From assembly GCA_963675595.2 (NCBI GenBank), contig CAXXLZ010000001.1, forward strand, positions 736,001 to 800,000: a stretch of DNA of 64,000 nucleotides, read 5' to 3'. Every line of letters starts with the position of its first letter. The first letter of the stretch is position 1. The notes under the pieces are model-generated. The model saw nothing but the letters and a program-made list of their open reading frames with translations. It was not told where the DNA came from and did no database searches. This DNA is from Thermodesulfobacteriota bacterium (lineage in GTDB: Bacteria > Desulfobacterota > Desulfarculia > JACQYL01). A program made the position numbers and the translations under genes. Shown here piece after piece: positions 1-64,000 of this stretch.

Positions 1-594
1 CGTGAGAAAGCCGGCTCCGCCTCTTCCCCGGAGTCCCGATTCGTAAACGATGCGCGTGACCTCCTGCTGTGGGAGGGACAGCGCTTTGACCAAGGCCTCA
101 TATCCACCGGCGGCCAGATACTGGTGAATACTTTCCGGGTCGATGTCGCCGCAGCGTTCCATAACGACCCGTTGCTCCATGCTGAACCTCGGAAAGTCGG
201 ATACCGCCGGCAAGAGATCGTTGGCTTCCATTGCTCCGAGAAGGAATTCCTGGAGAGGATCCCCCTCTTCGAGAAAAGCCTTCACCAAAATCCGGGCACG
301 TCCGGGGGTGACATTGTAGTAGCACAAAGGCGGATAATCCGGCGTTCTGATCACCACAAGAGGCTCCGCGTAGCAATGCCCCAGGCAACCTACGGCAACG
401 ATACGGGCCGCGATCCCATGCTCCTCCAACGCCTTTTCGAAGGCTTCCCGCGTCTCCGCCGCACCCGCGGCCAGTCCGCAAGTGGCCATCCCTATATAGA
501 TCACCGGGGCGGAGTCGGAATCCTGTTGTTCGACGTATTCCCGGGCCTCCCGAATCAGATCGGCGTATCGTTCAGTCATTGCTTGCGAGTTCAT
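1..594 (-). CDS. nuoF: NADH-binding NuoF/HydB-like subunit with N-terminal thioredoxin-like [2Fe-2S] domain (partial, runs off window start)
   Basis: Not in ORF track (no stop in window). Manual translation from ATG at 594: MNSQAMTERY...IYIGMATCGLAAGA...VGCLGHCYAEP...RCGDIDPESIHQYLAAGGYEAL...ESGLRGRGGAGF, the NuoF FMN/NADH signature; overlaps the nuoE stop. Confidence 0.88.
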   Translation of the reverse strand, partial: MNSQAMTERYADLIREAREYVEQQDSDSAPVIYIGMATCGLAAGAAETREAFEKALEEHGIAARIVAVGCLGHCYAEPLVVIRTPDYPPLCYYNVTPGRARILVKAFLEEGDPLQEFLLGAMEANDLLPAVSDFPRFSMEQRVVMERCGDIDPESIHQYLAAGGYEALVKALSLPQQEVTRIVYESGLRGRGGAGFLT

Positions 595-1147
595 TTCCCT
601 CACCGGCTTTGCTTTCTCGCTCTTGTCTTTCCCGCTCGATTTGAAAGCCCATAATGAGACCTTCGACCTTGCTGGGCTGCATATGTCCTTCCACTTTTTC
701 GTCCACGAGGGCCACGGGCGCCAAGGCGCAACAGCCCACGCAGGCTACCTTTTCGAGGCTGAATTCCCGATCTTCCGTGGTTTCCCCCTCTTTGATGCCC
801 AATTTACGCTCGAAGTTCTCCAATATGATGTCCCCACCGCGAACGTGACAGGCGGTTCCCAGACACATCTTGATCTGGTGCTTGCCCGGGGGGTTGAAGC
901 GGAATTGGTTATAGAAGGACGCCACGCCGTAGACTTCACCGCTGGATATGTCCAGATGTTCGGCCACCAAACGCATGACATCCGGTGCCAGGTAGGAGTG
1001 TTTGCGTTGGATCGACTGGAGAATGGGAATCAACTCACTGCGTTCCTTGCTTCGGGTCGACAGCAGATCAACGACGTCTTCAAACATGGCGGCTTCTTCT
1101 GCGGCCGGACCCTCCAGAACCATAGGACTTGTTTGTGTATTCGCCAT
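572..1147 (-). CDS. nuoE: NuoE/HydC-like [2Fe-2S] subunit
   Basis: LIPILQSIQ, VASFYNQF, CLGTACHVRG and ACVGCCALAP motifs. Confidence 0.92.
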   Translation of the reverse strand: MANTQTSPMVLEGPAAEEAAMFEDVVDLLSTRSKERSELIPILQSIQRKHSYLAPDVMRLVAEHLDISSGEVYGVASFYNQFRFNPPGKHQIKMCLGTACHVRGGDIILENFERKLGIKEGETTEDREFSLEKVACVGCCALAPVALVDEKVEGHMQPSKVEGLIMGFQIERERQERESKAGEGNELASND

Positions 1148-1278
1148 GATCGGATTGAGCGTCCGGCCGGAATCGCCGGAAGCGTTGCTCCTTTCGTCGG
1201 GATTTGGGGCCGGAGAATTTCACGGTACCGGTCCGTGAGTGGGGAAAACCAAGGCAAGGGGAGTAAAATCAGTATGTT

Positions 1279-1307
1279 ATCATACAGTCCGCAGACCGGA
1301 TTGTCAA
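1279..1307 (-). promoter_or_regulatory. sigma70-type promoter for nuoEF
   Basis: Minus strand TTGACA-17 nt-TATGAT, about 130 bp upstream of nuoE. Confidence 0.7.
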
Positions 1308-1341
1308 GTCTGCTTCGGGCGAAATGTGGAACAACGATGCT

Positions 1342-3375
<2,034 letters not shown>

Positions 3376-3453
3376 TTATCCGGCGCTTCTTGGGAGGACT
3401 CGCCGGCCGGGCGATGCATGAAAAGTGACTTGTCGTCCGTTGAAAAAGGCCTG

Positions 3454-5421
3454 TTATCCTCTGAGCTTTCGGATGGCTTCCTTAGCCTCTTTCAGCCGCG
3501 CGTAGGCGTTTGGAAACAGGGTATCGCATTCCGTGTGAGGCAGGAACTGACTGCTGGTGTAATTCTCCATGTAGCCGGGGGCTACGCTGAGTTCGAAGTT
3601 GGTCATTTTGTCCACGAGTTCACCCACTTCGGCCCTCAGACCGTTACACAAGGCCACCAGCCTGGCTCCCAGAAGCGACCCGTTACCCACGAATGTGAAA
3701 CGATCCACCGGAAGGTCCGGCAAGAGCCCGATGAGCACCGCCCTTTCGATGTTGACGGACTGCCCGAAGCCACCCGCCAGGATGACTCGTTCCAGGTCGT
3801 TGACGTTCAGGCCTACGGACTTCATCAGGGTCATATAGGCTGCGTACATAGCCCCTTTGGCACGGATCAGGTTGTCGATGTCCACCTCGGTCAGCGAGAT
3901 GTCGCGCCCGATTTCCGTGTCTTGTGACCACGCCAGGACATATTCGGGTCCATCATCTCCGGATCGGATGCGCTCGCAGGGATGGTCCAGATCGAAGTGC
4001 CCGCTCTCGTCGATAATTCCCGCCATGAGAAAGGCGGCTACGGCGGCTATGAGTCCTGAGCCGCAGATTCCTTTGGGGAGCGCATTTCCCACGGTCACGA
4101 TAGCAGGCTCTCCGGTGACGGGGTTGACCGAGAAGTTTTCAATGGCTCCTTTGGACGCCCGCATGCCGAACTTGATGCCGCCTCCTTCGAAAGCCGGTCC
4201 GGCGCTGGCTGCGGCACAAGCCATCCAATCCTTGGAACCCACCACCACTTCGCCGTTTGTCCCCATGTCGATGAACAAGGTCAATCTTTCATCCCGGTGC
4301 ATCCCCACGCCCAGCACGCCGGCGACCACGTCTCCCCCAACGTAGGACGCTACACTGGGGAACAGAAGCATGGGCGTGTGTTCGGGCAACTCCAAGCCTA
4401 GCTGGACCGCCTTAATGGGAGGGTAATAGGTGGCGGCGGGTACGTAGGGTTCGAGTCGGATATACTTGGTGTCCATGTTCAAGAGCAGGTGAGTCATGGT
4501 GGTGTTGCCGGCCAGTGTTACCAAGTTGACGCATTCCCTGCGGGCGCCGGTGCGCTTGAAAAGCAGGTCCAAGAGCTTGTTGATGGAGGCCGTGGCCGCA
4601 TGCTGCAGGCGTTTGGAACCTTCTTCCTTACCCGCGTAGATGATCCGACTGATCACATCTTCTCCGAAACTGATCTGTCCGTTGAAATCTCCTTCGGTGT
4701 CCAAAATTTCGCCCGAGTTCAGATCCAAGAGTTGAGCCCACACCGTGGTGGTGCCGAGATCCACCGCAACGGCGAGGTTTGTGGCGGCGGTATCCCCCGG
4801 TTCCACTCGCGTCACGGTGTTGCGGCCGGCTTTACGGCCCACCGGGCGCATGATGGTGCTGGTAACGGTCCATTCTCCTTCGCGCCAAGCCTTGGGCAGA
4901 TCGCGGATGGCCTCGAAATCGAAGCCGAAATTGGACTCTCCCGAGAAATGCAGAGAGTCCAGAAGCCTGACGACGTCGCTACGGTTGTCTTCGAGCGTGG
5001 GAGCGGGAGCTTTGCTGACGATCTTCTGCACGGCGGGAGTGAACCGACATTGTTCTTTGAGCTCCCTCCCACCGATGAGTTGGGCTTTTTGCGTGGTTCC
5101 CGAAGCGAGGGCTTTGAGTGCGGTCTTATCCAAAGTCTGTTCCGCGGGTAGACGGACGACAACGTCTTCAACGATTCTCGAGCGGCAGGCCAGTCGAACT
5201 CCGTTTTCTATGTCCTGCGCACTCAACTTCTCCGAAGTCCCTCCTTCGACCTTGCCTTCTTCCAGGATGACCCTGCATTTTCCGCACACGCCTTGGCCGC
5301 CGCAAGAGGCGTTGATATGGACGCCCGCGGCAAGCGCGGTTTCCAGCAAAGTGGCGTTGTGAGGGGCCGAGGCTTCAATCCCGAAGGGTTCGAATCGGAC
5401 GAGATGACTATCGCGTTCCAA
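3454..5421 (-). CDS. ASKHA-domain reductive activator of corrinoid proteins (RACo/AcsV, DUF4445) with N-terminal [2Fe-2S]
   Basis: CGGQGVCGKC...RLAC, VDLGTTT, DMGTNGE, ASAGPAFEG, GICGSG, LAGGFG motifs; TTG start after GGAG. Confidence 0.92.
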   Translation of the reverse strand: MERDSHLVRFEPFGIEASAPHNATLLETALAAGVHINASCGGQGVCGKCRVILEEGKVEGGTSEKLSAQDIENGVRLACRSRIVEDVVVRLPAEQTLDKTALKALASGTTQKAQLIGGRELKEQCRFTPAVQKIVSKAPAPTLEDNRSDVVRLLDSLHFSGESNFGFDFEAIRDLPKAWREGEWTVTSTIMRPVGRKAGRNTVTRVEPGDTAATNLAVAVDLGTTTVWAQLLDLNSGEILDTEGDFNGQISFGEDVISRIIYAGKEEGSKRLQHAATASINKLLDLLFKRTGARRECVNLVTLAGNTTMTHLLLNMDTKYIRLEPYVPAATYYPPIKAVQLGLELPEHTPMLLFPSVASYVGGDVVAGVLGVGMHRDERLTLFIDMGTNGEVVVGSKDWMACAAASAGPAFEGGGIKFGMRASKGAIENFSVNPVTGEPAIVTVGNALPKGICGSGLIAAVAAFLMAGIIDESGHFDLDHPCERIRSGDDGPEYVLAWSQDTEIGRDISLTEVDIDNLIRAKGAMYAAYMTLMKSVGLNVNDLERVILAGGFGQSVNIERAVLIGLLPDLPVDRFTFVGNGSLLGARLVALCNGLRAEVGELVDKMTNFELSVAPGYMENYTSSQFLPHTECDTLFPNAYARLKEAKEAIRKLRG

Positions 5422-5696
5422 GGGTCTTCTCCTGTTATAGGTTTTTCAAGTGAATGCCCTATCATTTCATAGTCGTTGTCTCTTTTCCAGTTCCAAAGGA
5501 CGGTCTGTCCAATTCAACGGCTCTCTGATTCCGCTCTCCGGCGGACTCCGCGGTTCACCGGACCTTCCGAGCGGGAACCTCGGTCGGGGTTCCGATCGGG
5601 TGTTCAGAATCCGGACCTGTGTGGTATACTTGTTGAAGATCAGAGGAGAAATTTCGTTCGTGGCTCAAGGTTTCGGCACGGGGAAAGGGGACGGGC

Positions 5697-7190
5697 ATGT
5701 CCATGTCGGGAAGCGCTTACCAGGAAAATACGGTCTATTCACGAAATCGCCTTTCCGGGCGAGGGCTTGACTGGTCCAACCAGCCGTCGCCGTACAGAGA
5801 ATATCCTTCCGCGATACATGTTCCTTTGCCGACGGAAATTGCCTGGCCCACGGCCTCCACTCGGCAGGTGATGTCCGTTTCTTCTCGCACTGCGAGCCGA
5901 CTCTCCGGCCTTGAAGAGACGGCCATGATCCTTCATCTTTCCGGTGGTCTCACCGCCCGTTCCGGACATTCGGGGGACGTTTTCTATTTTCGGTCTTGTC
6001 CTTCGGCCGGGGCGCTCTATCCGATTGAGGTCTACCTCGCATCAAGGAATCTTTACGGGCTTCCCGACGGCATGTACCATTTCACCGTGAACCGCTTCGC
6101 TCTGGCCGAGTTGCGACGGACGGAGGAGGTGGATTCCGGTCGGAAGGAAGACTCCGCCGGGGGCCCGTCCGAGGACCCATCGGTGCTGTTCCTGCTTTCC
6201 GCCGTGTTTTTCAGAAGTGCCTGGAAATATGGAAAGAGAGCCTATCGTTATTGTCTTTTGGACGCGGGACATTTATTGGAGAATCTGATGTCGGCGTTAA
6301 AGGCGGGCGGCATAAGGGCAGGACTCCATGATTCTTTTCCGGACTTCGCGGCGCAAAGAGCGGCGGGGATAGCGGATCCTCGGAACGAGGGGGTGTTGGC
6401 TGTTGTGGAAGCGGGCGCCTCCGGCCTATATGAGTCCATCATCGGCTCAGCCGAGGCTCCGCCGGACGTCCAAAGCGGGATACCCGAACCCACGCCGTCG
6501 GCGGTGCGCATCGAGACCTTTTCGGAAATTTCCGGTGTTCAGGAAGGGACGAGCGTTGCTCTTTCACCGTCGGCTCCCGAGGAGAGGGAAAATGATCCTT
6601 CAGAGAAGCGGGACTGGATTCCTTTTCCCCAACCCACGGTTCAGGAAACCCCCCCATTTGTGGATGCCGTTCGTGCGCGACGCTCCAAGAGGAACTTCGT
6701 GGTGGGGCGGCTCCGACGAGATACGCTGGGGTTGCTGCTTCACTTGGTTTTTGGCGATGACGAACACGGTCTGTTCGACTCACCCCGTCCGGAAACGGGA
6801 TTGATTGTGGGGAAGGTGGAGGGCGTGGACCCCGGGTATTACGCCCTGGACGCTTCCCGAAAAGGCATGGCGCTTCTGAAGCCCGGTGATTTAACAAGTC
6901 CCATGGCCGAGGCATGTTTGGACCAGATGTGGTTGGCCAATGCCGGTGTTCATTTCGTTTTCCATGCGGACCTGGGGCGGCACGAACAGCTTCATGGGGC
7001 CAGGGCCTATCGCTCCCTGCTCATGAAGGCCGGTCGAATGGGAGAACGAGTCTACCTTGCGGCCGCCGCTCTGGGTTTGGGGGCGTGCGGCATCGGAGCC
7101 TACTATGACGATGAGGCGGGACGTATCCTGGGGCTGAAAGCCGGTGAACGGCTGCTCTATCTCGTGGCCGCGGGAGCCGTCAAGCGATGA
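5697..7190 (+). CDS. SagB/ThcOx-family dehydrogenase (tandem nitroreductase-like domains)
   Basis: RSCPSAGALYPIEVY, WKYGKRAYRYCLLDAGH; second domain RRSKRNF...RAYR...GLGACGIGAYYD. Confidence 0.9.
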   Translation: MSMSGSAYQENTVYSRNRLSGRGLDWSNQPSPYREYPSAIHVPLPTEIAWPTASTRQVMSVSSRTASRLSGLEETAMILHLSGGLTARSGHSGDVFYFRSCPSAGALYPIEVYLASRNLYGLPDGMYHFTVNRFALAELRRTEEVDSGRKEDSAGGPSEDPSVLFLLSAVFFRSAWKYGKRAYRYCLLDAGHLLENLMSALKAGGIRAGLHDSFPDFAAQRAAGIADPRNEGVLAVVEAGASGLYESIIGSAEAPPDVQSGIPEPTPSAVRIETFSEISGVQEGTSVALSPSAPEERENDPSEKRDWIPFPQPTVQETPPFVDAVRARRSKRNFVVGRLRRDTLGLLLHLVFGDDEHGLFDSPRPETGLIVGKVEGVDPGYYALDASRKGMALLKPGDLTSPMAEACLDQMWLANAGVHFVFHADLGRHEQLHGARAYRSLLMKAGRMGERVYLAAAALGLGACGIGAYYDDEAGRILGLKAGERLLYLVAAGAVKR

Positions 7191-7221
7191 AACCGAAATT
7201 CCGGTTCGAAAGGGGGGCTTC

Positions 7222-8022
7222 GTGTTGACGGAAGAGGAGTTGGCCCGATATGAACGTCAGATCATTCTTCCCGAAATCGGACCGAGCGGACAGGAAAAAC
7301 TGAAGGAATCGAAGGTCCTGATCGTGGGCATGGGAGGCCTCGGATGTCCGGCGGCCCTCTACTTGGCGGCGGCCGGCATCGGCACCGTTACGTTGGCCGA
7401 CTTCGACTCCGTTCACCCGAGCAATCTGAATCGGCAGGTTCTATACTGGGAAGAAGACGTCGGCAGACTCAAGGTGCGTTCCGCAGCGGAAAAACTCAGG
7501 AGATTGAACTCGTCGATCAAACTGTCCACGGTGACGGAGACCCTCGATGAGGATAATCTACCGGGAATCGTCTCCATGCACGACGTGGTATTGGACGCCC
7601 TGGACAATTTGGAGACCCGCCGCCAAGTGAACCGGGTCGCCGTCGAGTCCGCTACTCCCTTCATTTACGGAGGCGTTCGGGGGATGGACGGGATGACCAC
7701 CTGGATCATGCCCGGCAGGACTCCCTGCCTGCACTGCCTGTTCCCGACCGACGATCGCAAGACGATCTTCCCGGTGCTCGGCACGACTTCCGGCATGATC
7801 GCCATGATCCAGGCCACGGAAGTGATCAAGTATCTGACGGGGATGGGGGAGCTGTTGTGCGGCCGACTGCTTTTCTATGATGGAATGCGGATGGTGTTTT
7901 CCGAGGTTCAAGTCACTCGGGATCCCCAATGTGCCGTCTGCCGGACAACGGAGAACGGTTCCATAGTCGGGAACGCAGATGAAACGGAAGAGGAAGGAAA
8001 CCGTCCCGATGCCGATTTATGA
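7222..8022 (+). CDS. HesA/MoeB/ThiF-family adenylyltransferase
   Basis: RYERQI, GMGGLG, SNLNRQ, DALDN, PCLHC and CAVC motifs; start at GTG 7222 or TTG 7225. Confidence 0.92.
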   Translation: MLTEEELARYERQIILPEIGPSGQEKLKESKVLIVGMGGLGCPAALYLAAAGIGTVTLADFDSVHPSNLNRQVLYWEEDVGRLKVRSAAEKLRRLNSSIKLSTVTETLDEDNLPGIVSMHDVVLDALDNLETRRQVNRVAVESATPFIYGGVRGMDGMTTWIMPGRTPCLHCLFPTDDRKTIFPVLGTTSGMIAMIQATEVIKYLTGMGELLCGRLLFYDGMRMVFSEVQVTRDPQCAVCRTTENGSIVGNADETEEEGNRPDADL

Positions 8023-8365
8023 GTATGTGGCCGAAGATGCGGATTCGGGTTGCCCGGAATGCGGACACGGATTTGAAGTTCTGCAGAAAGTCGGTGAGTC
8101 TCCTGTGGAAACATGCCCTCGATGTCGGGCCCGAGTCAAAAGGGTGCTCTCTCTGTGCCGGGCCAATGTTGTTGAGAATTCGGAAGCCTCGGTGAGAGTC
8201 GAGAGTCGAATTTCAGGCTATGAAAAGGAGGGGAAATGGAGTCATGCTGCGGAATTAGCGGATAAGTTCTCTGAGAAGAGCAAGAACTCCTCCATGAAGA
8301 CCAGAGCTTTGGAGAACTATAAGAAGGCGGGATATAATACCGATTCCATGGAGTCGAAGGACTGA
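8009..8365 (+). CDS. FmdB-family zinc-ribbon protein with C-terminal helical extension
   Basis: MPIYEY...CPECGHGFE...CPRC pattern. Confidence 0.85.
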   Translation: MPIYEYVAEDADSGCPECGHGFEVLQKVGESPVETCPRCRARVKRVLSLCRANVVENSEASVRVESRISGYEKEGKWSHAAELADKFSEKSKNSSMKTRALENYKKAGYNTDSMESKD

Positions 8366-8684
8366 CGGTCCCCGGAAGATTCCCTCGCTCTCCCCCCGAA
8401 GTCGGCTGACTTCAAGCCGTCGAGGACCATGATGCATAGCCGGAGGATCCTCAGGAAAGGTCTTGTAATATTCATAAAGAGATGCGCATTTTTCATCCCG
8501 CCATTGAGAGATTGCGGTCATTGGGGAGCGGAGACAAACGATGTCATTTAGGGCGCCGACATCCCAATCAGTCATTGGCACCTATGAGTGCGCCGCAGGG
8601 GAACGTGACGCGGCGTAAGACCCGCGCGTTTCCTCCGTCTATTGTGCCCGACTCCCGTAGGCGGATGGTGGAGGTCGATGGAAC

Positions 8685-9350
8685 ATGATCAAGCTCGATG
8701 AGGACGATTATCCTAGCGCACGCGAACGTATGGTTCGCGACCAAATCGAAAGGAGGGGCGTGTCCGATTACAGAGTGCTCGAAGCCATGAGGGAGGTCCC
8801 CAGACACCTGTTCGTACCAAGGGACCTATGGCCCGAGGCATATGACGACAGGCCTTTGCCCATCGGTAGGGGACAGACCATTTCACAACCTTATATTGTC
8901 GCCTATATGACGGAGGCTCTGAACCTGAAAGATGATGCCAGGGTGCTGGAAATCGGCACGGGTTCGGGCTACCAAGCCGCCGTGCTCAGCCGAATCGCAC
9001 GGGAAGTCTACACCATCGAGCGAGTCCCGGAGTTGTCGCGAGAGGCTCGACAACGGTTCGAAGAGCTTGGTTATACCAACATATTCTGTCACCTCGGGGA
9101 CGGCACTAGAGGCTGGGACGCCGAGGCCCCCTTCGATGCCGTTATGGTGACGGCCGGAGGAACACAGATTCCGATGCCCCTGACCGAGCAGTTGGCCTTG
9201 GGGGGCGTGCTCGTAATTCCCGTGGGGCGGAACGAATACGGTCAGAACCTCATGCGGGTCACCAGGATGCCCGACGGAGATTTCCGAGAGGAAGCTCTGT
9301 TGGGCGTGGCCTTTGTACGATTGATCGGCGAACACGGGTGGAAGGAATGA
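8685..9350 (+). CDS. pcm: Protein-L-isoaspartate O-methyltransferase
   Basis: VPRHLFVP, GQTISQPY, VLEIGTGSGYQAA, APFDAVMVTA. Confidence 0.96.
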   Translation: MIKLDEDDYPSARERMVRDQIERRGVSDYRVLEAMREVPRHLFVPRDLWPEAYDDRPLPIGRGQTISQPYIVAYMTEALNLKDDARVLEIGTGSGYQAAVLSRIAREVYTIERVPELSREARQRFEELGYTNIFCHLGDGTRGWDAEAPFDAVMVTAGGTQIPMPLTEQLALGGVLVIPVGRNEYGQNLMRVTRMPDGDFREEALLGVAFVRLIGEHGWKE

Positions 9351-9483
9351 TCCGTCAAGCAAGGACTTCTTGGCCGGCGTACGGCTGATGCGCGCCGGGA
9401 GAACGAAACGACCGGCCGTTACGCGTGTTTCATTTGGTGCATGTTTCAATAGTTGGGTGCATTTGTCGCTCCAGGGGATTTTC

Positions 9484-9523
9484 GAAAATAAAAGAGCCGA
9501 CCTGAAATCAGGTCGGCTCTTTT
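9484..9523. terminator. Intrinsic terminator, usable in both directions
   Basis: AAAAGAGCCGACCTGA-AA-TCAGGTCGGCTCTTTT perfect inverted repeat; the minus-strand tail reads TTTTATTTT. Confidence 0.85.
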
Positions 9524-9549
9524 GAAGGAGAAGAGAGGGTTGGTTGTAC
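9484..9549 (-). ncRNA. Putative sigma54-dependent small RNA (~65 nt) with CU-rich seed
   Basis: Lies between a consensus sigma54 promoter and a strong intrinsic terminator on the minus strand; body ACAACCAACCCUCUCUUCUCCUUC; no ORF. Confidence 0.6.
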
Positions 9550-9559
9550 ACGTTGATAT

Positions 9560-9576
9560 AGCAAGTACGGTGCCAA
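9560..9576 (-). promoter_or_regulatory. sigma54 (RpoN) -24/-12 promoter
   Basis: Minus strand TTGGCACCGTACTTGCT matches TGGCAC-N5-TTGCW exactly. Confidence 0.8.
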
Positions 9577-10066
9577 TTCTTTTCCTTGGACGTGAAATGT
9601 CTCGAGAACCGCCACAGTGGCCCATTTCCGGCTGATCGGTTTTCAGGTGCCGCGCGAAAAAGAATCTCTGCGATAAAAAAAACTTTACCTTTTTCGGCAA
9701 TTGGGGGATGGTTTTTATATAACAGGCTGATAATATTGTATGAATTTTCTGTAAAAAGTTTTTTATCATGTGGTCGGTAGTTTTTTCTGATTCGGTCGGA
9801 AACAGCAATATAGACATTCTTATTGTTTTATATTGTGATTTCAATTTCTTATCCGGATCACGGCGGAAAGTGGGGACATCGGCAATGGGTCGTATTTTTG
9901 ACGGAGAAGTAGGACAAACGGAAAACATCGTACCGGGTCGTCGTGATTGATGGTAATCGGGGCGTTGTAGCCTGAATATTTCGGAAGGCACGGCCTCTCA
10001 CCGGAACATCCCGGGGAACGAGCGGGATTTGCCCAAGAGCGCGGCTCAACATGAGCGGAAAGGAAC

Positions 10067-10729
10067 ATGGGAATGCAGGAACGTCAGCAGTACGTGGTGG
10101 ACTATCTATCAGCCAATGAGTCGTGGCGTGTATTTCGGATCCTATCGGAACTGGTGGAAGGAATCGAGACTCTGAGTGAGTTGGGTCCTGCAGTGACCAT
10201 ATTCGGCTCCGCGAGAGCGTCATCGGATTCGGTCATATACAGGAGAGCCGAGGAGATTGCGCGCCTTCTGGCCAAAGAGGGGTTCGCCGTCATTTCAGGC
10301 GGAGGCGGGGGCGTTATGGAGGCCGCCAACAAGGGAGCGACCGAGGCGGGAGGCCGGTCCGTCGGACTGAATATTGAACTTCCCCTCGAACAGGAAGCCA
10401 ATCCATACTCGAACATCCAGGTGAGTTTTCGCTACTTTTTCGTCAGAAAGCTTATGCTCGTCAAATACGCTATGGCGTATGTAATCCTGCCCGGCGGTTT
10501 CGGAACGTTGGACGAGCTATTCGAAGCGGTGACCCTGATCCAAACCAAACGTGCGAAACCGTTCCCGTTGATTCTTGTAGACAGCGATTACTGGAGCGGA
10601 CTTCTTGATTGGATTCGTCGGCGGTTGCTGGATGAAGGAAGAATCTCGCGCGAAGACCTTGACATCATCGAAGTTCTCGACGACCCTCATGAAGTGGTTC
10701 ACAGGATCAAGAAGCAGGTGATCTTCTAG
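10067..10729 (+). CDS. LOG-family (TIGR00730) Rossmann-fold nucleotide phosphoribohydrolase
   Basis: IFGSAR, SGGGGGVMEAANKGA, YFFVRK, PGGFGTLDE. Confidence 0.93.
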   Translation: MGMQERQQYVVDYLSANESWRVFRILSELVEGIETLSELGPAVTIFGSARASSDSVIYRRAEEIARLLAKEGFAVISGGGGGVMEAANKGATEAGGRSVGLNIELPLEQEANPYSNIQVSFRYFFVRKLMLVKYAMAYVILPGGFGTLDELFEAVTLIQTKRAKPFPLILVDSDYWSGLLDWIRRRLLDEGRISREDLDIIEVLDDPHEVVHRIKKQVIF

Positions 10730-10878
10730 TTTCGAGGATGGGTGAGTGTCGCGATTCGATTGCCGATCGGCATCCGCCGTTGGAGGCGTCCGAAGACGTG
10801 AGTTCGCCAAATGCTGGACAACGGCCTGAGACTATGCCATTTTATTGATAATTCGGTGTAATCGCGAGAAATACTTTT

Positions 10879-11646
10879 ATGAATTCTGCTGAAGAGATCA
10901 GACGTTGCATGGAACCGGCCGCTTCTCGTGCGGCCGCTTTGGATGCGCTTTATGCGTCATTGCCCGATACGAACTGCTTGTGTGATTCACCGGGAGTTTG
11001 CTGTACTTTTTTGCCGGAGATGACCGCCCTCGAAGCCTTCCGATGGCTTAAAAGGATATATGACTTGGGGCCGGAAGCGGGAACGGAGGCGACGAAGCGT
11101 TTCGTGGAGTTCTATCTTACGAGCCTGGCACGCCTCGGGCATTGTCCCTTCCTGGACGGAGGGAGATGTACCGCATACGATATTCGGACGTTCGCGTGCA
11201 GGGCGTACGGTCTCTGGAGTCCGAAACTGGGAGAGGAGCGCACCGAGAAGAGCAGGGATGATAAGCGCGCATTTCGGCGTATGTGGAAGAAATTCGGTCT
11301 CGAAGTGCCCAAGGAAGTGGTCGAATTCGAGATCGATTACTGCTCAGAGGTGAGTCACGAACCGGGTAAGAGGGTGAACGACGATTTGCTCATGGATGTT
11401 CTGGGGAAGGTTTACCGGTTGAGCCGATCCATGGGTGATTTCCAAAGCCGGTTCGAAGAAGACTATCACTCCGATTTCAGCTTTCTGGTATCGAGTTTGG
11501 CATTGGGCAAACGTGAAGCTCTGATGGCTAAGATGTTGATCACCAAGGAGATTCTGGATGCGGGTACCGACCGCAACCTGCGCAGGACTCTGGAAATGAT
11601 CTCGCCGGAGAAGTTGGGAATGCGTATGCGGGAGAGCGAGCCGTGA
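10879..11646 (+). CDS. YkgJ-family cysteine-cluster protein
   Basis: CLCDSPGVCC...CPFL...CTAYDIRTFACRAYG. Confidence 0.8.
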   Translation: MNSAEEIRRCMEPAASRAAALDALYASLPDTNCLCDSPGVCCTFLPEMTALEAFRWLKRIYDLGPEAGTEATKRFVEFYLTSLARLGHCPFLDGGRCTAYDIRTFACRAYGLWSPKLGEERTEKSRDDKRAFRRMWKKFGLEVPKEVVEFEIDYCSEVSHEPGKRVNDDLLMDVLGKVYRLSRSMGDFQSRFEEDYHSDFSFLVSSLALGKREALMAKMLITKEILDAGTDRNLRRTLEMISPEKLGMRMRESEP

Positions 11647-11695
11647 TGGAACGGTGCCGCCTCTCGAAAACCACAATGAGTGTGAGGTAGCGCAT

Positions 11696-12007
11696 ATGTT
11701 CGGCTTGGGTGCCCTGGAAATCGCCATCATTGCCGTGATCATTCTGTTTATTTTCGGCGCGAAAAGAATTCCGGACATCGGTGAGGGGCTGGGTAAGGCT
11801 ATCCGTGAGTTCAGAAACGTGAAGAAGGAATTCGCCAAGGAAGAGTCGGCCGAGAAATCCCAAAAGGGCGAGACGGGTGAGCCTTCGGCGCTTGAACGCA
11901 AAATTGCGGGAAAGGTGGCCGAGGGTGTGTCCAACCGGATTCCCGCAGTGAAACAGGCGAAAAAGATCAAAGAAGGAGCGGACAAGGTCAAGAACCTGCT
12001 GTCGTGA
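11696..12007 (+). CDS. tatA: Twin-arginine translocase TatA/TatE-family subunit
   Basis: MFGLGALEIAIIAVIILFIFGAKRIPDIGEGLGKAIREF; GAGG RBS before ATG 11696. Confidence 0.88.
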   Translation: MFGLGALEIAIIAVIILFIFGAKRIPDIGEGLGKAIREFRNVKKEFAKEESAEKSQKGETGEPSALERKIAGKVAEGVSNRIPAVKQAKKIKEGADKVKNLLS

Positions 12008-12196
12008 TGCCTTTTGGGCGTCGGAGATAAGGGGAGCCGGCCCCCCGTAACCTCCTCGGTCCGGACAACCTTGACCCGGCGGACGTTGGGACGGGAAGAA
12101 CCCTGTATCACGGGCCGTTCCCCGGGTCCGGATGTCCCAGGAACCGATCCTGATGGTGCAAGACTCGTCTGGAAAGATTCTCAAAAAAACGCAGCC

Positions 12197-13315
12197 ATGA
12201 CCCAACCTTTTTCCGTCGACGAAAGCGTCCGCCCGGACGCGTTTCGCGCCTCTCTCCTCAAATGGTACGCGGCCAACCGGCGGTGTCTACCCTGGCGAGC
12301 CCACCGTGATCCGTATGCGGTGTGGGTTTCCGAGGTGCTGCTCCAACAGACCCGTGTCGACCAGGCGGAGTCGTACTTCCACCGCTTCCTGACCGCGTTC
12401 CCCTCCTTGTTCGCTCTCTCCGAGGCTCGGCAGTCCGAAGTGCTGAAAATATGTGAAGGAATGGGATATTACGCCCGGGCACGCAATCTCCACCAAGCCG
12501 CAAAAGTGGTGCGGGAACGCTATCAAGGCGTTGTTCCCGATCGCCTGGAAGACCTTCTCTCCCTACCGGGTGTCGGACCCTATACCGCCCGAGCCATATT
12601 GAGCATCGCTTTCGGCCTGAAACACGCGGTGGTGGACGGCAACGTCAAGAGGGTCTTATCGCGTGTCTTCAACCTGGATGGAGAAATCGGGTCCGGCGAC
12701 CATGAAAAGGCTCTCTGGAATCTGGCGGAGTCACTGGTCGATTCCGGCGACCCCGGCGGGTACAATCAGGCCCTCATGGATTTCGGCTCCCTGGTATGCA
12801 GGCCCGGAAAGCCTAAATGCCCGGAGTGCCCTTTGCAGTCCGTGTGTCTGGCCAGGAAGGCGGGCAAAGAGAATATCCTGCCGCGGAAGAAAGTAAAGCC
12901 CCAAAGACCCCATTACGACGTATCGGCGGGCATCATCATGGGAGACGACCATGTGTTGATCACCAAACGTTTTCCTCAGGGGTTGCTGGGAGGCCTGTGG
13001 GAGTTTCCCGGTGGCAAGAAGGAGGCTTCCGATGAAAGCATGGAGGCTTGTCTGACGCGGGAGATTGACGAGGAACTCGCCATACGAATTCGTGTGGGGC
13101 CTCTTTTCATGAAGGTCCGGCATGCCTACACTCACTTCCGCATCACCTTGCATGCCTTTCTTTGCAGGCACACCGGAGGCGAACCGCAGACCATAGGTTG
13201 CGCGGACTACAGATGGGTCGAGGTGTCCGAGATTCGCGACTATCCTTTTCCCAAGGCCGACAGGAAAATCCTGGAAACTCTGGAAACGGTGAATCCGTTT
13301 CGAATGATGCCCTGA
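12197..13315 (+). CDS. mutY: A/G-specific adenine glycosylase with C-terminal NUDIX-like domain
   Basis: LPWR, WVSEVLLQQT, GYYARARNL, LPGVGPYTA, VDGNVKRV, Fe-S C-x6-C-x2-C-x5-C, GLWEFPGG. Confidence 0.96.
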   Translation: MTQPFSVDESVRPDAFRASLLKWYAANRRCLPWRAHRDPYAVWVSEVLLQQTRVDQAESYFHRFLTAFPSLFALSEARQSEVLKICEGMGYYARARNLHQAAKVVRERYQGVVPDRLEDLLSLPGVGPYTARAILSIAFGLKHAVVDGNVKRVLSRVFNLDGEIGSGDHEKALWNLAESLVDSGDPGGYNQALMDFGSLVCRPGKPKCPECPLQSVCLARKAGKENILPRKKVKPQRPHYDVSAGIIMGDDHVLITKRFPQGLLGGLWEFPGGKKEASDESMEACLTREIDEELAIRIRVGPLFMKVRHAYTHFRITLHAFLCRHTGGEPQTIGCADYRWVEVSEIRDYPFPKADRKILETLETVNPFRMMP

Positions 13316-13367
13316 TCGGTTGCCGTCGACGAGCGACGCCGCTTACGCCGTTTGAGAAGATCGGGAC

Positions 13368-13404
13368 AAAAAAGCCGGCCCACCGTTATTCGGTGGGCCG
13401 GCTT
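13368..13404 (-). terminator. Intrinsic terminator between convergent mutY and the RnfB fusion
   Basis: AAGCCGGCCCACCG-TTATT-CGGTGGGCCGGCTT stem with a T-run on the minus strand. Confidence 0.8.
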
Positions 13405-13429
13405 GGATGATCAACGGGTGTGCGCGGGC

Positions 13430-15529
13430 TCAGGCTGCGGAGTCATCTCTGCGGTAGCAGATCAGGCCGCAATCCAGGCATCTCGCCGCTTCGGCTTTTG
13501 CCATTTCTTGAGTCAATCCCAATTCTTCCTCAGTGAATCGGTGCACTTCATCGCCCAATTCAACGGATTCCGGCTGCCGGCGAGGAGCCGGGGAAATGCC
13601 GGAGACTTGGTCTACGTTGAGGAGACACGAGTCGGGTCGGATCATGCGCTCGGGCAAGGTCACCGGCTGTCCCTTCAGGGATTGATGTACCGACCGAGCC
13701 AGCCTTCTTCCCGCGCCGATGGCTTCCACTGCGGCTTTGTAGTCGCTTACGGTGGAAGAGGGATCGAAGAGGCCGATCTGCCCGGAGGGAGAAGGTTGTT
13801 TGTAGGCATCGACGGTACGCCACTGGAGCGGACCGGAGGTTTCTTCCTCGGATTCCGCATCCCCTTGCTCCGAAGCGACAGGTACGAAAATCAGCTCGGG
13901 ATATCGGACGAGTGAGGTGATGACCCAGTCCACTTGGAGTATCTTTTCCGATTCGGGGATGAGGCAGGGACGGGCAAGTTCTCCGGCGGAGTCGGCAGCC
14001 GGTTCGGCATTCATGATTTCCAGGCCTGTGAGCCGGTCTTCCTCACCCAGCAAACCCGTGGGAACCGTACCGAACTCGAAGACCACGCCCTTGCCTTCGG
14101 CGGAGGCCACGTCAATTCCCGCACTCTGCATGGCTTCTCGTGTTTTGGCCGCAACCAGGGTGACCGCACGTTTTCCGTCGCCGCGCAGTTTTACCGCCAT
14201 GTCCACCGCGGCCTTGGAGTGTCCCACGACGGCAACGCTCTTCTTTTCCGGGACCAAGTTCTCACCCCGGGCCATGGCCATGGCCAAAGGCATCAACAAA
14301 AGGTTCCCGGGTATCGACACCTCGGGTTTTCCTTTTTCCCGGAGAATCATGCTGTCCCATCCACCCGCGGCCAGGGCCACCGCCTGGTAGCCTTCCTTGA
14401 ACAGGCCGGCGAGGCTGAAATCACGGCCCATGGTGACGCCGGTCCGAGCGGTGACGCCGGTCTCGAGGATGCCTTCGATCTCCCAGTCCAGGACTTTCAC
14501 GGGCAGTCGGTAATCCGCGATGACTTTTCGCAGGATTCCGCCCAGTTCCGATTGGGCTTCGAAAACCGTCGGGTGGTGACCCAGGCGAGCAAGAAAGTAA
14601 GCCGCGGTCAGACCTTCCACGCCGCCGCCGATAACGGCCGCCTTCTTTCCCGTGTCCGGAGCTTTGGGGGGCACAACACGGCTTCCCGACTGCATCTCGT
14701 AGTCTGCGGCGAAGCGTTTCAGATGATTGATATTGATCGGTTCATCGGCCATGCCGCGTCGGCATTCATATTCGCACGGATGAGGGCAGATTCGGCCGCA
14801 AACCAACGGAAACGGATTGCTCTGCTTAATAACTTCGACGGCCTTACCGTAGTCACCCTCGGCGATGGCGCGTATGTAGTCGGGAATGCGGATTTCGGCC
14901 GGGCAGGTGCGCTGGCAGGGGGCCGTGCATTCGTCGTCCTGGTAAAGATGCTCGATCTTTTCCGAGTTGGAGGACAAGCGGATGATGTGTTTGGGGCACA
15001 CGCGCTCGCAGGTACCGCATCCGGTGCAGAGATCGGCGTTTACCACCGGCAGACCGGAAGGAGACAAAGTCAGGGCTCCAAAAGGACAGGCCGCCACACA
15101 GGTCCCCAAACCTAGACACCCCACGGAACATTCTTTTGCTCCACCGCCGAGCAACATGGCGGCTCTGCAATCCATGACACCGCCGTAAGCGTACTTGAGG
15201 TCGGCCGCGTCCAAACCGTACTTGCATCCTGGTTGGGCGATTACGGGTTCGGTTTCGCCCACTTCCATGCCCAGAATGGCCGCAACTTTTACCGCGACGT
15301 CGGCGCCCCCCGCAACACAGGCGTTGGGGGCCAGTTTTCCGCTCACCATGGCAGCAGCAGCCGAGCTGCACCCGGCGCTTCCGCATCCGCCGCAGTTGGC
15401 TCCGGGAAGGCACTCTTCCACTTCAATGATTTTCGGGTCAACGTAGACATAGAATAACTTGGAAGCGATACCGAGACCCAATCCGGCCACCAGTCCCAGA
15501 CCGCCGATAGCTAAGGCCGCTGACAACAT
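13430..15529 (-). CDS. rnfB: RnfB-like ferredoxin subunit fused to a GltD/NfnB-like FAD/Fe-S oxidoreductase
   Basis: N-terminal TM anchor, LPGANCGGCG, GCLGLGTC, CTGCGTCERVCP; then PCQRTCP, CGRICPHPCE, IGGGVEGLTAA, C-terminal EAARCLDCG. Confidence 0.85.
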   Translation of the reverse strand: MLSAALAIGGLGLVAGLGLGIASKLFYVYVDPKIIEVEECLPGANCGGCGSAGCSSAAAAMVSGKLAPNACVAGGADVAVKVAAILGMEVGETEPVIAQPGCKYGLDAADLKYAYGGVMDCRAAMLLGGGAKECSVGCLGLGTCVAACPFGALTLSPSGLPVVNADLCTGCGTCERVCPKHIIRLSSNSEKIEHLYQDDECTAPCQRTCPAEIRIPDYIRAIAEGDYGKAVEVIKQSNPFPLVCGRICPHPCEYECRRGMADEPININHLKRFAADYEMQSGSRVVPPKAPDTGKKAAVIGGGVEGLTAAYFLARLGHHPTVFEAQSELGGILRKVIADYRLPVKVLDWEIEGILETGVTARTGVTMGRDFSLAGLFKEGYQAVALAAGGWDSMILREKGKPEVSIPGNLLLMPLAMAMARGENLVPEKKSVAVVGHSKAAVDMAVKLRGDGKRAVTLVAAKTREAMQSAGIDVASAEGKGVVFEFGTVPTGLLGEEDRLTGLEIMNAEPAADSAGELARPCLIPESEKILQVDWVITSLVRYPELIFVPVASEQGDAESEEETSGPLQWRTVDAYKQPSPSGQIGLFDPSSTVSDYKAAVEAIGAGRRLARSVHQSLKGQPVTLPERMIRPDSCLLNVDQVSGISPAPRRQPESVELGDEVHRFTEEELGLTQEMAKAEAARCLDCGLICYRRDDSAA

Positions 15530-15881
15530 AGAATTTCTCCTTTGAGGGGACACAATGGTACGGTGCCTAAAGGCAACGTCGAATTATACACAAATAAATC
15601 CTGAGAGCAAATTCTTTGTGAAAAATGACTCATAATATAGGTTCCTCCTCGCCTCCGAAATGGAGCCGATCCCGGGAAGCGCTCGAACCGGCAAGAGCTG
15701 TGCGAGCAGCGCATTCAATCGCGTCCCGAAAAAAATCATTTCTTGTCCCGGAACGGAAGTCAATAATTGTATTGATATTCTGATACTAGGTAAGTTATAT
15801 TTCCTGATTCATTGTTTCATGGATTTTTCCAGGCGTCCGACTGCGGCGTCTGTTCATTCAGATCTCAAGGAGGGACCAGCA

Positions 15882-16073
15882 GTGAGCCGAGTCTGCGAAA
15901 TTTGCGGGAAAAAACCCGAGGTGGGCAACAACGTCAGCCACGCCAACAACAAAACGAAGACCCGTTGGCTTCCCAATCTCCAGAAGGTCCGCGCCAACGT
16001 CAACGGAACCAACCGACGCGTCACCGTGTGCACTCGTTGTCTCAGGTCCGGAGAATTGGTCAAACCCTCCTGA
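15882..16073 (+). CDS. rpmB: 50S ribosomal protein L28 (Zn-ribbon form)
   Basis: GTG start after GGAGG; [36 protein letters not shown]. Confidence 0.96.
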
Positions 16074-16632
16074 AGCTCTTTTCCGGTCTCATCGAACGTC
16101 ACCGTCCGCCAAGTGCGGCGTGCCCGCCTACGAGGCGGCCCCGATTCAATGAGTTCGGTGGACGGTGGGACCTATTCCTGCAGACCGGACGCGGAGGTTC
16201 GCCAAAGGGGGGGCCTTCTCCCCGGTAGCCTGCTGAATGGCTGATCGCCGTCGGGAGTGGGGCGGCGATCCCGTGCGTCCAACCTCCCATCCTCGACCCG
16301 GACTCCCCGGAACGCGCCGATATGCTTTTCGGGTCGGTTCCGTCCCCTCCGACAACACCTATCGCACCTTCCCGGCAAGCCTCCTCTTACGGGCACCCGG
16401 CAACCCATATCGGTTTTCTCGATTCGGTACGAACGTCCGAACGGTCATCACGGAGCCGTGGCGACCGTTGATTCCCATTCTCCAATCATGCCGATGATCC
16501 TTCAGGCAGGTTCCTTTGAAAAAAGGCTTGGGTCGGTCCGCGAGTTTCAAGAAGGGAGAGGGGCACCCGTTTCGAAACGGCTGGAATCGTGGTCGATGAA
16601 GAGTCGCTCGACCACGCGCGTTCGAGGACGGC

Positions 16633-18774
16633 CTAATGAAGGCGGGTCACCTGCATGACTTCCTTGACTTTCTTAAGAGCAGTGATCAGTCGATCCAGTT
16701 GCTTTTTGTCCCGGACCTCAACGGTGAAGTCGCAAAGAGCCTTCTTATCCGCCGTGGTGTCAATGCTGACACGGGTGATGTTGGCTTCGTTCTTGGCGAA
16801 GACGTTGCTGATGATGCCGAGGAGGCCTTGGCGGTCATCCGCTATCAGTTCCAAACGAACGGGATGGAGAGATTGGTCGGCCGCCGTATCCCATCGGACT
16901 TCAACCCATCGCTCGGTGTCCGAGTTGAGGAGGTGAGGACAATCCGCTCGATGGACCGTAACTCCTCGGCCGCGAGTGATGAATCCTGTAATGGGATCAC
17001 CGGGCAGCGGCGTGCAGCATTTGGCCATTCGGATGAGCACATCCTGTATTCCCTTGACCAGGATTCCTCCGTCATCGCGGTGCTTGAGCTTCCGGATGGT
17101 CCGTTCGAACAGGGTCTCCTTGCTCTCTTCCTCGGTCTCTCGAGGGAGGAGCTTGTTGATCAACTGTCGGGGTGACACCTTTCCATAACCCAGGGCGGCA
17201 TAAAGGTCCTCCAGAGTCTTGAGGGAGAACTCCTCCGCCATGGGTTGCAGTTTGCCTTCTTTGAGGACTCTGGAGAGTGAGGTCTGTTTTTTTCTCAGCT
17301 CCTTGTCCAAGATGTCTTTGCCCAGACTTACGCTCCGAACCCGTTCTTCGTCCCGCACCCAGCGCCGAATCTTGGCTCGTGCCTTCGGAGTCTTGGCGAT
17401 CTTGAGCCAGTCTTTGCTGGGAGTGGCTTTGGGGTTGGTCAGGATTTCGATGATATCCCCGTTTTTGAGTTGGGATTTCAAGGGAACCAGCTTTCCATTG
17501 ACCTTGGCCCCCACGCAGGTATTCCCGATATCCGTATGAATCTTGTACGCGAAATCCAGGGGGGTGGCGTCACCCGGCATTTCGACCACCTGGCCGTTGG
17601 GAGTGAAAACGTAGACTTCGTCCTGGTAAAGGTCCATCCGGAGGCTTTCCAGGAACTCGCCGGGATGTTCCATGTCCCGTTGCCAGTCCAGAAGTGAACG
17701 AAGCCAAGCGAATCGTTCACCTTCTTCCTGTTCCGGGCCGCCGCCCTCTTTGTACTTCCAGTGGGCGGCGATGCCTTCTTCAGCGATCAAGTGCATCTCT
17801 TGGGTGCGAATTTGAATCTCCATACGCTGACCGTAGGGACCGACCACGGTAGTATGTAGAGATTGGTAGCGGTTGGCTTTGGGGACCGCCACATAGTCTT
17901 TGAAACGGCCGGGAATGGGCTTCCAAAGGGAATGGATCATACCCAGGGTCTGATAGCAGCTCCGGATGTTGTCGACCACGATACGGAATGCGATCAGGTC
18001 GAACACTTGATTGATGTTGATGTTCTGCGCGAGCATCTTTCGATAGATGCTGTAAATGTGCTTGACCCGTCCCTGCACTTCTCCTTCTATTTTGTTTTCC
18101 GTCAACTTGCTGGTGATGATTGACTTGATATCTTCAATGATCTTTCTTTGTTCAGCTTCCTGCTGTGCGATGCCCTGCCGAATCTGACGGTAGGTGTCGG
18201 TTTCGAGATAGTAGAAAGCTAGATCTTCGAGCTGAGATTTCTTGTTACCCAAGCCGAGCCTGCCGGCCAACGGCGCGTAGATATCCAGGGTTTCCCGTGC
18301 GATTTCTCTCTGCTTCGTCTCGGCCAGATAGCCCAGGGTTCGCATGTTGTGAAGGCGGTCCCCGATCTTCACGAGGAGGACTCGGATGTCGGTTGCCATG
18401 GCGACGATCATTTTGCGGATGGTCTCACCGGCTCGTTCTTCCCGGTTGGCGAACCGAAGCTGAGTGATCTTGGTGACTCCGTCCACGATGGCGGCCACTT
18501 CGGGTCCCAGAACCTCCTGGATGTCCTCCAGAGTGGCTTTGGTGTCTTCCACCACGTCGTGCATGAGACCGGCGGCGATACACACCACGTCCAACTTCAT
18601 TTCGGCCAAAATGTGAGCCACTTCCAGGGGGTGGGAGAGATAGGGCTCTCCGCTCAACCTGAGTTGCCCGTCATGTACCTTGGCCGAAAATACATAGGCC
18701 TTCTGGATGAGGGAAACATCGGCTTTTGGGTTGTAGGAGAGCACCAGCTCGATAATGTCGTTCAGGCGAACCAT
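16633..18774 (-). CDS. relA: Bifunctional (p)ppGpp synthetase/hydrolase RelA/SpoT
   Basis: RLSGEPYLSHP, HDVVEDT, DRLHNMRTL, YQSLHT, EIQIRT, TGS and ACT domains. Confidence 0.97.
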   Translation of the reverse strand: MVRLNDIIELVLSYNPKADVSLIQKAYVFSAKVHDGQLRLSGEPYLSHPLEVAHILAEMKLDVVCIAAGLMHDVVEDTKATLEDIQEVLGPEVAAIVDGVTKITQLRFANREERAGETIRKMIVAMATDIRVLLVKIGDRLHNMRTLGYLAETKQREIARETLDIYAPLAGRLGLGNKKSQLEDLAFYYLETDTYRQIRQGIAQQEAEQRKIIEDIKSIITSKLTENKIEGEVQGRVKHIYSIYRKMLAQNININQVFDLIAFRIVVDNIRSCYQTLGMIHSLWKPIPGRFKDYVAVPKANRYQSLHTTVVGPYGQRMEIQIRTQEMHLIAEEGIAAHWKYKEGGGPEQEEGERFAWLRSLLDWQRDMEHPGEFLESLRMDLYQDEVYVFTPNGQVVEMPGDATPLDFAYKIHTDIGNTCVGAKVNGKLVPLKSQLKNGDIIEILTNPKATPSKDWLKIAKTPKARAKIRRWVRDEERVRSVSLGKDILDKELRKKQTSLSRVLKEGKLQPMAEEFSLKTLEDLYAALGYGKVSPRQLINKLLPRETEEESKETLFERTIRKLKHRDDGGILVKGIQDVLIRMAKCCTPLPGDPITGFITRGRGVTVHRADCPHLLNSDTERWVEVRWDTAADQSLHPVRLELIADDRQGLLGIISNVFAKNEANITRVSIDTTADKKALCDFTVEVRDKKQLDRLITALKKVKEVMQVTRLH

Positions 18775-18776
18775 AT

Positions 18777-20501
18777 TCAGACTTTCAGGGCCTCCGAAAG
18801 CCGATCGGAAATCAGCGCCGCAGTCTCACTTACCGGAACGAGTTCCGTATCTCCCGTCTTCCTGAAGCGTACCTCGAGCACCCCGGCCTTCAAATTCTTG
18901 GGGCCGACGGTGACTCGTATGGGCACCCCGGTCAGATCCGCATCCTTGAATTTGACCCCTGGACGTTCGTCCCGGTCGTCCAACAAGGTTTCGATTCCCA
19001 GAGCGGTGAGATCGCGGTAAAGATTCTCGGAGGCCTGCACGACTTCGGTGTCTTTTGGGTGGATCGGCAGCAGGTAAACATGAAAGGGAGCGATGGGAAC
19101 CGGCCAGATGATTCCGCCCTCGTCATGGTTCTGCTCGATGGCGGCGGCGGCGGTACGCCCGACGCCGATTCCGTAACAGCCCATGATCATGAGTTTCTCG
19201 GCGCCGTCGGCATCCAGGAAGACCCCTCCCATGCTTTTTGAATATTTGGTGCCCAATTTGAAAACATGGCCCACCTCGATTCCGCGGTGAAACTGGAGTT
19301 CGCCGCCGCAACGGGGGCACAGGTCCCCTTGTCGGGCGTTCCTCAGGTCCAAATAGCGGGTGACATGGAAATCCCTTTCAGGGTCCGCTCCGGTCCAATG
19401 GAAGTCGGTTTCGTTCGCCCCGACGACACAGTCGGACATCCGGGCCACCGCGGTGTCGGCAATGACGGGTATCTTCAAGCCCACAGGGCCTGCGAATCCC
19501 ACCGGAGCTCCCGTTACGCGCTCAGTGACTTTGGGATCGGCCAACTCCACCTGTGCGGCGTCCAAGGAGTTGCGAATCTTCACTTCGTTGGCGTCGTGAT
19601 CGCCTCGCACCAGCACGGCCACGGGGCTGTCGTCGACCTGATAAATCAGTGTTTTGACCAGACGATCCGGCGTGATGCCGAGGAAGTTGGTGACTTGTTC
19701 CACAGTTTTCATCCCCGGCGTTGAAACCTTTTCCAGTGGCCGGGGCGCAGCTTCCGGGGCTTCCACCGAATCCTCTTCCGTTCCTTGGATTTCGGCCTTT
19801 TCGAGATTGGCGGCATAGTCGCACTGTGAGCAGCTGACCACCACGTCCTCGCCCGTATCCGCCAACACCATGAATTCGTGCGAGAAGCGGCCTCCTATGG
19901 CTCCCGTGTCGGCTTCCACGGCCCGAAAATCAAGGCCGCATCGAGTAAAGATTCTCGAATAGGCCTCCCTCATGGCCTCATAGCTTCTATTCGCCCCTTC
20001 CTGGTCCGCATCGAAGCTGTAAGCGTCCTTCATGATGAATTCACGGCCCCTCATCAGTCCGAAGCGGGGACGGATTTCGTCTCGAAATTTCGTCTGTATC
20101 TGATACAGGTTCACCGGGAGTTGGCGATAGGATCGAATCTCGTCTCTCACCAAAGCGGTGATCACTTCTTCGTGGGTCGGCCCGATACAGAATTCCCTAT
20201 CGTTTCGGTCCGTGAACCTTAGCAGTTCCTTACCGTACTCCTCCCAGCGGCCGCTTTCCTTCCAGAGCTCGGCGGGTTGCACTGCGGGCAGCAACAGCTC
20301 TTGGGCGCCGGCCCGGTTCATCTCTTCCCGGATGATGTTCTCTATTTTGCGAATGACCCTGAGCCCCAAAGGCAAGTAGGAGTATACGCCGGCGGCGACC
20401 CGCCGGATCATGCCCGCCCTGAGCATCAACTGGTGACTGACGACTTCCGCATCGGAAGGGACTTCCCTCAATGTTGGAGCATGTAGCCTGGATAAACGCA
20501 T
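18777..20501 (-). CDS. proS: Proline--tRNA ligase (with INS editing domain)
   Basis: [42 protein letters not shown]. Confidence 0.98.
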
Positions 20502-20634
20502 GATGATTTCCTCTTCGACTTGAAGAATCCGGCGAGACTAATATTCAGCACCGGTGCGGGAGAGTTGCGTATCGGCGAGCGCGCAACCCGACTCAGGAAT
20601 GGAGAAGGCGAATAGTCTTCTTAGTTGTCGGGAA

Positions 20635-21717
20635 TTAAGGGCCCCCGGCATCGATATCCCTGGTCATGGACTCGACTTCGGAAACGAGGGCGTCTACCAG
20701 CTCGGCTTCCCCAATCTTCCGAATCCGTTCCCCCTTCTTGAACAGGATACCGATTCCTTTGCCTCCGGCGACACCCACGTCGGCTTCCCTGGCTTCGCCG
20801 GGACCGTTGACCACGCATCCCATAACCGCAACTTTCAACGGGGATCGGATGTGGGCCAATTTACGTTCCACGTCGTCGACGATGGACAAGAGGTCCACGC
20901 GGCACCGGCCGCAGGTGGGGCAGGAAACCAGTTCGACGCCTCTTTCACGAATACCCAGTGTTCGAAGAATCCCGTAAGCGACCCGCATTTCCTTAATCGG
21001 AGGGGCGGTCAAAGACACCCTGAAGGTGTCGCCGATGCCATCGGCAAGCAGCATTCCGATGCCGATGGAGGACTTGATCGTGCCTTCGGTCATGGAACCG
21101 GCCTCGGTGACCCCTAAATGGAGAGGCGCATCGGTCTTCTCGGAGAGCGCACGGTAGGCGTCCAGGGTGGTCCGAACATCCGATGATTTGATGGATATTT
21201 TGTAATCGGCAAACCCCCAATCTTCGAGCAGGGTCACCTGCCGGAGGGCGCTTTCCACCATTCGGTCCGCCAATGAACGCTCTTTTTGGGCCAGAAGGTC
21301 TTTTTCCAGGGAACCCGAGTTGACTCCGATCCTGACGGCGAGGCCGCGCTCTTTAGCTTTCCGGATGACCTTCTTAAGCCGGTCCGTTCCTCCCAGGTTG
21401 CCCGGATTAATGCGAAGTCCGTCGGCTCCCTGATCTGCGGCCAACAGTGCCAGGCGGTGGTCGAAATGGATGTCGGCGATGAGCGGGGCGGGTATACGCC
21501 GCTTGAGTGCCGGAAGCGCATAAGCCGCCGCCTCGTCGGGGACGGCCACGCGGATGATTTCACACCCGGCCTCAATCAGTTCGTTCGCCTGGGACGCGGT
21601 TGCTTCAACGTCGTCCGTAGGCGTGTTGGTCATGGACTGTACCACGATGGGTGCATCGCCGCCCACCGGGACGTCTCCCACTTGAATCAGACGTGTCTTC
21701 TTCCTGACGATGTTCAT
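20635..21717 (-). CDS. ispG: (E)-4-hydroxy-3-methylbut-2-enyl-diphosphate synthase
   Basis: QSMTNT, ADIHFD, RINPGN, RIGVNSGSL, HLGVTEAG, SCPTCGR, MGCVVNGPGE. Confidence 0.97.
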   Translation of the reverse strand: MNIVRKKTRLIQVGDVPVGGDAPIVVQSMTNTPTDDVEATASQANELIEAGCEIIRVAVPDEAAAYALPALKRRIPAPLIADIHFDHRLALLAADQGADGLRINPGNLGGTDRLKKVIRKAKERGLAVRIGVNSGSLEKDLLAQKERSLADRMVESALRQVTLLEDWGFADYKISIKSSDVRTTLDAYRALSEKTDAPLHLGVTEAGSMTEGTIKSSIGIGMLLADGIGDTFRVSLTAPPIKEMRVAYGILRTLGIRERGVELVSCPTCGRCRVDLLSIVDDVERKLAHIRSPLKVAVMGCVVNGPGEAREADVGVAGGKGIGILFKKGERIRKIGEAELVDALVSEVESMTRDIDAGGP

Positions 21718-21839
21718 AAGTTTCACTATCTTATGGGCATGGAATTTTGTCAATGACAAGGATTCGGTCTTTAGGGCGACCTGGGGCATGAGGGGTTCGG
21801 CGATGCGGCCCGGACCTCGGTTATAACATCGGGTGTTTC

Positions 21840-21904
21840 TTGACCGTGAGGACCCCAATCCTTATTGTACAAAATATTGTTCGGTTCGAGGTGAATACCT
21901 CGAA
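21840..21904 (+). promoter_or_regulatory. sigma70-type promoter plus downstream 8-bp inverted repeat (candidate operator)
   Basis: TTGACC-17 nt-TATTGT at 21840-21868; TTCGAGGT-GAAT-ACCTCGAA at 21885-21904. Confidence 0.5.
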
Positions 21905-21938
21905 GTTTTTCAACTTTTAGTAGGGAGGTAACGCGTCT

Positions 21939-23300
21939 ATGGTTTCCTCATTCAGGAGGACCGGCCTTGCGCTCGTCGCGGTCGGGATTTTTTTCGGGTT
22001 CGGGCTCGGGGCCGTGCCGGCCAAAGCGGAACAGAACCTGCTTCTTAACGCCAAGTGCCTGAAATGCCATACGGAATTCAAGGAAATGAAGAACGTCATG
22101 GCAGGCGATTTCGAGAGCCGATCGAACAAGGCCATGTCGATCCAGGTGGATGTGGGTGAGCAATCCCAACTGGTCAAGTTCACCCCGGAGACCGAAGTGG
22201 TCCATGCGGAAAGCATCAAGGCTCTCAAAAAACCCATTCCTGTTCTGATCGAGTTTGAGCCGCGCGGTGAGGACCTCATAGCCACCAAAATCACGGCGAA
22301 ACCGGTGATCAAGGTTCCGGAAAATGAACAAGTGAGTGTGGAGGAAGTGGCCGCGCTTCCGACGAGATCTCCGAATTCTTACTTGCTGGTGGACTCCAGA
22401 CCGCCCATCCGTTACCAAGAGGGGCACATCCAGTCGGCGATCAGCATTCCTTTCCCAAAAATGCCTGAAATGATGGACAAACTTCCGCAGGACAAAGATC
22501 GGCTCGTGGTATTTTATTGCGGAGGATTCAGGTGAGTGCTTTCTCCCATGGCCGCCAGGTTGGCGGAAAAAAACGGGTACACCAATGTAAAGGTTTTCCA
22601 TGCCGGTATGCCTGCTTGGAGACAAGCGGGAAAGCCGGTCATAACGACTCGGAAATTCGTGAGCGATTTGTTGGGCTACATCGTGCTGATCGACACCAGG
22701 GGCGTTGAGGCCGCAAAGGCCGGGCACATCCAAGGTGCCGTCGCCATAGCGGCGAATGAGATCGTCGGTGAACGGGAACAATTTCCGGTGGATGCAAAAG
22801 CTCAGATCGTCCTTTACGGCGAACAGACCAACCTCGAAGAACTGGCCCCCATTGTGAAGGCGATCAGTAGTTGGGGGTACGGCAACGTATCGATTCTGGA
22901 CGGCGGGTATGAGGGCTGGCTTGCCGCCGACGGACCCATCCAGAAGGACATGGTGAGAACCAAGATCGTCTACTTCCCGCGCCCCCACCCCGGCGAGATC
23001 AGCGGGGACGAGTTTATGAACATTGTACGGAATCAACCCGAAGGCAAACAGATTCTCGATGTCAGAACTCAGGCCGAAACCGCGGGAGGCATGCTTCCGG
23101 GAGCCGTCAACATCCCGGTGGATCAGCTTCAGGCCCGTCTTAACGAGCTTCCCAAGGACAAAGAGATCATCCTCCATTGTCGTTCCGGGCTTCGGGCGGA
23201 AATGGGCTACAATATTCTGAGGAATGCCAAGTTTAAAGCCAGATTTCTGAATGATAAGGTGGAAATCCTGGAAAATCGTATCTTTTGTTGCTTCAAGTAA
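21939..23300 (+). CDS. Exported triple-rhodanese (seleno)protein with CxxCH heme motif; TGA 22533-22535 read as selenocysteine (453 aa)
   Basis: Track ORFs 21939-22535 and 22536-23300 are in frame and joined by one TGA, giving FYCGGFR-U-VLSPMAA at the rhodanese active-loop position; SECIS-like hairpin follows; signal peptide; CLKCH; third domain HCRSGLRA. Confidence 0.85.
22536..22572 (+). promoter_or_regulatory. Putative bacterial SECIS element
   Basis: CCGCCA-GGT-TGGCGG hairpin (22552-22566) with a G-starting apical loop 22 nt after the UGA. Confidence 0.7.
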
Positions 23301-23346
23301 CGGAACATGAGTGACGAGTTCCACGCGTTGGGGATTCGTCGGTCCT

Positions 23347-23383
23347 GCGCAAGGGGAGTCTTTGACTTCCCTTGCGCTTTTTT
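23347..23383 (+). terminator. Intrinsic terminator after the rhodanese gene
   Basis: GCGCAAGGGGAGTC-TTT-GACTTCCCTTGCGC followed by T6. Confidence 0.88.
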
Positions 23384-23614
23384 GGGCACCGAAAAGCAAC
23401 GCCGTCCCGAGGACGGAATCATGTGTTGAAGCGTTTCATTGGATTCAAACCCGGACGACACCCGGTTGACGGGAAAAAAGAATTGATCTAAGGGCGAACA
23501 TAGGGGTACATCAATTGCTCGTATACCGGGAAGGCCCGGACGCGATGCCCGTTTCGGGAATATCCGGTTTCTATGGTGAGATAAGGCGTCTTTCGCAGCG
23601 ATGAGGAGAGCAGC

Positions 23615-24466
23615 ATGTGGGAATATACGGATAAGGTCAGAAAATACTTCGAATCACCCGTGAACGTGGGAGAAATCGAAAATCCGGACGGTGTGGGTGA
23701 GGTGGGCTCCATCGCGTGTGGGGACGCGCTCAAACTCACGTTCAAGTTGGGAGCGGACGGCAGGATCTCCGATGCCAAGTTCAAGACCTTCGGGTGTGCC
23801 AGCGCTATTGCGTCGTCGTCGGCTCTTACGGAAATGATCAAGGGAATGACCCTGGACGAAGCCGAGAAGGTCACCAACAAAGACATTGTGGACTATTTAG
23901 GGGGGCTTCCCAAAGAAAAGATGCATTGCTCGGTCATGGGCATGGAGGCTCTTCAGGCCGCCCTGGCCAATTACCGCGGAGAAGAAGTCAAAAAGGAAGA
24001 AGGGGAAATCGTCTGTAAGTGCTTCGGCATTACGGACCGGGAAATCGAGCGGGTGATCCGTGAGAACCACCTGACCACCAGAGAGGAAGTCACCAACTAC
24101 ACCAAGGCCGGCGGAGGGTGTGAGTCCTGCCACGACAAGATTCAGGAAATCGTGGACAGAGTGGTTGCGGAGGAAAAAGGAAAGAAGATCGAACTCAGAG
24201 CGGTGGAGAAGAAGGCCGGGAAGTTGACCAACCTTCAGAAGATCAAGCTCATCGAAGAAACCCTGGAACGCGAGATTAAACCCGCATTGCGCACCGACGG
24301 CGGGGACATCGAACTTATCGACGTCCAGGGGGACCGGGTTTTGGTGGCTCTTCGCGGCACTTGTTCATCTTGTGCTGCGGCCGAGGTGACCCTGAAGGGG
24401 TACGTCGAGTCCAAGCTGCGGGAGTTCGTAACCGATGAGCTGGTGGTCGAGGAGGTGAAGTCATGA
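23615..24466 (+). CDS. nifU: Fe-S cluster assembly protein NifU
   Basis: MWEYTDKV, GSIACGDAL, FGCASAIASS, KMHCSVMG, CKCF...GGCESC, Nfu domain DGGDIEL..GTCSSC. Confidence 0.97.
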   Translation: MWEYTDKVRKYFESPVNVGEIENPDGVGEVGSIACGDALKLTFKLGADGRISDAKFKTFGCASAIASSSALTEMIKGMTLDEAEKVTNKDIVDYLGGLPKEKMHCSVMGMEALQAALANYRGEEVKKEEGEIVCKCFGITDREIERVIRENHLTTREEVTNYTKAGGGCESCHDKIQEIVDRVVAEEKGKKIELRAVEKKAGKLTNLQKIKLIEETLEREIKPALRTDGGDIELIDVQGDRVLVALRGTCSSCAAAEVTLKGYVESKLREFVTDELVVEEVKS

Positions 24467-25647
24467 ACCCGGTCTACATGGACAACAATGCCACGACCAG
24501 GACGGCTCCGGAAGTGGTCGAGACCATGCTTCCATACTTCACGGAGCTGTACGGGAATCCCTCGAGTATGCATTACTTCGGCGGACAGGTGGAAAAGGCC
24601 GTGAGAGGGGCGAGGGAAAAGATTGCGGCCTTGATCGGCGCCGACCCGGGTGAAATCGTGTTCACATCCTGCGGCACCGAAAGCGACAATACGGCCGTCT
24701 TGGGGACGTTGGAGTCCTATCCTGAAAAGCGGCACGTGGTCACCACTCGCGTTGAACACCCGGCGGTCAGGAACGTGGGGCATCATCTCCAGAAAAAAGG
24801 ATATCAGGTCACTGAATTGTCCGTGGATCGCGGGGGGGCGTTGGACCTCCGCCGGCTGGAGCAGGCAGTGACCTCGGACACCGCGGTTGTCAGCATCATG
24901 TGGGCCAACAATGAGACGGGCGTGGTTTTTCCCATCGAGGAAGCCGCGGCCATTGCCAAGTCCAAGGGTGCGGTCTTCCATACGGACGCGGTGCAGGCCG
25001 TGGGAAAGATCCCCATCGACCTCTCAAAATTGAGGGACGTGGACCTGTTGTCCCTTTCGGGCCACAAGCTGCACGCGCCCAAAGGGATCGGCGTGTTGTA
25101 CGTGCGCAAAGGAACCCGTTTGTCACCCTATATCATCGGTGGACACCAGGAAGGGGGACGCAGGGGCGGCACTGAAAACGTGCCTTACATCATCGGCTTG
25201 GGGAAGGCGGCGGAGCTGGCCGGGACGAGAATGGATGATGAGAATACGCGTGTGCGAGCCCTCCGGGACAAACTGGAAAAGGGCCTCATGGAGCGGATTC
25301 CCAACTCGATTCTCAATGGAGAAGGACAGGTCCGGCTTCCCAACACCTCCAACGTCAGCTTTGAATATGTGGAAGGTGAATCGATCCTGCTGCTCATGAG
25401 CAATCTGGGAATCTGTGCCTCATCGGGTTCGGCTTGCACGTCCGGCTCGCTGGAGCCCTCTCATGTTCTCAGAGCCATGGGGGTTCCTTTCACGGCCGCC
25501 CACGGCTCCATCCGGTTCTCTTTGAGCTATTACAACACGGAAGACGAAGTAGACTACGTCCTCGATCATCTTCCGGGAATCATTGAGAAGTTGCGGGACA
25601 TTTCTCCCTTCTGGTCGGACTACGTTCGGCAAAGCGTTGCCCGGTAG
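24463..25647 (+). CDS. nifS: Cysteine desulfurase NifS
   Basis: YMDNNATT, GNPSSMH, HTDAVQAVGK, SGHKLHAPKG, SSGSACTS. Confidence 0.97.
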   Translation: MNPVYMDNNATTRTAPEVVETMLPYFTELYGNPSSMHYFGGQVEKAVRGAREKIAALIGADPGEIVFTSCGTESDNTAVLGTLESYPEKRHVVTTRVEHPAVRNVGHHLQKKGYQVTELSVDRGGALDLRRLEQAVTSDTAVVSIMWANNETGVVFPIEEAAAIAKSKGAVFHTDAVQAVGKIPIDLSKLRDVDLLSLSGHKLHAPKGIGVLYVRKGTRLSPYIIGGHQEGGRRGGTENVPYIIGLGKAAELAGTRMDDENTRVRALRDKLEKGLMERIPNSILNGEGQVRLPNTSNVSFEYVEGESILLLMSNLGICASSGSACTSGSLEPSHVLRAMGVPFTAAHGSIRFSLSYYNTEDEVDYVLDHLPGIIEKLRDISPFWSDYVRQSVAR

Positions 25648-25651
25648 CATC

Positions 25652-26578
25652 ATGGAACAGCGATTGGGCGCGTCCACGTGCTGGAGAGCCGCGGACCTGA
25701 ACGACGGCGAAGAACTGCTCGGGGCGATGGAACAACTGCCCCTGTCCGGGCTCGAACTGGAATACCGAACCACCGGCCCCATGTACCAGAAAATGAGGCC
25801 GATTCTTCGAAAGAACTATTTCCAGGTCCTTTCCATCCACAATTTCTTCCCTCTTCCTCATGGAGTGCCGAGGAACAAGGCGTCGGGAGACCTCTACAAT
25901 CTGGCTTCCTCGGACCGGGACGAGAGGGATCTGGCGGTCGGGCATCTCATTGGTACCATGGAAATCGCCAACGATCTGGAAGTGGACCGCGTGGTGGTTC
26001 ACGGCGGGTTCAACGAAGGACTGGAACGAGAAGTGAGCGATTTGAGAGAGGTCCGGGACCTGGGATTGTCCGACGTGAGGATGACGGAGACCCGGGACCG
26101 GCTTTTGGACAAACGCAGGCGGAACTCGAGCAGGTTTCTGGACCGGCTTCTAAAAAGCATCGACGAGTGTACCCGTACCGCGGAACGTCTGGGCGTTACT
26201 TTATGCATGGAAAACCGGTCCGATCCTCACCAACTTCCCGACCTGGAAGAGATGTGGCGAGTCTTCGAAGTGTTCGAGGGGGCCCCGGTGGGCTTCTGGT
26301 TGGACCTAGGTCACACGGTGAGGCAGGAAAGACTGGGGTTGTGCGACGTCGAGGATTGGCTGAAGTTTCCCGACGAAATGCTGAAGGGCATCCATGTGCA
26401 CGACTGCAAGGGATTCTCGGACCATCGGCCTCCCGGACAGGGAGACGCGGACCTGACCCGGTTTCGCTCCGTGTTGACCCGTTGCCCGGTGCTCATTTTC
26501 GAGATTGAGAAATCCTTTGAACGATCCATGTTCATCGATGCCGTCGCCTACGTCAAGAATGAGATTCTCAAACCCTGA
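25652..26578 (+). CDS. Sugar phosphate isomerase/epimerase (AP endonuclease 2) TIM-barrel protein
   Basis: LSIHN, VVVHGG, LCMEN, WLDLGH, IHVHD, DHRPPGQGD, FEI metal-ligand pattern. Confidence 0.82.
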   Translation: MEQRLGASTCWRAADLNDGEELLGAMEQLPLSGLELEYRTTGPMYQKMRPILRKNYFQVLSIHNFFPLPHGVPRNKASGDLYNLASSDRDERDLAVGHLIGTMEIANDLEVDRVVVHGGFNEGLEREVSDLREVRDLGLSDVRMTETRDRLLDKRRRNSSRFLDRLLKSIDECTRTAERLGVTLCMENRSDPHQLPDLEEMWRVFEVFEGAPVGFWLDLGHTVRQERLGLCDVEDWLKFPDEMLKGIHVHDCKGFSDHRPPGQGDADLTRFRSVLTRCPVLIFEIEKSFERSMFIDAVAYVKNEILKP

Positions 26579-26587
26579 AGGAAGCGG

Positions 26588-26974
26588 ATGAAACCGTTTG
26601 ACTGCAAAATGTGCGGGGAGTGCTGTCGCGGCGAAGGAGGCGTGTTCGTCACAGCCGAGGAACTCGAAAGGATATCCTCCTTTCTGCGAATGACCTCGGA
26701 AGCGTTCCTTGATCAGTATTGTGATCGTCGGAATGGAAAGATCTATCTGGCCACCGGAGACGACGGCGTGTGCCTCCTGTACGACCATGGATGCGGAATT
26801 CATCCGGTGAAACCGACTCCCTGCAGGCAATGGCCTTTTTTCGACGCCATGATGAAGGACCCGGCCAACCTCGAAGTGGCGAAACACAACTGTCCGGGCG
26901 TTGATCCGGACTGTACCTATGAGGAATTCCTGGCGCAGGGCCGGAAGCACCGGGCCTCCCTTGAAGAAGGTTGA
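26588..26974 (+). CDS. YkgJ-family cysteine-cluster protein
   Basis: FDCKMCGECC...CLLY..GCGIHPVKPTPCRQWPF. Confidence 0.88.
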   Translation: MKPFDCKMCGECCRGEGGVFVTAEELERISSFLRMTSEAFLDQYCDRRNGKIYLATGDDGVCLLYDHGCGIHPVKPTPCRQWPFFDAMMKDPANLEVAKHNCPGVDPDCTYEEFLAQGRKHRASLEEG

Positions 26975-27038
26975 CCGCTTTCACCAAGGGCGGGAGAAAC
27001 CGCCGGAACGTGATTCTCTCCGCGCCCCCCCGAAGACG

Positions 27039-27824
27039 ATGCAATCACCCCTGACGCCCATCGTTTCGCCCGTTCTCGGCATATTGAAAAAGATACCGGA
27101 CCTCGGCCTGCTCGACTTCGTATTCCCGCGAAAATGCTATGGATGCCGGGTAGTTATCAGGAATTCCGACCCACTGTTCTGTACCGACTGCGCTCGGACT
27201 TTCCGTCGAGTGGAGCCTCCCCTTTGCACTTCCTGCGGCATTCCTTTCAAGGCCCGGGCGGGAGCGGACCATGTCTGCCCCGATTGCTCCGAGAAACCGC
27301 CGCTTTTCGATTTGGCGCGTTCCGCCATGGTTTACGAGGGGGCCGTGCGAAAAGCGATTCATAGGTTCAAGTATTCCGGTCATGTGTATCTCCACAAAGG
27401 GCTTGGAGACCTGTTGGCCGATTTCGCGGAGAGCATATACGAACGGGAACCCTGGGACACCGTGGTGCCCGTCCCTTTGCATCCATCCAAGCTTAGAGCC
27501 CGGGGGGTCAATCAGGCTCTCATGTTGGCTCGACGGGTGTCGAAGCGAATTCCCGCGCGAGTCCTGCCGGATTCCCTGGTGAGGGATCGAAGGACACCGG
27601 CGCAAACGGACCTTTCTCGTAAGGATCGGGCGCGAAACGTGCGAGGAGCCTTCCGGGTCGTGCGAACAAACTTGGCCTGCAACCGCGTCCTTCTGGTGGA
27701 CGATGTGATGACTACCGGCGCCACCATGCGTGAGTGCGCCAAAACCTTGAAAAGGGCCGGAGCGGAGTGCGTGGTTGCCGTCAGTCTCGCGCGCAGCGTC
27801 GAATGGCATTGGAGATGGGAATGA
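27039..27824 (+). CDS. comF: ComF-family protein (double zinc ribbon + PRTase)
   Basis: FPRKCYGC, CTDC, CTSCG, CPDC, VPVPLH, RGVNQA, LLVDDVMTTGAT; start approximate. Confidence 0.88.
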   Translation: MQSPLTPIVSPVLGILKKIPDLGLLDFVFPRKCYGCRVVIRNSDPLFCTDCARTFRRVEPPLCTSCGIPFKARAGADHVCPDCSEKPPLFDLARSAMVYEGAVRKAIHRFKYSGHVYLHKGLGDLLADFAESIYEREPWDTVVPVPLHPSKLRARGVNQALMLARRVSKRIPARVLPDSLVRDRRTPAQTDLSRKDRARNVRGAFRVVRTNLACNRVLLVDDVMTTGATMRECAKTLKRAGAECVVAVSLARSVEWHWRWE

Positions 27825-28312
27825 TATCCACTGCGGAAAAAATCATGGAAGGCAAGCGACTCACAGCCTTCTTGGACGACCGACGGGCATCGGGCGAAGG
27901 TATCGTATTTACCAATGGGTGTTTCGACATTATCCATGCCGGGCATGTGGACTATTTGGAGAAGGCCCGGAACCTGGGGGGGGCTTTGATCGTGGGGCTG
28001 AACACGGACCGCTCGGTGCGGGAGATCAAGGGCCCTACGCGACCCATCGTGCCTCAGGAACAAAGGGCGCGGGTGGTGGCCGCGTTGGCCTGTGTGGACT
28101 GCGTGACCCTGTTTGACGAGCCCGACCCGTTGAAACTCATCATGTCGGTTGGGCCCGACGTGCTGGTAAAGGGCGCGGACTGGCCTTTGGAGAAAATAGT
28201 GGGCGCGGATCGGGTCATGGCCGGGGGAGGCAGGGTGGAACGCATCGAGTTCACCACCGGTCTTTCGACTTCATCCATCATTGATCGAATTCGTCGTCTT
28301 TCCGAGAAATAG
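27821..28312 (+). CDS. rfaE2: D-glycero-beta-D-manno-heptose 1-phosphate adenylyltransferase
   Basis: VFTNGCFDIIHAGHVDYL, VGLNTDRSV, VLVKGADW, STSSII. Confidence 0.95.
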   Translation: MISTAEKIMEGKRLTAFLDDRRASGEGIVFTNGCFDIIHAGHVDYLEKARNLGGALIVGLNTDRSVREIKGPTRPIVPQEQRARVVAALACVDCVTLFDEPDPLKLIMSVGPDVLVKGADWPLEKIVGADRVMAGGGRVERIEFTTGLSTSSIIDRIRRLSEK

Positions 28313-28402
28313 CGGCGGGGAATCGGTATGCCGCGCCGTCTCTAGTCTCCCCGCCATTTTGTACGGTCGAGCCGCCGGCGATCCGGCCGTGCTCGGGAAG
28401 CG

Positions 28403-29209
28403 CTAACCGGTCGCACCCGCGGCCATGCTTTTGAGCACTTCCGCCTGCACCGTGTCCCACACCAGTTCCTTGAGTTCGATATACCTTTTGGAAAGTTGGA
28501 CGGAAGCGTTCCTGGGACGGGGCAAATCGTTTTCAATGTCCTGGGAAATTTGTCCGGGGCGGGCCGTCATGATGACGATTCGGGAAGACAACAGTAGGGC
28601 CTCGTCTATGGAATGGGTGATGAAAACCATGGTCTTGCCCTGTCTTTCCTGAATCCGGATCAGCTGTTCCTGCAGCACCTGGCGGGTCATGGCGTCCAAA
28701 GCGGCGAAGGGCTCGTCGAGCAGCATCACCCGGGGATCGTTGGCAAGCGCTCTGGCGATGGAGACTCTCTGTTTCATGCCGCCCGACAGCGTGTTGGGAT
28801 ACGAATCCTCGAATCCCTTCAAACCCACCAGTTCGATAAATCCTTCGGCCGTTTCGCTTCGTTCCTTCTTGGGAACCCTTTTCATCTTGAGGCCGAACTC
28901 GACGTTCTCCCGCACCGTCTTCCAGGGGAACAAGGCGTACTGCTGAAAAATCATGCCGCACTTGGGATGGATGCCCCGCACGGGCTCCCCTTTCAGAAAG
29001 ATTTCTCCGTGTGTGGGCCGTTCGAAGCCCGCCACCAGGTTGAGAAGGGTGGTCTTTCCGCATCCGGAGGCACCCACCACAACCACAAACTCCCCCGAAT
29101 GAATCGCCAGGTCCACGTTCCGAAGCGCTTCCACTTCTCCCCGATCCGTTCGAAAAGTCTTGGATAGCCCTCTGATTTCAATTTCCGGGGAGCCGTTCAT
29201 GACATCCAA
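28403..29209 (-). CDS. ABC transporter ATP-binding protein (TauB/SsuB-like)
   Basis: GASGCGKT, LSGGMKQR, LLDEPFAALD, ITHSIDEA. Confidence 0.95.
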   Translation of the reverse strand: MDVMNGSPEIEIRGLSKTFRTDRGEVEALRNVDLAIHSGEFVVVVGASGCGKTTLLNLVAGFERPTHGEIFLKGEPVRGIHPKCGMIFQQYALFPWKTVRENVEFGLKMKRVPKKERSETAEGFIELVGLKGFEDSYPNTLSGGMKQRVSIARALANDPRVMLLDEPFAALDAMTRQVLQEQLIRIQERQGKTMVFITHSIDEALLLSSRIVIMTARPGQISQDIENDLPRPRNASVQLSKRYIELKELVWDTVQAEVLKSMAAGATG

Positions 29210-29964
29210 GGCAGCACCTTGCGTTCGATGCGTTTGAAGACCGCGTCGATGATCATGACGGTCAGGCTGATGAGCACCATGCCCAGCATGACCGTATCCG
29301 TCTGAAAATATTCCTTTCCGTTCATGATCATGAATCCCAGGCCGTTGCTCGCCGCCACCAATTCGGCCGAAATGACGCAGGTCCAGGCAATGCCCAGCAT
29401 GACCTTAAGCCCTGCGATGATCTGTGGTAGAGCGCCCGGCAGGATGACCTCCCTCATTACGTCCGCCCGTCCGGCTCCGAGGTTCTGCGCGGCTCTCACA
29501 AGCACCGGGTCCACACTCTTGGTGGCCTCGATCACATACAGCAATGAGGGAGCGAAAGAACCCATGAACACGATGGAATACTTCTGAGTTTCACTGATGC
29601 CCAACCAGAGAAGAGACAGTGGAATCCAGCTCATGGACGGCAAAGGCCTGAGCAGGGAGATGACAGGGTCGAAAATCGATAGAAAGAGTCTCGACGTACC
29701 CAGAAATATGCCGAAGGGAACCGCCGCCAAAGCGGCCGCGAGAAACCCCACCATGACTCTCCGGCAGGATGCCAGGATGTGGATCAGAAGCTCGCCTCGT
29801 TCCTGAAGAGCGATCGCCCGCAGCAGAACTCGAGAAGGGGAGGGAAGAAACACCGGTTCGATGAGGCCCAGTCTGCAAATCGCCTCCCACAGAAGCACCA
29901 TGCATACGAACGACACGGCGCTTATGAGAAGATAACGGGGACTTTTGTGCATGGGAGTAATCAT
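29197..29964 (-). CDS. ABC transporter permease (TauC/SsuC-like)
   Basis: FLPSP, LRPLPSMSWIP, EAA loop RAAQNLGA, AWTCVISAE. Confidence 0.94.
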   Translation of the reverse strand: MITPMHKSPRYLLISAVSFVCMVLLWEAICRLGLIEPVFLPSPSRVLLRAIALQERGELLIHILASCRRVMVGFLAAALAAVPFGIFLGTSRLFLSIFDPVISLLRPLPSMSWIPLSLLWLGISETQKYSIVFMGSFAPSLLYVIEATKSVDPVLVRAAQNLGAGRADVMREVILPGALPQIIAGLKVMLGIAWTCVISAELVAASNGLGFMIMNGKEYFQTDTVMLGMVLISLTVMIIDAVFKRIERKVLPWMS

Positions 29965-30028
29965 AGGATTTCCGTCGGGGGATACTTGGGAGAACCGGCC
30001 TTCGGCGGATCCACTCTCGTGTGAACGG

Positions 30029-31057
30029 CTACGGCAGGAGATCGGGTCGGAGCCAATCCTTCACATGGGGCGCCCGATCGATTTGCCCGTGTTTTTCGAG
30101 AAACGACGCCAACTGCTGCAGCCCCCCGGCGAAGGCTCCGGGATTCACCAGCATGCGTTGTTGTTTCTTAAGGTCGTTCCATTTCACATCCTTCAGCACG
30201 GCCGCTTGGTCCTCCAAATTCAGGCCCGTCAGGTCGACCAGCAGAGCGGCGCTTTCCTCAGGATCGGAAATCAGAAAATCCACGCTCTGGAAATAGGCTT
30301 CAAGAAAGGCTTTTGTCGTTTCCGGGCGGCGTTCCGGCATCTTTTTGCTTACCACGAGCAAGTCCGGGCCGGGACCGATCTCGTGTGATCGGTAAAGGCT
30401 GAACGCGGTGTCGTCCATGAGCGTGTGGGCGCCCTCCACGGCCAACAGCCGATTGAAGAAGGGGGTCCAAACGCCGCATGCGTCCACTTCGCCGGAACGG
30501 AAGGCCGCCGGCATTTCGGACACCTTCAGGTTGATGAGGCTCACGTCCCGTCCGGGGTCCAACCCCTCGCTTTCAAGGGCGTCCAGCACCAGTACATGGG
30601 AGCTGGATGCAAAGGTCACGGCGATTTTCTTTCCTTTGAGGTCCCGAATGTCGGAAATATCCTTGGTTGCGATGATTCCCTCCACCGTGGCGTACGAATC
30701 CTGGGTGGCGACGACATAAAAGGAATGAACGCCGTAAGCCATAAGGGCAAGGGCGGAAATGGACCCCGTGGAGGCGAAGTCCAGGTCCCCGGCCAACAGA
30801 GAGCCCATGCGCGCCGATGACGCGTGAAACTGCTTGAAGGAGATGTCCAGTCCCTTTTGTTCGAAATAGCCCTTCTTCATGCCCACCCAGACCGGATAGT
30901 GGCCCAGCCAAGTGGAGCCGCCGTAAACCACGGTCTCCTTTTTCGGTGATTCGGCGACGGAGAGTGAAGGTCCGAAGGCTGCGAACAGGACCAGGAGCGT
31001 GCAACAGAGTGAAACGATGCAACGGCCCGGGTGGGGGTGGGGCGTTTTCAAAGTCAT
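30029..31057 (-). CDS. ABC transporter substrate-binding protein (NMT1/TauA/SsuA-like)
   Basis: Signal peptide, KKGYFEQKGLD, DLKGKKIAV, WTPF; first gene of the operon. Confidence 0.9.
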   Translation of the reverse strand: MTLKTPHPHPGRCIVSLCCTLLVLFAAFGPSLSVAESPKKETVVYGGSTWLGHYPVWVGMKKGYFEQKGLDISFKQFHASSARMGSLLAGDLDFASTGSISALALMAYGVHSFYVVATQDSYATVEGIIATKDISDIRDLKGKKIAVTFASSSHVLVLDALESEGLDPGRDVSLINLKVSEMPAAFRSGEVDACGVWTPFFNRLLAVEGAHTLMDDTAFSLYRSHEIGPGPDLLVVSKKMPERRPETTKAFLEAYFQSVDFLISDPEESAALLVDLTGLNLEDQAAVLKDVKWNDLKKQQRMLVNPGAFAGGLQQLASFLEKHGQIDRAPHVKDWLRPDLLP

Positions 31058-31151
31058 GAAAAATCCTTACCGGAATGCGGCCGGGACGCCGATTTGAGGG
31101 GCGCCCGGATGAAAATGCGCTTTTAATCCGTACCTATTCACGGGGCGTGCC

Positions 31152-31212
31152 GCAGGGGGACACCGTCCCCCTGCACCTCCTGCCGGGGGACCAATGGCCC
31201 CCCCCGGACCCC
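31152..31212. repeat. Tandem GC-rich palindrome pair (REP-like element)
   Basis: GCAGGGGGA-CACCG-TCCCCCTGC followed by CCGGGGG...CCCCCGG. Confidence 0.6.
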
Positions 31213-31805
31213 CATTGCACTTTTGCAAATCTCGTACGCCATTCGCAAAACGAGCGGATACCCCTCCGAATGCTCACTCTGATCTTTTCCCGGAATTATC
31301 ACAGATGGTCATTCGCGTCCACGCTTTTGGAAATCGGTTCCGGTACGCTCAAAGAGTTGCCTCGAGTGTGTGGCGACGATTGAAGGAATCTTGGGTTTTA
31401 CTGGAGGCGTGAAGCAGGATGTTGGACGCCTACCATTTCCTGTTCACCCGGTTCCGTCCGCTTCTCGAAACCGGAACGGGAAAGCGCCGCCGCGGATTTA
31501 ACCCATGCCGGCATCGAAATTCATGCGGGACGTGAAGGAATACCGAGGAGGTGCCGCCGGCCATCCCCTGTCGGAAGAGGATCGGCTATTTGGGCTCCGA
31601 TTTTGCTATTGAGACACAGTATGGTTTCCGACTAAATGTATTGAAGGAGAATCGAAACTGCAACAGGATCGAGACGTGGAGTGGAAGCGGATCTGCGCGG
31701 GCCGCCCGTTCGGGCAAGGAGTTCCGGAAGCGATCATCCTAACGTTTTAAGGAAATGCGGACCGGTGGCTGTAGAAGGGGACACCGCACAGGGGAGGAGG
31801 ACGTC

Positions 31806-33137
31806 TTGAAAGAGTGGGCAATCATTTTGATCGCAGCGATTTTGTTCATACCCGCATTGCAGGGGTCCGTCCTTGCAGATCGGCGAGACTTGACCGTGAC
31901 GCCGGAGGAGGTGGGTTTGTCATCTGAGCGCTTGGCCAACGTGGAAAGGCTGATGAACCGGCACATTGAAGAGAAGAAACTGGCCGGCGGCGTGGTCTTG
32001 ATTGCACGAAAAGGGAAAATTGCCTATTTCAAGGCCTTCGGTCGATCGGACACGGATCGGCCGATGAACAAGGACACGCTGTTTCGCATTGCCTCCATGA
32101 CCAAACCGATCACCAGTGTTGCGGTGATGCAACTTTACGAGCGGGGATATATCCTTCTGACCGATCCCGTCTCCAAGTACATCCCGGAATTCAAAGCCCC
32201 GAAAGTTCTGGTCATGTTTCCCAAAGGATCGGTCCCTCCCTACGAGTTGGTGCCGGCCAAGCGCGAGATTACCATACGGGACCTGCTCAACCACACATCG
32301 GGGTTGACCTACCGTTTCCTGGCCGATTGGTTTCCTGATCCCATCCACTTGCAGATGGCCGAATTCTATAAGGAGGCGGGTGTGTCGGACGGCCTCGACG
32401 AACCCGAAGGGACGGTAGGCGAAACGGTCGTAAAGCTTGCCAGGCTTCCGTTGGCCTTTCATCCCGGGGAAGCCTGGGAATACAGCAACTCAGGAGACGT
32501 TTTAGGATACTTGGTGGAAGTCGTCACCGGCATGACTCTGAAGGAGTATATGGATACCTACCTATTCAAGCCCATGGGCATGCACGATACCTACTTCTAT
32601 CCGCCGGCGGCTCGGCAAAAGGACATCTCCGCGCTTTGGACGACCGACTGGAAAGGCAATCTGGAAAAGGTCACCGGGCCCATGAGCATGGGACATCTCA
32701 GGTTTTCGCCGAATTATCCGGAAGGAGGTGTCTACTTCTCCGGAGGCAGTGGGCTGTTGTCCACCGCCCATGATTACTTCCAATTCTGCCAAATGATGCT
32801 CAATAAGGGCGAAATAGACGGCAAACGTATTTTAAGTCGAAAGACGGTGGAATTGATGACCGCCACCAACCAAATCGGCGAGTTTGATTCATACCTGATT
32901 CACGGGAAAGGCTGGAAGTTCGGTCTGGGATTTTCCATCCAGATGGATCGAAATCATGAGATCGACAGCGGAGGTCCGGGGGTCTTTGAGTGGGCGGGAC
33001 TTCATTCCACGCGGTTTTCCGTCGATCCGGCGGAGGACAGGATCACGATTTTCCTTCACCAGCATGAGCCGTTTTTCCATCACGTTCCCTTGTGGGAACG
33101 GATATTGGCGATATCCACTTCCGCCATTGCGGATTGA
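31806..33137 (+). CDS. Exported serine hydrolase, beta-lactamase class C/EstB family
   Basis: TTG start after GGAGGAGG; signal peptide; FRIASMTK (SxxK), LLNHTSGL, PGEAWEYSN, WAG. Confidence 0.9.
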   Translation: MKEWAIILIAAILFIPALQGSVLADRRDLTVTPEEVGLSSERLANVERLMNRHIEEKKLAGGVVLIARKGKIAYFKAFGRSDTDRPMNKDTLFRIASMTKPITSVAVMQLYERGYILLTDPVSKYIPEFKAPKVLVMFPKGSVPPYELVPAKREITIRDLLNHTSGLTYRFLADWFPDPIHLQMAEFYKEAGVSDGLDEPEGTVGETVVKLARLPLAFHPGEAWEYSNSGDVLGYLVEVVTGMTLKEYMDTYLFKPMGMHDTYFYPPAARQKDISALWTTDWKGNLEKVTGPMSMGHLRFSPNYPEGGVYFSGGSGLLSTAHDYFQFCQMMLNKGEIDGKRILSRKTVELMTATNQIGEFDSYLIHGKGWKFGLGFSIQMDRNHEIDSGGPGVFEWAGLHSTRFSVDPAEDRITIFLHQHEPFFHHVPLWERILAISTSAIAD

Positions 33138-33189
33138 TCACCACGTCCGGGCGATACTGCGGTCTGTGCGTCGAGAGGAGAACTATCCC

Positions 33190-34074
33190 ATGAAACCGAT
33201 ATTCGGGATCGGAAGAATCCGAAACGTGGCGTTGCTGATTACGATGTGTCTGGTCTTTGTTCTTCCGGCGTGGGCCACGGCACCGCGTTTCGCGCCGGAA
33301 TGGTTCCAGAAGGACGTGGAAAGCCTCCCTGTTGTAGTCGCCCACGAGTATCCTCCCTATCGATCCGTGTCCATCGGTGGGAAGGGACCTCATGCACGAA
33401 TCGTCTCGGCCGTATTCGCCGTGGCGGGTGAGGACGTGGATCTGGTGGTGCAACCCGCCAGGAGCCTCATGATCTACGCGCTTTCACAGGAGGAAACAGC
33501 GGCGGTCGTCGGCGAAGAGGCCGATTTCGAAGGTGTTTCCAGGAAACAACTCGTATTTGTTCCCTTCCATATCAAAGAGGCCCGGTACTTCCGCTATCGG
33601 CCCAATCACGGTGGAGGGTCGAATTGGGACGGAAAGCTCGAGAACATGAGAGGGACCGTTTTGGGCTTGGAAGGCCCCACGGATGTCCGGGTCTGGGAGA
33701 AAGCGGGCATCTCCGTAGCGTTGGGCGCGCTGCCGGCTTTGCTGGAGCGCTTAGTGGCCGGTGAAATCGATATCCTGGGCGCGGACGCGGAGAGGACCGA
33801 GTGGTTAATCCGAAAGCGGATGCCGGGAAAGGAGAAACAATTCGTCGCCATGGAAATCCCGGCATGGGACTCCTTTTCATATGTGGTGTTCAATACGAAC
33901 CTTGGAACCGGCGAGTCGTTGGCGGCCCGATTCGTGGATGCTCTGAAGCGGCTGCTTCGGGACGGCGGCTATGATCTGATTCTGCAAAACGCCGGTTCGC
34001 GTCAAGCTCTATCAGACATGCAGCGAAAGAAATTGATCCAACGTCTTGACTCTCTCAAGATACCGGATAACTGA
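33190..34074 (+). CDS. Periplasmic substrate-binding protein (family 3-like), putative sensor input
   Basis: GAGGAG RBS, signal peptide, EYPPY motif, L..L..G.ID and ALKRL..DGGY..IL. Confidence 0.75.
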   Translation: MKPIFGIGRIRNVALLITMCLVFVLPAWATAPRFAPEWFQKDVESLPVVVAHEYPPYRSVSIGGKGPHARIVSAVFAVAGEDVDLVVQPARSLMIYALSQEETAAVVGEEADFEGVSRKQLVFVPFHIKEARYFRYRPNHGGGSNWDGKLENMRGTVLGLEGPTDVRVWEKAGISVALGALPALLERLVAGEIDILGADAERTEWLIRKRMPGKEKQFVAMEIPAWDSFSYVVFNTNLGTGESLAARFVDALKRLLRDGGYDLILQNAGSRQALSDMQRKKLIQRLDSLKIPDN

Positions 34075-34078
34075 TACC

Positions 34079-35068
34079 GTGTTTCGTGTCAAAACGCGGA
34101 ATTACGGGCAAACCGGTTGTCGGCTTCGGCGGGAGTCGGGTCTGCGGGCAACTGCCGAGAATTCGATAAAGCCGATTCGGCGGGCGAAGGGGGCTCGTAT
34201 TCTTATCAGGGCATTTCTTCCATTTACGGTTTTGGCCTTGTTCGCCTGCCATTCTCCGGCTTGGAGCGCTCCCACGGCACGAGGCATCCCGACCGTGGAG
34301 CTCGGTTCTTCGGAAACCCCGCCTTTTTGGTCTGCCGATTTGCCCGGAAACGGAATGGGCGGTGAAATCCTGCATGCCATATCCCGCCATGGCGGCATCG
34401 AATCCATTATCGTCTTTTTCCCGACCAAACGACTGATTCGGATGAAAACCGGAAATCACCTGGGCGACCCCGAGCACTGGCCTGAGCAGAAGTTCGTTGC
34501 CGTTATTCCCATCGCCACGTTTCGATCATCCTTCTATTACTACCGGCCCAACCACAAGAAGGGCATCGTTTTTTCGGGACTGAGCGACCTGAGGGGTTAC
34601 ACCATCGGGGTGATCAAAAGGAGCATCGAGGATTTGTCCTTTTTCGAGTCGAACGGTATTCACATCGAAGAGAGTTACAAGCAGGAATCTTTGTTCAAAA
34701 AACTCCGACTGGGACGGATCGATTTGTGCGGGATGGTGGATCTTTCAGGGATATTGATCATCAGAAAACTGTTTCCGGATGAGATCGATCAGTTCGCGAG
34801 AATTCCCCTGCCTCGATCCGTGAGTGCGATTTCCATTATGATCGACGCCGAATATCCCAATGCCGCCGAAATTGCGGGCAAGTATAGAGACGGACTGGAG
34901 GCGATCCTGGCCAATGGAACGTACTCGGCGATTTTGGAGAAATACTACGGCCCGGAACATGTTCCGAAAGATTGGTTCGTTCAACTTCTGAAGTTCAGGA
35001 CCCGATACGAAAAACGAAGCGTTCCCATAACCCACAGCCCCCGACGTGTTGATGAAATTCCTCATTAA
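34079..35068 (+). CDS. Periplasmic substrate-binding protein (family 3-like); start uncertain
   Basis: ETPPF, DLRGYTIGV, KLRLGRID, ILANGTYSAILEKY; signal-like segment near 34200-34270. Confidence 0.75.
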   Translation: MFRVKTRNYGQTGCRLRRESGLRATAENSIKPIRRAKGARILIRAFLPFTVLALFACHSPAWSAPTARGIPTVELGSSETPPFWSADLPGNGMGGEILHAISRHGGIESIIVFFPTKRLIRMKTGNHLGDPEHWPEQKFVAVIPIATFRSSFYYYRPNHKKGIVFSGLSDLRGYTIGVIKRSIEDLSFFESNGIHIEESYKQESLFKKLRLGRIDLCGMVDLSGILIIRKLFPDEIDQFARIPLPRSVSAISIMIDAEYPNAAEIAGKYRDGLEAILANGTYSAILEKYYGPEHVPKDWFVQLLKFRTRYEKRSVPITHSPRRVDEIPH

Positions 35069-38000
35069 GAAGGGCATCCAAACGAAAATGGCGTTCCTGT
35101 TGATCGCCGTTATTACCGTTGTGCTCGCTTTTTTTGGGGTCTATCAGTACCTCGATATCCGGAATTCCCGCACCAGGGAGTTAAACGAACTCGCGGATTT
35201 CACGATCCGGAGGCTGGCCGAAAATCTGGTTATCCCCCTGTGGGAGGTGGATGAGCAGTGGGTGGAAGACATTATCGTCACAGAAATGTCGGACAAACGG
35301 ATTTACGCAATCTCCGTCACCGGTGAGGGCAACTTATCCGAGGCATTGAAGCGTGACAAGGCCGGGGGGATGGAAGCGCTCACCGAAGCCTTGGGCGATG
35401 GGTTCATTTCACGCCGCAGGGGGGTGCTGAAAGACAACGAACGCATTGGTTCCGTGGAGCTTTTCGTTACGCAGCGCTATATGGTGGAAGCCCTGAATCG
35501 TGAAATCGTCAAGATTATGCTGACGGTTCTGGTGCTCAATCTCATCCTCTTGGTCGCATTCTCCATAACGCTCAGAAGAACCATAACTTATCCGGTACAC
35601 CGTATTCTGAACATTGCCAACGCGATCGCGGGAGGAGATTTCAGCCGGCGTATCGATATCCGTACGGACGATGAAATCGGCCGTCTGGCGGAAGCCATCA
35701 ACGTTATGACTCGCTATCTGAAAGAAAGCTTTGAAGCGCTTCAGATCAAGAACATGGAACTCACACGACTGGACGAACTCAAGGACGAGTTCCTGGCCAA
35801 CACTTCCCACGAGCTCAGAACGCCCTTGAACGGCATTATCGGTATCGCCGATTCTCTCATCGACGGGGCTGCCGGACCATTGCCCGCAGAAGCGCGGAAG
35901 AATTTGGAGTTGATCGTCGCAGGCGGTCGGAGGTTGGCGAACCTGGTCAATGACATTCTCGACTTCTCGAAACTCAGGAACAAGGACCTAGTACTCAACA
36001 AGAAGCCCGTGGATATTCACGGGCTCACCAATGTGGTGATTTCCCTGTATCTCCCCCTGATTGAAAGTGGATCCGTGACCATTGTGAACTCCATTACCGA
36101 AAACACTACCTTTGTCTATGCCGATGAGAACCGGTTGTACCAAATAATGACGAACCTTTTAGACAATGCCGTCAAGTTTACGGAAAAAGGCACGATCACC
36201 GTTTCCGCGGAGCAAGAAGGCGACAAACTGGAGATCGTGGTGGCGGACACGGGAATCGGCATTCCCGAGAACCGGCTGGAGGCGATTTTCGAGGCCTTTG
36301 AGCAGGCCGACGGTTCCGTTGAACGGGAATACGGAGGCACCGGGCTCGGCCTATCCGTCACCAAGAGCTTGGTGGAACTCCATGGCGGCGACATCCGGGT
36401 GACTTCAAAGGTGGGAGAAGGCTCCTCCTTTGCGTTCACTTTGGACATTGCCGATTCCACCGGCGCAGATGCTCCGCGCACCGATGGGCCGCCCGTCATT
36501 ACCATGGAATCGGAGCAACGCCCCGTGGTAGGAGGGGAAGCTCGAGAACCGTGCCGGAAGACGTCCGAAGTCCGGCCGAACGATGCGCTTACAGGGATTT
36601 CAGACGCGAGGACACGAATCTTGGCCGTAGACGACGAGCCGGTCAACCTCAAGGTGATTCAAAACAATCTCGAGCTGACCGGGTTTTCCGTGTACACCGC
36701 AAATTCCGGCTTACAGGCCCTGGAAATGTGTGATGCCGTCCGGCCTGATTTGATTCTGCTGGATGTCATGATGCCCAGGCTCAACGGGTTTGAAACGGCG
36801 AGACGAATACGAATCAAATATCCCAAAGAAGTGCTTCCCATCATTTTTCTGACGGCGAAAGACCAAGTCAAAGACCTTATGGACGGCTTCGTGGTCGGCG
36901 GAAACGACTACATCATCAAACCCATATCCAAGAACGAGATTCTGGCGCGCATCGGTTTTCATCTGGACTTGAGGCGATCCCAACGGCGGCTGCAGGCGGC
37001 TGAGGAAAGCTACCGCAACTTGTTCAATGGGGCCCACGAAGGCATATTCCAAGCGGATCCGGACGGGCGCCTGATCAACGCCAACCCTTCCCTGATGGAT
37101 ATCCTGGGTTATGATGTCTCCGAGTCCATGGACTTTTCGAACATTAGTCTTCTTGAGCAGTGCTTTCCCGATCCGGAGGCGCGGGACGCCTTCCTTTCCG
37201 AATTGGCGAATGAAAGAGCCGTGATCGATTTTGAAGGCAAAGCCCAGCGTCGATCCGAGGATGAATTTTGGTTCTCCATTTCGGCCCATGTCGTGCAAGG
37301 TCAAACCGGAGAAATCGTTCGATTCGAAGGGTCGCTGGTGGACATTACCGAGCGTAAACGCAAAGAGCAGGTGGAAAGAGAAAAGGAGGCGGCGGAAGCC
37401 GCGAATCGAACCAAAGGTGCCTTCTTGGCCAACATGAGCCATGAGCTGAGAACCCCGTTGAATGCCATATTGGGATATTCACAGATATTGCAGCGAGCGA
37501 CCGGCTTGAATGAAGACCAGCAAGAAGGGGTTGCCATTGTGAAGGAGAGCGCGCGGCACCTGCTCACCCTGATCAACGATATTCTGGAGTTTTCCAAGAT
37601 CGAGGCCGGCAAACTGGTTTTGGCACCCGGGGAGATGGATCTTCATGAGTTCGTCGACGGCGTTGGCGGCTTTATGAGACTGAGCGCTCAACGGAAAGAG
37701 CTGCGGTTCGATATCGAAACGACGCCTGATACGCCACGATTCATCGTTGCCGATGAAAAACGTTTGCGTCAGGTTGTGCTCAACCTGATCGGCAATGCCG
37801 TCAAGTTCACGGAATCCGGTCGTGTTATATTTCGAGTGGAAACTATGGTACGTTCCGGGTGGGGTGAAGAGAAGTATGTGGCGCTTCGGTTCGAGGTGGA
37901 AGACACGGGGGTCGGTATCTCGAAGGACCAACTTGCCATAATTTTCAAACCGTTCGAGCAGGTGGGCGACGAACGCAGCAAAGCCTCGGGAACCGGGCTG

Positions 38001-38447
38001 GGCCTGGCCATCAGTCGCCGATTGGTCCGGTTGATGGGGGGCGATATTACCGTGACCAGCGTTCCAAACCAAGGGAGCTGCTTTTCTTTCGAGATCGTTG
38101 TCCCTGTCGCACACTCTGAAAGGGTTGTCCGAGGGGCTCAGGTCGCCGGAGGCAACGGGTATGAAGGACCGCGGCGAAAAATCACCGCGGCCCCGGAGGG
38201 ATGCCCTGATCTTCCCCCGGCTTCTTCACCCGAAATTATCCCGCCGCCTGAAGTGGATCTGGAAGCTATTCATGAGTTGGCCCTATTGGGAAAGATGCGG
38301 CCGATTCGTCGAAAGGCGGATCAGCTCAGGGAGACGGACCGTGCTTACGGAGCGTTTGCGGACCGATTGGACGAAATGGCCAAGGCGTTTGAAGACAAGC
38401 AGATCGTCCAATTCGTGGAGTCCTATATGAGGAAGGAGTCGTCATGA
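35052..38447 (+). CDS. Membrane hybrid sensor kinase: TM-HAMP-HisKA-HATPase-REC-PAS-HisKA-HATPase
   Basis: Two H-boxes (NTSHELRTPL, NMSHELRTPL), two N/G boxes (GGTGLGL, SGTGLGL), REC (VDDE, LLDVMMP), PAS. Confidence 0.93.
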   Translation: MKFLIKKGIQTKMAFLLIAVITVVLAFFGVYQYLDIRNSRTRELNELADFTIRRLAENLVIPLWEVDEQWVEDIIVTEMSDKRIYAISVTGEGNLSEALKRDKAGGMEALTEALGDGFISRRRGVLKDNERIGSVELFVTQRYMVEALNREIVKIMLTVLVLNLILLVAFSITLRRTITYPVHRILNIANAIAGGDFSRRIDIRTDDEIGRLAEAINVMTRYLKESFEALQIKNMELTRLDELKDEFLANTSHELRTPLNGIIGIADSLIDGAAGPLPAEARKNLELIVAGGRRLANLVNDILDFSKLRNKDLVLNKKPVDIHGLTNVVISLYLPLIESGSVTIVNSITENTTFVYADENRLYQIMTNLLDNAVKFTEKGTITVSAEQEGDKLEIVVADTGIGIPENRLEAIFEAFEQADGSVEREYGGTGLGLSVTKSLVELHGGDIRVTSKVGEGSSFAFTLDIADSTGADAPRTDGPPVITMESEQRPVVGGEAREPCRKTSEVRPNDALTGISDARTRILAVDDEPVNLKVIQNNLELTGFSVYTANSGLQALEMCDAVRPDLILLDVMMPRLNGFETARRIRIKYPKEVLPIIFLTAKDQVKDLMDGFVVGGNDYIIKPISKNEILARIGFHLDLRRSQRRLQAAEESYRNLFNGAHEGIFQADPDGRLINANPSLMDILGYDVSESMDFSNISLLEQCFPDPEARDAFLSELANERAVIDFEGKAQRRSEDEFWFSISAHVVQGQTGEIVRFEGSLVDITERKRKEQVEREKEAAEAANRTKGAFLANMSHELRTPLNAILGYSQILQRATGLNEDQQEGVAIVKESARHLLTLINDILEFSKIEAGKLVLAPGEMDLHEFVDGVGGFMRLSAQRKELRFDIETTPDTPRFIVADEKRLRQVVLNLIGNAVKFTESGRVIFRVETMVRSGWGEEKYVALRFEVEDTGVGISKDQLAIIFKPFEQVGDERSKASGTGLGLAISRRLVRLMGGDITVTSVPNQGSCFSFEIVVPVAHSERVVRGAQVAGGNGYEGPRRKITAAPEGCPDLPPASSPEIIPPPEVDLEAIHELALLGKMRPIRRKADQLRETDRAYGAFADRLDEMAKAFEDKQIVQFVESYMRKESS

Positions 38448-39079
38448 GCGAAGCCGAGGGAGGATCTCCGGTTATCCTTGTGATCGACGACAATCCAACC
38501 AACCTGGGTTTGATCACCCGGCATTTAGAGGACGGATCGTTTGAGGTCATGATTGCACGCGACGGGGAAGACGGCATCGCCAAAGCCTCTCACGGCCGAC
38601 CGGACCTGATACTCCTTGACGTGATGATGCCCGGTATCGATGGATTTGAAACTTGTAGAAGATTGAAAAGCGATTCCCAAACCAGGGAAATTCCCGTGCT
38701 GTTCATGACCGCCATGGACGGCGTCGAAGACAAGCTCAAAGGGTTCGAAGCGGGAGGAGTGGATTACATTGTCAAACCGATCAACGAGTACGAAACCATC
38801 GCGCGCATCAACATCCATCTCAAGATTCGAAGATTGCAGAAAGACCTTGAGGAGAAGAACCGTCGCCTCCAACAGGCTCTGGACGAGGTAAAACAACTCC
38901 AAGGCATCCTTCCGATTTGTTCCAACTGCAAGAAAATCAGAGACGATAATGGGAACTGGCACCAAATTGAAACCTACATCAGGAAGCATTCCGAAGCGCA
39001 ATTCAGTCACGGGCTTTGCAGGGAATGCGCAAAGGAGCTTTATCCCGACCTGGATATTTTCGAGGATTGGACGGATTGA
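38444..39079 (+). CDS. Response regulator with C-terminal Cys/His tail
   Basis: VIDDNP, LLDVMMP, KP; tail PICSNCKKIRDD...SHGLCREC. Confidence 0.92.
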   Translation: MSEAEGGSPVILVIDDNPTNLGLITRHLEDGSFEVMIARDGEDGIAKASHGRPDLILLDVMMPGIDGFETCRRLKSDSQTREIPVLFMTAMDGVEDKLKGFEAGGVDYIVKPINEYETIARINIHLKIRRLQKDLEEKNRRLQQALDEVKQLQGILPICSNCKKIRDDNGNWHQIETYIRKHSEAQFSHGLCRECAKELYPDLDIFEDWTD

Positions 39080-39145
39080 AGCGGCATTGCACCAATTTTC
39101 CGTCTCGCTGATGAATCGGATCACCCCCGTCTTATTTCTTTGAGA

Positions 39146-42142
39146 CTATGAGGCGTTCTCCGTCTCCTCGCCCACGACAATGGAGAATTCCTTCTTCGTC
39201 GTGTTGCCGGCGCTGTCCACCGCCGTCACCGTGATAAGGTACGTGCCGGATTCGAAATGGACCGTGATCTTTCCGCCCCTGCCCATGAACTGCCTCTGCT
39301 TGCCCAGAAACCACAGAATTTGGTCGTCCGCCAAACGGCCGTCCTCAAGGTCCGAACCGTGGGCCTCGAAGGTCACCGGGCCCGGCGGCAGCGTCCGATC
39401 GAGTTCGGCTTCCCCTCCCGCATAAACCCGATACTGGTTCGGATTTTCTTCCGCCACGTCCGTTTGGGGAGAAAGGTCGGGACGTATGAGGGCTATGGTG
39501 GGCGGTTTGTCTTTCACGGTCAGGCTGCCCGGGGAATAGGCGGAAACCGTGTGAAACCCGTCGGTGGCCATGATTTTGAACCTGCCTGTAGTGCCGCCGG
39601 GGAGCCTATCCATATTGACTTCGTAGGAATCGCCCTGAACATCCCAGGCCACCGGAATCCAATTGGACTTCACCTTGGAGGAGGCCGCGACATTCGGATT
39701 GTAAAGGATCACGTAGGTCAACGGGTCGTCGTCCTGGTCCTTGGACTGCCAGACCAGTTTTTGGGTGCCGTTCCATTCCATATCCCCTCGAGGCTCGGTG
39801 ACGGCGACCTTGGGGCGATGCTTCGAAACGATGATCTGGTCCAGAACCTCCTTGTCCTTGCGCACGACGATACGATCGGGGGTCCCTTTGGCGGGCAAAG
39901 CGAAACGGAAATACACAGTATCCAACGGTGAGCCTTCGCTGTCCACAAAAATCGGCGTAAAAGGAACGGTGAGACTCCTTCTGCCGCCGGGATACTGGAA
40001 TTCCAGGATGTACTCTCCTTTGGAGTCGGGTTCGACGCTCGGAAGGCCCGATAATCTCATGACCGGGTTGAGCTGCACCAATCCCTGCCTATTCATCCGA
40101 CCGGATACGTAGTAGATCATGCGCATCCGTCCCGATCCGGGAAAGCCGGAGGGGTCGGGCTCGAATACGTCGAACATGCGTGTCCAACGGTAGGGCGAGG
40201 TCCAGGCTTGGGGATGGACGTACTTGAGGTGCACGCCGTCGAGTTGAATGGCCGTCAGGTAGGACATGATTTCGGGCCAGTACGGCGGGATTACGGTGAA
40301 TCGGCGTTCGTAGAAGCTGAGGCCCAGGATATCGTATCCATTGACCCAGGGAGGGCGGGTATCGAAGCCGAATTCGCGAATGTGAAATTCGGCATAGGGG
40401 GCTTCGACTCCGCCTTCGCTTTCCTCGTAAAGACGCACCCATTCCGGGTCCACGGTGCCCTCCCCGACAGTGCCGCCGGGGACGTGTTGAGCCCAGGTTT
40501 CCGGGTCGCCGATGTTGTGGTTGATTTCATGGGCCATATTGGTCGGGTTGTACAGATAGGTACCGTCCGCCCCTTCAACGAAGGTGCCGCCCCCCGCCAC
40601 GTGTCCGCATCCGGGGGTGGTGCATAAGGGGCTTTGAGTGGCCGCCTGGGCGAGATCCGCCGTAACGGTGTAGCCGTAGATCTGCTCGGGCATGGGGTCC
40701 ACGTCCAGGGCCGTCAGAAGGTCATAATACATAATGAGATTTTCGAGAATATCGTTGCGCAGGATCGCTCCGGTCACGACTCCCGGTGCGATGTCGAAGG
40801 GCGGGTATTCCCATCGCTCGAAATTCACGTCCGGCACGGGGTAAATCGTCTTCAAGTAACTTTCGGCGGCCGCGAGATGGGTTTCGTCCACCTGGACCGG
40901 AGCCTCCCAAGAGCCCTCATTGATGGGGATCGTCACGTAGTAGGGCGTCTTGCGTGGAACGAAAAATACCTCCGCGGATCGGGACTCGATTTCCTGATCC
41001 GCATACCGTGCTTTGGCGTAGAAGATCACATTGTCCGGCTTGATCCATTCATCGGGCAGCGCGAAGTTGGCCGTGTGAAGTAGATTGTCTCGTCCCTTCC
41101 GGATTCCATACCGGGCCTCCTCGGAGAAGGGGTCTACGAAGAACCGCAACGGAAATTCGAAATCCGGGTGCGCCCAGAACTCTGCGGAAAGAGGGGAGCC
41201 GGGCAGGTCTCTCCCGTCTCTGGTCCCGTATAAGGATACGGTGACCATTTGAGGGGAATCGTCCTCCCGTACCTCCACGTAAACTCGCACCGCGGTATCC
41301 TTGCGGGCGACCAACGGCAGGGAGTTGTCACGGTGCTGGACGGCCTGGGTGACCTCCAGGGGATCGTTGATGATCCCGTCCCCGTTGTCGTCCGTGTTTT
41401 CTTGGTCGAATTGAATCACCGCGCCCCCCGTGTTGGCCACGGCCGGCACGGTCACCAATTGGATGTCCAGCATGTCGGCGAAACCGCCCTCAGGGAAACG
41501 CTCTTCAAAAGCGGGCACGTTCGAATGCACACGGACACTGAGCAGAACGTGCTCCGTGGGCAGAAACACGTTGGGATCGGCGCCGATCTCTTCCAGGTCG
41601 ATGGCCATCTCCCAAACCCGATGGTTGAAACATTCCGACGATGAGGGCGGGTCGAGCGGCACTTCCGTGGCATCATCCGCAAAACATCCGAAGCCGGCGG
41701 CCAGACTGGAATAGATGGGGGTGTCGCGCAGGGGGGCGCGAACGCCGCTGTCGGAAAGGTAGTATTGGATGCGCAGTTCGCGGGAATTGTTCCAGAGCGT
41801 GTAGATCAGGTCCACTCCGGGTGTAAAATCGCCGTTTTCATCGACATCCACGACCACCTCGATCCAGTCACCCTCGGACGAGCTTGATCTTGGATTGTCA
41901 ATGTCGTCTTCGAGCACGTCCACAAGGAGGTACAAGCGCATACGATCATTCACCGCGGTGACGAACCCGTGGTCAAAGTCGATGCTGTTGGTTGCGATGG
42001 GCCACTCACCAAAATCGATTCGGCCGTCGATCACCGGGGGTCCCACAGCGCGGCCCGCCAAGAGGTCCAGAGCGTATGCATTCGAGAACCCCCAACCCCC
42101 CAAGGCGATCAACACCGTGACGACCCTAAGCACCGATTTCAT
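39146..42142 (-). CDS. Large secreted multidomain protein, putative zinc metallopeptidase
   Basis: Signal peptide (AYA), N-terminal PPVIDG..EW (CBM9/DOMON-like), AHEINH (HEXXH), C-terminal Ig-like modules (DQDDD, SDLEDG). Confidence 0.7.
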   Translation of the reverse strand: MKSVLRVVTVLIALGGWGFSNAYALDLLAGRAVGPPVIDGRIDFGEWPIATNSIDFDHGFVTAVNDRMRLYLLVDVLEDDIDNPRSSSSEGDWIEVVVDVDENGDFTPGVDLIYTLWNNSRELRIQYYLSDSGVRAPLRDTPIYSSLAAGFGCFADDATEVPLDPPSSSECFNHRVWEMAIDLEEIGADPNVFLPTEHVLLSVRVHSNVPAFEERFPEGGFADMLDIQLVTVPAVANTGGAVIQFDQENTDDNGDGIINDPLEVTQAVQHRDNSLPLVARKDTAVRVYVEVREDDSPQMVTVSLYGTRDGRDLPGSPLSAEFWAHPDFEFPLRFFVDPFSEEARYGIRKGRDNLLHTANFALPDEWIKPDNVIFYAKARYADQEIESRSAEVFFVPRKTPYYVTIPINEGSWEAPVQVDETHLAAAESYLKTIYPVPDVNFERWEYPPFDIAPGVVTGAILRNDILENLIMYYDLLTALDVDPMPEQIYGYTVTADLAQAATQSPLCTTPGCGHVAGGGTFVEGADGTYLYNPTNMAHEINHNIGDPETWAQHVPGGTVGEGTVDPEWVRLYEESEGGVEAPYAEFHIREFGFDTRPPWVNGYDILGLSFYERRFTVIPPYWPEIMSYLTAIQLDGVHLKYVHPQAWTSPYRWTRMFDVFEPDPSGFPGSGRMRMIYYVSGRMNRQGLVQLNPVMRLSGLPSVEPDSKGEYILEFQYPGGRRSLTVPFTPIFVDSEGSPLDTVYFRFALPAKGTPDRIVVRKDKEVLDQIIVSKHRPKVAVTEPRGDMEWNGTQKLVWQSKDQDDDPLTYVILYNPNVAASSKVKSNWIPVAWDVQGDSYEVNMDRLPGGTTGRFKIMATDGFHTVSAYSPGSLTVKDKPPTIALIRPDLSPQTDVAEENPNQYRVYAGGEAELDRTLPPGPVTFEAHGSDLEDGRLADDQILWFLGKQRQFMGRGGKITVHFESGTYLITVTAVDSAGNTTKKEFSIVVGEETENAS

Positions 42143-42981
42143 GAGACTTCTCCTTTACTTCGGCTCGGGAGCACAAGCCGGGTTCGTGGTCCATGAAAGT
42201 CCCTCCGGCGATTCACCGAGGGCCGGAGGCCCGGCTGCGCGAGATGGCAGCTTCCTTGGATGGAATGCGGATTCAAGGCCTTGTTCCCGTTGTTGAAACC
42301 AACGCGCCGCAAAGCGGGATGAAGGAGCTGCTTCTCTCGTAGTCGGCGGTTGAAGGGAAATGCGTATTCGAGGTCGTGTTCGAGCATCAAGCGGAGAGAG
42401 AACCTTCTTGGGAGAAAAATCAACAATCAAAGCCAGTATATCATATTTATTTCCATCGGGAAGATGAAAAATGTGAATGGAATGAGTAGATTGTCATACA
42501 ATGTGACGGGACCCCGGCAGGTGAAGACTATTCATGCTTTTCGGACAAGCCGATGTTTGAAGAATACCGCATCACCGACAGTCACCCGAGTCCGTTCCAA
42601 GACCTTTGCCGACCCTCCCGTATGGGGCGGAAGGACGCCGACGTGGTTTGGGCATATTGGCGTCATGTTGTATTGATGAGCAATCGACTATTGTTGTTAT
42701 GAATCAGGAATACATTTTCCGTCTAGTATGGAATATGGTTGGTAGGCAGCAGCTCATAGCGTCTATTCCATCGTATGTATGTTCCATTCATGATTCACCT
42801 GGTTGATTACATTGCTGTGTTTCTTGAATGGCGTTGTACTTTGGTTTTGCATGTCTTTAGGAAAAATAAGCACTTCAAGAGCAGGGTGTCGAAGAGACCG
42901 ACACCGAACATGGGCTGGGTCGCTGAGTTGTTGACGTGTCCAACGGCCGGGGGAGAGAAGTTCGAATGCGTACGGCCGGAC

Positions 42982-45900
42982 CTACCGGGAACCGGCGCGC
43001 CGGTCTTCAATGCCCAGACGGGCCAGCAAGTCATCCGTTGGTTTGCCGTCGGCGGCGTACCCTCGCACCTTGTAGTATCGATCCAACAAGGCGTCGAGAG
43101 GGATCGTACGCCTTTGCTCGTCCGACTCCCGGTATTCGGAGAGCAGCCGCGGCGGGAGGATATCGTCTTTCCGACCGATTCCCTCGCGGGTGTTCATGTA
43201 GCGTTCCAGCACATGAATCCGTTCGCCTGCGGTGATGAACTCCTTGCAGGACAGGGGAGCGCCGGTCACTGAGGACCAGAGGTCTCGATAGAGGCCGAAA
43301 TCGATCAAACGTAACGCCGCCTTGGGTAGGTTCTGCATGATGAACCCCAGCAGAAAATGCGGTGTGTACTTGGTCAAGGGGGGTTCGAACACGTAGGCGA
43401 AGGCCGTGAATTGACAGGTCTGCAAGGAGTTCACGCAGCAGTACAGGTTTTCCAGGAATGCGATGAAGTCCGCCTTGGCGCCCACACGAAACGGATTCAG
43501 CAGGCCGAACAGCACTTCCAGGGCCACGGGATAGGCGGACAGGTGACAGCCGCCGCGATTGGCCACGGCATAGGACAGCGCCTGCCCAAAGCATCCTCTC
43601 GGATCATAGGCGGACACTTCCATTCCCTTCACGTGCACGGCGAAATCCTCACCGCCGTATTTCTCCGCCAGTGCACGGCTGCCCATGCCCATTTCCGCGC
43701 CGAAGCCGCGTGCGTATCCGATATCGTACAGCGCGTCGGCCACGCCCTTAGGTTCGCCGAACCTGAGCTCGCTCCGAATGAGCCCCTTTTCGGTGGCTTC
43801 CATCACCCAGGCGAAGGTCCCACCGGTGGAGATGGTATCCATGCCCATGTCGGCGCAGATTCGGTTCCACTCGGCGATGACGTCGCCGTCGAAGACGCCC
43901 AGGTTGGACCCGAGAAGACCCACGGTTTCATACTCGGGGATGGGAAGCGACTTGCCCTCGAAGGTTCCTTTATGGCCGCACATGATGGAGCAGGGGATGC
44001 AGAAATGCGGTTTGGAGGCGTGCTTTTCCGCGAGAGTTCGTCCGGAAAGCTTCATGCCCTCGTCGTGCCGGCCGTCCTGGAAGTTGCGAACCGGCAGGAT
44101 GTTGTTGTTATTCGTGAACTCCGTGTTGGACGCGGTGCCGAAGTTGCGCAGTACACGCGACGTCATGTCGTTGGAACGGATGTAGGATAGGGCACGTTTC
44201 TTCGCTTTGCGGAACGCGGCCTCGTTCTTGGGAAGAATCTTGGTGTAGCCGCCCTTGGCGACAATGCCTTTGACGTTTTTAGAGCCCAAGACCGCACCCA
44301 GGCCGCCGCGTCCCAGAAACCGGTCGCCGGACCTCACATTAGCAAACCGCACCCCGTTTTCGCCGGCCGGACCGATGACCAGTGCCGCAGTCCCTTTCTC
44401 GCCCGTCATTCGCGCCTGGGCTTCCGAAGTGGTCAGGCCCCACAAATCGCCGGCATCGTGAAAGGTTACCTTGTCCCGATCGACTTCGATGAATATCTTG
44501 GTTTCGGACTTTCCTTTGATGATGATGCCGTCCCAACCGGCGGTCTTCAAGGCCATGCCGAAGGGGCCTCCGCAAGAGGAAGCGGTCATGATTCCGGTGA
44601 GCGGGGATTTGGTCACCGCGGCGAAACGACCGGTGCAGGGCGCGCCGGTGCCCATGAGCACTCCGGGCATGACAACCACCATGTTTTCCTCGGATAATGG
44701 ATCGATTCCCGGCTCGACGCGATCGTAATAGAGCTTCAGGCCGAGCCCCTTGCCTCCCAGATATGCTCGGCGCTCCATTTCACTCACATGGTGGACTTGC
44801 CAGGTGCGCGTGGTCGGATCAACTTCCAGAACCCGGTTGGACGGCCCGGATTGTTCCCTCGCCCCCTCGCCGCCATAGGCTTGATTCAGCACGTCCAAGG
44901 CGTCATGCAGGTCCATCTCCACCGGGTTGAATACCAGCGAACCGTCGTTGATTGCGGCCTCCGCCACCGCTTCGAGCTGATCCCGATCCACTCCGGCTTC
45001 GGTCAGCGTCAAGGGCAAACCGCACAACTCGTGTAATGTTTCGCGCAGGTCCTCCACCAATTCGATGGTCTTGTGTGCTCTCTCCGCTTGGGGGGTCGTC
45101 GCGTAGATTTCCGGACCGCCCAGAGGGAGCAGCAGTCCTCCGATCCACTCGGCCGCCTTGGGCAGGTTGTACCTCAGTCCGTGGGGCAGAAAGATGGACA
45201 TGGCCACCCCATGCGGAACGTGAGCCAGACTTCCCACCGCGTGTCCGAGACTGTGCACCATCCCCACCATGGAATTGGAGAAGGCCGCCCCGGCCATACA
45301 GGCGGCGTTGGCCATGGCCAGCCTTGCATCGACGTCTTTTCCGTTTTTGACCGCCTTCACCAGGTTGTCCCGGATCAGGGAGATGGCGGCCAACGCGTGT
45401 GCGTCGCTGATGGGATTATTCTGCAGGCAGATGTAGGCTTCCATGGCGTGACTCAAGGCGTCCATGCCGGTGGCCGCCGTGATGCGGGGCGGCATGGTCG
45501 ACATCATACGGGTGTCCAGAACCGCCACTTTGGGCAACAGGTGATAAGAGGTGAACAGCATCTTCATGCTCTTCTTGGTATCGTTGATCACGGCCACCAG
45601 GGTCACCTCCGACCCGGTACCCGATGTGGTGGGGACAACGATCAGCGGCTTCATGGGTTTTTTCAACATCTCCGCTCCCATGAACCGGGAAAGATCGTCC
45701 GATTTCTCCGTGATGACGATATTGACCCCTTTGGCCGTGTCGATGGCCGATCCGCCTCCCACGGCAATGAGGGAATCGCAGCCGGCGGCACGGTAAATCT
45801 TGGAGATTTCGTTCACCGTTTCCACGGAAGAATCCGGTGGTGTTTCATCAAAGACGGCGCCGATGGTCACGCCGGAATCCGCAAACGCGCCTTTCACGAT

Positions 45901-46062
45901 GTCTATGAGACCGGCGCGTACCACGCCTTTGTCCGTGATGATCATGGGGCGTGCGGCGGCGAGTTGCTCCAATTCGAAGGGAAGATTCTCCAGCGCCTTA
46001 TGACCGGAAATGATCTTCACCGGGTTGTGGAACTCATAGTAGGGTGGAATCCTGGTATTCAT
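42982..46062 (-). CDS. Fusion: iron-containing alcohol dehydrogenase + aldehyde:ferredoxin oxidoreductase (AOR/WOR family)
   Basis: Approx. aa 1-395: GGGSAIDTAK, PTTSGTGSEVT, DALSHAME, VHSLGH..HG. Approx. aa 405-1026: YLGGKG, KSPLTG, GPAGEN, GRGGLGAVLGSKN, CIPCSIMC, EYET, DTIS, RGGCH, DDILPPRL. Confidence 0.92.
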   Translation of the reverse strand: MNTRIPPYYEFHNPVKIISGHKALENLPFELEQLAAARPMIITDKGVVRAGLIDIVKGAFADSGVTIGAVFDETPPDSSVETVNEISKIYRAAGCDSLIAVGGGSAIDTAKGVNIVITEKSDDLSRFMGAEMLKKPMKPLIVVPTTSGTGSEVTLVAVINDTKKSMKMLFTSYHLLPKVAVLDTRMMSTMPPRITAATGMDALSHAMEAYICLQNNPISDAHALAAISLIRDNLVKAVKNGKDVDARLAMANAACMAGAAFSNSMVGMVHSLGHAVGSLAHVPHGVAMSIFLPHGLRYNLPKAAEWIGGLLLPLGGPEIYATTPQAERAHKTIELVEDLRETLHELCGLPLTLTEAGVDRDQLEAVAEAAINDGSLVFNPVEMDLHDALDVLNQAYGGEGAREQSGPSNRVLEVDPTTRTWQVHHVSEMERRAYLGGKGLGLKLYYDRVEPGIDPLSEENMVVVMPGVLMGTGAPCTGRFAAVTKSPLTGIMTASSCGGPFGMALKTAGWDGIIIKGKSETKIFIEVDRDKVTFHDAGDLWGLTTSEAQARMTGEKGTAALVIGPAGENGVRFANVRSGDRFLGRGGLGAVLGSKNVKGIVAKGGYTKILPKNEAAFRKAKKRALSYIRSNDMTSRVLRNFGTASNTEFTNNNNILPVRNFQDGRHDEGMKLSGRTLAEKHASKPHFCIPCSIMCGHKGTFEGKSLPIPEYETVGLLGSNLGVFDGDVIAEWNRICADMGMDTISTGGTFAWVMEATEKGLIRSELRFGEPKGVADALYDIGYARGFGAEMGMGSRALAEKYGGEDFAVHVKGMEVSAYDPRGCFGQALSYAVANRGGCHLSAYPVALEVLFGLLNPFRVGAKADFIAFLENLYCCVNSLQTCQFTAFAYVFEPPLTKYTPHFLLGFIMQNLPKAALRLIDFGLYRDLWSSVTGAPLSCKEFITAGERIHVLERYMNTREGIGRKDDILPPRLLSEYRESDEQRRTIPLDALLDRYYKVRGYAADGKPTDDLLARLGIEDRRAGSR

Positions 46063-46098
46063 CGGTCCCCTCTCGTAGGCACTTCAGGAAGGTTCCTT

Positions 46099-46626
46099 CT
46101 ATTTTCCAAACGGCACGCCCAAAGCATAAATCTTGATCCGAACCCACTGCTTCCGCAGCGGCATGGGAGGGAGTCGTTTCATGATGCGCCTGTTGATGAA
46201 GGAAGGGAACAGGTGGCCCATGAGGATGTTCACGCACCGGGTAAATACCATGGCGTAGGCCAATATGCCCGCGACGCTGATGCGGTGTTCCGCGAAGCCC
46301 TGCGGGGTGCCGATCTGTGCGGTGAGCACCATGAAGGCGCTTTCCGTGTTCTTGAAGCTGATCGTGAGCTCCGCGTCTTCCGGTCCTCCGCCCAGGTATC
46401 GGAGCCCTGCGTCGCTCTTCAGGAGGGTCATGGCGGCACCACAGGGCGACACTCTCATTTGAATCCTGAATCCCTCCGGGATGGACGCGAGTTCCCGTTT
46501 CACGTCCGGGTCATGCATGGATGCCGACTGCAACCCCCGTCCCATGATGAAAAACACCATGCGGATGATCAGGGTCTTCAAACGCTTGGTCCCCGGTGGG
46601 ATCGGAGGAAATTTCAGCTCCTGCAT
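46099..46626 (-). CDS. SCP2 sterol/lipid-binding-like protein
   Basis: AELTISFKNTESAFMVLT...FAEHRISVAG resembles the SCP2 C-terminal pattern; GGAGG RBS; 36 bp upstream of the ADH-AOR start. Confidence 0.55.
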   Translation of the reverse strand: MQELKFPPIPPGTKRLKTLIIRMVFFIMGRGLQSASMHDPDVKRELASIPEGFRIQMRVSPCGAAMTLLKSDAGLRYLGGGPEDAELTISFKNTESAFMVLTAQIGTPQGFAEHRISVAGILAYAMVFTRCVNILMGHLFPSFINRRIMKRLPPMPLRKQWVRIKIYALGVPFGK

Positions 46627-46904
46627 GAAACCTCCTTGGCGGCCTCGGTTCGTCTTTTTCATGGCGATTCGTTTTATCCCACCCTTCCGTGTGGAGGAGG
46701 AGCCATTCGCGCGATCGGACGCGGCCGCAAGGGTCCGCCTTCTGGAACAAACTCAGTATACTCACAACTCCGTTCCCTGGTCACCGGTTTTCGGAGAGAG
46801 CGAGCGGTTCTACCGCGAACGCAATCCTCGGCCGTGAATCAAATCGGATGGATTGTTCACCGTCCTTTTGTGGTGACATAAGAGATATTTCCACTGTCAT
46901 GCAC

Positions 46905-46936
46905 AAAAAAGCGGGAATCTTCGTTGAGATTCCCGC
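46905..46936 (-). terminator. Intrinsic terminator after the C1 peptidase gene
   Basis: GCGGGAATCT...AGATTCCCGC stem followed by T6 on the minus strand. Confidence 0.85.
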
Positions 46937-47015
46937 CTGTCGTGAGTTATCGCTGTAATTATTTCACGAAACCCGTTGAGATTAGAGTCGGGCTCCGGAG
47001 CCTCTCAAAGAACCC

Positions 47016-49559
47016 TCATTCCATGCCCACCGGCTCGAATGTCTTCGAGATCATGATGTTCAGATCGGGCCGGCTGGACAGCACCGCCTTTGCGGAATCC
47101 GTATCCGTCACGGTGATGGTCAGCTGCTCACCCGTATGGGCCATGTGGGGAGCGGAAAAGACGTTTTTGAAAAACTCGCCCAAAAACGGGTGGAAATCCT
47201 CACCGTCGTAGGTATACACCGCCAGGGCGGAACCCACTTCATATTCCTGCAGATACAGGTTGAACCCCAGGTCCGCGCACTTCCAAATGCCCGAATGCAG
47301 GGTCTCTTTTGCGGGGAAGGTCTTGGTAATGGGTACTTGAACGGTGACGGGAGGCGTCTTCGTGTTGTCCGTGAGTACGGCGGTTCCCTGGGTGTCGGAA
47401 GAAAACACGATTTTCAAGGTTCGTTGCTGCTTCGGGTCCATGGAATCGGCCTGGAAGGTCCCGGAGTTGAACATGTCCGCCAGGAAGGCATAGAGGGAAG
47501 TGGGGTCCCCGGCGTAAATCACCACGGTGGACGCCGTGTCGTAATGCTGCACGTAAAAGTTGTAGTCCACTTTGTCCACGTTTCCCTTCCAGATGCCGGA
47601 ATAGGGAAGGTCGGCGATGCGAAGGCCGAAATGACCGGGCCCGCTGAGCACACCCAGTTCCCAGGTGTGATAGTAGAAGTCGGCGGAGCTGCCCCAAATC
47701 CAAAGGTGGTGCTGTTCCTCCCCATCCACCGCCGCGATGCTTCCGGAACTCTGCCCCAGTTCCGCCGTCACCGGGTAGTAGCCTCCGGCGGAAAGAGAGC
47801 CCATATCCTGTACGTCGAAGAGTTGTTCCGAGCCTCCATCGAAGTACAGTTTGTATTGATCCAGCCACCTCGCCCGCTCGAAAGAGGCGGATTCGTGCCC
47901 TATGTCGATATGGGTCCGGTATAGCAGCGCACCGTAATCGTGTCCGCTCCACGTCGTGGTGCCGGCTGCGAAATTGGCGTGAATCTGCGGATTGGAGGAG
48001 TTGATGAGTTCGAGCTCGAATTCCTGGCCGTTCAACTCCACGGAGTCGCCGTAAGCGTCGGGAGCACCCTCCGGGTTGTCGAAGTCGATGTATAAACGGA
48101 TCATATAACCCGCGCCGTCCAATATTTTTCCGGTCACCTCATGAGCGACGCCGTCGGACCCATAGTACGAACCCAGCCGCGCGTAGGAGTTGGCCGTGAC
48201 GTCCGAGAATTCGCCCGCCTGGACGTCCGTGGGGGGCATGGGTCTCGTTCGCCGGATGACGAGACGTCCGAGGTGTCCGTCATGATCCATATTCCATTCC
48301 CCCATCCACATGGCTTCGGGATTTTGACCCAGGAAGGGGCTCCTGACGCCGAGGACCACCGCGCCGCCGCCCGCCTGTTTCTCGATGTAATCGTAGGGAA
48401 CCCACAGGTAGGGAAGGTCGGGACCCCAGGAATTCTTGAGCAGGAGGAGCTTGCGTGTTCTGTCGTAGCCGATGATGAGGAGGGCGTGCCCGCTGACGGC
48501 ATCCTCGGTGTGGTTGGTGAAATCGCAAATGGGGTTCCCGTCGTCGTAGGTCTGTCCCGTATTACAGTCCAGATAGGGCTGATTGGCGCCACCCGGCTGG
48601 GACGCCGGGGGAGCGGCCTCCCAATTCAATCCGATGTAGACCTCCTTCTGATCCGCCAGGGTGTCCTCGATCAGCGAACTGTCCCTGGCCTCCGTCATGG
48701 TAAGAATCAACACACGTGTTGGTCCGTATTCGGCATTCTTCCGAGCGTCCAGGGGGATGAGCCGTTCATCGAATTCGTACGCGTCCAGCGCTTCCTGAGT
48801 CAGGGTGATTGCGGTTGCATTGCCCTTGTCGTCGAACTGATCGCACACCATACCCGAGTCCGTAACGATCGTGGCCCGGTCGGCGTCGCCGTGATAGGTC
48901 CCGTACTTATAGAGCTGGACATTGGCTCTGCCGAAATAAGGGGCATACTTCTCCAGAGGCAGGAACAGTCCGTTGGTGGCCGCCAAGGCGTGCCCGGGCA
49001 ACGTATGATCGGTATGGGTTCCGCACTGGGAAGTCCAGTTGTCGTGCATGAGTTCCGGCCGGTACGAGGCGTGGCTGGTGAAGACAATATGGATGAAATA
49101 TTCTTCCGAAAGATCGAACTCCTCACAACCCGCGTAACATTCAGGCGTGACGCAAATGAGGCTGCAATCGTTGGTGATGCCGTATTCCTGCCAGCGGGTC
49201 CATCCATCGGTGTACCGGTTCAGTTCGTGCAACCCATAAGTGCGGACGTACGCCGCCTCGAGGGCGCCGAGAAAGGCGAAGGACGGGCAGGAGCCGCGGT
49301 TGTTCTGGTCCTTCACTTCCGTTTGATAGGCCTTCAAGTCCAAATAGTCCGCGCTCGCGGGAGCCAGGGAAGCTCTAAATTCTTCCAACAGTTTCTTCTG
49401 TTCGGGCGAGACGGAGCGAATGGTCAGGCTTTCGGCGGGAACCAGGGTCGGCGGATCGTCGTATGCTCCCACGGCCTTGCCGGAATGGGCCTGTCGGGTC
49501 GGAACCAATGTGCAGAGCATTGCGACGACAAGAAGCAATCTCACAAGACCTGTGCGCAT
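47016..49559 (-). CDS. Secreted C1-family (papain-like) cysteine peptidase with C-terminal tandem repeat
   Basis: Signal peptide; VKDQNNRGSCPSFA (Q/C), DLSEEY, GHALLIIGY (H), KNSWG (N). Confidence 0.88.
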   Translation of the reverse strand: MRTGLVRLLLVVAMLCTLVPTRQAHSGKAVGAYDDPPTLVPAESLTIRSVSPEQKKLLEEFRASLAPASADYLDLKAYQTEVKDQNNRGSCPSFAFLGALEAAYVRTYGLHELNRYTDGWTRWQEYGITNDCSLICVTPECYAGCEEFDLSEEYFIHIVFTSHASYRPELMHDNWTSQCGTHTDHTLPGHALAATNGLFLPLEKYAPYFGRANVQLYKYGTYHGDADRATIVTDSGMVCDQFDDKGNATAITLTQEALDAYEFDERLIPLDARKNAEYGPTRVLILTMTEARDSSLIEDTLADQKEVYIGLNWEAAPPASQPGGANQPYLDCNTGQTYDDGNPICDFTNHTEDAVSGHALLIIGYDRTRKLLLLKNSWGPDLPYLWVPYDYIEKQAGGGAVVLGVRSPFLGQNPEAMWMGEWNMDHDGHLGRLVIRRTRPMPPTDVQAGEFSDVTANSYARLGSYYGSDGVAHEVTGKILDGAGYMIRLYIDFDNPEGAPDAYGDSVELNGQEFELELINSSNPQIHANFAAGTTTWSGHDYGALLYRTHIDIGHESASFERARWLDQYKLYFDGGSEQLFDVQDMGSLSAGGYYPVTAELGQSSGSIAAVDGEEQHHLWIWGSSADFYYHTWELGVLSGPGHFGLRIADLPYSGIWKGNVDKVDYNFYVQHYDTASTVVIYAGDPTSLYAFLADMFNSGTFQADSMDPKQQRTLKIVFSSDTQGTAVLTDNTKTPPVTVQVPITKTFPAKETLHSGIWKCADLGFNLYLQEYEVGSALAVYTYDGEDFHPFLGEFFKNVFSAPHMAHTGEQLTITVTDTDSAKAVLSSRPDLNIMISKTFEPVGME

Positions 49560-49735
49560 GGTATGGACTCCTTTATGCTTGGGTGAGATTCGGGAAGGCA
49601 TCCTTGAAAGTCGATGCCTTTCATTGCATTATCCTGCGGGGCTTCTTCCCTTATTTCTCCCCAATAGATTGCTGAATCATTGCGTCTTTCCGGTACTTGG
49701 CCCGGAAACCGTACCGAACCTTCGTGATTGACTTA

Positions 49736-50272
49736 TTACAGCACGATTCTCACTGCGATGGCCAGCAGAATGGCGCCGCCCAGGCAGCCGACTTTTCGTC
49801 CATAGCTCTGGGAGAGGCGACTTCCGAGCTTCATGGCCGCGACTGTCATCAAAGCTGTAATGATGCCGATAAAGATGGAACTCACGAAGAGGCTTCTTGC
49901 CGTAATTCCGTAGCTGAATCCCACCCCCAGTGCGTCCAGGCTGGTGGCCAGGGAAAGCACGAACACCATGAGTCCTTTGGTGGGGTCGAGGGTATCGTCT
50001 CCGCTTTCTACCGCTCCGATACCGTCTTTGATCATCTTAATTCCCAACAGCACCAACATAGTGAAAGCGATCCAGGGGGCCCATTGGGAGGCGAAGACCA
50101 CGAGCCGCTTGCCCACGAACCACCCCACAAGGGGCATGAACCACTGGGCGAAGCCGAAACTTAAAGAGAGACGCAGGATATGAGGCGCGGCGCTGTATCG
50201 GGTTCCGACGCCGAGTCCCACGGCAAATGCATCGGATCCGAGGGCTATTCCGAGGAGGAGGGTTTCCAGCAT
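49736..50272 (-). CDS. mntP: Manganese efflux pump MntP
   Basis: ALGSDAFAV, QWFMPLVG, ATSLDALGVG, GGAIL. Confidence 0.9.
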   Translation of the reverse strand: MLETLLLGIALGSDAFAVGLGVGTRYSAAPHILRLSLSFGFAQWFMPLVGWFVGKRLVVFASQWAPWIAFTMLVLLGIKMIKDGIGAVESGDDTLDPTKGLMVFVLSLATSLDALGVGFSYGITARSLFVSSIFIGIITALMTVAAMKLGSRLSQSYGRKVGCLGGAILLAIAVRIVL

Positions 50273-50683
50273 GAAGACCTCGCCCGTTGCCGGAATCGGC
50301 GGGCATGATCGCCCGAAAGTACGGTGACTTCGGGCTATGAGGCGGCAAGTCCGTCCGCGGCGGGCTTCCCACCATTGTGAATCCGCATGAGGGTCGATCC
50401 GTTCCCGGTGCGAACCCGGGAACCCCGAAGAGCATTCAGGTTTGGGAGCACAAACCCGACAATCGGCTGGAGCATACCCTTACCGATGGGTTGAAAGCAA
50501 TACCCACAAGCGGCGCTCGATCAAGGATTACATGGTTTGCGGGGAAGATTTGGAGGCGTTATCGGAAGACTTGATCAGCGTAATCCCCGAGCGTACGCAG
50601 GGTGAAGCGACTCGATCCTGTGGCATGCCTTAGACGTGGTTCAAGGCGTTGACTTTTTCGAGGGCCGGCGATCTAATGAGCCC

Positions 50684-51616
50684 ATGCTGATCAAGAAATA
50701 TTTCCGGCCGATCAACTTTCTACTCGTGGGTCTGATGGCGTGGTCCGCCGCGCGGCTGGGCGTGACGCTCGTGAGTTCCCACTTGGAACCTCCGGTCCGC
50801 ATTTCACCCTCTTCCACGGTAGAACCCGCTGAGCTTGATCGTGGAGTCTCCGGGATACAGGCGTTTTCGGCCATCACGAGGAACAATATCTTCAATCCCG
50901 GCGCCGGGACGCCCGCCGTACGCGTCGCCCCCAAAAAGGCGGCCAAGGAAATCCGGGGGGACGATGCCGAGAATCTTCCGGACACGGATCTGCGCGTCGT
51001 GCTTCAGGGTACGGTGGTGGCCGAGGATGCGGCTTATTCCTTTGCGGTGATCCGAGACGACGCCGCCGGTGGGAAGCAGAAACTGCTCCAGCCCGGCGAG
51101 GAAATCCAGGGTGCAAGCCTCAAGGCCGTGCTTTGGCGGAAAGTGATTCTGGAACGCAACGGACGGGAAGAGGTGCTGGCCATGCCTGAGGACGACCTGC
51201 ACAGGAAGAGGAAGAGTGGTTCCCCACTTGTCGCGGGAGAGGTCCCTTCCGAGGAGGCCCGTGGCGTTTCTCCGGATGCGGTGAGGCAGGTGGACGATCA
51301 GACTTACGTTGTGGATCGAGGTGAGTTCGAGGGCATGATCAGCAACGTCAACCAATTCATGACTCAGCTTCGAGTCCGGCCCTATTTTGTCAACGGAAAA
51401 CCCGCGGGGTACCTGGTGAGCGACATTCGGCCGGGGAGCGTAATCGAGGAGCTGGGGATTCGAAACGGGGACATCCTGCAGGGTGTTAACGGTGCGCCCA
51501 TCACTCACCCTGAACAAGCCTTTGCCGCCTACCAACTGCTTCAACAGGAATCCGAGCTGACCCTGGAAATCAAGCGCGGCCCTGAAACTCACGTGTTCAA
51601 CTACCAGCTCAAGTAG
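50684..51616 (+). CDS. gspC: Type II secretion system protein C (TM-HR-PDZ)
   Basis: N-terminal TM, RNNIF, LQGTVV..FAVI, VILERNGREEVL, PDZ GIRNGDILQGVNG. Confidence 0.85.
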   Translation: MLIKKYFRPINFLLVGLMAWSAARLGVTLVSSHLEPPVRISPSSTVEPAELDRGVSGIQAFSAITRNNIFNPGAGTPAVRVAPKKAAKEIRGDDAENLPDTDLRVVLQGTVVAEDAAYSFAVIRDDAAGGKQKLLQPGEEIQGASLKAVLWRKVILERNGREEVLAMPEDDLHRKRKSGSPLVAGEVPSEEARGVSPDAVRQVDDQTYVVDRGEFEGMISNVNQFMTQLRVRPYFVNGKPAGYLVSDIRPGSVIEELGIRNGDILQGVNGAPITHPEQAFAAYQLLQQESELTLEIKRGPETHVFNYQLK

Positions 51617-51684
51617 GTTTCTCGGCCTGCCTTTCTCGGCATGAACTTTCGTTTTCCCTCAAAGACGCAATCCGTTCCGGATGG

Positions 51685-52896
51685 CTACACCAACCACCGT
51701 ACGTGGTAGTCCGCCTTTTCCAACCGATCGACGATATCTTGCGAATGTTCGGCGTCCCGCGTTTCGAGGTTGAGTTGTACCCGGGAGAATTTGATGGGCG
51801 TTTGCAGGGATAGGCGGTCGTGAACGATGTGCAGGATATTGGCTTCGAGTTCGGCGACAATGCCCAGGAGGTTCCAAAGGGCCCCCGGCACGTCCGGCAG
51901 GTCCAGTTCCAGACGGATCAGCCTTCCCATGCGCATGGCGCCACGCTGGAGAATGCGGTCGATGACTGCGGTTTCGACGTTGCCGCCGCTCACGATGAGA
52001 ACATAACGCCTGCTTTGGATGTGGATTCGTCGTTCCATCAGGGCGGCCAGGGGGACCGCGCCCGCTCCCTCCACGACCAGACCGGCGCGTTCAATAAAGG
52101 TGAAAACGGCTCCGGCGATGGCCTCTTCATCCACGGTGACGATTTCGTCCACGAAGTCCCGCATGATGTCATAGGTCAGGTCGCCGGTCTTGCTCACGGC
52201 GATTCCGTCGGCCAGTGTGGGCAACGCATCCACCCGGATGGGCTTCCCCATTTCTCGTGATGCCTGCGCCGAGGGGCAGCTTTGCGTTTGGACTCCCACA
52301 ACGCGCACGGCGGGATTGATGGATTTGACCGCCGTTGCGATACCTGAAATGAGCCCTCCTCCTCCAACGGGCACCACCACCGTGGTGTCCGGAGTGAGGA
52401 CCTCGTTGATCTCGACTCCTATAGTCCCCTGGCCGGCCATAACGTGAAGATCGTCAAAAGCCGGGATCAGTACCTTCCCGGACTTTGCGGAGAGTTCCGC
52501 GGCATGGGTTTTCGCGTCATCAAAACAGGAGCCGTGGAGCACGACTTGGGCCCCCATTTCCCGGACGGCGGCCAATTTGCGAATGGACGCGTTCTTCGGC
52601 ATGACCACGGTGGCCCGTAATCCGAGCCGGTTCGCGGCCCAGGCCACTCCCTGTGCATGGTTGCCCGCGGAGGCGGCCACCACACCTTCGGCTCTCTCGT
52701 CTTCCGTGAGGCGCAGGAGGCGATTGTAGGCGCCCCTTACCTTGAAGGAACCGGTTTCCTGAAGGTTTTCCAGTTTGAGGCAGACCTCCGCCCCCACCTG
52801 ACGACTCAATGAGCCCGAACGTATCAGGGGAGTGGCGGGAAGCACTTGTTGCAGCGTCGTGTGAGCGCTGCGAATGTCTTCAATGGTGAGGTGCAT
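51685..52896 (-). CDS. ilvA: Threonine ammonia-lyase (single C-terminal ACT domain)
   Basis: KLENLQETGSFKVRGA, SAGNHAQG, PVGGGGLISG, LADGIAV, SGGN, ACT PDVPGAL. Confidence 0.93.
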   Translation of the reverse strand: MHLTIEDIRSAHTTLQQVLPATPLIRSGSLSRQVGAEVCLKLENLQETGSFKVRGAYNRLLRLTEDERAEGVVAASAGNHAQGVAWAANRLGLRATVVMPKNASIRKLAAVREMGAQVVLHGSCFDDAKTHAAELSAKSGKVLIPAFDDLHVMAGQGTIGVEINEVLTPDTTVVVPVGGGGLISGIATAVKSINPAVRVVGVQTQSCPSAQASREMGKPIRVDALPTLADGIAVSKTGDLTYDIMRDFVDEIVTVDEEAIAGAVFTFIERAGLVVEGAGAVPLAALMERRIHIQSRRYVLIVSGGNVETAVIDRILQRGAMRMGRLIRLELDLPDVPGALWNLLGIVAELEANILHIVHDRLSLQTPIKFSRVQLNLETRDAEHSQDIVDRLEKADYHVRWLV

Positions 52897-52954
52897 GGCG
52901 GCGTTCCGTAACGGCATGGACTCAAGTGGGTTGGGCGTAAAATTCGACGGATGA

Positions 52955-53425
52955 TCAGAGATCAAGAATTCGTTTCAATGCCGAGGGCTCTAATCGAAAG
53001 GGACTTCCTTTGCCTTGGTAAAAGCCGTGGTCATGGATCATATGCACGACCAAGTCGGTGTAGCTGATCTTTTCGCCGGTTTCTTTTTTCTCCAGTCGAA
53101 CCATCCCCTTACGGTAAAGTCCCGGATGGGGCCAGGGACAGGCGATTTTTCCCCGGGCTTCTTGAACTTCCACCAGGAAAGCTCCTTCCACTTCCACCGG
53201 CTCCCCCCATCCTTTTCTGCCTTCTTCCATAAGCAGATGTAACCGATCCGCGATTTGCTCATGCGTGAGGCCCAAGGAATGGACCGTACAATCGTCTCCG
53301 CTCAGGATTTCGATCAAACGTCGGTCGTCTTGACCCATGAAGCCGTGAGCAGGAGAGGCCCGAAGTCTCATCTTCTCTTCCAACCGATCCAGCCACGGAC
53401 CTTGGATCACCCGGTCCTGCGCCAT
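52955..53425 (-). CDS. Hypothetical protein with Cys/His motifs
   Basis: GAGGAG RBS; RGKIACPWPH, HMIHDHGFYQGKGSPFR; closely spaced between nqrF and ilvA. Confidence 0.75.
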   Translation of the reverse strand: MAQDRVIQGPWLDRLEEKMRLRASPAHGFMGQDDRRLIEILSGDDCTVHSLGLTHEQIADRLHLLMEEGRKGWGEPVEVEGAFLVEVQEARGKIACPWPHPGLYRKGMVRLEKKETGEKISYTDLVVHMIHDHGFYQGKGSPFRLEPSALKRILDL

Positions 53426-53446
53426 GCATTCGCTCCTCGGGGTAGG

Positions 53447-54550
53447 TCAGGCAAACTTGTCATAGAATATTTGTTCCTTGGGAACGCCCATTTGGGTAAG
53501 CTGCTGCTCGACGGACTCCACCATGGCCGGATTTCCGCAGATATAGGCTTCCACATTGGAGGGGTCCTTAACGAGATCGGGGATGACATCGGTAACACGA
53601 CCCCGCGGGCCTTCCCATTGCTCATGTTCTTCGGGTCTGGAAAGGGTGTGTACGACCTTGAGATCGGGAATCCGTTCTTTCAGCCGGTTCAGTTCCTCGA
53701 GGTAAAACAGGTCTCCCATACGGCGGGCCCCGAAGACCAGAAAGACTTTGCGGCGAATGTTTTCGTCCGCCAAGTGGTGCAGGATGGACATGATGGGGGC
53801 GAGTCCGGAGCCTGTGGCCACCAACAGAACATCCCGCTCCGAATCTCTGAGGTAGAATTCTCCATGGGGACCGTTAAGAAGCGTTTCGTCCCCTTCGTTC
53901 AGATGTTCATGCACGTAAGTCGTGGCGATGCCTTGGGGCACACGCGTAATGATCAGGTGAATTTCTTCGCCTTTGCTCGCCGGTGAAGCGATGGAATAGG
54001 CGCGATAAACCGGCTCGTCCGAATCTCCGTATTCGGGGATTCGAAGCTGGACGAACTGGCCGGCCTTGAATTCCATCACGGGCGGATCGACGAGTTTCAA
54101 GCGGACCTCCTTCATATCCTCGGCGATGTCTCGAAGTCCCGATATCCTGGCCGTGAACTCCTTAATGTAAAACAACTCGGGTGGAATGTGGATGGCCAGA
54201 TCGTTGCGAACCTTCACCTGGCAGGAAAGTCGAACTTGGTCCTCGATTTCCTTCTTGTCCAGATAAGGCGTCTCCGTGGGCAAGAGGGGACCGGCTCCTT
54301 CGGAAACCTTGACCTTGCAGAGACCGCAGCTTCCTCTCCCGCCGCAAGCCGAAGGAATGAAAATACCTTCGTCGGTCAATATCCCCAGCAGGTGTCCTCC
54401 CCCTTGGACCACCAGTTCCCGATCGCCTTCATTGATGGAAATCCTGCACTCTCCATAATCTGCGAAATAGGAATCGGCGGTTTCGAGGCACAAAGCGAGG
54501 AACCCCGCGAGTGCGCTCAATGCCAGAATTCCTACGAAAACACTCACCAT
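53447..54550 (-). CDS. nqrF: NqrF-like [2Fe-2S]/FAD/NAD(P)H reductase with N-terminal membrane anchor
   Basis: IPSACGGRGSCGLC, RLSCQVKV, RAYSIAS, GPHG, ATGSGLAP, YICG, YDKF. Confidence 0.8.
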   Translation of the reverse strand: MVSVFVGILALSALAGFLALCLETADSYFADYGECRISINEGDRELVVQGGGHLLGILTDEGIFIPSACGGRGSCGLCKVKVSEGAGPLLPTETPYLDKKEIEDQVRLSCQVKVRNDLAIHIPPELFYIKEFTARISGLRDIAEDMKEVRLKLVDPPVMEFKAGQFVQLRIPEYGDSDEPVYRAYSIASPASKGEEIHLIITRVPQGIATTYVHEHLNEGDETLLNGPHGEFYLRDSERDVLLVATGSGLAPIMSILHHLADENIRRKVFLVFGARRMGDLFYLEELNRLKERIPDLKVVHTLSRPEEHEQWEGPRGRVTDVIPDLVKDPSNVEAYICGNPAMVESVEQQLTQMGVPKEQIFYDKFA

Positions 54551-54560
54551 GGATCGGACC

Positions 54561-55154
54561 TCACTGCATCTGGATCATGCCGCTGAAACCCATGAATGCG
54601 AGGGCCATCAGACCGGCAATAATGAGGCTGATCCCGGGACCCTCCAAAGGGGTCGGGATTTTGGCTTTGGCGAGCTTCTCCCGGATGCCGCCCATGGCCA
54701 CGATGGCCAAAGTCCATCCGATTCCTCCTCCGGCACCGTAGGCCACGGATTGGACAAAAGAGTAGTTACGGATGATCATGAAAAGGCAAACCCCAAGAAT
54801 TGCACAATTCACGGTGATCAATGGAAGAAATACGCCCAGGACGACGTAAAGTACCGGAGAATAGCGTTCAATGACCATTTCAACCAACTGAACAAAAGCG
54901 GCGATAACGATGATAAACGCGATGAAACGAAAGTGCTCAAGGCCGAAGGGCACGAGGAGTTGGTGATAGACGAGATGGTTCAGCCCGGACGTGCACGTCA
55001 TCACGAAAATGACTGCCAAGCCCAAGCCGAGTGCCGGCTTCACCTCCCTCGATATGGCCAGGAAGGAGCACATACCCAGGAAGTTGGTCAGCAGGATGTT
55101 GTTCGTAAAGATCGCCGCGAAAAAGATTACGAACGCGGTGGTGCCTAGTTCCAT
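54561..55154 (-). CDS. nqrE: NqrE/RnfA-family membrane subunit
   Basis: NNILLTNFLGMCSFL, FVQLVEM, FLPLITVNCAILG, LAFMGFSG. Confidence 0.82.
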   Translation of the reverse strand: MELGTTAFVIFFAAIFTNNILLTNFLGMCSFLAISREVKPALGLGLAVIFVMTCTSGLNHLVYHQLLVPFGLEHFRFIAFIIVIAAFVQLVEMVIERYSPVLYVVLGVFLPLITVNCAILGVCLFMIIRNYSFVQSVAYGAGGGIGWTLAIVAMGGIREKLAKAKIPTPLEGPGISLIIAGLMALAFMGFSGMIQMQ

Positions 55155-55164
55155 GGGAAATCCT

Positions 55165-55800
55165 TCAACGTGCGGCCGTTTCCGCGCCGCCTTCCTTCTT
55201 GTCGGATTTGGATCCGGCGGCGCGGACGATCCAAATCACCACGGCCAGCATAAAAAAGGCTCCGGGCGGCATTACCATTATCGTCCAGCGGGTCATGTCC
55301 GATGGGGTTACCGGGTAACCGAAAACCGTTCCGAACCCCAGAAGTTCCCTGACGAAGGCCACGGCGAGAAGTACCAGCGCATATCCCAATCCCGAAGCGA
55401 TACCGTCGATGAAACTCGGCCACGGAGGATTGTTCCTGGCGAAGGCTTCGCATCTTCCCATAATGATGCAGTTGGTGATGATGAGCCCCACGTATGCGCC
55501 CAACGCTTCGCTGATATCCGGCAGGTAGGCCTTCAGCAAAATATCCACGATGATTACGTAGGAAGCGATGATCAGGGTTTGAACCATCATCCGGATGCGT
55601 GAGGGCGTCACCTTTCTCAAAATGGAGACGGTGACACAGGATAGAGAGGTGACGAAAATAAGGCTGACGCCCATGATCAGGGTATTCAACATGAGATTCG
55701 TTACGGCCAGAGCCGAACAAATTCCGAGGATCTGCCTGAATACGGGGTTCTCTTCCCACAACCCCTTGATCATGATTTTTCGAGTGCCGATGTGACCCAC
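55165..55800 (-). CDS. nqrD: NqrD/RnfE-family membrane subunit
   Basis: ENPVFRQILGICSALAVT, VGLIITNCIIMGR, RELLGFGT, PPGAF. Confidence 0.82.
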   Translation of the reverse strand: MGHIGTRKIMIKGLWEENPVFRQILGICSALAVTNLMLNTLIMGVSLIFVTSLSCVTVSILRKVTPSRIRMMVQTLIIASYVIIVDILLKAYLPDISEALGAYVGLIITNCIIMGRCEAFARNNPPWPSFIDGIASGLGYALVLLAVAFVRELLGFGTVFGYPVTPSDMTRWTIMVMPPGAFFMLAVVIWIVRAAGSKSDKKEGGAETAAR

Positions 55801-55816
55801 AATTGACCTCTTGACC

Positions 55817-56470
55817 TTATTTGGACCCTATTCGTTTTCCCGACAACTCGGCGAGTTGGGGCAGCACCCTGTGGATACTCGCGTTTATGAGCCGCTCGAC
55901 GGCTTTGCTGGTACCCGTGGCGCCGGTGACGGCATCGACTTCGTTCGCCCCTTTGACGGCTTCGGGCGGGCGCAGCCGGAAAAATACTTCGTCCGGGGCC
56001 GGCGATGAGGGAAGCATTTTACCTTTGAATTGCTCGGTGAACCAGGATTCGCTGATTCTACCACCCAGTCCGGGTGTCTCGGAATGCTTGTAAAAGGCGA
56101 CACCAAGGACCTCTCGAAGATCGGGACCTAGACCCATCATGCCGTGAATGGGACCCCAGAATCCCGGTCCCGACAGTTGAAAGGCATAACCCACGGTCCC
56201 GGCGCCGTGATCCGATTTGCCGATGTATACGGGACCGGACTCCAATTGCACCGTTTTCACCCTGTTCTTGAACAGCTCCAACACCCCCTGACCTTCGACA
56301 CCGGGAGGCACCGAAATATTCAGAACTTTGAGGATGATCCCCTCTAATTTGATCCGGTCGTTGGTTTCGATTCTGTCCTGGTTCAATCCATACACGATGC
56401 TGACCACCGTGCCGAAGAACAGGGTGATCAGGAACATGTACAAAACCGAAAATGCCCTGTTTCGTTTCAT
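55817..56470 (-). CDS. nqrC: NqrC/RnfG-family FMN-binding subunit
   Basis: GFWGPI, HSETPGLG, FMN-ylation motif DAVTGAT. Confidence 0.82.
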   Translation of the reverse strand: MKRNRAFSVLYMFLITLFFGTVVSIVYGLNQDRIETNDRIKLEGIILKVLNISVPPGVEGQGVLELFKNRVKTVQLESGPVYIGKSDHGAGTVGYAFQLSGPGFWGPIHGMMGLGPDLREVLGVAFYKHSETPGLGGRISESWFTEQFKGKMLPSSPAPDEVFFRLRPPEAVKGANEVDAVTGATGTSKAVERLINASIHRVLPQLAELSGKRIGSK

Positions 56471-57435
56471 GCCTTTTTTTCACCGCGGTGCTGTAGTTCT
56501 TTGACGGCGATATCCATCACTGCCGCGAAGGTGTTCATGAAAAGGACGGAAAACATGAATCCTTCGGCGAAACTCGAATAGGCTCGAAAGGTCATGCACA
56601 GGCCCCCCACGATAAACCCGTAGATCCATTGGGCCGGTTTTGTTTTGGGCCCGGTGATGGGTTCGGTGACCACGAAAAAAGCGCCGAACAGAAAAGAGCC
56701 GGCCAGCATTGAAGTCAGGGGATCCTGCACGTTCACGCCGGCCCACCACAGGAGGATGCTCACAATGGCGGCTCCCAGCAGGCACGACACGGCGAGACGC
56801 CAGGGAGCGGATTTCTTAAAGATGATGTAGGCACCGCCGATGAGTATCAACCAAGCGGCGGTTTCCCCCAGGGAACCGGACACCGTGCCCCAAAACAGAC
56901 CCTCCGTGGATACGTTCCCTCCTTCGGCGAGTACCTGCAAGGGGGTGGCGCGACTCACGGCGTCCACGGACGGAGTCCAGTGAAGAAAACCTCCGGGGAA
57001 TTGGGAAAAGGGCTCGACCCACTTGTTGGTCATGGCCGTGGGAAACGCTATGTAGATGAAACAGCGGCCGGCCATGGCCGGATTAAACGCATTGAAGCCG
57101 AAGCCCCCAAAGACCATCTTTCCGAATACCACCGCAAACAATATCCCTACCAGGGCCATCCAGAAAGGGATCGTGGGCGGCAGACTCAGAGTATAAATCA
57201 GTGAGGTCACCAGCACGGCGGAAGTGATGGGCTTGCCTTGTTTCAACGTGAACAGACCTTCGGCAATCACGGCGGCCGCAGTGACCATGAGCAGGAGAAC
57301 CAACGACCGAACTCCGAAAAAGAAAACCGAGGCCGCCAGACACGGCGCCAGACCGTAACACACGTGCACCATCATGGGTTGCACGAGGAATCTCTTCTTG
57401 CCCTTGGGGGCTGCTTTGGCTTCCTGTGGGGTCAC
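56467..57435 (-). CDS. NqrB/RnfD-family membrane subunit (short, RnfD-sized)
   Basis: KMVFGGFGFNAFNPA, DAVSRATPL, GSLGET, TEPITGP, EGFMFSVL. Confidence 0.85.
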   Translation of the reverse strand: MTPQEAKAAPKGKKRFLVQPMMVHVCYGLAPCLAASVFFFGVRSLVLLLMVTAAAVIAEGLFTLKQGKPITSAVLVTSLIYTLSLPPTIPFWMALVGILFAVVFGKMVFGGFGFNAFNPAMAGRCFIYIAFPTAMTNKWVEPFSQFPGGFLHWTPSVDAVSRATPLQVLAEGGNVSTEGLFWGTVSGSLGETAAWLILIGGAYIIFKKSAPWRLAVSCLLGAAIVSILLWWAGVNVQDPLTSMLAGSFLFGAFFVVTEPITGPKTKPAQWIYGFIVGGLCMTFRAYSSFAEGFMFSVLFMNTFAAVMDIAVKELQHRGEKKA

Positions 57436-57671
57436 ATTCCGATCCGAAAGTTAACGATTCTCCGCGGCGAACTCCGATCCCGCACGTCCCGCACACCACC
57501 GCAGTTTAGATTTCGTTGCAGGCGATTTCAACAGAAGAAGAAATATCCGGAATTATATATCTTGGAGGGCCTGATGAGAAAGCCTTGCGAAGGGCCGGAT
57601 GTATTCGGCGAGATCGGCCCTCCCTACCGGTGCGCCCGGCGCAGCGGGCGTCACTCGCCGGTCTGACGCGG

Positions 57672-59120
57672 TTATTGCTCCACATGTGCTCGGTTCTTCC
57701 CGCTTTTTGGAAGGACATGCGTGGATGTTCCCATGATGATCTCGGCGGCTTCACCTTCGGTTTCCGACAGAGTCGGGTGCGCATGAATGGTGAGCGCCAA
57801 GTCTTCGGCCACAGCGCCCATCTCCATGGCGAGGACCGCTTCCGCTATGATTCCTTCGGCCTGGCGTCCCACGACTCCGACGCCCAGAATTCTACCGTCC
57901 TCCGGGTTTACGATCATTTTGGTCATTCCTTCGGGCGCCTCCATACTCAAGGCACGCCCGGAGTATTTCCAGGGGAAGCGTGACACTTCCACCCTGATTC
58001 CTTTGGCTCGGGCCGACTCTTCAGTAAGGCCGCACCATGCGATCTGGGGTGTGGTGTACACCACCGCGGGAATCGCCCGTACGTCGAACGCCGACGACTT
58101 CCCGGCGATGACTTCGGCGGCGATCTTGCCCTCACGCATGGCCTTGTGGGCCAGCATGTATCCACCGACCACATCGCCGATCGCCAGAATTTTGGGGTCG
58201 GAGGTTCGTTGTTGATCGTCCGCTACCACGTAACCCCGGTCATTGAGTTTCACTTGCGTGTTTTCGAGTCCCAATCCCTGAGTGTTCGGGTCCCTGCCGA
58301 CGGCTACGAGCACCCGATCGAATGTCCGATCGGCGTTTTCCCCCTCTCCCTCAAGAGAAACCTCCACACGGTCGTCGAACTCCTTCAAGGATTTGACTTT
58401 CGTGTTGAAGTGAATCGCTTTGAAAGCGCTCTCGAGTCTTCGTTTCAGGGGCGCCACCAAATCCGGATCCGCCGGACGCACCAATCGGTCCCTGTGCACC
58501 ACCAGGGTGATTTCCGTGCCCAAAGAGGCGTACACGGAGCCCATTTCCAACGCTACGTAGCCTCCCCCCACGATAAGCATGGACTTCGGGATATCAGATA
58601 ATTTGAGAGCTCCGGTAGAACCGAAAACACGGCCGTCTTCGTTGATGGAGATACCTTGAAGAGTGCTGGGCCGGGAACCGGTGGCCAGGATTGCGTGACG
58701 GAAACGAATGCGGCGCACTTCGGCGTCCTGGAGGCGCACCGTGTCCGAGCTCTCAAAGGTCGTTTTTCCCTTGATGAATTGAACGCCGCGCTTCTTGCAC
58801 AATTCCAGAAGACCGTCTGTGAGCTTACTCACCACGCCGTCTTTCCAACCGCGAATCTTATCGACGTCGATTTTCGGCTCCCCGAAGGTAAGGCCGAAAG
58901 CGGAGGCCTCTTGCGCGTCGTTGATCAATTCGGACACGTGGAGCAAGGCCTTGGAAGGGATGCAGCCCCGATTGAGGCAGACGCCTCCCGGCTTGGGGTC
59001 CATATCCACCATGGCTACATCCAGGCCGAGGTCGGCCGCTCGAAAGGCCGCCGCATATCCACCCGGACCGCTGCCGACGACCAGCAGCTCAACGTCTTCC
59101 GTGAATTCGCCCATGACCAT
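57672..59120 (-). CDS. lpdA: Dihydrolipoyl dehydrogenase (E3)
   Basis: GSGPGGY, GGVCLNRGCIPSK, GGGYVALE, HAHPTLSE. Confidence 0.96.
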   Translation of the reverse strand: MVMGEFTEDVELLVVGSGPGGYAAAFRAADLGLDVAMVDMDPKPGGVCLNRGCIPSKALLHVSELINDAQEASAFGLTFGEPKIDVDKIRGWKDGVVSKLTDGLLELCKKRGVQFIKGKTTFESSDTVRLQDAEVRRIRFRHAILATGSRPSTLQGISINEDGRVFGSTGALKLSDIPKSMLIVGGGYVALEMGSVYASLGTEITLVVHRDRLVRPADPDLVAPLKRRLESAFKAIHFNTKVKSLKEFDDRVEVSLEGEGENADRTFDRVLVAVGRDPNTQGLGLENTQVKLNDRGYVVADDQQRTSDPKILAIGDVVGGYMLAHKAMREGKIAAEVIAGKSSAFDVRAIPAVVYTTPQIAWCGLTEESARAKGIRVEVSRFPWKYSGRALSMEAPEGMTKMIVNPEDGRILGVGVVGRQAEGIIAEAVLAMEMGAVAEDLALTIHAHPTLSETEGEAAEIIMGTSTHVLPKSGKNRAHVEQ

Positions 59121-59197
59121 GAAATGCTACCTCCCGTGTTTGAATACCTCGCTCAAAACCGTTCCTGATCCGATGCGGATCGGCGGCAAGCCGCGAA

Positions 59198-60541
59198 TCA
59201 GATGACCATGAGTAATCGCTCGGGATCCTCCAATGCCTTGACGATTTCGATCAGGAAGCGTTCGGCGTCCGCCCCGTCGAGTACCCTGTGATCGAAAGAA
59301 AGCATGATGGGCAGAATCAACCTGGGTTTGATTTCATAGTCTCCGTTTTCCACGTCCCCTTGGACGACGGGCTGCCATGAAGCCCGGGCAAGCCCCAAAA
59401 TGGCCGCCTCAGGATAATTGATGATGGGGGCGAAGGCGGTTCCCCCCAAAGGACCGATGTTTGTAATGGTGAAGGTGCCGCCCTGCATTTCTTCCAGTTT
59501 GATTTTTCGGTCTCGGGTTCTTTGGGACAGCTCGAAAAGTTCCACCGCCAGTTCGCGGATGCTTTTGCGGTCCACGTCGCGGATCACCGGTACGATGAGT
59601 CCGTCCGGCGTGTCCACGGCTACTCCGATATGATAATATTTCTTCAGAATGATTTCTTCGGATTCCATGTCCAACGAGGCGTTGAAGCGGGGGAATTTCT
59701 TCAAGGCGGCAACGGCCGCTTTCAGGGCGAACACCGTGAGCGTAAGTCGGCCGCCGAGTTCCTCGATTTCCTGTTTATGCTTTTTCCGCAGGGCGTCCAG
59801 TTGGGTGATATCCGCGATTTCCTGGCTGCCCACATGAGGGATCTGCGCCCATGCCAGGGCCATCTGACGGGCGGTGGCTTTCCGCACCGAACGCAGGGGG
59901 ATCCTTTCCACTTCTCCCCATTTACCCATGTCCGGAAGAGTGGGGGCCTTGGTGGATGGGGCTTCGACCGGTCGAGCTGCTTTTTCCTGTCTCGTCGGGG
60001 TCGCTTCCGCTTGTGCCGAAAAGGCCTTAACGTCTTCGGAGGTTACCCGTCCCGAAGGGCCGGACGGAGTCACCCGGTGCAGGTCGACTCCCAACTCGCG
60101 AGCGAGACGCCTGGTAGCCGGAGAGGCCGGAACCGGTCCTTGCTCCGTGGTCTTCGCCTCCTCCCGACCTTGCTTCGAGGGTTCGGGTTTGGGTTGCTCG
60201 GGAGGTTTCTTCTTGGGTTCCTCTCCCTCGGCCTTGGCCTTCTCGTCTTCTTCCTTCTCGGGCTTGGCTGAGGCGGACGACGGCTCCTGTTTCGGGGGCG
60301 CCGCTCCGTCGGAAAAGGTCACGAGCACATCTCCCACGTGAACCACATCGCGCACTTGCACCGAGATCTTTTCCACGGCTCCTGTGAAGGGGGACGGAAT
60401 CTCAACGGTGGCTTTGTCCGTTTCGACCTCGAGAATGGGGTCTCCTTCCTCGACTTGGTCCCCTTGGTTGACCAGAATGGAGACAATTTCTCCTTCGTGG
60501 ATTCCTTCTCCCAGATCGGGCAGCTTGAATTCCGCAGACAT
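59198..60541 (-). CDS. pdhC: Dihydrolipoamide acyltransferase (E2)
   Basis: Lipoyl domain ETDKA, PASPATRRLARE, DHRVLDG. Confidence 0.92.
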   Translation of the reverse strand: MSAEFKLPDLGEGIHEGEIVSILVNQGDQVEEGDPILEVETDKATVEIPSPFTGAVEKISVQVRDVVHVGDVLVTFSDGAAPPKQEPSSASAKPEKEEDEKAKAEGEEPKKKPPEQPKPEPSKQGREEAKTTEQGPVPASPATRRLARELGVDLHRVTPSGPSGRVTSEDVKAFSAQAEATPTRQEKAARPVEAPSTKAPTLPDMGKWGEVERIPLRSVRKATARQMALAWAQIPHVGSQEIADITQLDALRKKHKQEIEELGGRLTLTVFALKAAVAALKKFPRFNASLDMESEEIILKKYYHIGVAVDTPDGLIVPVIRDVDRKSIRELAVELFELSQRTRDRKIKLEEMQGGTFTITNIGPLGGTAFAPIINYPEAAILGLARASWQPVVQGDVENGDYEIKPRLILPIMLSFDHRVLDGADAERFLIEIVKALEDPERLLMVI

Positions 60542-60553
60542 GGGTTCTCCTCG

Positions 60554-61537
60554 CTATTTCACGCTCAAGACGTTTCGGGCCGCTTTGGTGATCCGTTGCG
60601 CATCGGGGAGGTAGTCGTTCTCCCTTGCGAACAGAGGAATCACGATATCGAAGCCCGTGACGCGGGCAATGGGGGCCTCCAGATAGAAGAAAGCCTTTTC
60701 CATGATTCGGGTGATAATCTCCGCACCCGGTCCAAAGCTCCTGGGAGCTTCGTGAACGATCACGGCCCTTCCGGTCTTGCGTACCGATTCGGCGATCGGC
60801 TCGTCGTCCAGGGGAGAAATCGTCAGCAGATCGATGACCTCACATTCCACACCGTCGGATTCCTTCAGTTGCTCGGCCGCTTCGAGGGTAGGGCGCATCA
60901 TGGCCCCGTAGGCCACCATGGTCAGGTCCTTTCCTTCCCGGACAACTCGGGGCTTCCCGATGGGGAAAGTCTCCTCTTCTTCGGGGACCTCTTCCCTGAA
61001 TGCTCGATACACAGCCTTGGGTTCGTAAAAAATTACCGGGTCGGGGTCCCGGATGGCGCTGATAAGTAGAGATCGGGCGATTCTCGGGCCGGACGGGATC
61101 ACCATTTTGAGGCCGGGCGTATGAGCCCAATAGGCTTCGCGGCTCTCGGAATGGTGCTCAAGGGCGCGTACGCCCCCACCGTAGGGCGTCCTCAATACCA
61201 TGGGAACCTGATATTTCCCCTGGGAGCGTCTTCGGATGCGGGCGGCGTGGCTTTCCAGTTGATGGAAATTCTCATAAGTGAAACCCGAAAACTGAATTTC
61301 ACAGATCGGCCGCAGGCCATAGATCGCCATGCCGATGGACATGCCGACAATGCCTGATTCAGCCAAGGGTGTGTCCATGACCCGATTTTCCCCGAACTTC
61401 CCGACAAGGCCCTCCGTGACCCGGAAAACCCCCTCGTCTCTGCCCACGTCCTCGCCGAGGAGGATGACACGGTCGTCTTTTTCCATCTCCTGATGCAACG
61501 CCAAATTGATCGCCTGGACCATGTTCATTTTAGCCAT
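60554..61537 (-). CDS. pdhB: 2-oxoacid (pyruvate) dehydrogenase E1 beta
   Basis: GEDVG, DTPLAESG, EIQFSGF, EHHSES, FYEPK. Confidence 0.93.
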   Translation of the reverse strand: MAKMNMVQAINLALHQEMEKDDRVILLGEDVGRDEGVFRVTEGLVGKFGENRVMDTPLAESGIVGMSIGMAIYGLRPICEIQFSGFTYENFHQLESHAARIRRRSQGKYQVPMVLRTPYGGGVRALEHHSESREAYWAHTPGLKMVIPSGPRIARSLLISAIRDPDPVIFYEPKAVYRAFREEVPEEEETFPIGKPRVVREGKDLTMVAYGAMMRPTLEAAEQLKESDGVECEVIDLLTISPLDDEPIAESVRKTGRAVIVHEAPRSFGPGAEIITRIMEKAFFYLEAPIARVTGFDIVIPLFARENDYLPDAQRITKAARNVLSVK

Positions 61538-62636
61538 GATCAGCCTCCTGCCTGCGCTCACTCAGCTCCCGGGAAAGCTCTTCTTTTTGCTCTTCGAGGG
61601 CGGGAGTCAACTCTTGGAAGGTATGGAGAAACATGTCGAGCGGGTCTCCGGAGTCTTTCATCATCTTCTCCGAATGCTCCACCGCGGTCTGGATTTCGGC
61701 CTTGATCTCTTCTTCGATCCCTTCGATGTCCTTGTCGGTAAGAAGCCCCTTGTTCTTCAGGTAGGTCTGATATCGAACGATGGGATCCTTCTTTTTCCAT
61801 TCGTTCACTTCGTCTTCGGACCGGTACCTTTTGGGATCGTCGGCGGTGGTGTGCATCATGATTCGGTAGGTCTCACATTCGATCAAAGTGGGGCCTTCTC
61901 CTTTGCGGGCCCTATCCACCGCTTCACCCACGGCGGTGTAAACCGCGAGGATATCGTTTCCGTCCACTTGGATGCCGGGTATGCCGTAGGCAATGGCCTT
62001 CTGTGCCAAAGTCTTGGAGCGGGTCTGTTTGGACCGGGGCACGGAAATCGCCCACTGGTTGTTTTGGCAAACGAAAATCACCGGGAGCGTGAAAACGCCG
62101 GCGAAATTCATGGCTTCGTGAAAATCCCCTTCCGAGGTGGCGCCGTCGCCGAAGAAAGTCATGGCCACGGAGTCCTTCTCACGATATTTCATTCCCCAAG
62201 CCAAACCAACGGCGTGGAGAGTCTGGCTTCCTACCGGCACGGCTATGGGAAGGTCGTTGCGATCGTCCTCGGGCCTTCCTCCTTCGTCATACCCGGCAAA
62301 ATAGAGGAGTGCGGAAGCAGGGTCTTTGCCGCGCCAGGTCTCCGCCAGGCTTTCCCTGAAGCACGGCACCATCCAGTCATCCCTGCGGAGATGAACCGCG
62401 GCTCCCAGTTGCGCCGCCTCCTGGCCCGAAATAGGGGCGAAAGTCCCGATCCGGCCTTGTCGCTGCAGGTTCAAGAGGCGTTCGTCGAATCTTCTTCCGG
62501 ACAGCATGGCCCTATGCATCTTAAGCAGAAAGTCGTCCGGGATGTCGGGCTCCAGGGATTGATCCAATTCTCCATGTTCGTCCAGAATGGACAAACGCTC
62601 CACCCGGCAGGGCAGATCGATTTCCGTCCTCGGCAT
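61530..62636 (-). CDS. pdhA: 2-oxoacid (pyruvate) dehydrogenase E1 alpha
   Basis: QRQGRIGT, GQEAAQ, TPP motif GDGATSEGDFHE...QNNQWAIS, HTTADDP. Confidence 0.93.
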   Translation of the reverse strand: MPRTEIDLPCRVERLSILDEHGELDQSLEPDIPDDFLLKMHRAMLSGRRFDERLLNLQRQGRIGTFAPISGQEAAQLGAAVHLRRDDWMVPCFRESLAETWRGKDPASALLYFAGYDEGGRPEDDRNDLPIAVPVGSQTLHAVGLAWGMKYREKDSVAMTFFGDGATSEGDFHEAMNFAGVFTLPVIFVCQNNQWAISVPRSKQTRSKTLAQKAIAYGIPGIQVDGNDILAVYTAVGEAVDRARKGEGPTLIECETYRIMMHTTADDPKRYRSEDEVNEWKKKDPIVRYQTYLKNKGLLTDKDIEGIEEEIKAEIQTAVEHSEKMMKDSGDPLDMFLHTFQELTPALEEQKEELSRELSERRQEADHG

Positions 62637-63154
62637 TCCTGATCTCCTTCACTACCGTTAAAGGGAATCTTGTTTGTGAGCGCTGCAAACGGGAGGCCCG
62701 TTCTCGGAAAGTCTCTTCAATAGGCCTCACCGCGCAGGCATCGCGAACGGATTCGGTAATACCTCTCGTATTCAGCTGAACAACACGGCCGGCGTTACCA
62801 CAGGGTATGATATTTCGTATGACGCGTTCAAATACGAGTTCATCGAAACTCCCTCGCATACTTCTTAAAGGGCCGGTCCGATGGAAATCTCCGATATCTT
62901 GTCCGACAAGGGTGTCAGGTTTCTCTCGTGGTGTCCATCAGGCGGAGAACCCATTTTCCGGGCGGGAGCGCTCTTCGGAACAGTAGGGGGGATTATCTCC
63001 CTCGCTGCAAGGCTCTGCATCTTCCGATCGATGAAATATTTTTCCCTTTTTTCTTTCAAAACGTAGCCCTGCACATAAATAGTCTTTATAGTATATCGTC
63101 TAGACTGATATCTGAGAGACAACCCGTTCGCCATTGAACTTCTTCGGGCCCGCT

Positions 63155-64000
63155 ATGGAAGAAACTCGGAAAAGCACAATCGGATTTGTAGATAAGCTGA
63201 TTGCTCTACTGGATCGAATCGGCCCACAATCGGAAGAAATGGGCGCCGGTAAGCGGGGAAACTCTCTGCAGTACTGGCGAGAGCGCATTCTTTTCTCAAC
63301 TCTTCGTGTAGCCCTCGTTCTTGCCCCCTTCGTTTATGTACCCGGTGTTGTTTTCGGCGTAGTCAACGGCAGGTGGGGGGTCGTCATCGTCGATTCAGTG
63401 GTCCTCGCTTGGCTGATCCTGATTGTTCTGTCCAAAGGCGTGTCATATTCTTTTAGAGCCGGGAGCATGATGTGCTCCATCTATGTTTTAGGCATCTATC
63501 TGATTCATGCAGTGGGCATGAAGAGCGCAGGCCTGGCGTGGATCTTTGCCTTTCCCATATTCGGAGGACTGTTCTTCGGTCTGAGGATCGCCCTGGTCGC
63601 ACTGATCCTTAATTTTTCCGCCCTGTTCGGTTTTGGTCTGATGATGAACCTGACCTCATGGAGTCCGATGCGTTCTCTTTCCACCGGCCAGTGGGCGATT
63701 ATGAGTGCGAACATGCTCTTCCTGAACGCGGTTGCCGCCATTTCCGTGGCGGTGTTGGTACGGGGGCTGGAGTTTTCTCTTCGCAAAGAGCAGTCCGCTT
63801 TGAAGGAACTTTCCATGGAACGATCGCAGCTTCGAGAGTCGGAGCGGAAGTACCGTCTGGTGGTTGAGCACGCCAACGAGGCCATCTTCATCGCCCAGGA
63901 CGGGTTGATCAAGTTTCCCAATCCTTCGGCACCCAGGATTACAGGCTATACTTATGAGCAACTCGGCCGAACGCCTTTTATCGAACTGATACATCCGGAA
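63155..64000 (+). CDS. Membrane sensor protein with PAS domain (partial, runs off window end)
   Basis: Not in ORF track. Manual translation from ATG 63155: several TM helices after YWRERIL, then ESERKYRLVVEHANEAIFIAQDG...FIELIHPE. Confidence 0.8.
   Translation, partial: MEETRKSTIGFVDKLIALLDRIGPQSEEMGAGKRGNSLQYWRERILFSTLRVALVLAPFVYVPGVVFGVVNGRWGVVIVDSVVLAWLILIVLSKGVSYSFRAGSMMCSIYVLGIYLIHAVGMKSAGLAWIFAFPIFGGLFFGLRIALVALILNFSALFGFGLMMNLTSWSPMRSLSTGQWAIMSANMLFLNAVAAISVAVLVRGLEFSLRKEQSALKELSMERSQLRESERKYRLVVEHANEAIFIAQDGLIKFPNPSAPRITGYTYEQLGRTPFIELIHPE

What the first reader, a model, noticed from the sequence alone, without database searches (positions are those of the whole stretch)
21939..23300. 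Hidden exported selenoprotein: heme-c motif + three rhodanese domains, with UGA recoding and SECIS
Seen: two track ORFs are one reading frame broken by a single TGA (22533-22535), giving FYC194GGFR-U199-VLSPMAARLA. A hairpin CCGCCA-GGT-TGGCGG has its loop 22 nt downstream. The N-terminus has a cleavable signal peptide followed by CLKCH (22056-22070). Domain 2 lacks the catalytic Cys (YGEQTN), domain 3 has HCRSGLRA, and the C-terminus ends in vicinal CC (IFCCFK). The gene has its own promoter and terminator. Established: multi-rhodanese proteins often carry YCGGxxC here; bacterial SECIS elements have a G-starting apical loop shortly after the UGA; Sec-containing rhodaneses are known in deltaproteobacteria. 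Inference: a periplasmic cytochrome c-rhodanese selenoprotein linking sulfane/polysulfide/selenium transfer to electron transfer. I do not recognise this combination as characterised, and standard annotation would split it or call it a pseudogene.
Basis: partly seen in the sequence, partly recalled or inferred. Interest (0 to 1): 0.85.

Follow-up and report, generated by a model that had tools for sequence, protein, structure and literature searches.

The report
Exported selenocysteine triple-rhodanese with heme motif
Two neighbouring "genes" are really one gene for an exported sulfur-handling protein that reads a stop codon as selenocysteine and carries a heme-attachment motif; public annotation routinely splits this widespread family in two.

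Summary
Window 21939-23300 (+) is one frame of 453 codons with a single TGA (22533-22535, codon 199).

Evidence that the TGA encodes selenocysteine:
- 45 of 80 related loci carry TGA at this exact codon; the other 35 carry TGT/TGC.
- A 6-bp hairpin 16 nt downstream is 98.5% paired in 44 distinct sequences, with compensatory changes at 3 pairs and an invariant first loop G.
- The genome has selA, selB, selD and tRNA-Sec.

The protein has a signal peptide, then CLKCH. C..CH or C....CH is kept in 58 of 60 loci that reach this region. Next comes a CusF/DUF5666-like beta-barrel, which is not a cytochrome c fold, then three rhodanese domains (C-x4-U loop; no Cys; CRSGLR) and a C-terminal CC.

Public records split the gene into pieces of about 200 and 250 residues.

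Sec-rhodaneses are known. The Sec position matches TsoB's second Sec and the "UxxS" motif of a listed form. I found this architecture in no NCBIfam model or paper.

Heme binding and function are inferred. Relatives sit next to octaheme tetrathionate-reductase-type and other multiheme cytochromes and YeeE-like transporters. This points to periplasmic sulfur redox chemistry.

The parts
21840..21868 (+). sigma-70-like promoter TTGACC-17 nt-TATTGT
   Evidence: Consensus scan, 9 of 12 matches. Weak alone: 2 sites found against 1.0 +/- 1.0 in shuffles.
21885..21904 (+). 8-bp hairpin followed by GTTTTTC, in the putative 5' leader between promoter and ribosome-binding site
   Evidence: Terminator-like site. 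Role unknown and not followed up.
21923..21928 (+). ribosome-binding site GGGAGG, 10 nt before the ATG
   Evidence: Read from the sequence.
21939..23300 (+). single coding sequence of 453 codons plus TAA stop, with UGA199 read as selenocysteine
   Evidence: Homologs are colinear over the whole length.
21939..22028 (+). signal peptide, residues 1-30: RR, a hydrophobic stretch, then AKA before E31
   Evidence: Judged by inspection. All homologs have a hydrophobic N-terminus but no conserved twin-arginine. pLDDT is low here. No signal-peptide predictor was available.
22056..22070 (+). CLKCH heme-c attachment motif (C40, C43, H44)
   Evidence: Invariant in 55 of 55 aligned full-length sequences. 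C..CH or C....CH is present in 58 of the 60 loci whose match reaches this region.
22071..22313 (+). small beta-barrel domain (residues ~45-125), CusF/DUF5666-like
   Evidence: AF2 model of residues 31-133 has pLDDT 93. Best PDB matches are CusF (E 1.9e-4, TM 0.71 on the target) and other OB folds. The barrel recurs as 3-12 tandem repeats in DUF5666/CusF_Ec proteins that lack CxxCH.
22332..22652 (+). rhodanese domain 1 (residues ~132-238)
   Evidence: Best Pfam stretch is 147-229. TsoB and other NCBIfam rhodanese models align to 132-238.
22518..22535 (+). active-site loop C194-G-G-F-R-U199
   Evidence: C194, G196 and position 199 (Cys or Sec) are invariant in 55 of 55 sequences.
22533..22535 (+). 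UGA selenocysteine codon (codon 199)
   Evidence: TGA in 45 of 80 related loci and TGT/TGC in 35 of 80.
22552..22566 (+). SECIS-like hairpin CCGCCA-GGU-UGGCGG: stem starts 16 nt and loop 22 nt after the UGA
   Evidence: In 44 distinct sequences the helix is 98.5% paired. Compensatory changes occur at 3 of 6 pairs (15, 5 and 8 cells) and the first loop G is invariant. 0 of 500 shuffles reach the covariation score.
22656..22943 (+). rhodanese domain 2 (residues ~240-335), no catalytic Cys (LYGEQTN)
   Evidence: The Cys position is G, S, A, D or T in most homologs.
22986..23258 (+). rhodanese domain 3 (residues ~350-440) with HC414RSGLRA
   Evidence: C414, G417, R419 and A420 are invariant.
23286..23291 (+). 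C-terminal vicinal cysteines C450-C451 (IFCCFK)
   Evidence: FCC[FY]K ends all close homologs. Other clades end in ...EEGC or have no Cys. pLDDT falls at the C-terminus.
23347..23383 (+). intrinsic terminator: 14-bp stem (9 GC pairs), 3-nt loop, TTTTTT

Best explanation
One gene (21939-23300, +) encodes an exported 453-residue selenoprotein.

Supported by computation:
- UGA199 is recoded as selenocysteine, with a conserved hairpin 16 nt downstream serving as the SECIS element for SelB.
- The Sec sits at the last position of the active-site loop of the first of three rhodanese domains (C194-x4-U199).
- The second rhodanese domain has no catalytic Cys. The third has a canonical CRxGxR loop.

Inferred:
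- The preprotein leaves through the Sec translocon and is cleaved after A30.
- The System II (ResB/CcsBA) machinery attaches heme c to C40/C43, with H44 as the proximal ligand. The heme would sit on a short arm packed against a CusF-like beta-barrel.
- In the periplasm, domain 3 (C414) picks up sulfane sulfur from thiosulfate, polysulfide or tetrathionate, possibly helped by the flexible C-terminal Cys-Cys arm.
- The C194/U199 pair of domain 1 then acts as a selenylsulfide redox couple that makes or breaks S-S(e) bonds.
- The heme passes single electrons between this couple and the periplasmic cytochrome pool.
- The protein would then be a self-contained version of the 'rhodanese plus c-type cytochrome' pairs that relatives encode as neighbouring genes.
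For: Recoding:
- One frame with a single TGA.
- TGA at the same codon in 45 of 80 related loci and TGY in 35 of 80; each TGA locus has exactly one in-frame TGA.
- 12 of 13 aligned full-length database homologs have Cys there.
- On a tree of 55 sequences, Sec/Cys needs at least 4-5 switches, with Cys forms nested inside Sec clades.
- The hairpin is 98.5% paired in 44 distinct sequences. Compensatory changes occur at 3 pairs, some at synonymous third positions of Ala codons. The loop G is invariant, and 0 of 500 shuffles reach the covariation score; slid registers give 17-68% pairing.
- Most of the 35 Cys loci fold no equivalent hairpin at that place, though several have a weaker one.
- The same genome's selD and three other rhodanese genes with in-frame TGA fold a hairpin at about the same distance. 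The three rhodanese genes have a GGU-containing loop and selD a GUGAU loop.
- The genome has selA, selB, selD with its own TGA and tRNA-Sec with anticodon tca.
- Contigs from two other studies, with 34 and 49 differences, span the gene. No listed change falls at 22533-22535. A metatranscriptome contig spans the TGA.

Architecture:
- Three rhodanese stretches.
- AF2 model with pLDDT 88.7, matching multi-rhodanese structures including the triple-rhodanese YnjE.

Heme:
- C40, C43 and H44 are invariant.
- Thermodesulfovibrio-type members have C-x4-CH instead. That heme c motifs tolerate this change is recalled.
- ResB is present.

Function, from gene neighbours:
- 10 distant lipoprotein triple-rhodanese relatives without the CxxCH domain are followed about 110-760 nt downstream (nine within 200 nt) by a gene that clustered together. 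Two representatives were scanned and both are octaheme tetrathionate-reductase-family cytochromes (TIGR04315, 527 and 519 bits, cut-off 375).
- 7 Thermodesulfovibrio-type loci have a multiheme cytochrome gene about 85-390 nt downstream (six within about 90 nt) and a small rhodanese upstream.
- 7 loci have a YeeE/YedE-type Sulf_transp gene next door, downstream in six and upstream on the other strand in one.
Against: - The domain after CxxCH is a CusF/OB-like beta-barrel, not a known cytochrome c fold.
- Pfam gives no cytochrome family. Profile hits to mitochondrial cytochrome c are not significant (E 0.14).
- No Met or His that could serve as distal ligand is conserved in the N-domain; only C40, C43, H44, G56 and S62 are invariant.
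- One database homolog has Ser at position 199 (P0005).
- No Rfam family matches the hairpin, and bSECISearch could not be run.
- The hairpin overlaps conserved Ala/Arg codons, so part of its conservation is due to the protein.
- The window's own neighbours (proS, ispG, nifU, nifS) say nothing about function and are not conserved. Only L020 shares proS/ispG and only L086 shares nifUS.
- Substrate, direction of electron flow and the role of the CC tail are guesses.
- The read-laying table left 44 differences unshown, so identity at the TGA in the other strains is not strictly proven.
Confidence: 0.6

Rival explanations
1. It is a selenoprotein, but CxxCH is not a heme site. Instead it is a redox-active dithiol or a metal (Cu/Zn/Fe) site on a CusF-like periplasmic beta-barrel. 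It would relay reducing equivalents or a metal to the C194/U199 pair, much as the DsbD-like module may do in TsoB.
For: - The N-domain is a CusF/OB-like barrel related to DUF5666/CusF_Ec repeats.
- No cytochrome Pfam family matches and no distal ligand is conserved.
- The closest NCBIfam rhodanese model is that of TsoB, a rhodanese/DsbD fusion. A TsoB-like gene is present in the same genome.
Against: - The His directly after the second Cys is invariant in 55 of 55 sequences.
- One clade has C-x4-CH, which keeps the 'CH' pair as heme c motifs do.
- The protein is exported in a genome with ResB. From general knowledge, the maturation systems attach heme to exported CxxCH motifs.
- The related DUF5666/CusF repeats lack the Cys/His motif, and CusF's own Met/His/Trp ligands are not conserved here (the CusF ligands are recalled).
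Confidence: 0.25
2. It is a selenoprotein whose physiological substrate is selenium rather than sulfur. It would capture and reduce selenite or selenotrisulfide in the periplasm and hand selenium to a YedE-type importer.
For: - The neighbouring transporter in 7 loci scores best against the selenium-metabolism YedE/FdhT model, although below its cut-off (154 bits against 350).
- The weak best NCBIfam hits of the 632-aa cytochrome next to the Thermodesulfovibrio-type genes are to ExtN/ExtO of the selenite/tellurite reduction operon, far below their cut-offs.
- A reference cited in the MccSep paper links the rhodanese-like lipoprotein ExtH of Geobacter to selenite uptake (title seen in the reference list).
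Against: - The transporter also matches thiosulfate transporter TsuA models, below their cut-offs too.
- The best-defined neighbour in distant relatives is a tetrathionate-reductase-family octaheme cytochrome.
- The family lives in sulfate reducers and sulfur-cycling lineages.
- Nothing in the sequence distinguishes S from Se as substrate.
Confidence: 0.12
3. UGA199 is a genuine stop. There are two genes (198 aa and 254 aa), or a pseudogene, or an assembly error.
For: - Table 11 gives two ORFs, and a GTG follows the TGA directly.
- Public annotation calls two genes in very many records.
- The hairpin alone is not exceptional thermodynamically.
Against: - The break falls inside the active-site loop of rhodanese domain 1, so neither product would have a whole domain.
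- The TGA is kept at the same codon in 45 genomes of at least three phyla and is replaced only by Cys codons in the other 35.
- Sequence is conserved across the junction, and the hairpin covaries.
- Independent assemblies carry the same gene.
- The genome has full Sec machinery.
Confidence: 0.02

Closest known systems
TsoB, rhodanese/DsbD fusion-like selenoprotein (NCBIfam NF045694; 'rhodanese form 5', motif UxxxxU, in the 2026 review PMC13188914)
   Same: It is the second-best NCBIfam hit, and the best by a selenoprotein model, for rhodanese domain 1: residues 132-238 against model positions 46-160, E 1.4e-22. Sec sits at the +5 position of the rhodanese active-site loop. A TsoB-like gene with FYU-x4-U lies in the same genome.
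   Different: The score of 79.6 bits is far below the cut-off of 805. Here the first loop position is Cys, not Sec. There is no DsbD-like membrane domain and no thioredoxin domain. Instead there is a CxxCH/beta-barrel N-domain and two further rhodanese domains.
[quoted passage not shown]
   Same: It is a rhodanese selenoprotein with one Sec, and the motif UxxS fits U199-V-L-S202.
   Different: I could not obtain that sequence, so neither homology nor architecture was compared. The tables mention no heme motif or triple-domain form (passages seen). The Geobacter-type relatives of the present family that I fetched are Cys forms with C-x3-C.
YnjE of E. coli, a triple-rhodanese sulfurtransferase (PDB 3ipo, 2wlr)
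   Same: It has three rhodanese domains in one chain of similar length. Foldseek gives E 4.7e-10 to 1.9e-9 over about 405-410 aligned columns. That YnjE is periplasmic is recalled.
   Different: Identity is 15%. YnjE has no Sec, no CxxCH N-domain and no C-terminal CC (recalled for YnjE).
MccSep/ExtKL, pentaheme selenoprotein polysulfide reductase of Geobacter (PMC13510729; abstract and passages seen)
   Same: It is an exported protein that combines heme c, a Cys and a Sec for sulfur redox chemistry, with a UGA plus a downstream stem-loop.
   Different: It is an unrelated fold with five hemes and no rhodanese domain. No NCBIfam ExtKL hit was found here. The resemblance is one of working principle only.
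Rhodanese gene next to an octaheme tetrathionate reductase (OTR) gene, and rhodanese/octaheme clusters noted in Dethiobacter (PMC10376724; passages seen)
   Same: Distant triple-rhodanese relatives of this protein are encoded directly upstream of TIGR04315 octaheme cytochromes. This is the same rhodanese-cytochrome partnership, as two genes rather than one.
   Different: Those rhodaneses are lipoproteins without CxxCH and with Cys, not Sec. Here a single heme motif is fused to the protein and no cytochrome gene is adjacent.

Membership tests
Bacterial selenoprotein gene (UGA decoded as Sec) | In-frame UGA aligned with Cys in homologs, and with UGA in orthologs | tested here: met
   45 of 80 loci have TGA and 35 of 80 TGT/TGC at codon 199. 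12 of 13 database full-length homologs have Cys and 1 has Ser.
Bacterial selenoprotein gene (UGA decoded as Sec) | SECIS stem-loop shortly downstream of the UGA, with G in the apical loop | tested here: met
   A 6-bp helix starts 16 nt after the UGA. It is 98.5% paired, has 3 covarying pairs and an invariant loop G. No Rfam match; bSECISearch was not available.
Bacterial selenoprotein gene (UGA decoded as Sec) | selA, selB, selD and tRNA-Sec present in the genome | tested here: met
   All protein matches are above the curated cut-offs.
Bacterial selenoprotein gene (UGA decoded as Sec) | Selenium actually incorporated | not testable with these tools
   Needs 75Se labelling or mass spectrometry.
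Rhodanese homology domain (PF00581) | Profile match above the gathering score; catalytic Cys at the start of the active-site loop | tested here: met
   141 bits against 22.2, in three stretches. C194 and C414 are invariant, and domain 2 lacks the Cys.
c-type cytochrome | CxxCH motif in an exported protein, with a heme-attachment system in the genome | tested here: met
   C40, C43 and H44 are invariant. The signal peptide was judged by inspection. ResB is present and CcmE absent.
c-type cytochrome | Recognised cytochrome c fold or family, and a conserved distal ligand | tested here: not met
   No cytochrome Pfam hit. The N-domain folds as a CusF/OB-like barrel. PDB profile hits to cytochrome c reach only E 0.14. 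No Met or His is conserved in the N-domain.
c-type cytochrome | Covalently bound heme | not testable with these tools
   Needs a heme stain or spectroscopy.
TsoB (NF045694) | Score above the cut-off; UxxxxU loop; DsbD-like membrane domain | tested here: not met
   79.6 bits against a cut-off of 805. The loop is CxxxxU and there is no membrane domain.
rhodanese_LYCAU (NF041203; 'form 3', CxU) | Score above the cut-off; C-x-U motif | tested here: not met
   68.3 bits against a cut-off of 115. The motif here is C-x4-U.
Rhodanese selenoprotein 'form 1' (UxxS) | Motif UxxS | tested here: met
   U199-V-L-S202. The motif is as listed.
Rhodanese selenoprotein 'form 1' (UxxS) | Sequence homology and same architecture as WP_010941598.1 | not testable with these tools
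   The sequence was not obtainable.

The most novel reading that the evidence does not exclude
The protein is a minimal one-heme, one-selenocysteine periplasmic sulfur oxidoreductase. The heme iron would be ligated by, or lie directly next to, the C194/U199 pair of a rhodanese loop. A rhodanese domain would then have been turned from a sulfur carrier into a heme-coupled redox catalyst for polysulfide, tetrathionate or thiosulfate. That would be a convergent, single-chain counterpart of MccSep, TsdA or SoxAX. The absence of a conserved distal ligand in the N-domain would be explained by the ligand coming from the rhodanese loop.
Probability: 0.2. Interest if true: 0.8.

Novelty: new variant of a known kind. 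Interest (0 to 1): 0.6.

Why it matters
- Annotation: 106 of the 120 best near-length database hits are the 250-258-residue C-terminal piece, and many further hits are the roughly 200-residue N-terminal piece. These are named 'hypothetical' or 'rhodanese-like'. A widespread gene of sulfate reducers, Thermodesulfovibrio-type Nitrospirota and SAR324 is therefore systematically mis-called.
- Selenoproteome: it adds a distinct architecture (heme motif, beta-barrel, three rhodanese domains) to the catalogued Sec-rhodaneses. It also shows that the C/U-x4-U loop recurs in at least four genes of one genome.
- Sulfur cycle: the fusion, together with the rhodanese/octaheme-cytochrome gene pairs in relatives, suggests that rhodanese domains feed or form the catalytic site of periplasmic heme-dependent sulfur redox enzymes. 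That idea became testable with the 2026 MccSep work.

Tried and rejected
- Rfam scan of 21500-23800 at E up to 10: only a chance flavivirus xrRNA match and no SECIS family.
- Single-sequence folding of the hairpin region: z-score -0.20, uninformative.
- Conservation of the window's neighbours: proS/ispG are shared only with L020 and nifU/nifS only with L086. I dropped the idea of a link to nifUS.
- N-domain profile against PDB sequences: cytochrome c at E 0.14-1, not significant. I use it only as a note.
- Whether this family is 'form 1' of the reviews: the accession appears only in the two reviews. The 2004 and 2005 source papers and Haft & Tolstoy 2025 are not held. The question is left open.
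- Geobacter-type relatives as possible Sec forms: the only TGA in their frames is the terminal stop, and they are C-x3-C Cys forms.
- A sigma-54 promoter in the window: none within 300 nt upstream.
- Complex prediction was not used, because no protein-protein binding claim is made.
- Sequencing runs holding less than a fifth of the sampled words (X7-X16) were not used for any statement about habitat, except that X11 was laid.
Full report
**Observation**

Window 21939-23300 (+) translates as one frame of 453 codons broken only by TGA at 22533-22535, which is codon 199. Under table 11 it falls into a 198-aa ORF and a 254-aa ORF that starts at the GTG directly after the TGA.

- CLKCH at 22056-22070.
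- The loop FYC194GGFR-U199.
- YGEQTN in domain 2, HCRSGLRA in domain 3, and the IFCCFK end.
- The hairpin CCGCCA-GGT-TGGCGG at 22552-22566.

Pfam sees three rhodanese stretches, 141 bits against a cut-off of 22.2. A sigma-70-like site lies at 21840-21868. GGGAGG lies 10 nt before the ATG. A strong terminator lies at 23347-23377.

**Is the TGA a selenocysteine codon?**

Database proteins:
- A near-length search listed 120 best hits.
- 106 of them are 250-258-residue proteins that cover only the part after the TGA.
- 14 are full-length, at 444-608 residues.
- I aligned 13 of those 14, leaving out P0022. 12 have Cys at position 199 and one (P0005) has Ser.
- A search among shorter proteins found the matching N-terminal pieces of about 195-203 residues.
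- These include pairs on the same contig with adjacent locus tags, so public annotation does split the gene.

DNA of relatives:
- I fetched 80 related loci from species-representative genomes.
- 45 have TGA at codon 199 and 35 have TGT or TGC. Every TGA locus has exactly one in-frame TGA in the match.
- Sec forms occur in Desulfarculaceae (including Desulfocarbo indianensis), Desulfobacterales, Desulfatiglandaceae, Thermodesulfovibrio-type Nitrospirota and SAR324.
- Cys forms occur in Desulfohalobiaceae, Geobacter-type and other lineages.

Tree:
- I built a tree from 54 full-length loci plus the window.
- L040, L060, L073 and L091 of the 58 full-length loci were left out for doubtful ends or a missing motif.
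- The Sec/Cys label needs 5 changes, at least 4 of them forced by well-supported branches. Cys forms are nested inside Sec clades.

**SECIS**

I aligned 46 sequences from the TGA to +66.
- RNAalifold predicts only the 6-bp helix at columns 20-25 and 29-34.
- In 44 distinct rows this helix is 98.5% paired.
- Three pairs never vary. Three carry double changes: CG to UA in 15 cells, CG to UA in 5, AU to CG in 8.
- The first loop base is an invariant G.
- 0 of 500 shuffles reach the observed covariation score or percentage paired.
- Sliding the 3' arm by 1-3 columns gives 17-68% pairing.
- Some compensatory changes are synonymous third positions of two Ala codons, which protein conservation alone would not couple.
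- Two outer pairs that I added are mostly unpaired (29.5%).
- Most of the 35 Cys loci fold no equivalent hairpin at that place, though several have a weaker one.

Within the same genome:
- The TGA of selD, the second TGA of a TsoB-like gene and the TGAs of two other rhodanese genes are each followed by a hairpin at a similar distance.
- The loop contains GGU in the rhodanese genes and is GUGAU in selD.

Points against: on this sequence alone the fold is unremarkable, and Rfam has no match.

**Sec machinery and independent sequence**

- The genome (6.79 Mb in 3 contigs, 98% complete) has selA, selB and selD, all above the curated cut-offs. selD has its own in-frame TGA. The genome also has a tRNA-Sec with anticodon tca.
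- Contigs from two other studies span the whole gene with 34 and 49 differences. None of the listed differences lies at 22533-22535, but 44 further rows were not shown.
- A 202-nt contig of a metatranscriptome library spans the TGA with 2 differences. This is weak evidence of transcription, because DNA can contaminate such libraries.

**Architecture**

Signal peptide:
- Residues 1-30 look like a Sec-type signal peptide: RR, a hydrophobic run, then AKA before E31.
- The twin arginine is not conserved in homologs.
- This is by inspection only; no predictor was available.

Heme motif:
- C40, C43 and H44 are invariant in the 55-sequence alignment.
- 60 loci have a match that reaches this region. 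Of these, 51 have C-x2-CH, 7 Thermodesulfovibrio-type loci have C-x4-CH, and 2 Leptospirales/Spirochaete-type loci have lost the motif.

N-domain fold:
- The N-domain folded alone (residues 31-133, pLDDT 93) is two short helices bearing the motif, followed by a five- to six-stranded barrel.
- Its best PDB matches are CusF (E 1.9e-4) and other OB folds, not cytochromes.
- A profile of this domain was searched against 1.84 billion representative proteins and found 214 hits. Most belong to this family.
- The barrel part also recurs 3-12 times in tandem in DUF5666/CusF_Ec proteins that lack the Cys/His motif.
- No Met or second His is conserved in the N-domain.

Whole model and maturation system:
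- The full model (pLDDT 88.7) matches multi-rhodanese structures such as 1yt8, EanB and the triple-rhodanese YnjE.
- The genome has ResB (System II) and no CcmE.

**Relation to known Sec-rhodaneses**

- The best selenoprotein NCBIfam models are TsoB (79.6 bits, cut-off 805) and rhodanese_LYCAU (68.3 bits, cut-off 115). Neither is passed.
- The 2026 review of the prokaryotic selenoproteome lists five rhodanese forms, with motifs UxxS, UxxG, CxU, UxxG and UxxxxU (table passages seen).
- Here the loop is C-x4-U-V-L-S. This fits 'UxxS' (form 1) and the second Sec of TsoB.
- I could not obtain the form 1 sequence or its source paper, so that membership stays open.
- The same genome has a TsoB-like gene (FYU-x4-U, a DsbD-like membrane part and a thioredoxin) and two more genes with YC-x4-U loops. 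The loop type is therefore a recurring Sec site.
- I found no description of a CxxCH-bearing triple-rhodanese selenoprotein in five full-text searches.

**Genomic context and function**

The window's neighbours are proS, ispG, nifU and nifS. They are shared with only one locus each.

I clustered the ORFs flanking the 80 loci by BLAST and scanned one or two representatives per cluster. This gave:
- A PAS/sigma-54 activator near 25 loci, mostly divergent upstream.
- A YeeE/YedE-type Sulf_transp gene next to 7 loci, downstream in six and upstream on the other strand in one.
- In 7 Thermodesulfovibrio-type loci, a 632-aa multiheme cytochrome about 85-390 nt downstream (six within about 90 nt) and a small rhodanese upstream.
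- In 10 distant relatives, an octaheme tetrathionate-reductase-family cytochrome gene about 110-760 nt downstream, nine of them within 200 nt (TIGR04315, 527 and 519 bits against a cut-off of 375). These relatives are lipoproteins with three rhodanese domains, Cys at position 199 and no CxxCH domain.

A -24/-12 promoter (TGGYA-N7-TGC) lies within 300 nt upstream in 16 of 54 loci examined, against about 0.01 expected per 300 nt. None is present in the window.

Rhodanese and c-type cytochrome are thus linked in two ways: by fusion here and by adjacency in relatives. Clusters of rhodanese and octaheme cytochrome genes have been noted before in Dethiobacter (passages seen).

**Mechanism proposed**

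Supported by computation:
- A single gene with conserved UGA recoding and a SECIS element.
- The three-domain layout with a C/U redox-capable loop.

Inferred:
- Export by the Sec pathway.
- Heme attachment at C40/C43-H44.
- Uptake of sulfane sulfur at C414.
- Handling at the C194/U199 pair as a selenylsulfide couple, with the heme exchanging single electrons with periplasmic cytochromes and the C-terminal CC acting as a mobile arm.

The recently characterised MccSep uses heme, Cys and Sec together for polysulfide reduction in an unrelated fold (abstract and passages seen). It shows that such chemistry exists.

My odds:
- Real selenoprotein gene: about 0.95.
- Exported: about 0.9.
- Heme c bound: about 0.65-0.7.
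- Sulfur (rather than selenium) redox or transfer role: about 0.7 given the above.

**Verdict**

It is a new architectural variant within the known class of Sec-containing rhodaneses. It is widespread, and current annotation systematically splits it. Heme binding and function need bench work.

Noticed in passing
L100 (G000:C2:2110761-2114066), minus strand: TsoB-like gene in the same genome. It has a rhodanese domain with FYU-x4-U (two in-frame TGA), followed by a DsbD-like membrane region and a thioredoxin-like domain.
   Followed up: partly
L102 (G000:C1:1449046-1452294, minus) and L103 (G000:C2:2378128-2381421, plus): Two more exported rhodanese genes with one in-frame TGA at the same loop position (YCLGPK-U, YCRSFR-U). 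Each is followed by a GC-rich hairpin with a GGU-containing loop about 18 nt downstream. A Cys-form paralog lies just upstream of L103's gene.
   Followed up: partly
L010 (G000:C2:3334045-3337962): The genome's selD has its own in-frame TGA (AAG-U-ASK), followed by a 7-bp hairpin with loop GUGAU. SelD is therefore itself a selenoprotein here.
   Followed up: partly
L076, L077, L079-L084, L092, L093 (about 3000-5700 in each): A lipoprotein with three rhodanese domains (Cys form, no CxxCH domain) is followed by a gene that clustered together in all ten loci, within 200 nt in nine and about 760 nt away in L081. The two representatives scanned are octaheme tetrathionate-reductase-family cytochromes (TIGR04315).
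   Followed up: partly
L019, L025-L031, L034, L036, L037, L039, L040, L045, L049, L051 (48-217 nt before the gene): Sigma-54 type -24/-12 promoters lie upstream of the ortholog in 16 of 54 loci, often with a divergent PAS/AAA+/HTH_8 activator gene. The window's copy has neither.
   Followed up: partly
window 21885-21904: An 8-bp hairpin followed by GTTTTTC lies between the putative promoter and the ribosome-binding site. It may be a leader or attenuator element.
   Followed up: no
window 22527-22576: In runs X1 and X3, separate 50-nt contigs with 4 differences and higher depth cover only the UGA-plus-hairpin stretch. They may come from a second organism's ortholog or a conserved paralogous piece.
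   Followed up: no
L016, L021, L024, L047, L056 (C-terminal about 110 codons of the gene): Cys-form orthologs of Desulfohalobiaceae/Desulfovibrionaceae type carry an extra C-terminal extension ending in ...EEGC, with a weak TPR hit in the related protein P0277. It stands in place of the FCC[FY]K tail.
   Followed up: no
window 18777-21858 and 23615-25647: The neighbours are proS and ispG (minus strand) and nifU-nifS (plus strand), named by eye from the ORF translations. The nifU/nifS pair also lies upstream of the homolog in one Desulfuromonadales locus (L086), possibly by coincidence.
   Followed up: partly

Follow-up and report, generated by a model that had tools for sequence, protein, structure and literature searches.

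A single-chain fusion of an iron-type alcohol dehydrogenase and an AOR-family enzyme, encoded downstream of a predicted SCP2-like protein

The window analysed here, a 64,000-nt stretch of DNA from a Thermodesulfobacteriota bacterium, carries on its minus strand a two-gene unit: a gene for a 175-aa SCP2-like protein (P0124, 46099..46626) followed by a fused gene for an iron-type alcohol dehydrogenase (ADH) and an AOR-family enzyme (P0001, 1026 aa, 42982..46062). The fused gene is a single unbroken ORF. Residues 1–396 (44875..46062, minus strand) form the iron-type (group III) ADH half (PF00465 and PF25137), with the Fe-ADH domain at 14–184 (E 7.9e-46, 156 bits against a Pfam cut-off of 31.3) and ADH_Fe_C at 195–396 (E 1.9e-48, 165 bits against 27). 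A linker of 13 residues, GGEGAREQSGPSN (397–409; 44836..44874, minus strand), leads into the AOR half (43009..44835, minus strand; PF02730 and PF01314), in which AFOR_N (410–604, E 1e-69, 235 bits) and AFOR_C (620–1018, E 6.8e-110, 368 bits) both score far over their cut-offs. None of the four Pfam domains is truncated, and together with the frame they bear out the first-pass annotation, which had read an uninterrupted 1026-aa ORF holding a complete Fe-ADH, a linker and a full AOR. The motifs it quoted are likewise all present, at GGGS 102–105, D201/H205/H270/H284, CxxCxxxC 688–695 with C883, EYET 710–713, DTIS 742–745 and RGGCH 836–840. P0001 is a genuine single-chain Fe-ADH/AOR, complete in both halves, and judging by these residues both halves are apparently catalytically intact. 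An AF2 model of the full-length protein has a pTM of 0.65, which leaves the relative placing of the two halves unsettled.

In the ADH half, GGGS and the residues D201, H205, H270 and H284, which we take to be the metal ligands from the numbering of FucO (the spacing agrees), are invariant across nine fused proteins (alignment A2) and in 12/12 ADH orthologs adjacent to SCP2-like genes (alignment A3), with H270 dropping to nearly invariant in a 20-row fused set. This half is 54–64% identical to the stand-alone ADHs encoded after SCP2-like genes in other phyla. None of the NCBIfam equivalog cut-offs was reached (ErcA, FucO, GbsB, EutG and others); the best match, ErcA, scored 296 bits where the cut-off is 550, and assignment to that family, which has a regulatory role, was rejected.

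The AOR half aligns with P. furiosus AOR (1aor) at E 1e-109 and with 9g7j at 4e-110. Its cluster cysteines C688, C691, C695 and C883 correspond in the alignment to the CxxCxxxC motif and the later cysteine of 1aor and are invariant in 24 fused proteins. The pterin contacts presumably lie in the two motifs described for 1aor, DxxGxD and DxxGxC; the first reads ADMGMD in P0001, and for the second P0001 has NSLQTC in place of the DSxGLC of solved AORs. Stand-alone relatives, P0006 for one, share these variants. Relative to solved AORs there is also an insertion of about 35 residues (890–924; 43291..43395, minus strand), seen as an alignment break against 9g7j, 1aor and 9mqx; it is predicted to be helical, is common to the stand-alone relatives and to fused clade B, and is absent from the P0140 group. 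P0001 has each of the seven second-shell residues described as conserved in AORs (Glu311, Tyr312, Glu313, Thr243, Tyr427, His448 and Tyr452; PMC12096430, section 13), as E710, Y711, E712, T643, Y819, H840 and Y844. The AOR half probably carries tungsten rather than molybdenum.

Although a longer frame of the SCP2-like gene opens at 46662, translation probably begins at the ATG at 46626, which has AAGGAGG 5 nt before it. The gene ends at 46099, 36 nt upstream of the ATG of the fused gene at 46062, so that both the spacing and the end coordinate 46626 given for it earlier agree with our reading. Farther upstream, a consensus scan alone picks out a sigma-70-like promoter candidate of the two-gene unit (46755..46784, minus strand, 9/12 matches, which is not evidence of function), and the preceding gene has a terminator-like hairpin at 46909–46938. 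An Rfam scan of 42000–47100 at E<=1 gave two chance-level matches and neither a Moco/Wco riboswitch nor a leader element of another kind. The neighbours of the unit in the window are large secreted proteins unrelated to lipid use. A ferredoxin gene was not found adjoining the fused gene; at one related locus, L021, a polyferredoxin gene stands between adh and aor.

The designation of the upstream gene as SCP2-like holds for the predicted fold and does not extend to sequence models. P0124 had no Pfam match even at E<=10 (PF02036 included) and no NCBIfam match, and 11% of the members of one look-alike Atlas cluster carry PF02036. Confidence in its AF2 model is moderate (pLDDT 71, with a core at 82–90; one of five models exceeded 50). 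With this model, Foldseek returned 29 matches at E<=1e-3, the top ones all SCP2 (E 5.7e-6; UbiJ-SCP2, human SCP2 and Thermus TT1886 lead), and VIA-align, run on 48,161 chains, ranked nine SCP2 proteins first (Z 7.8–10.4, 98–117 residues aligned, rmsd 2.9–3.9). P0124 is thus predicted to have the SCP2 fold, with an extra conserved C-terminal tail, KRLPPMP. It belongs to a new and widespread SCP2-like family that has no Pfam model and whose partner is now known to be an Fe-ADH. A complex model of the SCP2-like protein with the ADH scored 0.68, a value reached by 116/157 solved complexes and 2/215 mismatched pairs, and the best control scored 0.00. Contact agreement between runs was at least 96% and the partner pLDDT at least 85. 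The interface involves residues 6–10 and 369–384, which overlap the segments poorly defined in the P0001 monomer model (1–10 and 376–378). The SCP2-like protein is predicted to bind the ADH half, and we infer from the docking that this contact may be a physical one.

The gene pairing is conserved, as the first-pass annotation had suggested checking. An SCP2-like gene is carried by 33/401 genomes sampled from the phylum (a word-indexed search, which gave five relatives only, undercounts the family by comparison with these later scans), and at 30/30 loci examined from the 33 positive genomes an Fe-ADH gene lies directly downstream; in other phyla this is so at 11/13 loci. The SCP2-like protein is therefore tied to this ADH subfamily irrespective of ADH fusion. 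One genome (G149) has AOR-SCP2-like but, over a distance of 5 kb, no such ADH. ADH and AOR share one frame only in the source genome among the 401 sampled. At the split locus of genome G025 (L007/L097), an SCP2-like gene (50% identity) is followed by ADH (63%), a 20-nt spacer and AOR (59%), and the linker GGEGAREQSGPSN stands where this ortholog has a stop codon, the spacer and the initial residues of AOR. At loci L010, L011, L014 and L018 the longest-ORF calls were antisense shadow frames, and ADH and AOR were placed by tblastn and HMMs. The fusion is rare and derives from a split SCP2-like/adh/aor operon; it would have arisen when the stop codon and the short spacer between adh and aor of the older operon were lost. 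No extra neighbour gene is common to most of these loci, whose surroundings are heterogeneous, with lipid or isoprenoid genes in some of them only.

The best explanation, and one we consider somewhat probable, is a two-gene unit in which an SCP2-fold protein works with an NAD(H)-type Fe-ADH, joined through 13 residues to a tungsten-type, ferredoxin-dependent AOR, to oxidise a hydrophobic alcohol, the whole having arisen from a split operon. The SCP2-like subunit would dock on the ADH at the N-terminal PPYYEF segment and the last helices and hand over or shield a poorly soluble alcohol. Using NAD+, the ADH would oxidise this alcohol to the aldehyde, a reaction that is unfavourable by itself, and the tethered AOR would pull it by oxidising the aldehyde to the acid with reduction of a separate ferredoxin, keeping the reactive aldehyde low. 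The coupling of NAD(H) with ferredoxin proposed earlier stands as two consecutive reactions and in that sense solely, since nothing points to direct electron transfer between the cofactors. Because AORs work both ways, the sequence does not settle which way the reaction runs. An oxidative direction and an acid product are suggested because at locus L008 an NAD-type aldehyde dehydrogenase (PF00171) occupies the AOR position, and because acyl-CoA synthetase genes flank L008 and L009. The substrate is probably hydrophobic, and the aldehyde may be channelled.

The same parts could run the other way, with reduced ferredoxin driving the AOR from a (fatty) acid to the aldehyde and the ADH from there to the alcohol. 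Ether lipids or wax esters could, for instance, draw their fatty alcohols from such a route, or it could act as an electron sink. Some loci have lipid-building neighbours (PlsY and MlaE at L016, an acyltransferase at L081, acyl-ACP thioesterases at L080 and L093) that would suit such a role. However, an aldehyde dehydrogenase of the NAD(P) type, such as L008 has instead of AOR, in practice works towards the acid, and the acyl-CoA synthetases, together with FadR-type regulators near L012 and L015, fit catabolism. We consider this direction unlikely, even though two papers describe a separate AOR and ADH acid-to-alcohol route as established in acetogens and Thermoanaerobacter (PMC10816221, PMC12727526).

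We give similarly little credence to an ordinary short-chain oxidation enzyme (for ethanol, propanol or acetaldehyde) with the SCP2-like protein as a structural or regulatory accessory that carries no lipid. The nearest solved relatives of the ADH half do act on C1–C3 alcohols (methanol, 1,3-propanediol, lactaldehyde), and PMC6491731 describes ADH and AOR gene pairs for ethanol use in sulfate reducers. Yet in all the top structural matches the SCP2 fold serves lipid binding, and no carrier is needed for a C2 substrate, which is soluble. The SCP2-like protein is strictly paired with this ADH subfamily, and SCP2-like domains also occur fused to AORs. Oxidation of a hydrophobic alcohol by the docked and tethered enzymes is the reading that we prefer.

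All of this presupposes that the junction is real, and contigs from two studies span it without indels, giving support over the linker, for which read mapping had been called for. A 17.5-kb contig from run X1 covers 44348–46800 with no differences, and a 7.5-kb contig from run X3 covers 43037–46800 with 69 substitutions and no gaps. Runs X7 and X10 cover 10 and 7 of the 30 bins of the gene and do not inform on the junction; low-depth "joints" in X1, with sides of 21–32 letters, look like cross-matches from paralogous AOR/ADH genes of other organisms and were not used. The first-pass annotation had counted it against a true fusion if relatives were always two genes: most are (with a spacer of 12–33 nt), and the fused state is kept in two further independent sequences. 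Two genes joined falsely in sequencing or assembly, or a stop codon lost recently to give a non-functional read-through, would fit the split state of most relatives and the single in-frame stop between the genes at L034 and L035, where one base change suffices to merge them, but are very improbable given that the X3 contig, from a different study, has the same open frame over 3.8 kb, that a protein from a further metagenome (P0005, 82% identical to P0001) is also fused, and that the linker has diverged while both halves retain every checked catalytic residue.

A search for Fe-ADH and AFOR domains in one chain, proposed with the first reading, found 24 fusion clusters, 20 in the order ADH-AOR and 4 in the order AOR-ADH. 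Mapped on the AOR tree, the fused state takes four changes or more; ADH/AOR fusions are polyphyletic, with at least four origins and both domain orders. Eleven AOR proteins have a C-terminal SCP2-like domain. Such ADH/AOR fusions are already present, unnoticed, in public databases. Full-text literature searches, whose coverage excludes subscription journals, found neither a natural ADH/AOR fusion nor an SCP2/Fe-ADH or SCP2/AOR pairing, and the suggestion that the fusion might be uncharacterised agrees with this. In print, "AOR-ADH" denotes the two-enzyme pathway, "fused" refers to tags or other genes in PMC10816221 and PMC6491731, and the words "fused", "fusion" and "SCP2" are absent from a review of tungsten enzymes (PMC12096430). 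That a single chain exists, and that ADH, AOR and SCP2-like parts have fused repeatedly and independently, argues for one working unit in nature. A wider and more tentative proposal is that the three are a physical machine spread over many anaerobic phyla, in which the carrier would pick up a fatty or isoprenoid alcohol, bound to the membrane or insoluble for another reason, and plug into the ADH, the aldehyde would never leave and the electrons would be split between NADH and ferredoxin; the form in the window would be one of several independent weldings (ADH-AOR, AOR-ADH, AOR-SCP2). If so, this single-chain form would be the easiest version to express for biocatalysis between acid and alcohol on greasy substrates.

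To our knowledge, no biological route other than AOR with ADH connects carboxylic acids and alcohols without CoA and ATP, and the studied cases that we know of are all separate enzymes. The route is under development for biofuel and fine-chemical production. The fused protein would be a ready-made bifunctional catalyst that can be tested, its predicted carrier subunit may extend this chemistry to poorly soluble substrates, and such a unit would close a gap in what is known of the handling of long-chain or isoprenoid alcohols by anaerobes.

Among known systems, the SCP2 domains of the alkylsulfatase SdsA1 (2cfu), MFE-2 (SCP2-like domain, 1ikt) and UbiJ (6h6o) would present greasy substrate to a catalytic partner. 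They share the predicted fold of P0124 and are among its structural matches; P0124 differs in having no detectable PF02036 similarity, the KRLPPMP tail and an Fe-ADH partner. An AorABC-type NAD-linked AOR, as in Aromatoleum aromaticum, was rejected, as no polyferredoxin or FAD/NAD subunit genes adjoin the fused gene, which is flanked by the SCP2-like gene and genes for large secreted proteins; 8c0z is only the fourth-best solved relative of the AOR half. Both 1aor and the C. autoethanogenum AFOR (9g7j) align over their full length (E ~1e-109) with cysteines and second-shell residues kept, whereas P0001 has in addition the N-terminal ADH and the insertion 890–924, replaces DSxGLC by NSLQTC before the fourth cysteine and has S842 where 1aor has K450. 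The two-enzyme route of Clostridium autoethanogenum and Thermoanaerobacter sp. X514, as described in PMC12727526 and PMC10816221, uses the same two families for the same chemistry, interconverting acid, aldehyde and alcohol without CoA, with ferredoxin at the AOR and NAD(P)H at the ADH; there the proteins are separate, their genes usually not neighbours and no SCP2-like partner is reported, and the AORs are ~40% identical to that of P0001 (9g7j) and without the 35-residue insertion. The split operons (G025 L007/L097; L009, L010, L011, L017), themselves uncharacterised, have the same order, with SCP2-like proteins 44–50%, ADHs 54–64% and AORs 38–60% identical, but keep adh and aor separate, 12–33 nt apart. 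AdhE, finally, is also a fusion of an Fe-ADH domain with an aldehyde-converting domain (chains such as 8uhw and 6tqh), and the ADH half matches its ADH part (NF010378, 253 bits, profile positions 460–869), although the score of whole P0001 is far under the AdhE model cut-off of 951. The partner in AdhE is an N-terminal CoA-acylating ALDH (PF00171 type) and in P0001 a C-terminal AOR with pterin and [4Fe-4S], and Pfam finds no ALDH (Aldedh) domain in P0001. As a two-step alcohol/aldehyde enzyme that works without CoA, P0001 is fairly compared with AdhE, and its first description as a CoA-independent counterpart of AdhE, with AOR in place of ALDH, is sound as a comparison.

The fusion gene (42982-46062, minus strand) is a single open frame of 1026 codons, and its product, P0001, matches four Pfam models over almost their full profile length: Fe-ADH at residues 14-184, ADH_Fe_C at 195-396, AFOR_N at 410-604 and AFOR_C at 620-1018. 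Between the last helix of the alcohol dehydrogenase (ADH) and the first strand of the aldehyde oxidoreductase (AOR) lies the linker GGEGAREQSGPSN (residues 397-409, nt 44836-44874, minus strand). The 175-residue SCP2-like protein, P0124, is encoded on the same strand from a likeliest ATG at 46626, which is preceded by AAGGAGG, and its stop lies 36 nt 5' of the fusion gene. Two features that are consensus matches only bracket this gene pair: a weak candidate promoter-like site (46755-46784) and, at 46909-46938, a hairpin that resembles a terminator and belongs to the preceding gene. The flanking genes, both on the minus strand, apparently encode large secreted proteins with no evident tie to the unit: one of 861 aa (47016-49601) with a weak Peptidase_C1 (papain-family) match limited to residues 81-122, and one of 998 aa (39146-42142) without a significant family, each with an N-terminal hydrophobic segment. 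No adjacent ferredoxin, transporter or regulator gene was found at the window locus. The 840 bp 3' of the fusion gene (42143-42981) contain no convincing gene, have a G+C content of ~0.48-0.50 against ~0.59 around them, and yielded neither an Rfam match nor a terminator-like site for the fusion gene. Elsewhere in the window are a 1133-aa hybrid sensor kinase (two HisKA/HATPase sets, HAMP, PAS and a receiver domain) and, after it, a 211-aa response regulator (35046-39079, plus strand), and genes for an Nqr/Rnf-type membrane complex (Fer2/FAD/NAD subunit, Rnf-Nqr, FMN_bind and NQR2_RnfD_RnfE) beside those for 2-oxoacid dehydrogenase E1-beta, E2 and E3 (53447-57435 and 57672-61561, minus strand).

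The single chain does not appear to be an assembly artefact. Among Logan contigs, one of 17,511 bp from run X1, perhaps the source sample, spans 44348-46800 including the junction with no differences, and one of 7,464 bp from run X3, a different study, spans 43037-46800 with 69 substitutions and no gaps. Since the X3 contig crosses the junction gap-free, the fusion frame seems to be kept in a strain ~2% diverged (judged from 40 of the ~70 substitutions listed). The junction thus has contig support across the linker, free of indels and from two studies; the first-pass annotation had asked for read mapping there. P0005, from a JGI metagenome, is likewise fused and 82% identical to P0001 over its full length; it has a linker of different sequence that is three residues shorter.

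Both halves look complete. The ADH half aligns with methanol, 1,3-propanediol and lactaldehyde dehydrogenases, group III enzymes of solved structure (E 1e-58 to 1e-67), and carries GGGS at 102-105, TTSGTGSE at 145-152, D201, H205, H270 and H284. These motifs and ligand residues are invariant in a set of nine fused proteins and in 12/12 orthologs encoded next to SCP2-like genes; in a 20-row fused set H270 is nearly invariant. The spacing of D201, H205, H270 and H284 agrees with what we take to be the metal ligands of FucO, and D44 in ITDKG presumably points to NAD over NADP. The claim of an intact NAD loop and metal site therefore stands for the residues, from which activity itself is predicted. 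The AOR half aligns with Clostridium autoethanogenum AFOR (9g7j, E 4e-110) and Pyrococcus furiosus AOR (1aor, E 9.5e-109), and C688, C691, C695 and C883 fall on the AOR cluster cysteines, so that on alignment the AOR half, too, appears to be full, as first proposed. The conserved second shell of AORs is given in section 13 of a 2025 review (PMC12096430) as Glu311, Tyr312, Glu313, Thr243, Tyr427, His448 and Tyr452; by that section's list, all seven are present in P0001 (E710, Y711, E712, T643, Y819, H840 and Y844). Compared with solved AORs, P0001 has an extra 35-residue helical insertion (890-924), NSLQTC in place of DSxGLC, and S842 at the position of K450 in 1aor. We read these features as marks of a subfamily and not of gene decay, since stand-alone AOR relatives carry them too.

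The upstream protein matches no Pfam or NCBIfam model, so its description as SCP2-like holds for the predicted fold but not for a sequence match. Its AF2 model, the one good model of five, was built from six sequences and has a pLDDT of 71 (82-90 over residues 21-90). Foldseek gave 29 PDB matches at E<=1e-3, headed by UbiJ-SCP2, human SCP2 and SCP-2L, a Thermus SCP2-like protein and alkylsulfatase SCP2 domains, and with an independent all-against-all aligner the best nine entries were all SCP2 (Z 7.8-10.4). Look-alikes in the ESM Atlas form several 'hypothetical protein' clusters, in one of which 11% of members carry PF02036. When the ADH half (alignment of 12) and the SCP2-like protein (alignment of 19) were modelled together, the complex scored 0.68 (three runs, 0.67-0.71) against 0.00 in 3/3 controls; the score mark is reached by 116/157 solved complexes and 2/215 mismatched pairs, counts that are only rough here as the alignments were self-supplied. 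At least 96% of contacts were common to the runs, with a partner pLDDT of at least 85. The SCP2-like protein is thus predicted to dock on the ADH half, through ADH residues 6-10, 125-132, 166, 169, 212-214 and 369-384 and its own residues 108-127, a stretch containing the motif best conserved in its family, AFAEHR..V.G. In the full-length fusion monomer model (pLDDT 85.7, pTM 0.65), few segments are ill defined; residues 1-10 and 376-378 are two of these, as would fit their becoming ordered when the SCP2-like protein binds.

In relatives the parts are, as a rule, encoded separately. In G025, a genome of the same class, the orthologs are three genes, SCP2-like (50% identical), ADH (63%) and AOR (59%); adh ends in TAA and aor follows after a 20-nt spacer. 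The window's linker stands in for three elements of the G025 locus, the adh stop, the spacer and the opening nine codons of aor, and within it the GAGGGGGCGAGGGAA stretch may be what is left of the aor ribosome-binding site. An even sample of the window's phylum contains the SCP2-like gene in 33/401 genomes, its own included (24/340 high-quality genomes). A Fe-ADH-family gene lies directly 3' of it in 30/30 loci examined, three of these ADHs being incomplete (one truncated at a contig end, two in two frames), and a shared frame for ADH and AOR occurs at the window's locus alone. AOR is nearby in 11/20 loci (5 kb each side), downstream, divergent or fused to an SCP2-like part; within the same distance, G149 has AOR-SCP2-like without an ADH of this type. 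The ADH beside the SCP2-like gene runs over two frames in L018, L050 (the place of L078) and L052, possibly by frameshift or sequencing error. Across phyla, the SCP2-like alignment searched against one genome per species returned 13 loci (Spirochaetota, Desulfamplus, Syntrophaceae, Anaerolineae, Bacillota, Hydrothermia, WOR-3 and unnamed bacteria). In 11 of them the gene directly after the SCP2-like one encodes an ortholog of the ADH half (54-64% identical), and in four an AOR gene follows ADH; L008 has an NAD-type aldehyde dehydrogenase in AOR's stead, L019 has AOR then SCP2-like without ADH, and L020 has neither enzyme gene beside it. The split arrangement is the rule among relatives, as would count against a natural fusion if it held always, but P0005 is also fused. 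The window's own genome has ~8 further AOR paralogs; at G000:C2:672024-674820 an unfused Fe-ADH gene is followed 176 nt on by an AOR gene, which we regard as an unrelated pair (33-35% identical to the two halves).

Fusion has nevertheless recurred. A search of 5.8 billion sequences with a profile of nine fused proteins gave 22 clusters with both domains among the best 120 matches; the two named by NCBI (Oscillospiraceae and Thorarchaeota MAGs) are annotated just 'iron-containing alcohol dehydrogenase, partial'. An exhaustive search of 50% representatives, with three junction-spanning matches among the best 150, added two, giving at least 24 clusters, 20 in ADH-AOR and four in AOR-ADH order. 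In an AOR tree of 77 rows (nine fused halves, 22 of 109 stand-alone AORs from one search and 46 from the exhaustive search) the fused state requires four changes, each forced by well-supported branches. In an ADH tree (50 rows, nine near-duplicate fused proteins left out) P0001 and P0005 are nested in the SCP2-adjacent clade and the other 13 fused ADH halves group apart, and by this placement the window's fusion arose independently. Close relatives (64-80% identical) of the other fused group are split in 14/14 metagenome loci with both halves visible, six of the metagenome loci having AOR first; in L034 and L035 one in-frame stop parts adh from aor. In L021 (261-3873) the gene of a 145-aa polyferredoxin stands between adh and aor, with stop/start overlaps at 1535-1538 and 1969-1972; the polyferredoxin, whose gene the window locus lacks, is likely the dedicated electron acceptor of its AOR. 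The unusually long AORs among the matches are explained by a C-terminal SCP2-like domain, to which Pfam is blind, on 11 proteins of 725-861 residues (P0148, P0101, P0113, P0360, P0132, P0144, P0141, P0323, P0325, P0319 and P0134). Such fusions occur in L025, L026, L060/L081 and L088, and in L025, L026 and L081 an ADH of the window's type follows. Other AOR fusions carry an OMP-decarboxylase/HUMPS-family domain (P0248, 992 aa; P0222, 826 aa) or a C-terminal 2x[4Fe-4S] ferredoxin domain (P0169, 853 aa). A 673-aa frame in L076 (1267-3285, minus strand) ends in an SCP2-like domain, and its N-terminal ~500 residues match neither Pfam nor the AOR profile.

ADH and AOR together form a route linking alcohol, aldehyde and acid, in which oxidation of alcohol to aldehyde with NAD+ is uphill and that of aldehyde to acid by AOR, to ferredoxin, strongly downhill. 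Tethering ADH to AOR would keep the aldehyde concentration low. We favour the oxidative direction, alcohol to acid, because an NAD-type ALDH can stand in for AOR (L008) and because acyl-CoA synthetase genes (L008, L009), FadR-type regulators (L012, L015) or a DegV/TetR pair (L017) adjoin some loci. The SCP2 fold and scattered lipid/isoprenoid neighbours suggest a hydrophobic substrate: two TetR genes and an acyl-ACP thioesterase (L080, L093), DXS and IspH (L094), polyprenyl synthase (L088), CrtI-like and FAD-reductase genes (L078, L092) and thiolase (L095). These neighbours are mixed across loci, and many loci have none.

An AorABC-type AOR is ruled out by the gene content of the window locus. 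The proposed kinship with AdhE survives as an analogy only, since the ALDH domain that defines AdhE is absent from P0001. Full-text literature searches and the 2025 tungsten-enzyme review (PMC12096430) yielded no natural ADH/AOR fusion or SCP2 partner; the literature searched describes neither the single chain nor its recurrent independent origin nor the conserved carrier-like partner. The enzyme families and their chemistry are already known, and of the systems described so far the nearest is the AOR-ADH route of acetogens and Thermoanaerobacter, in which two enzymes act (abstracts of PMC10816221 and PMC12727526).
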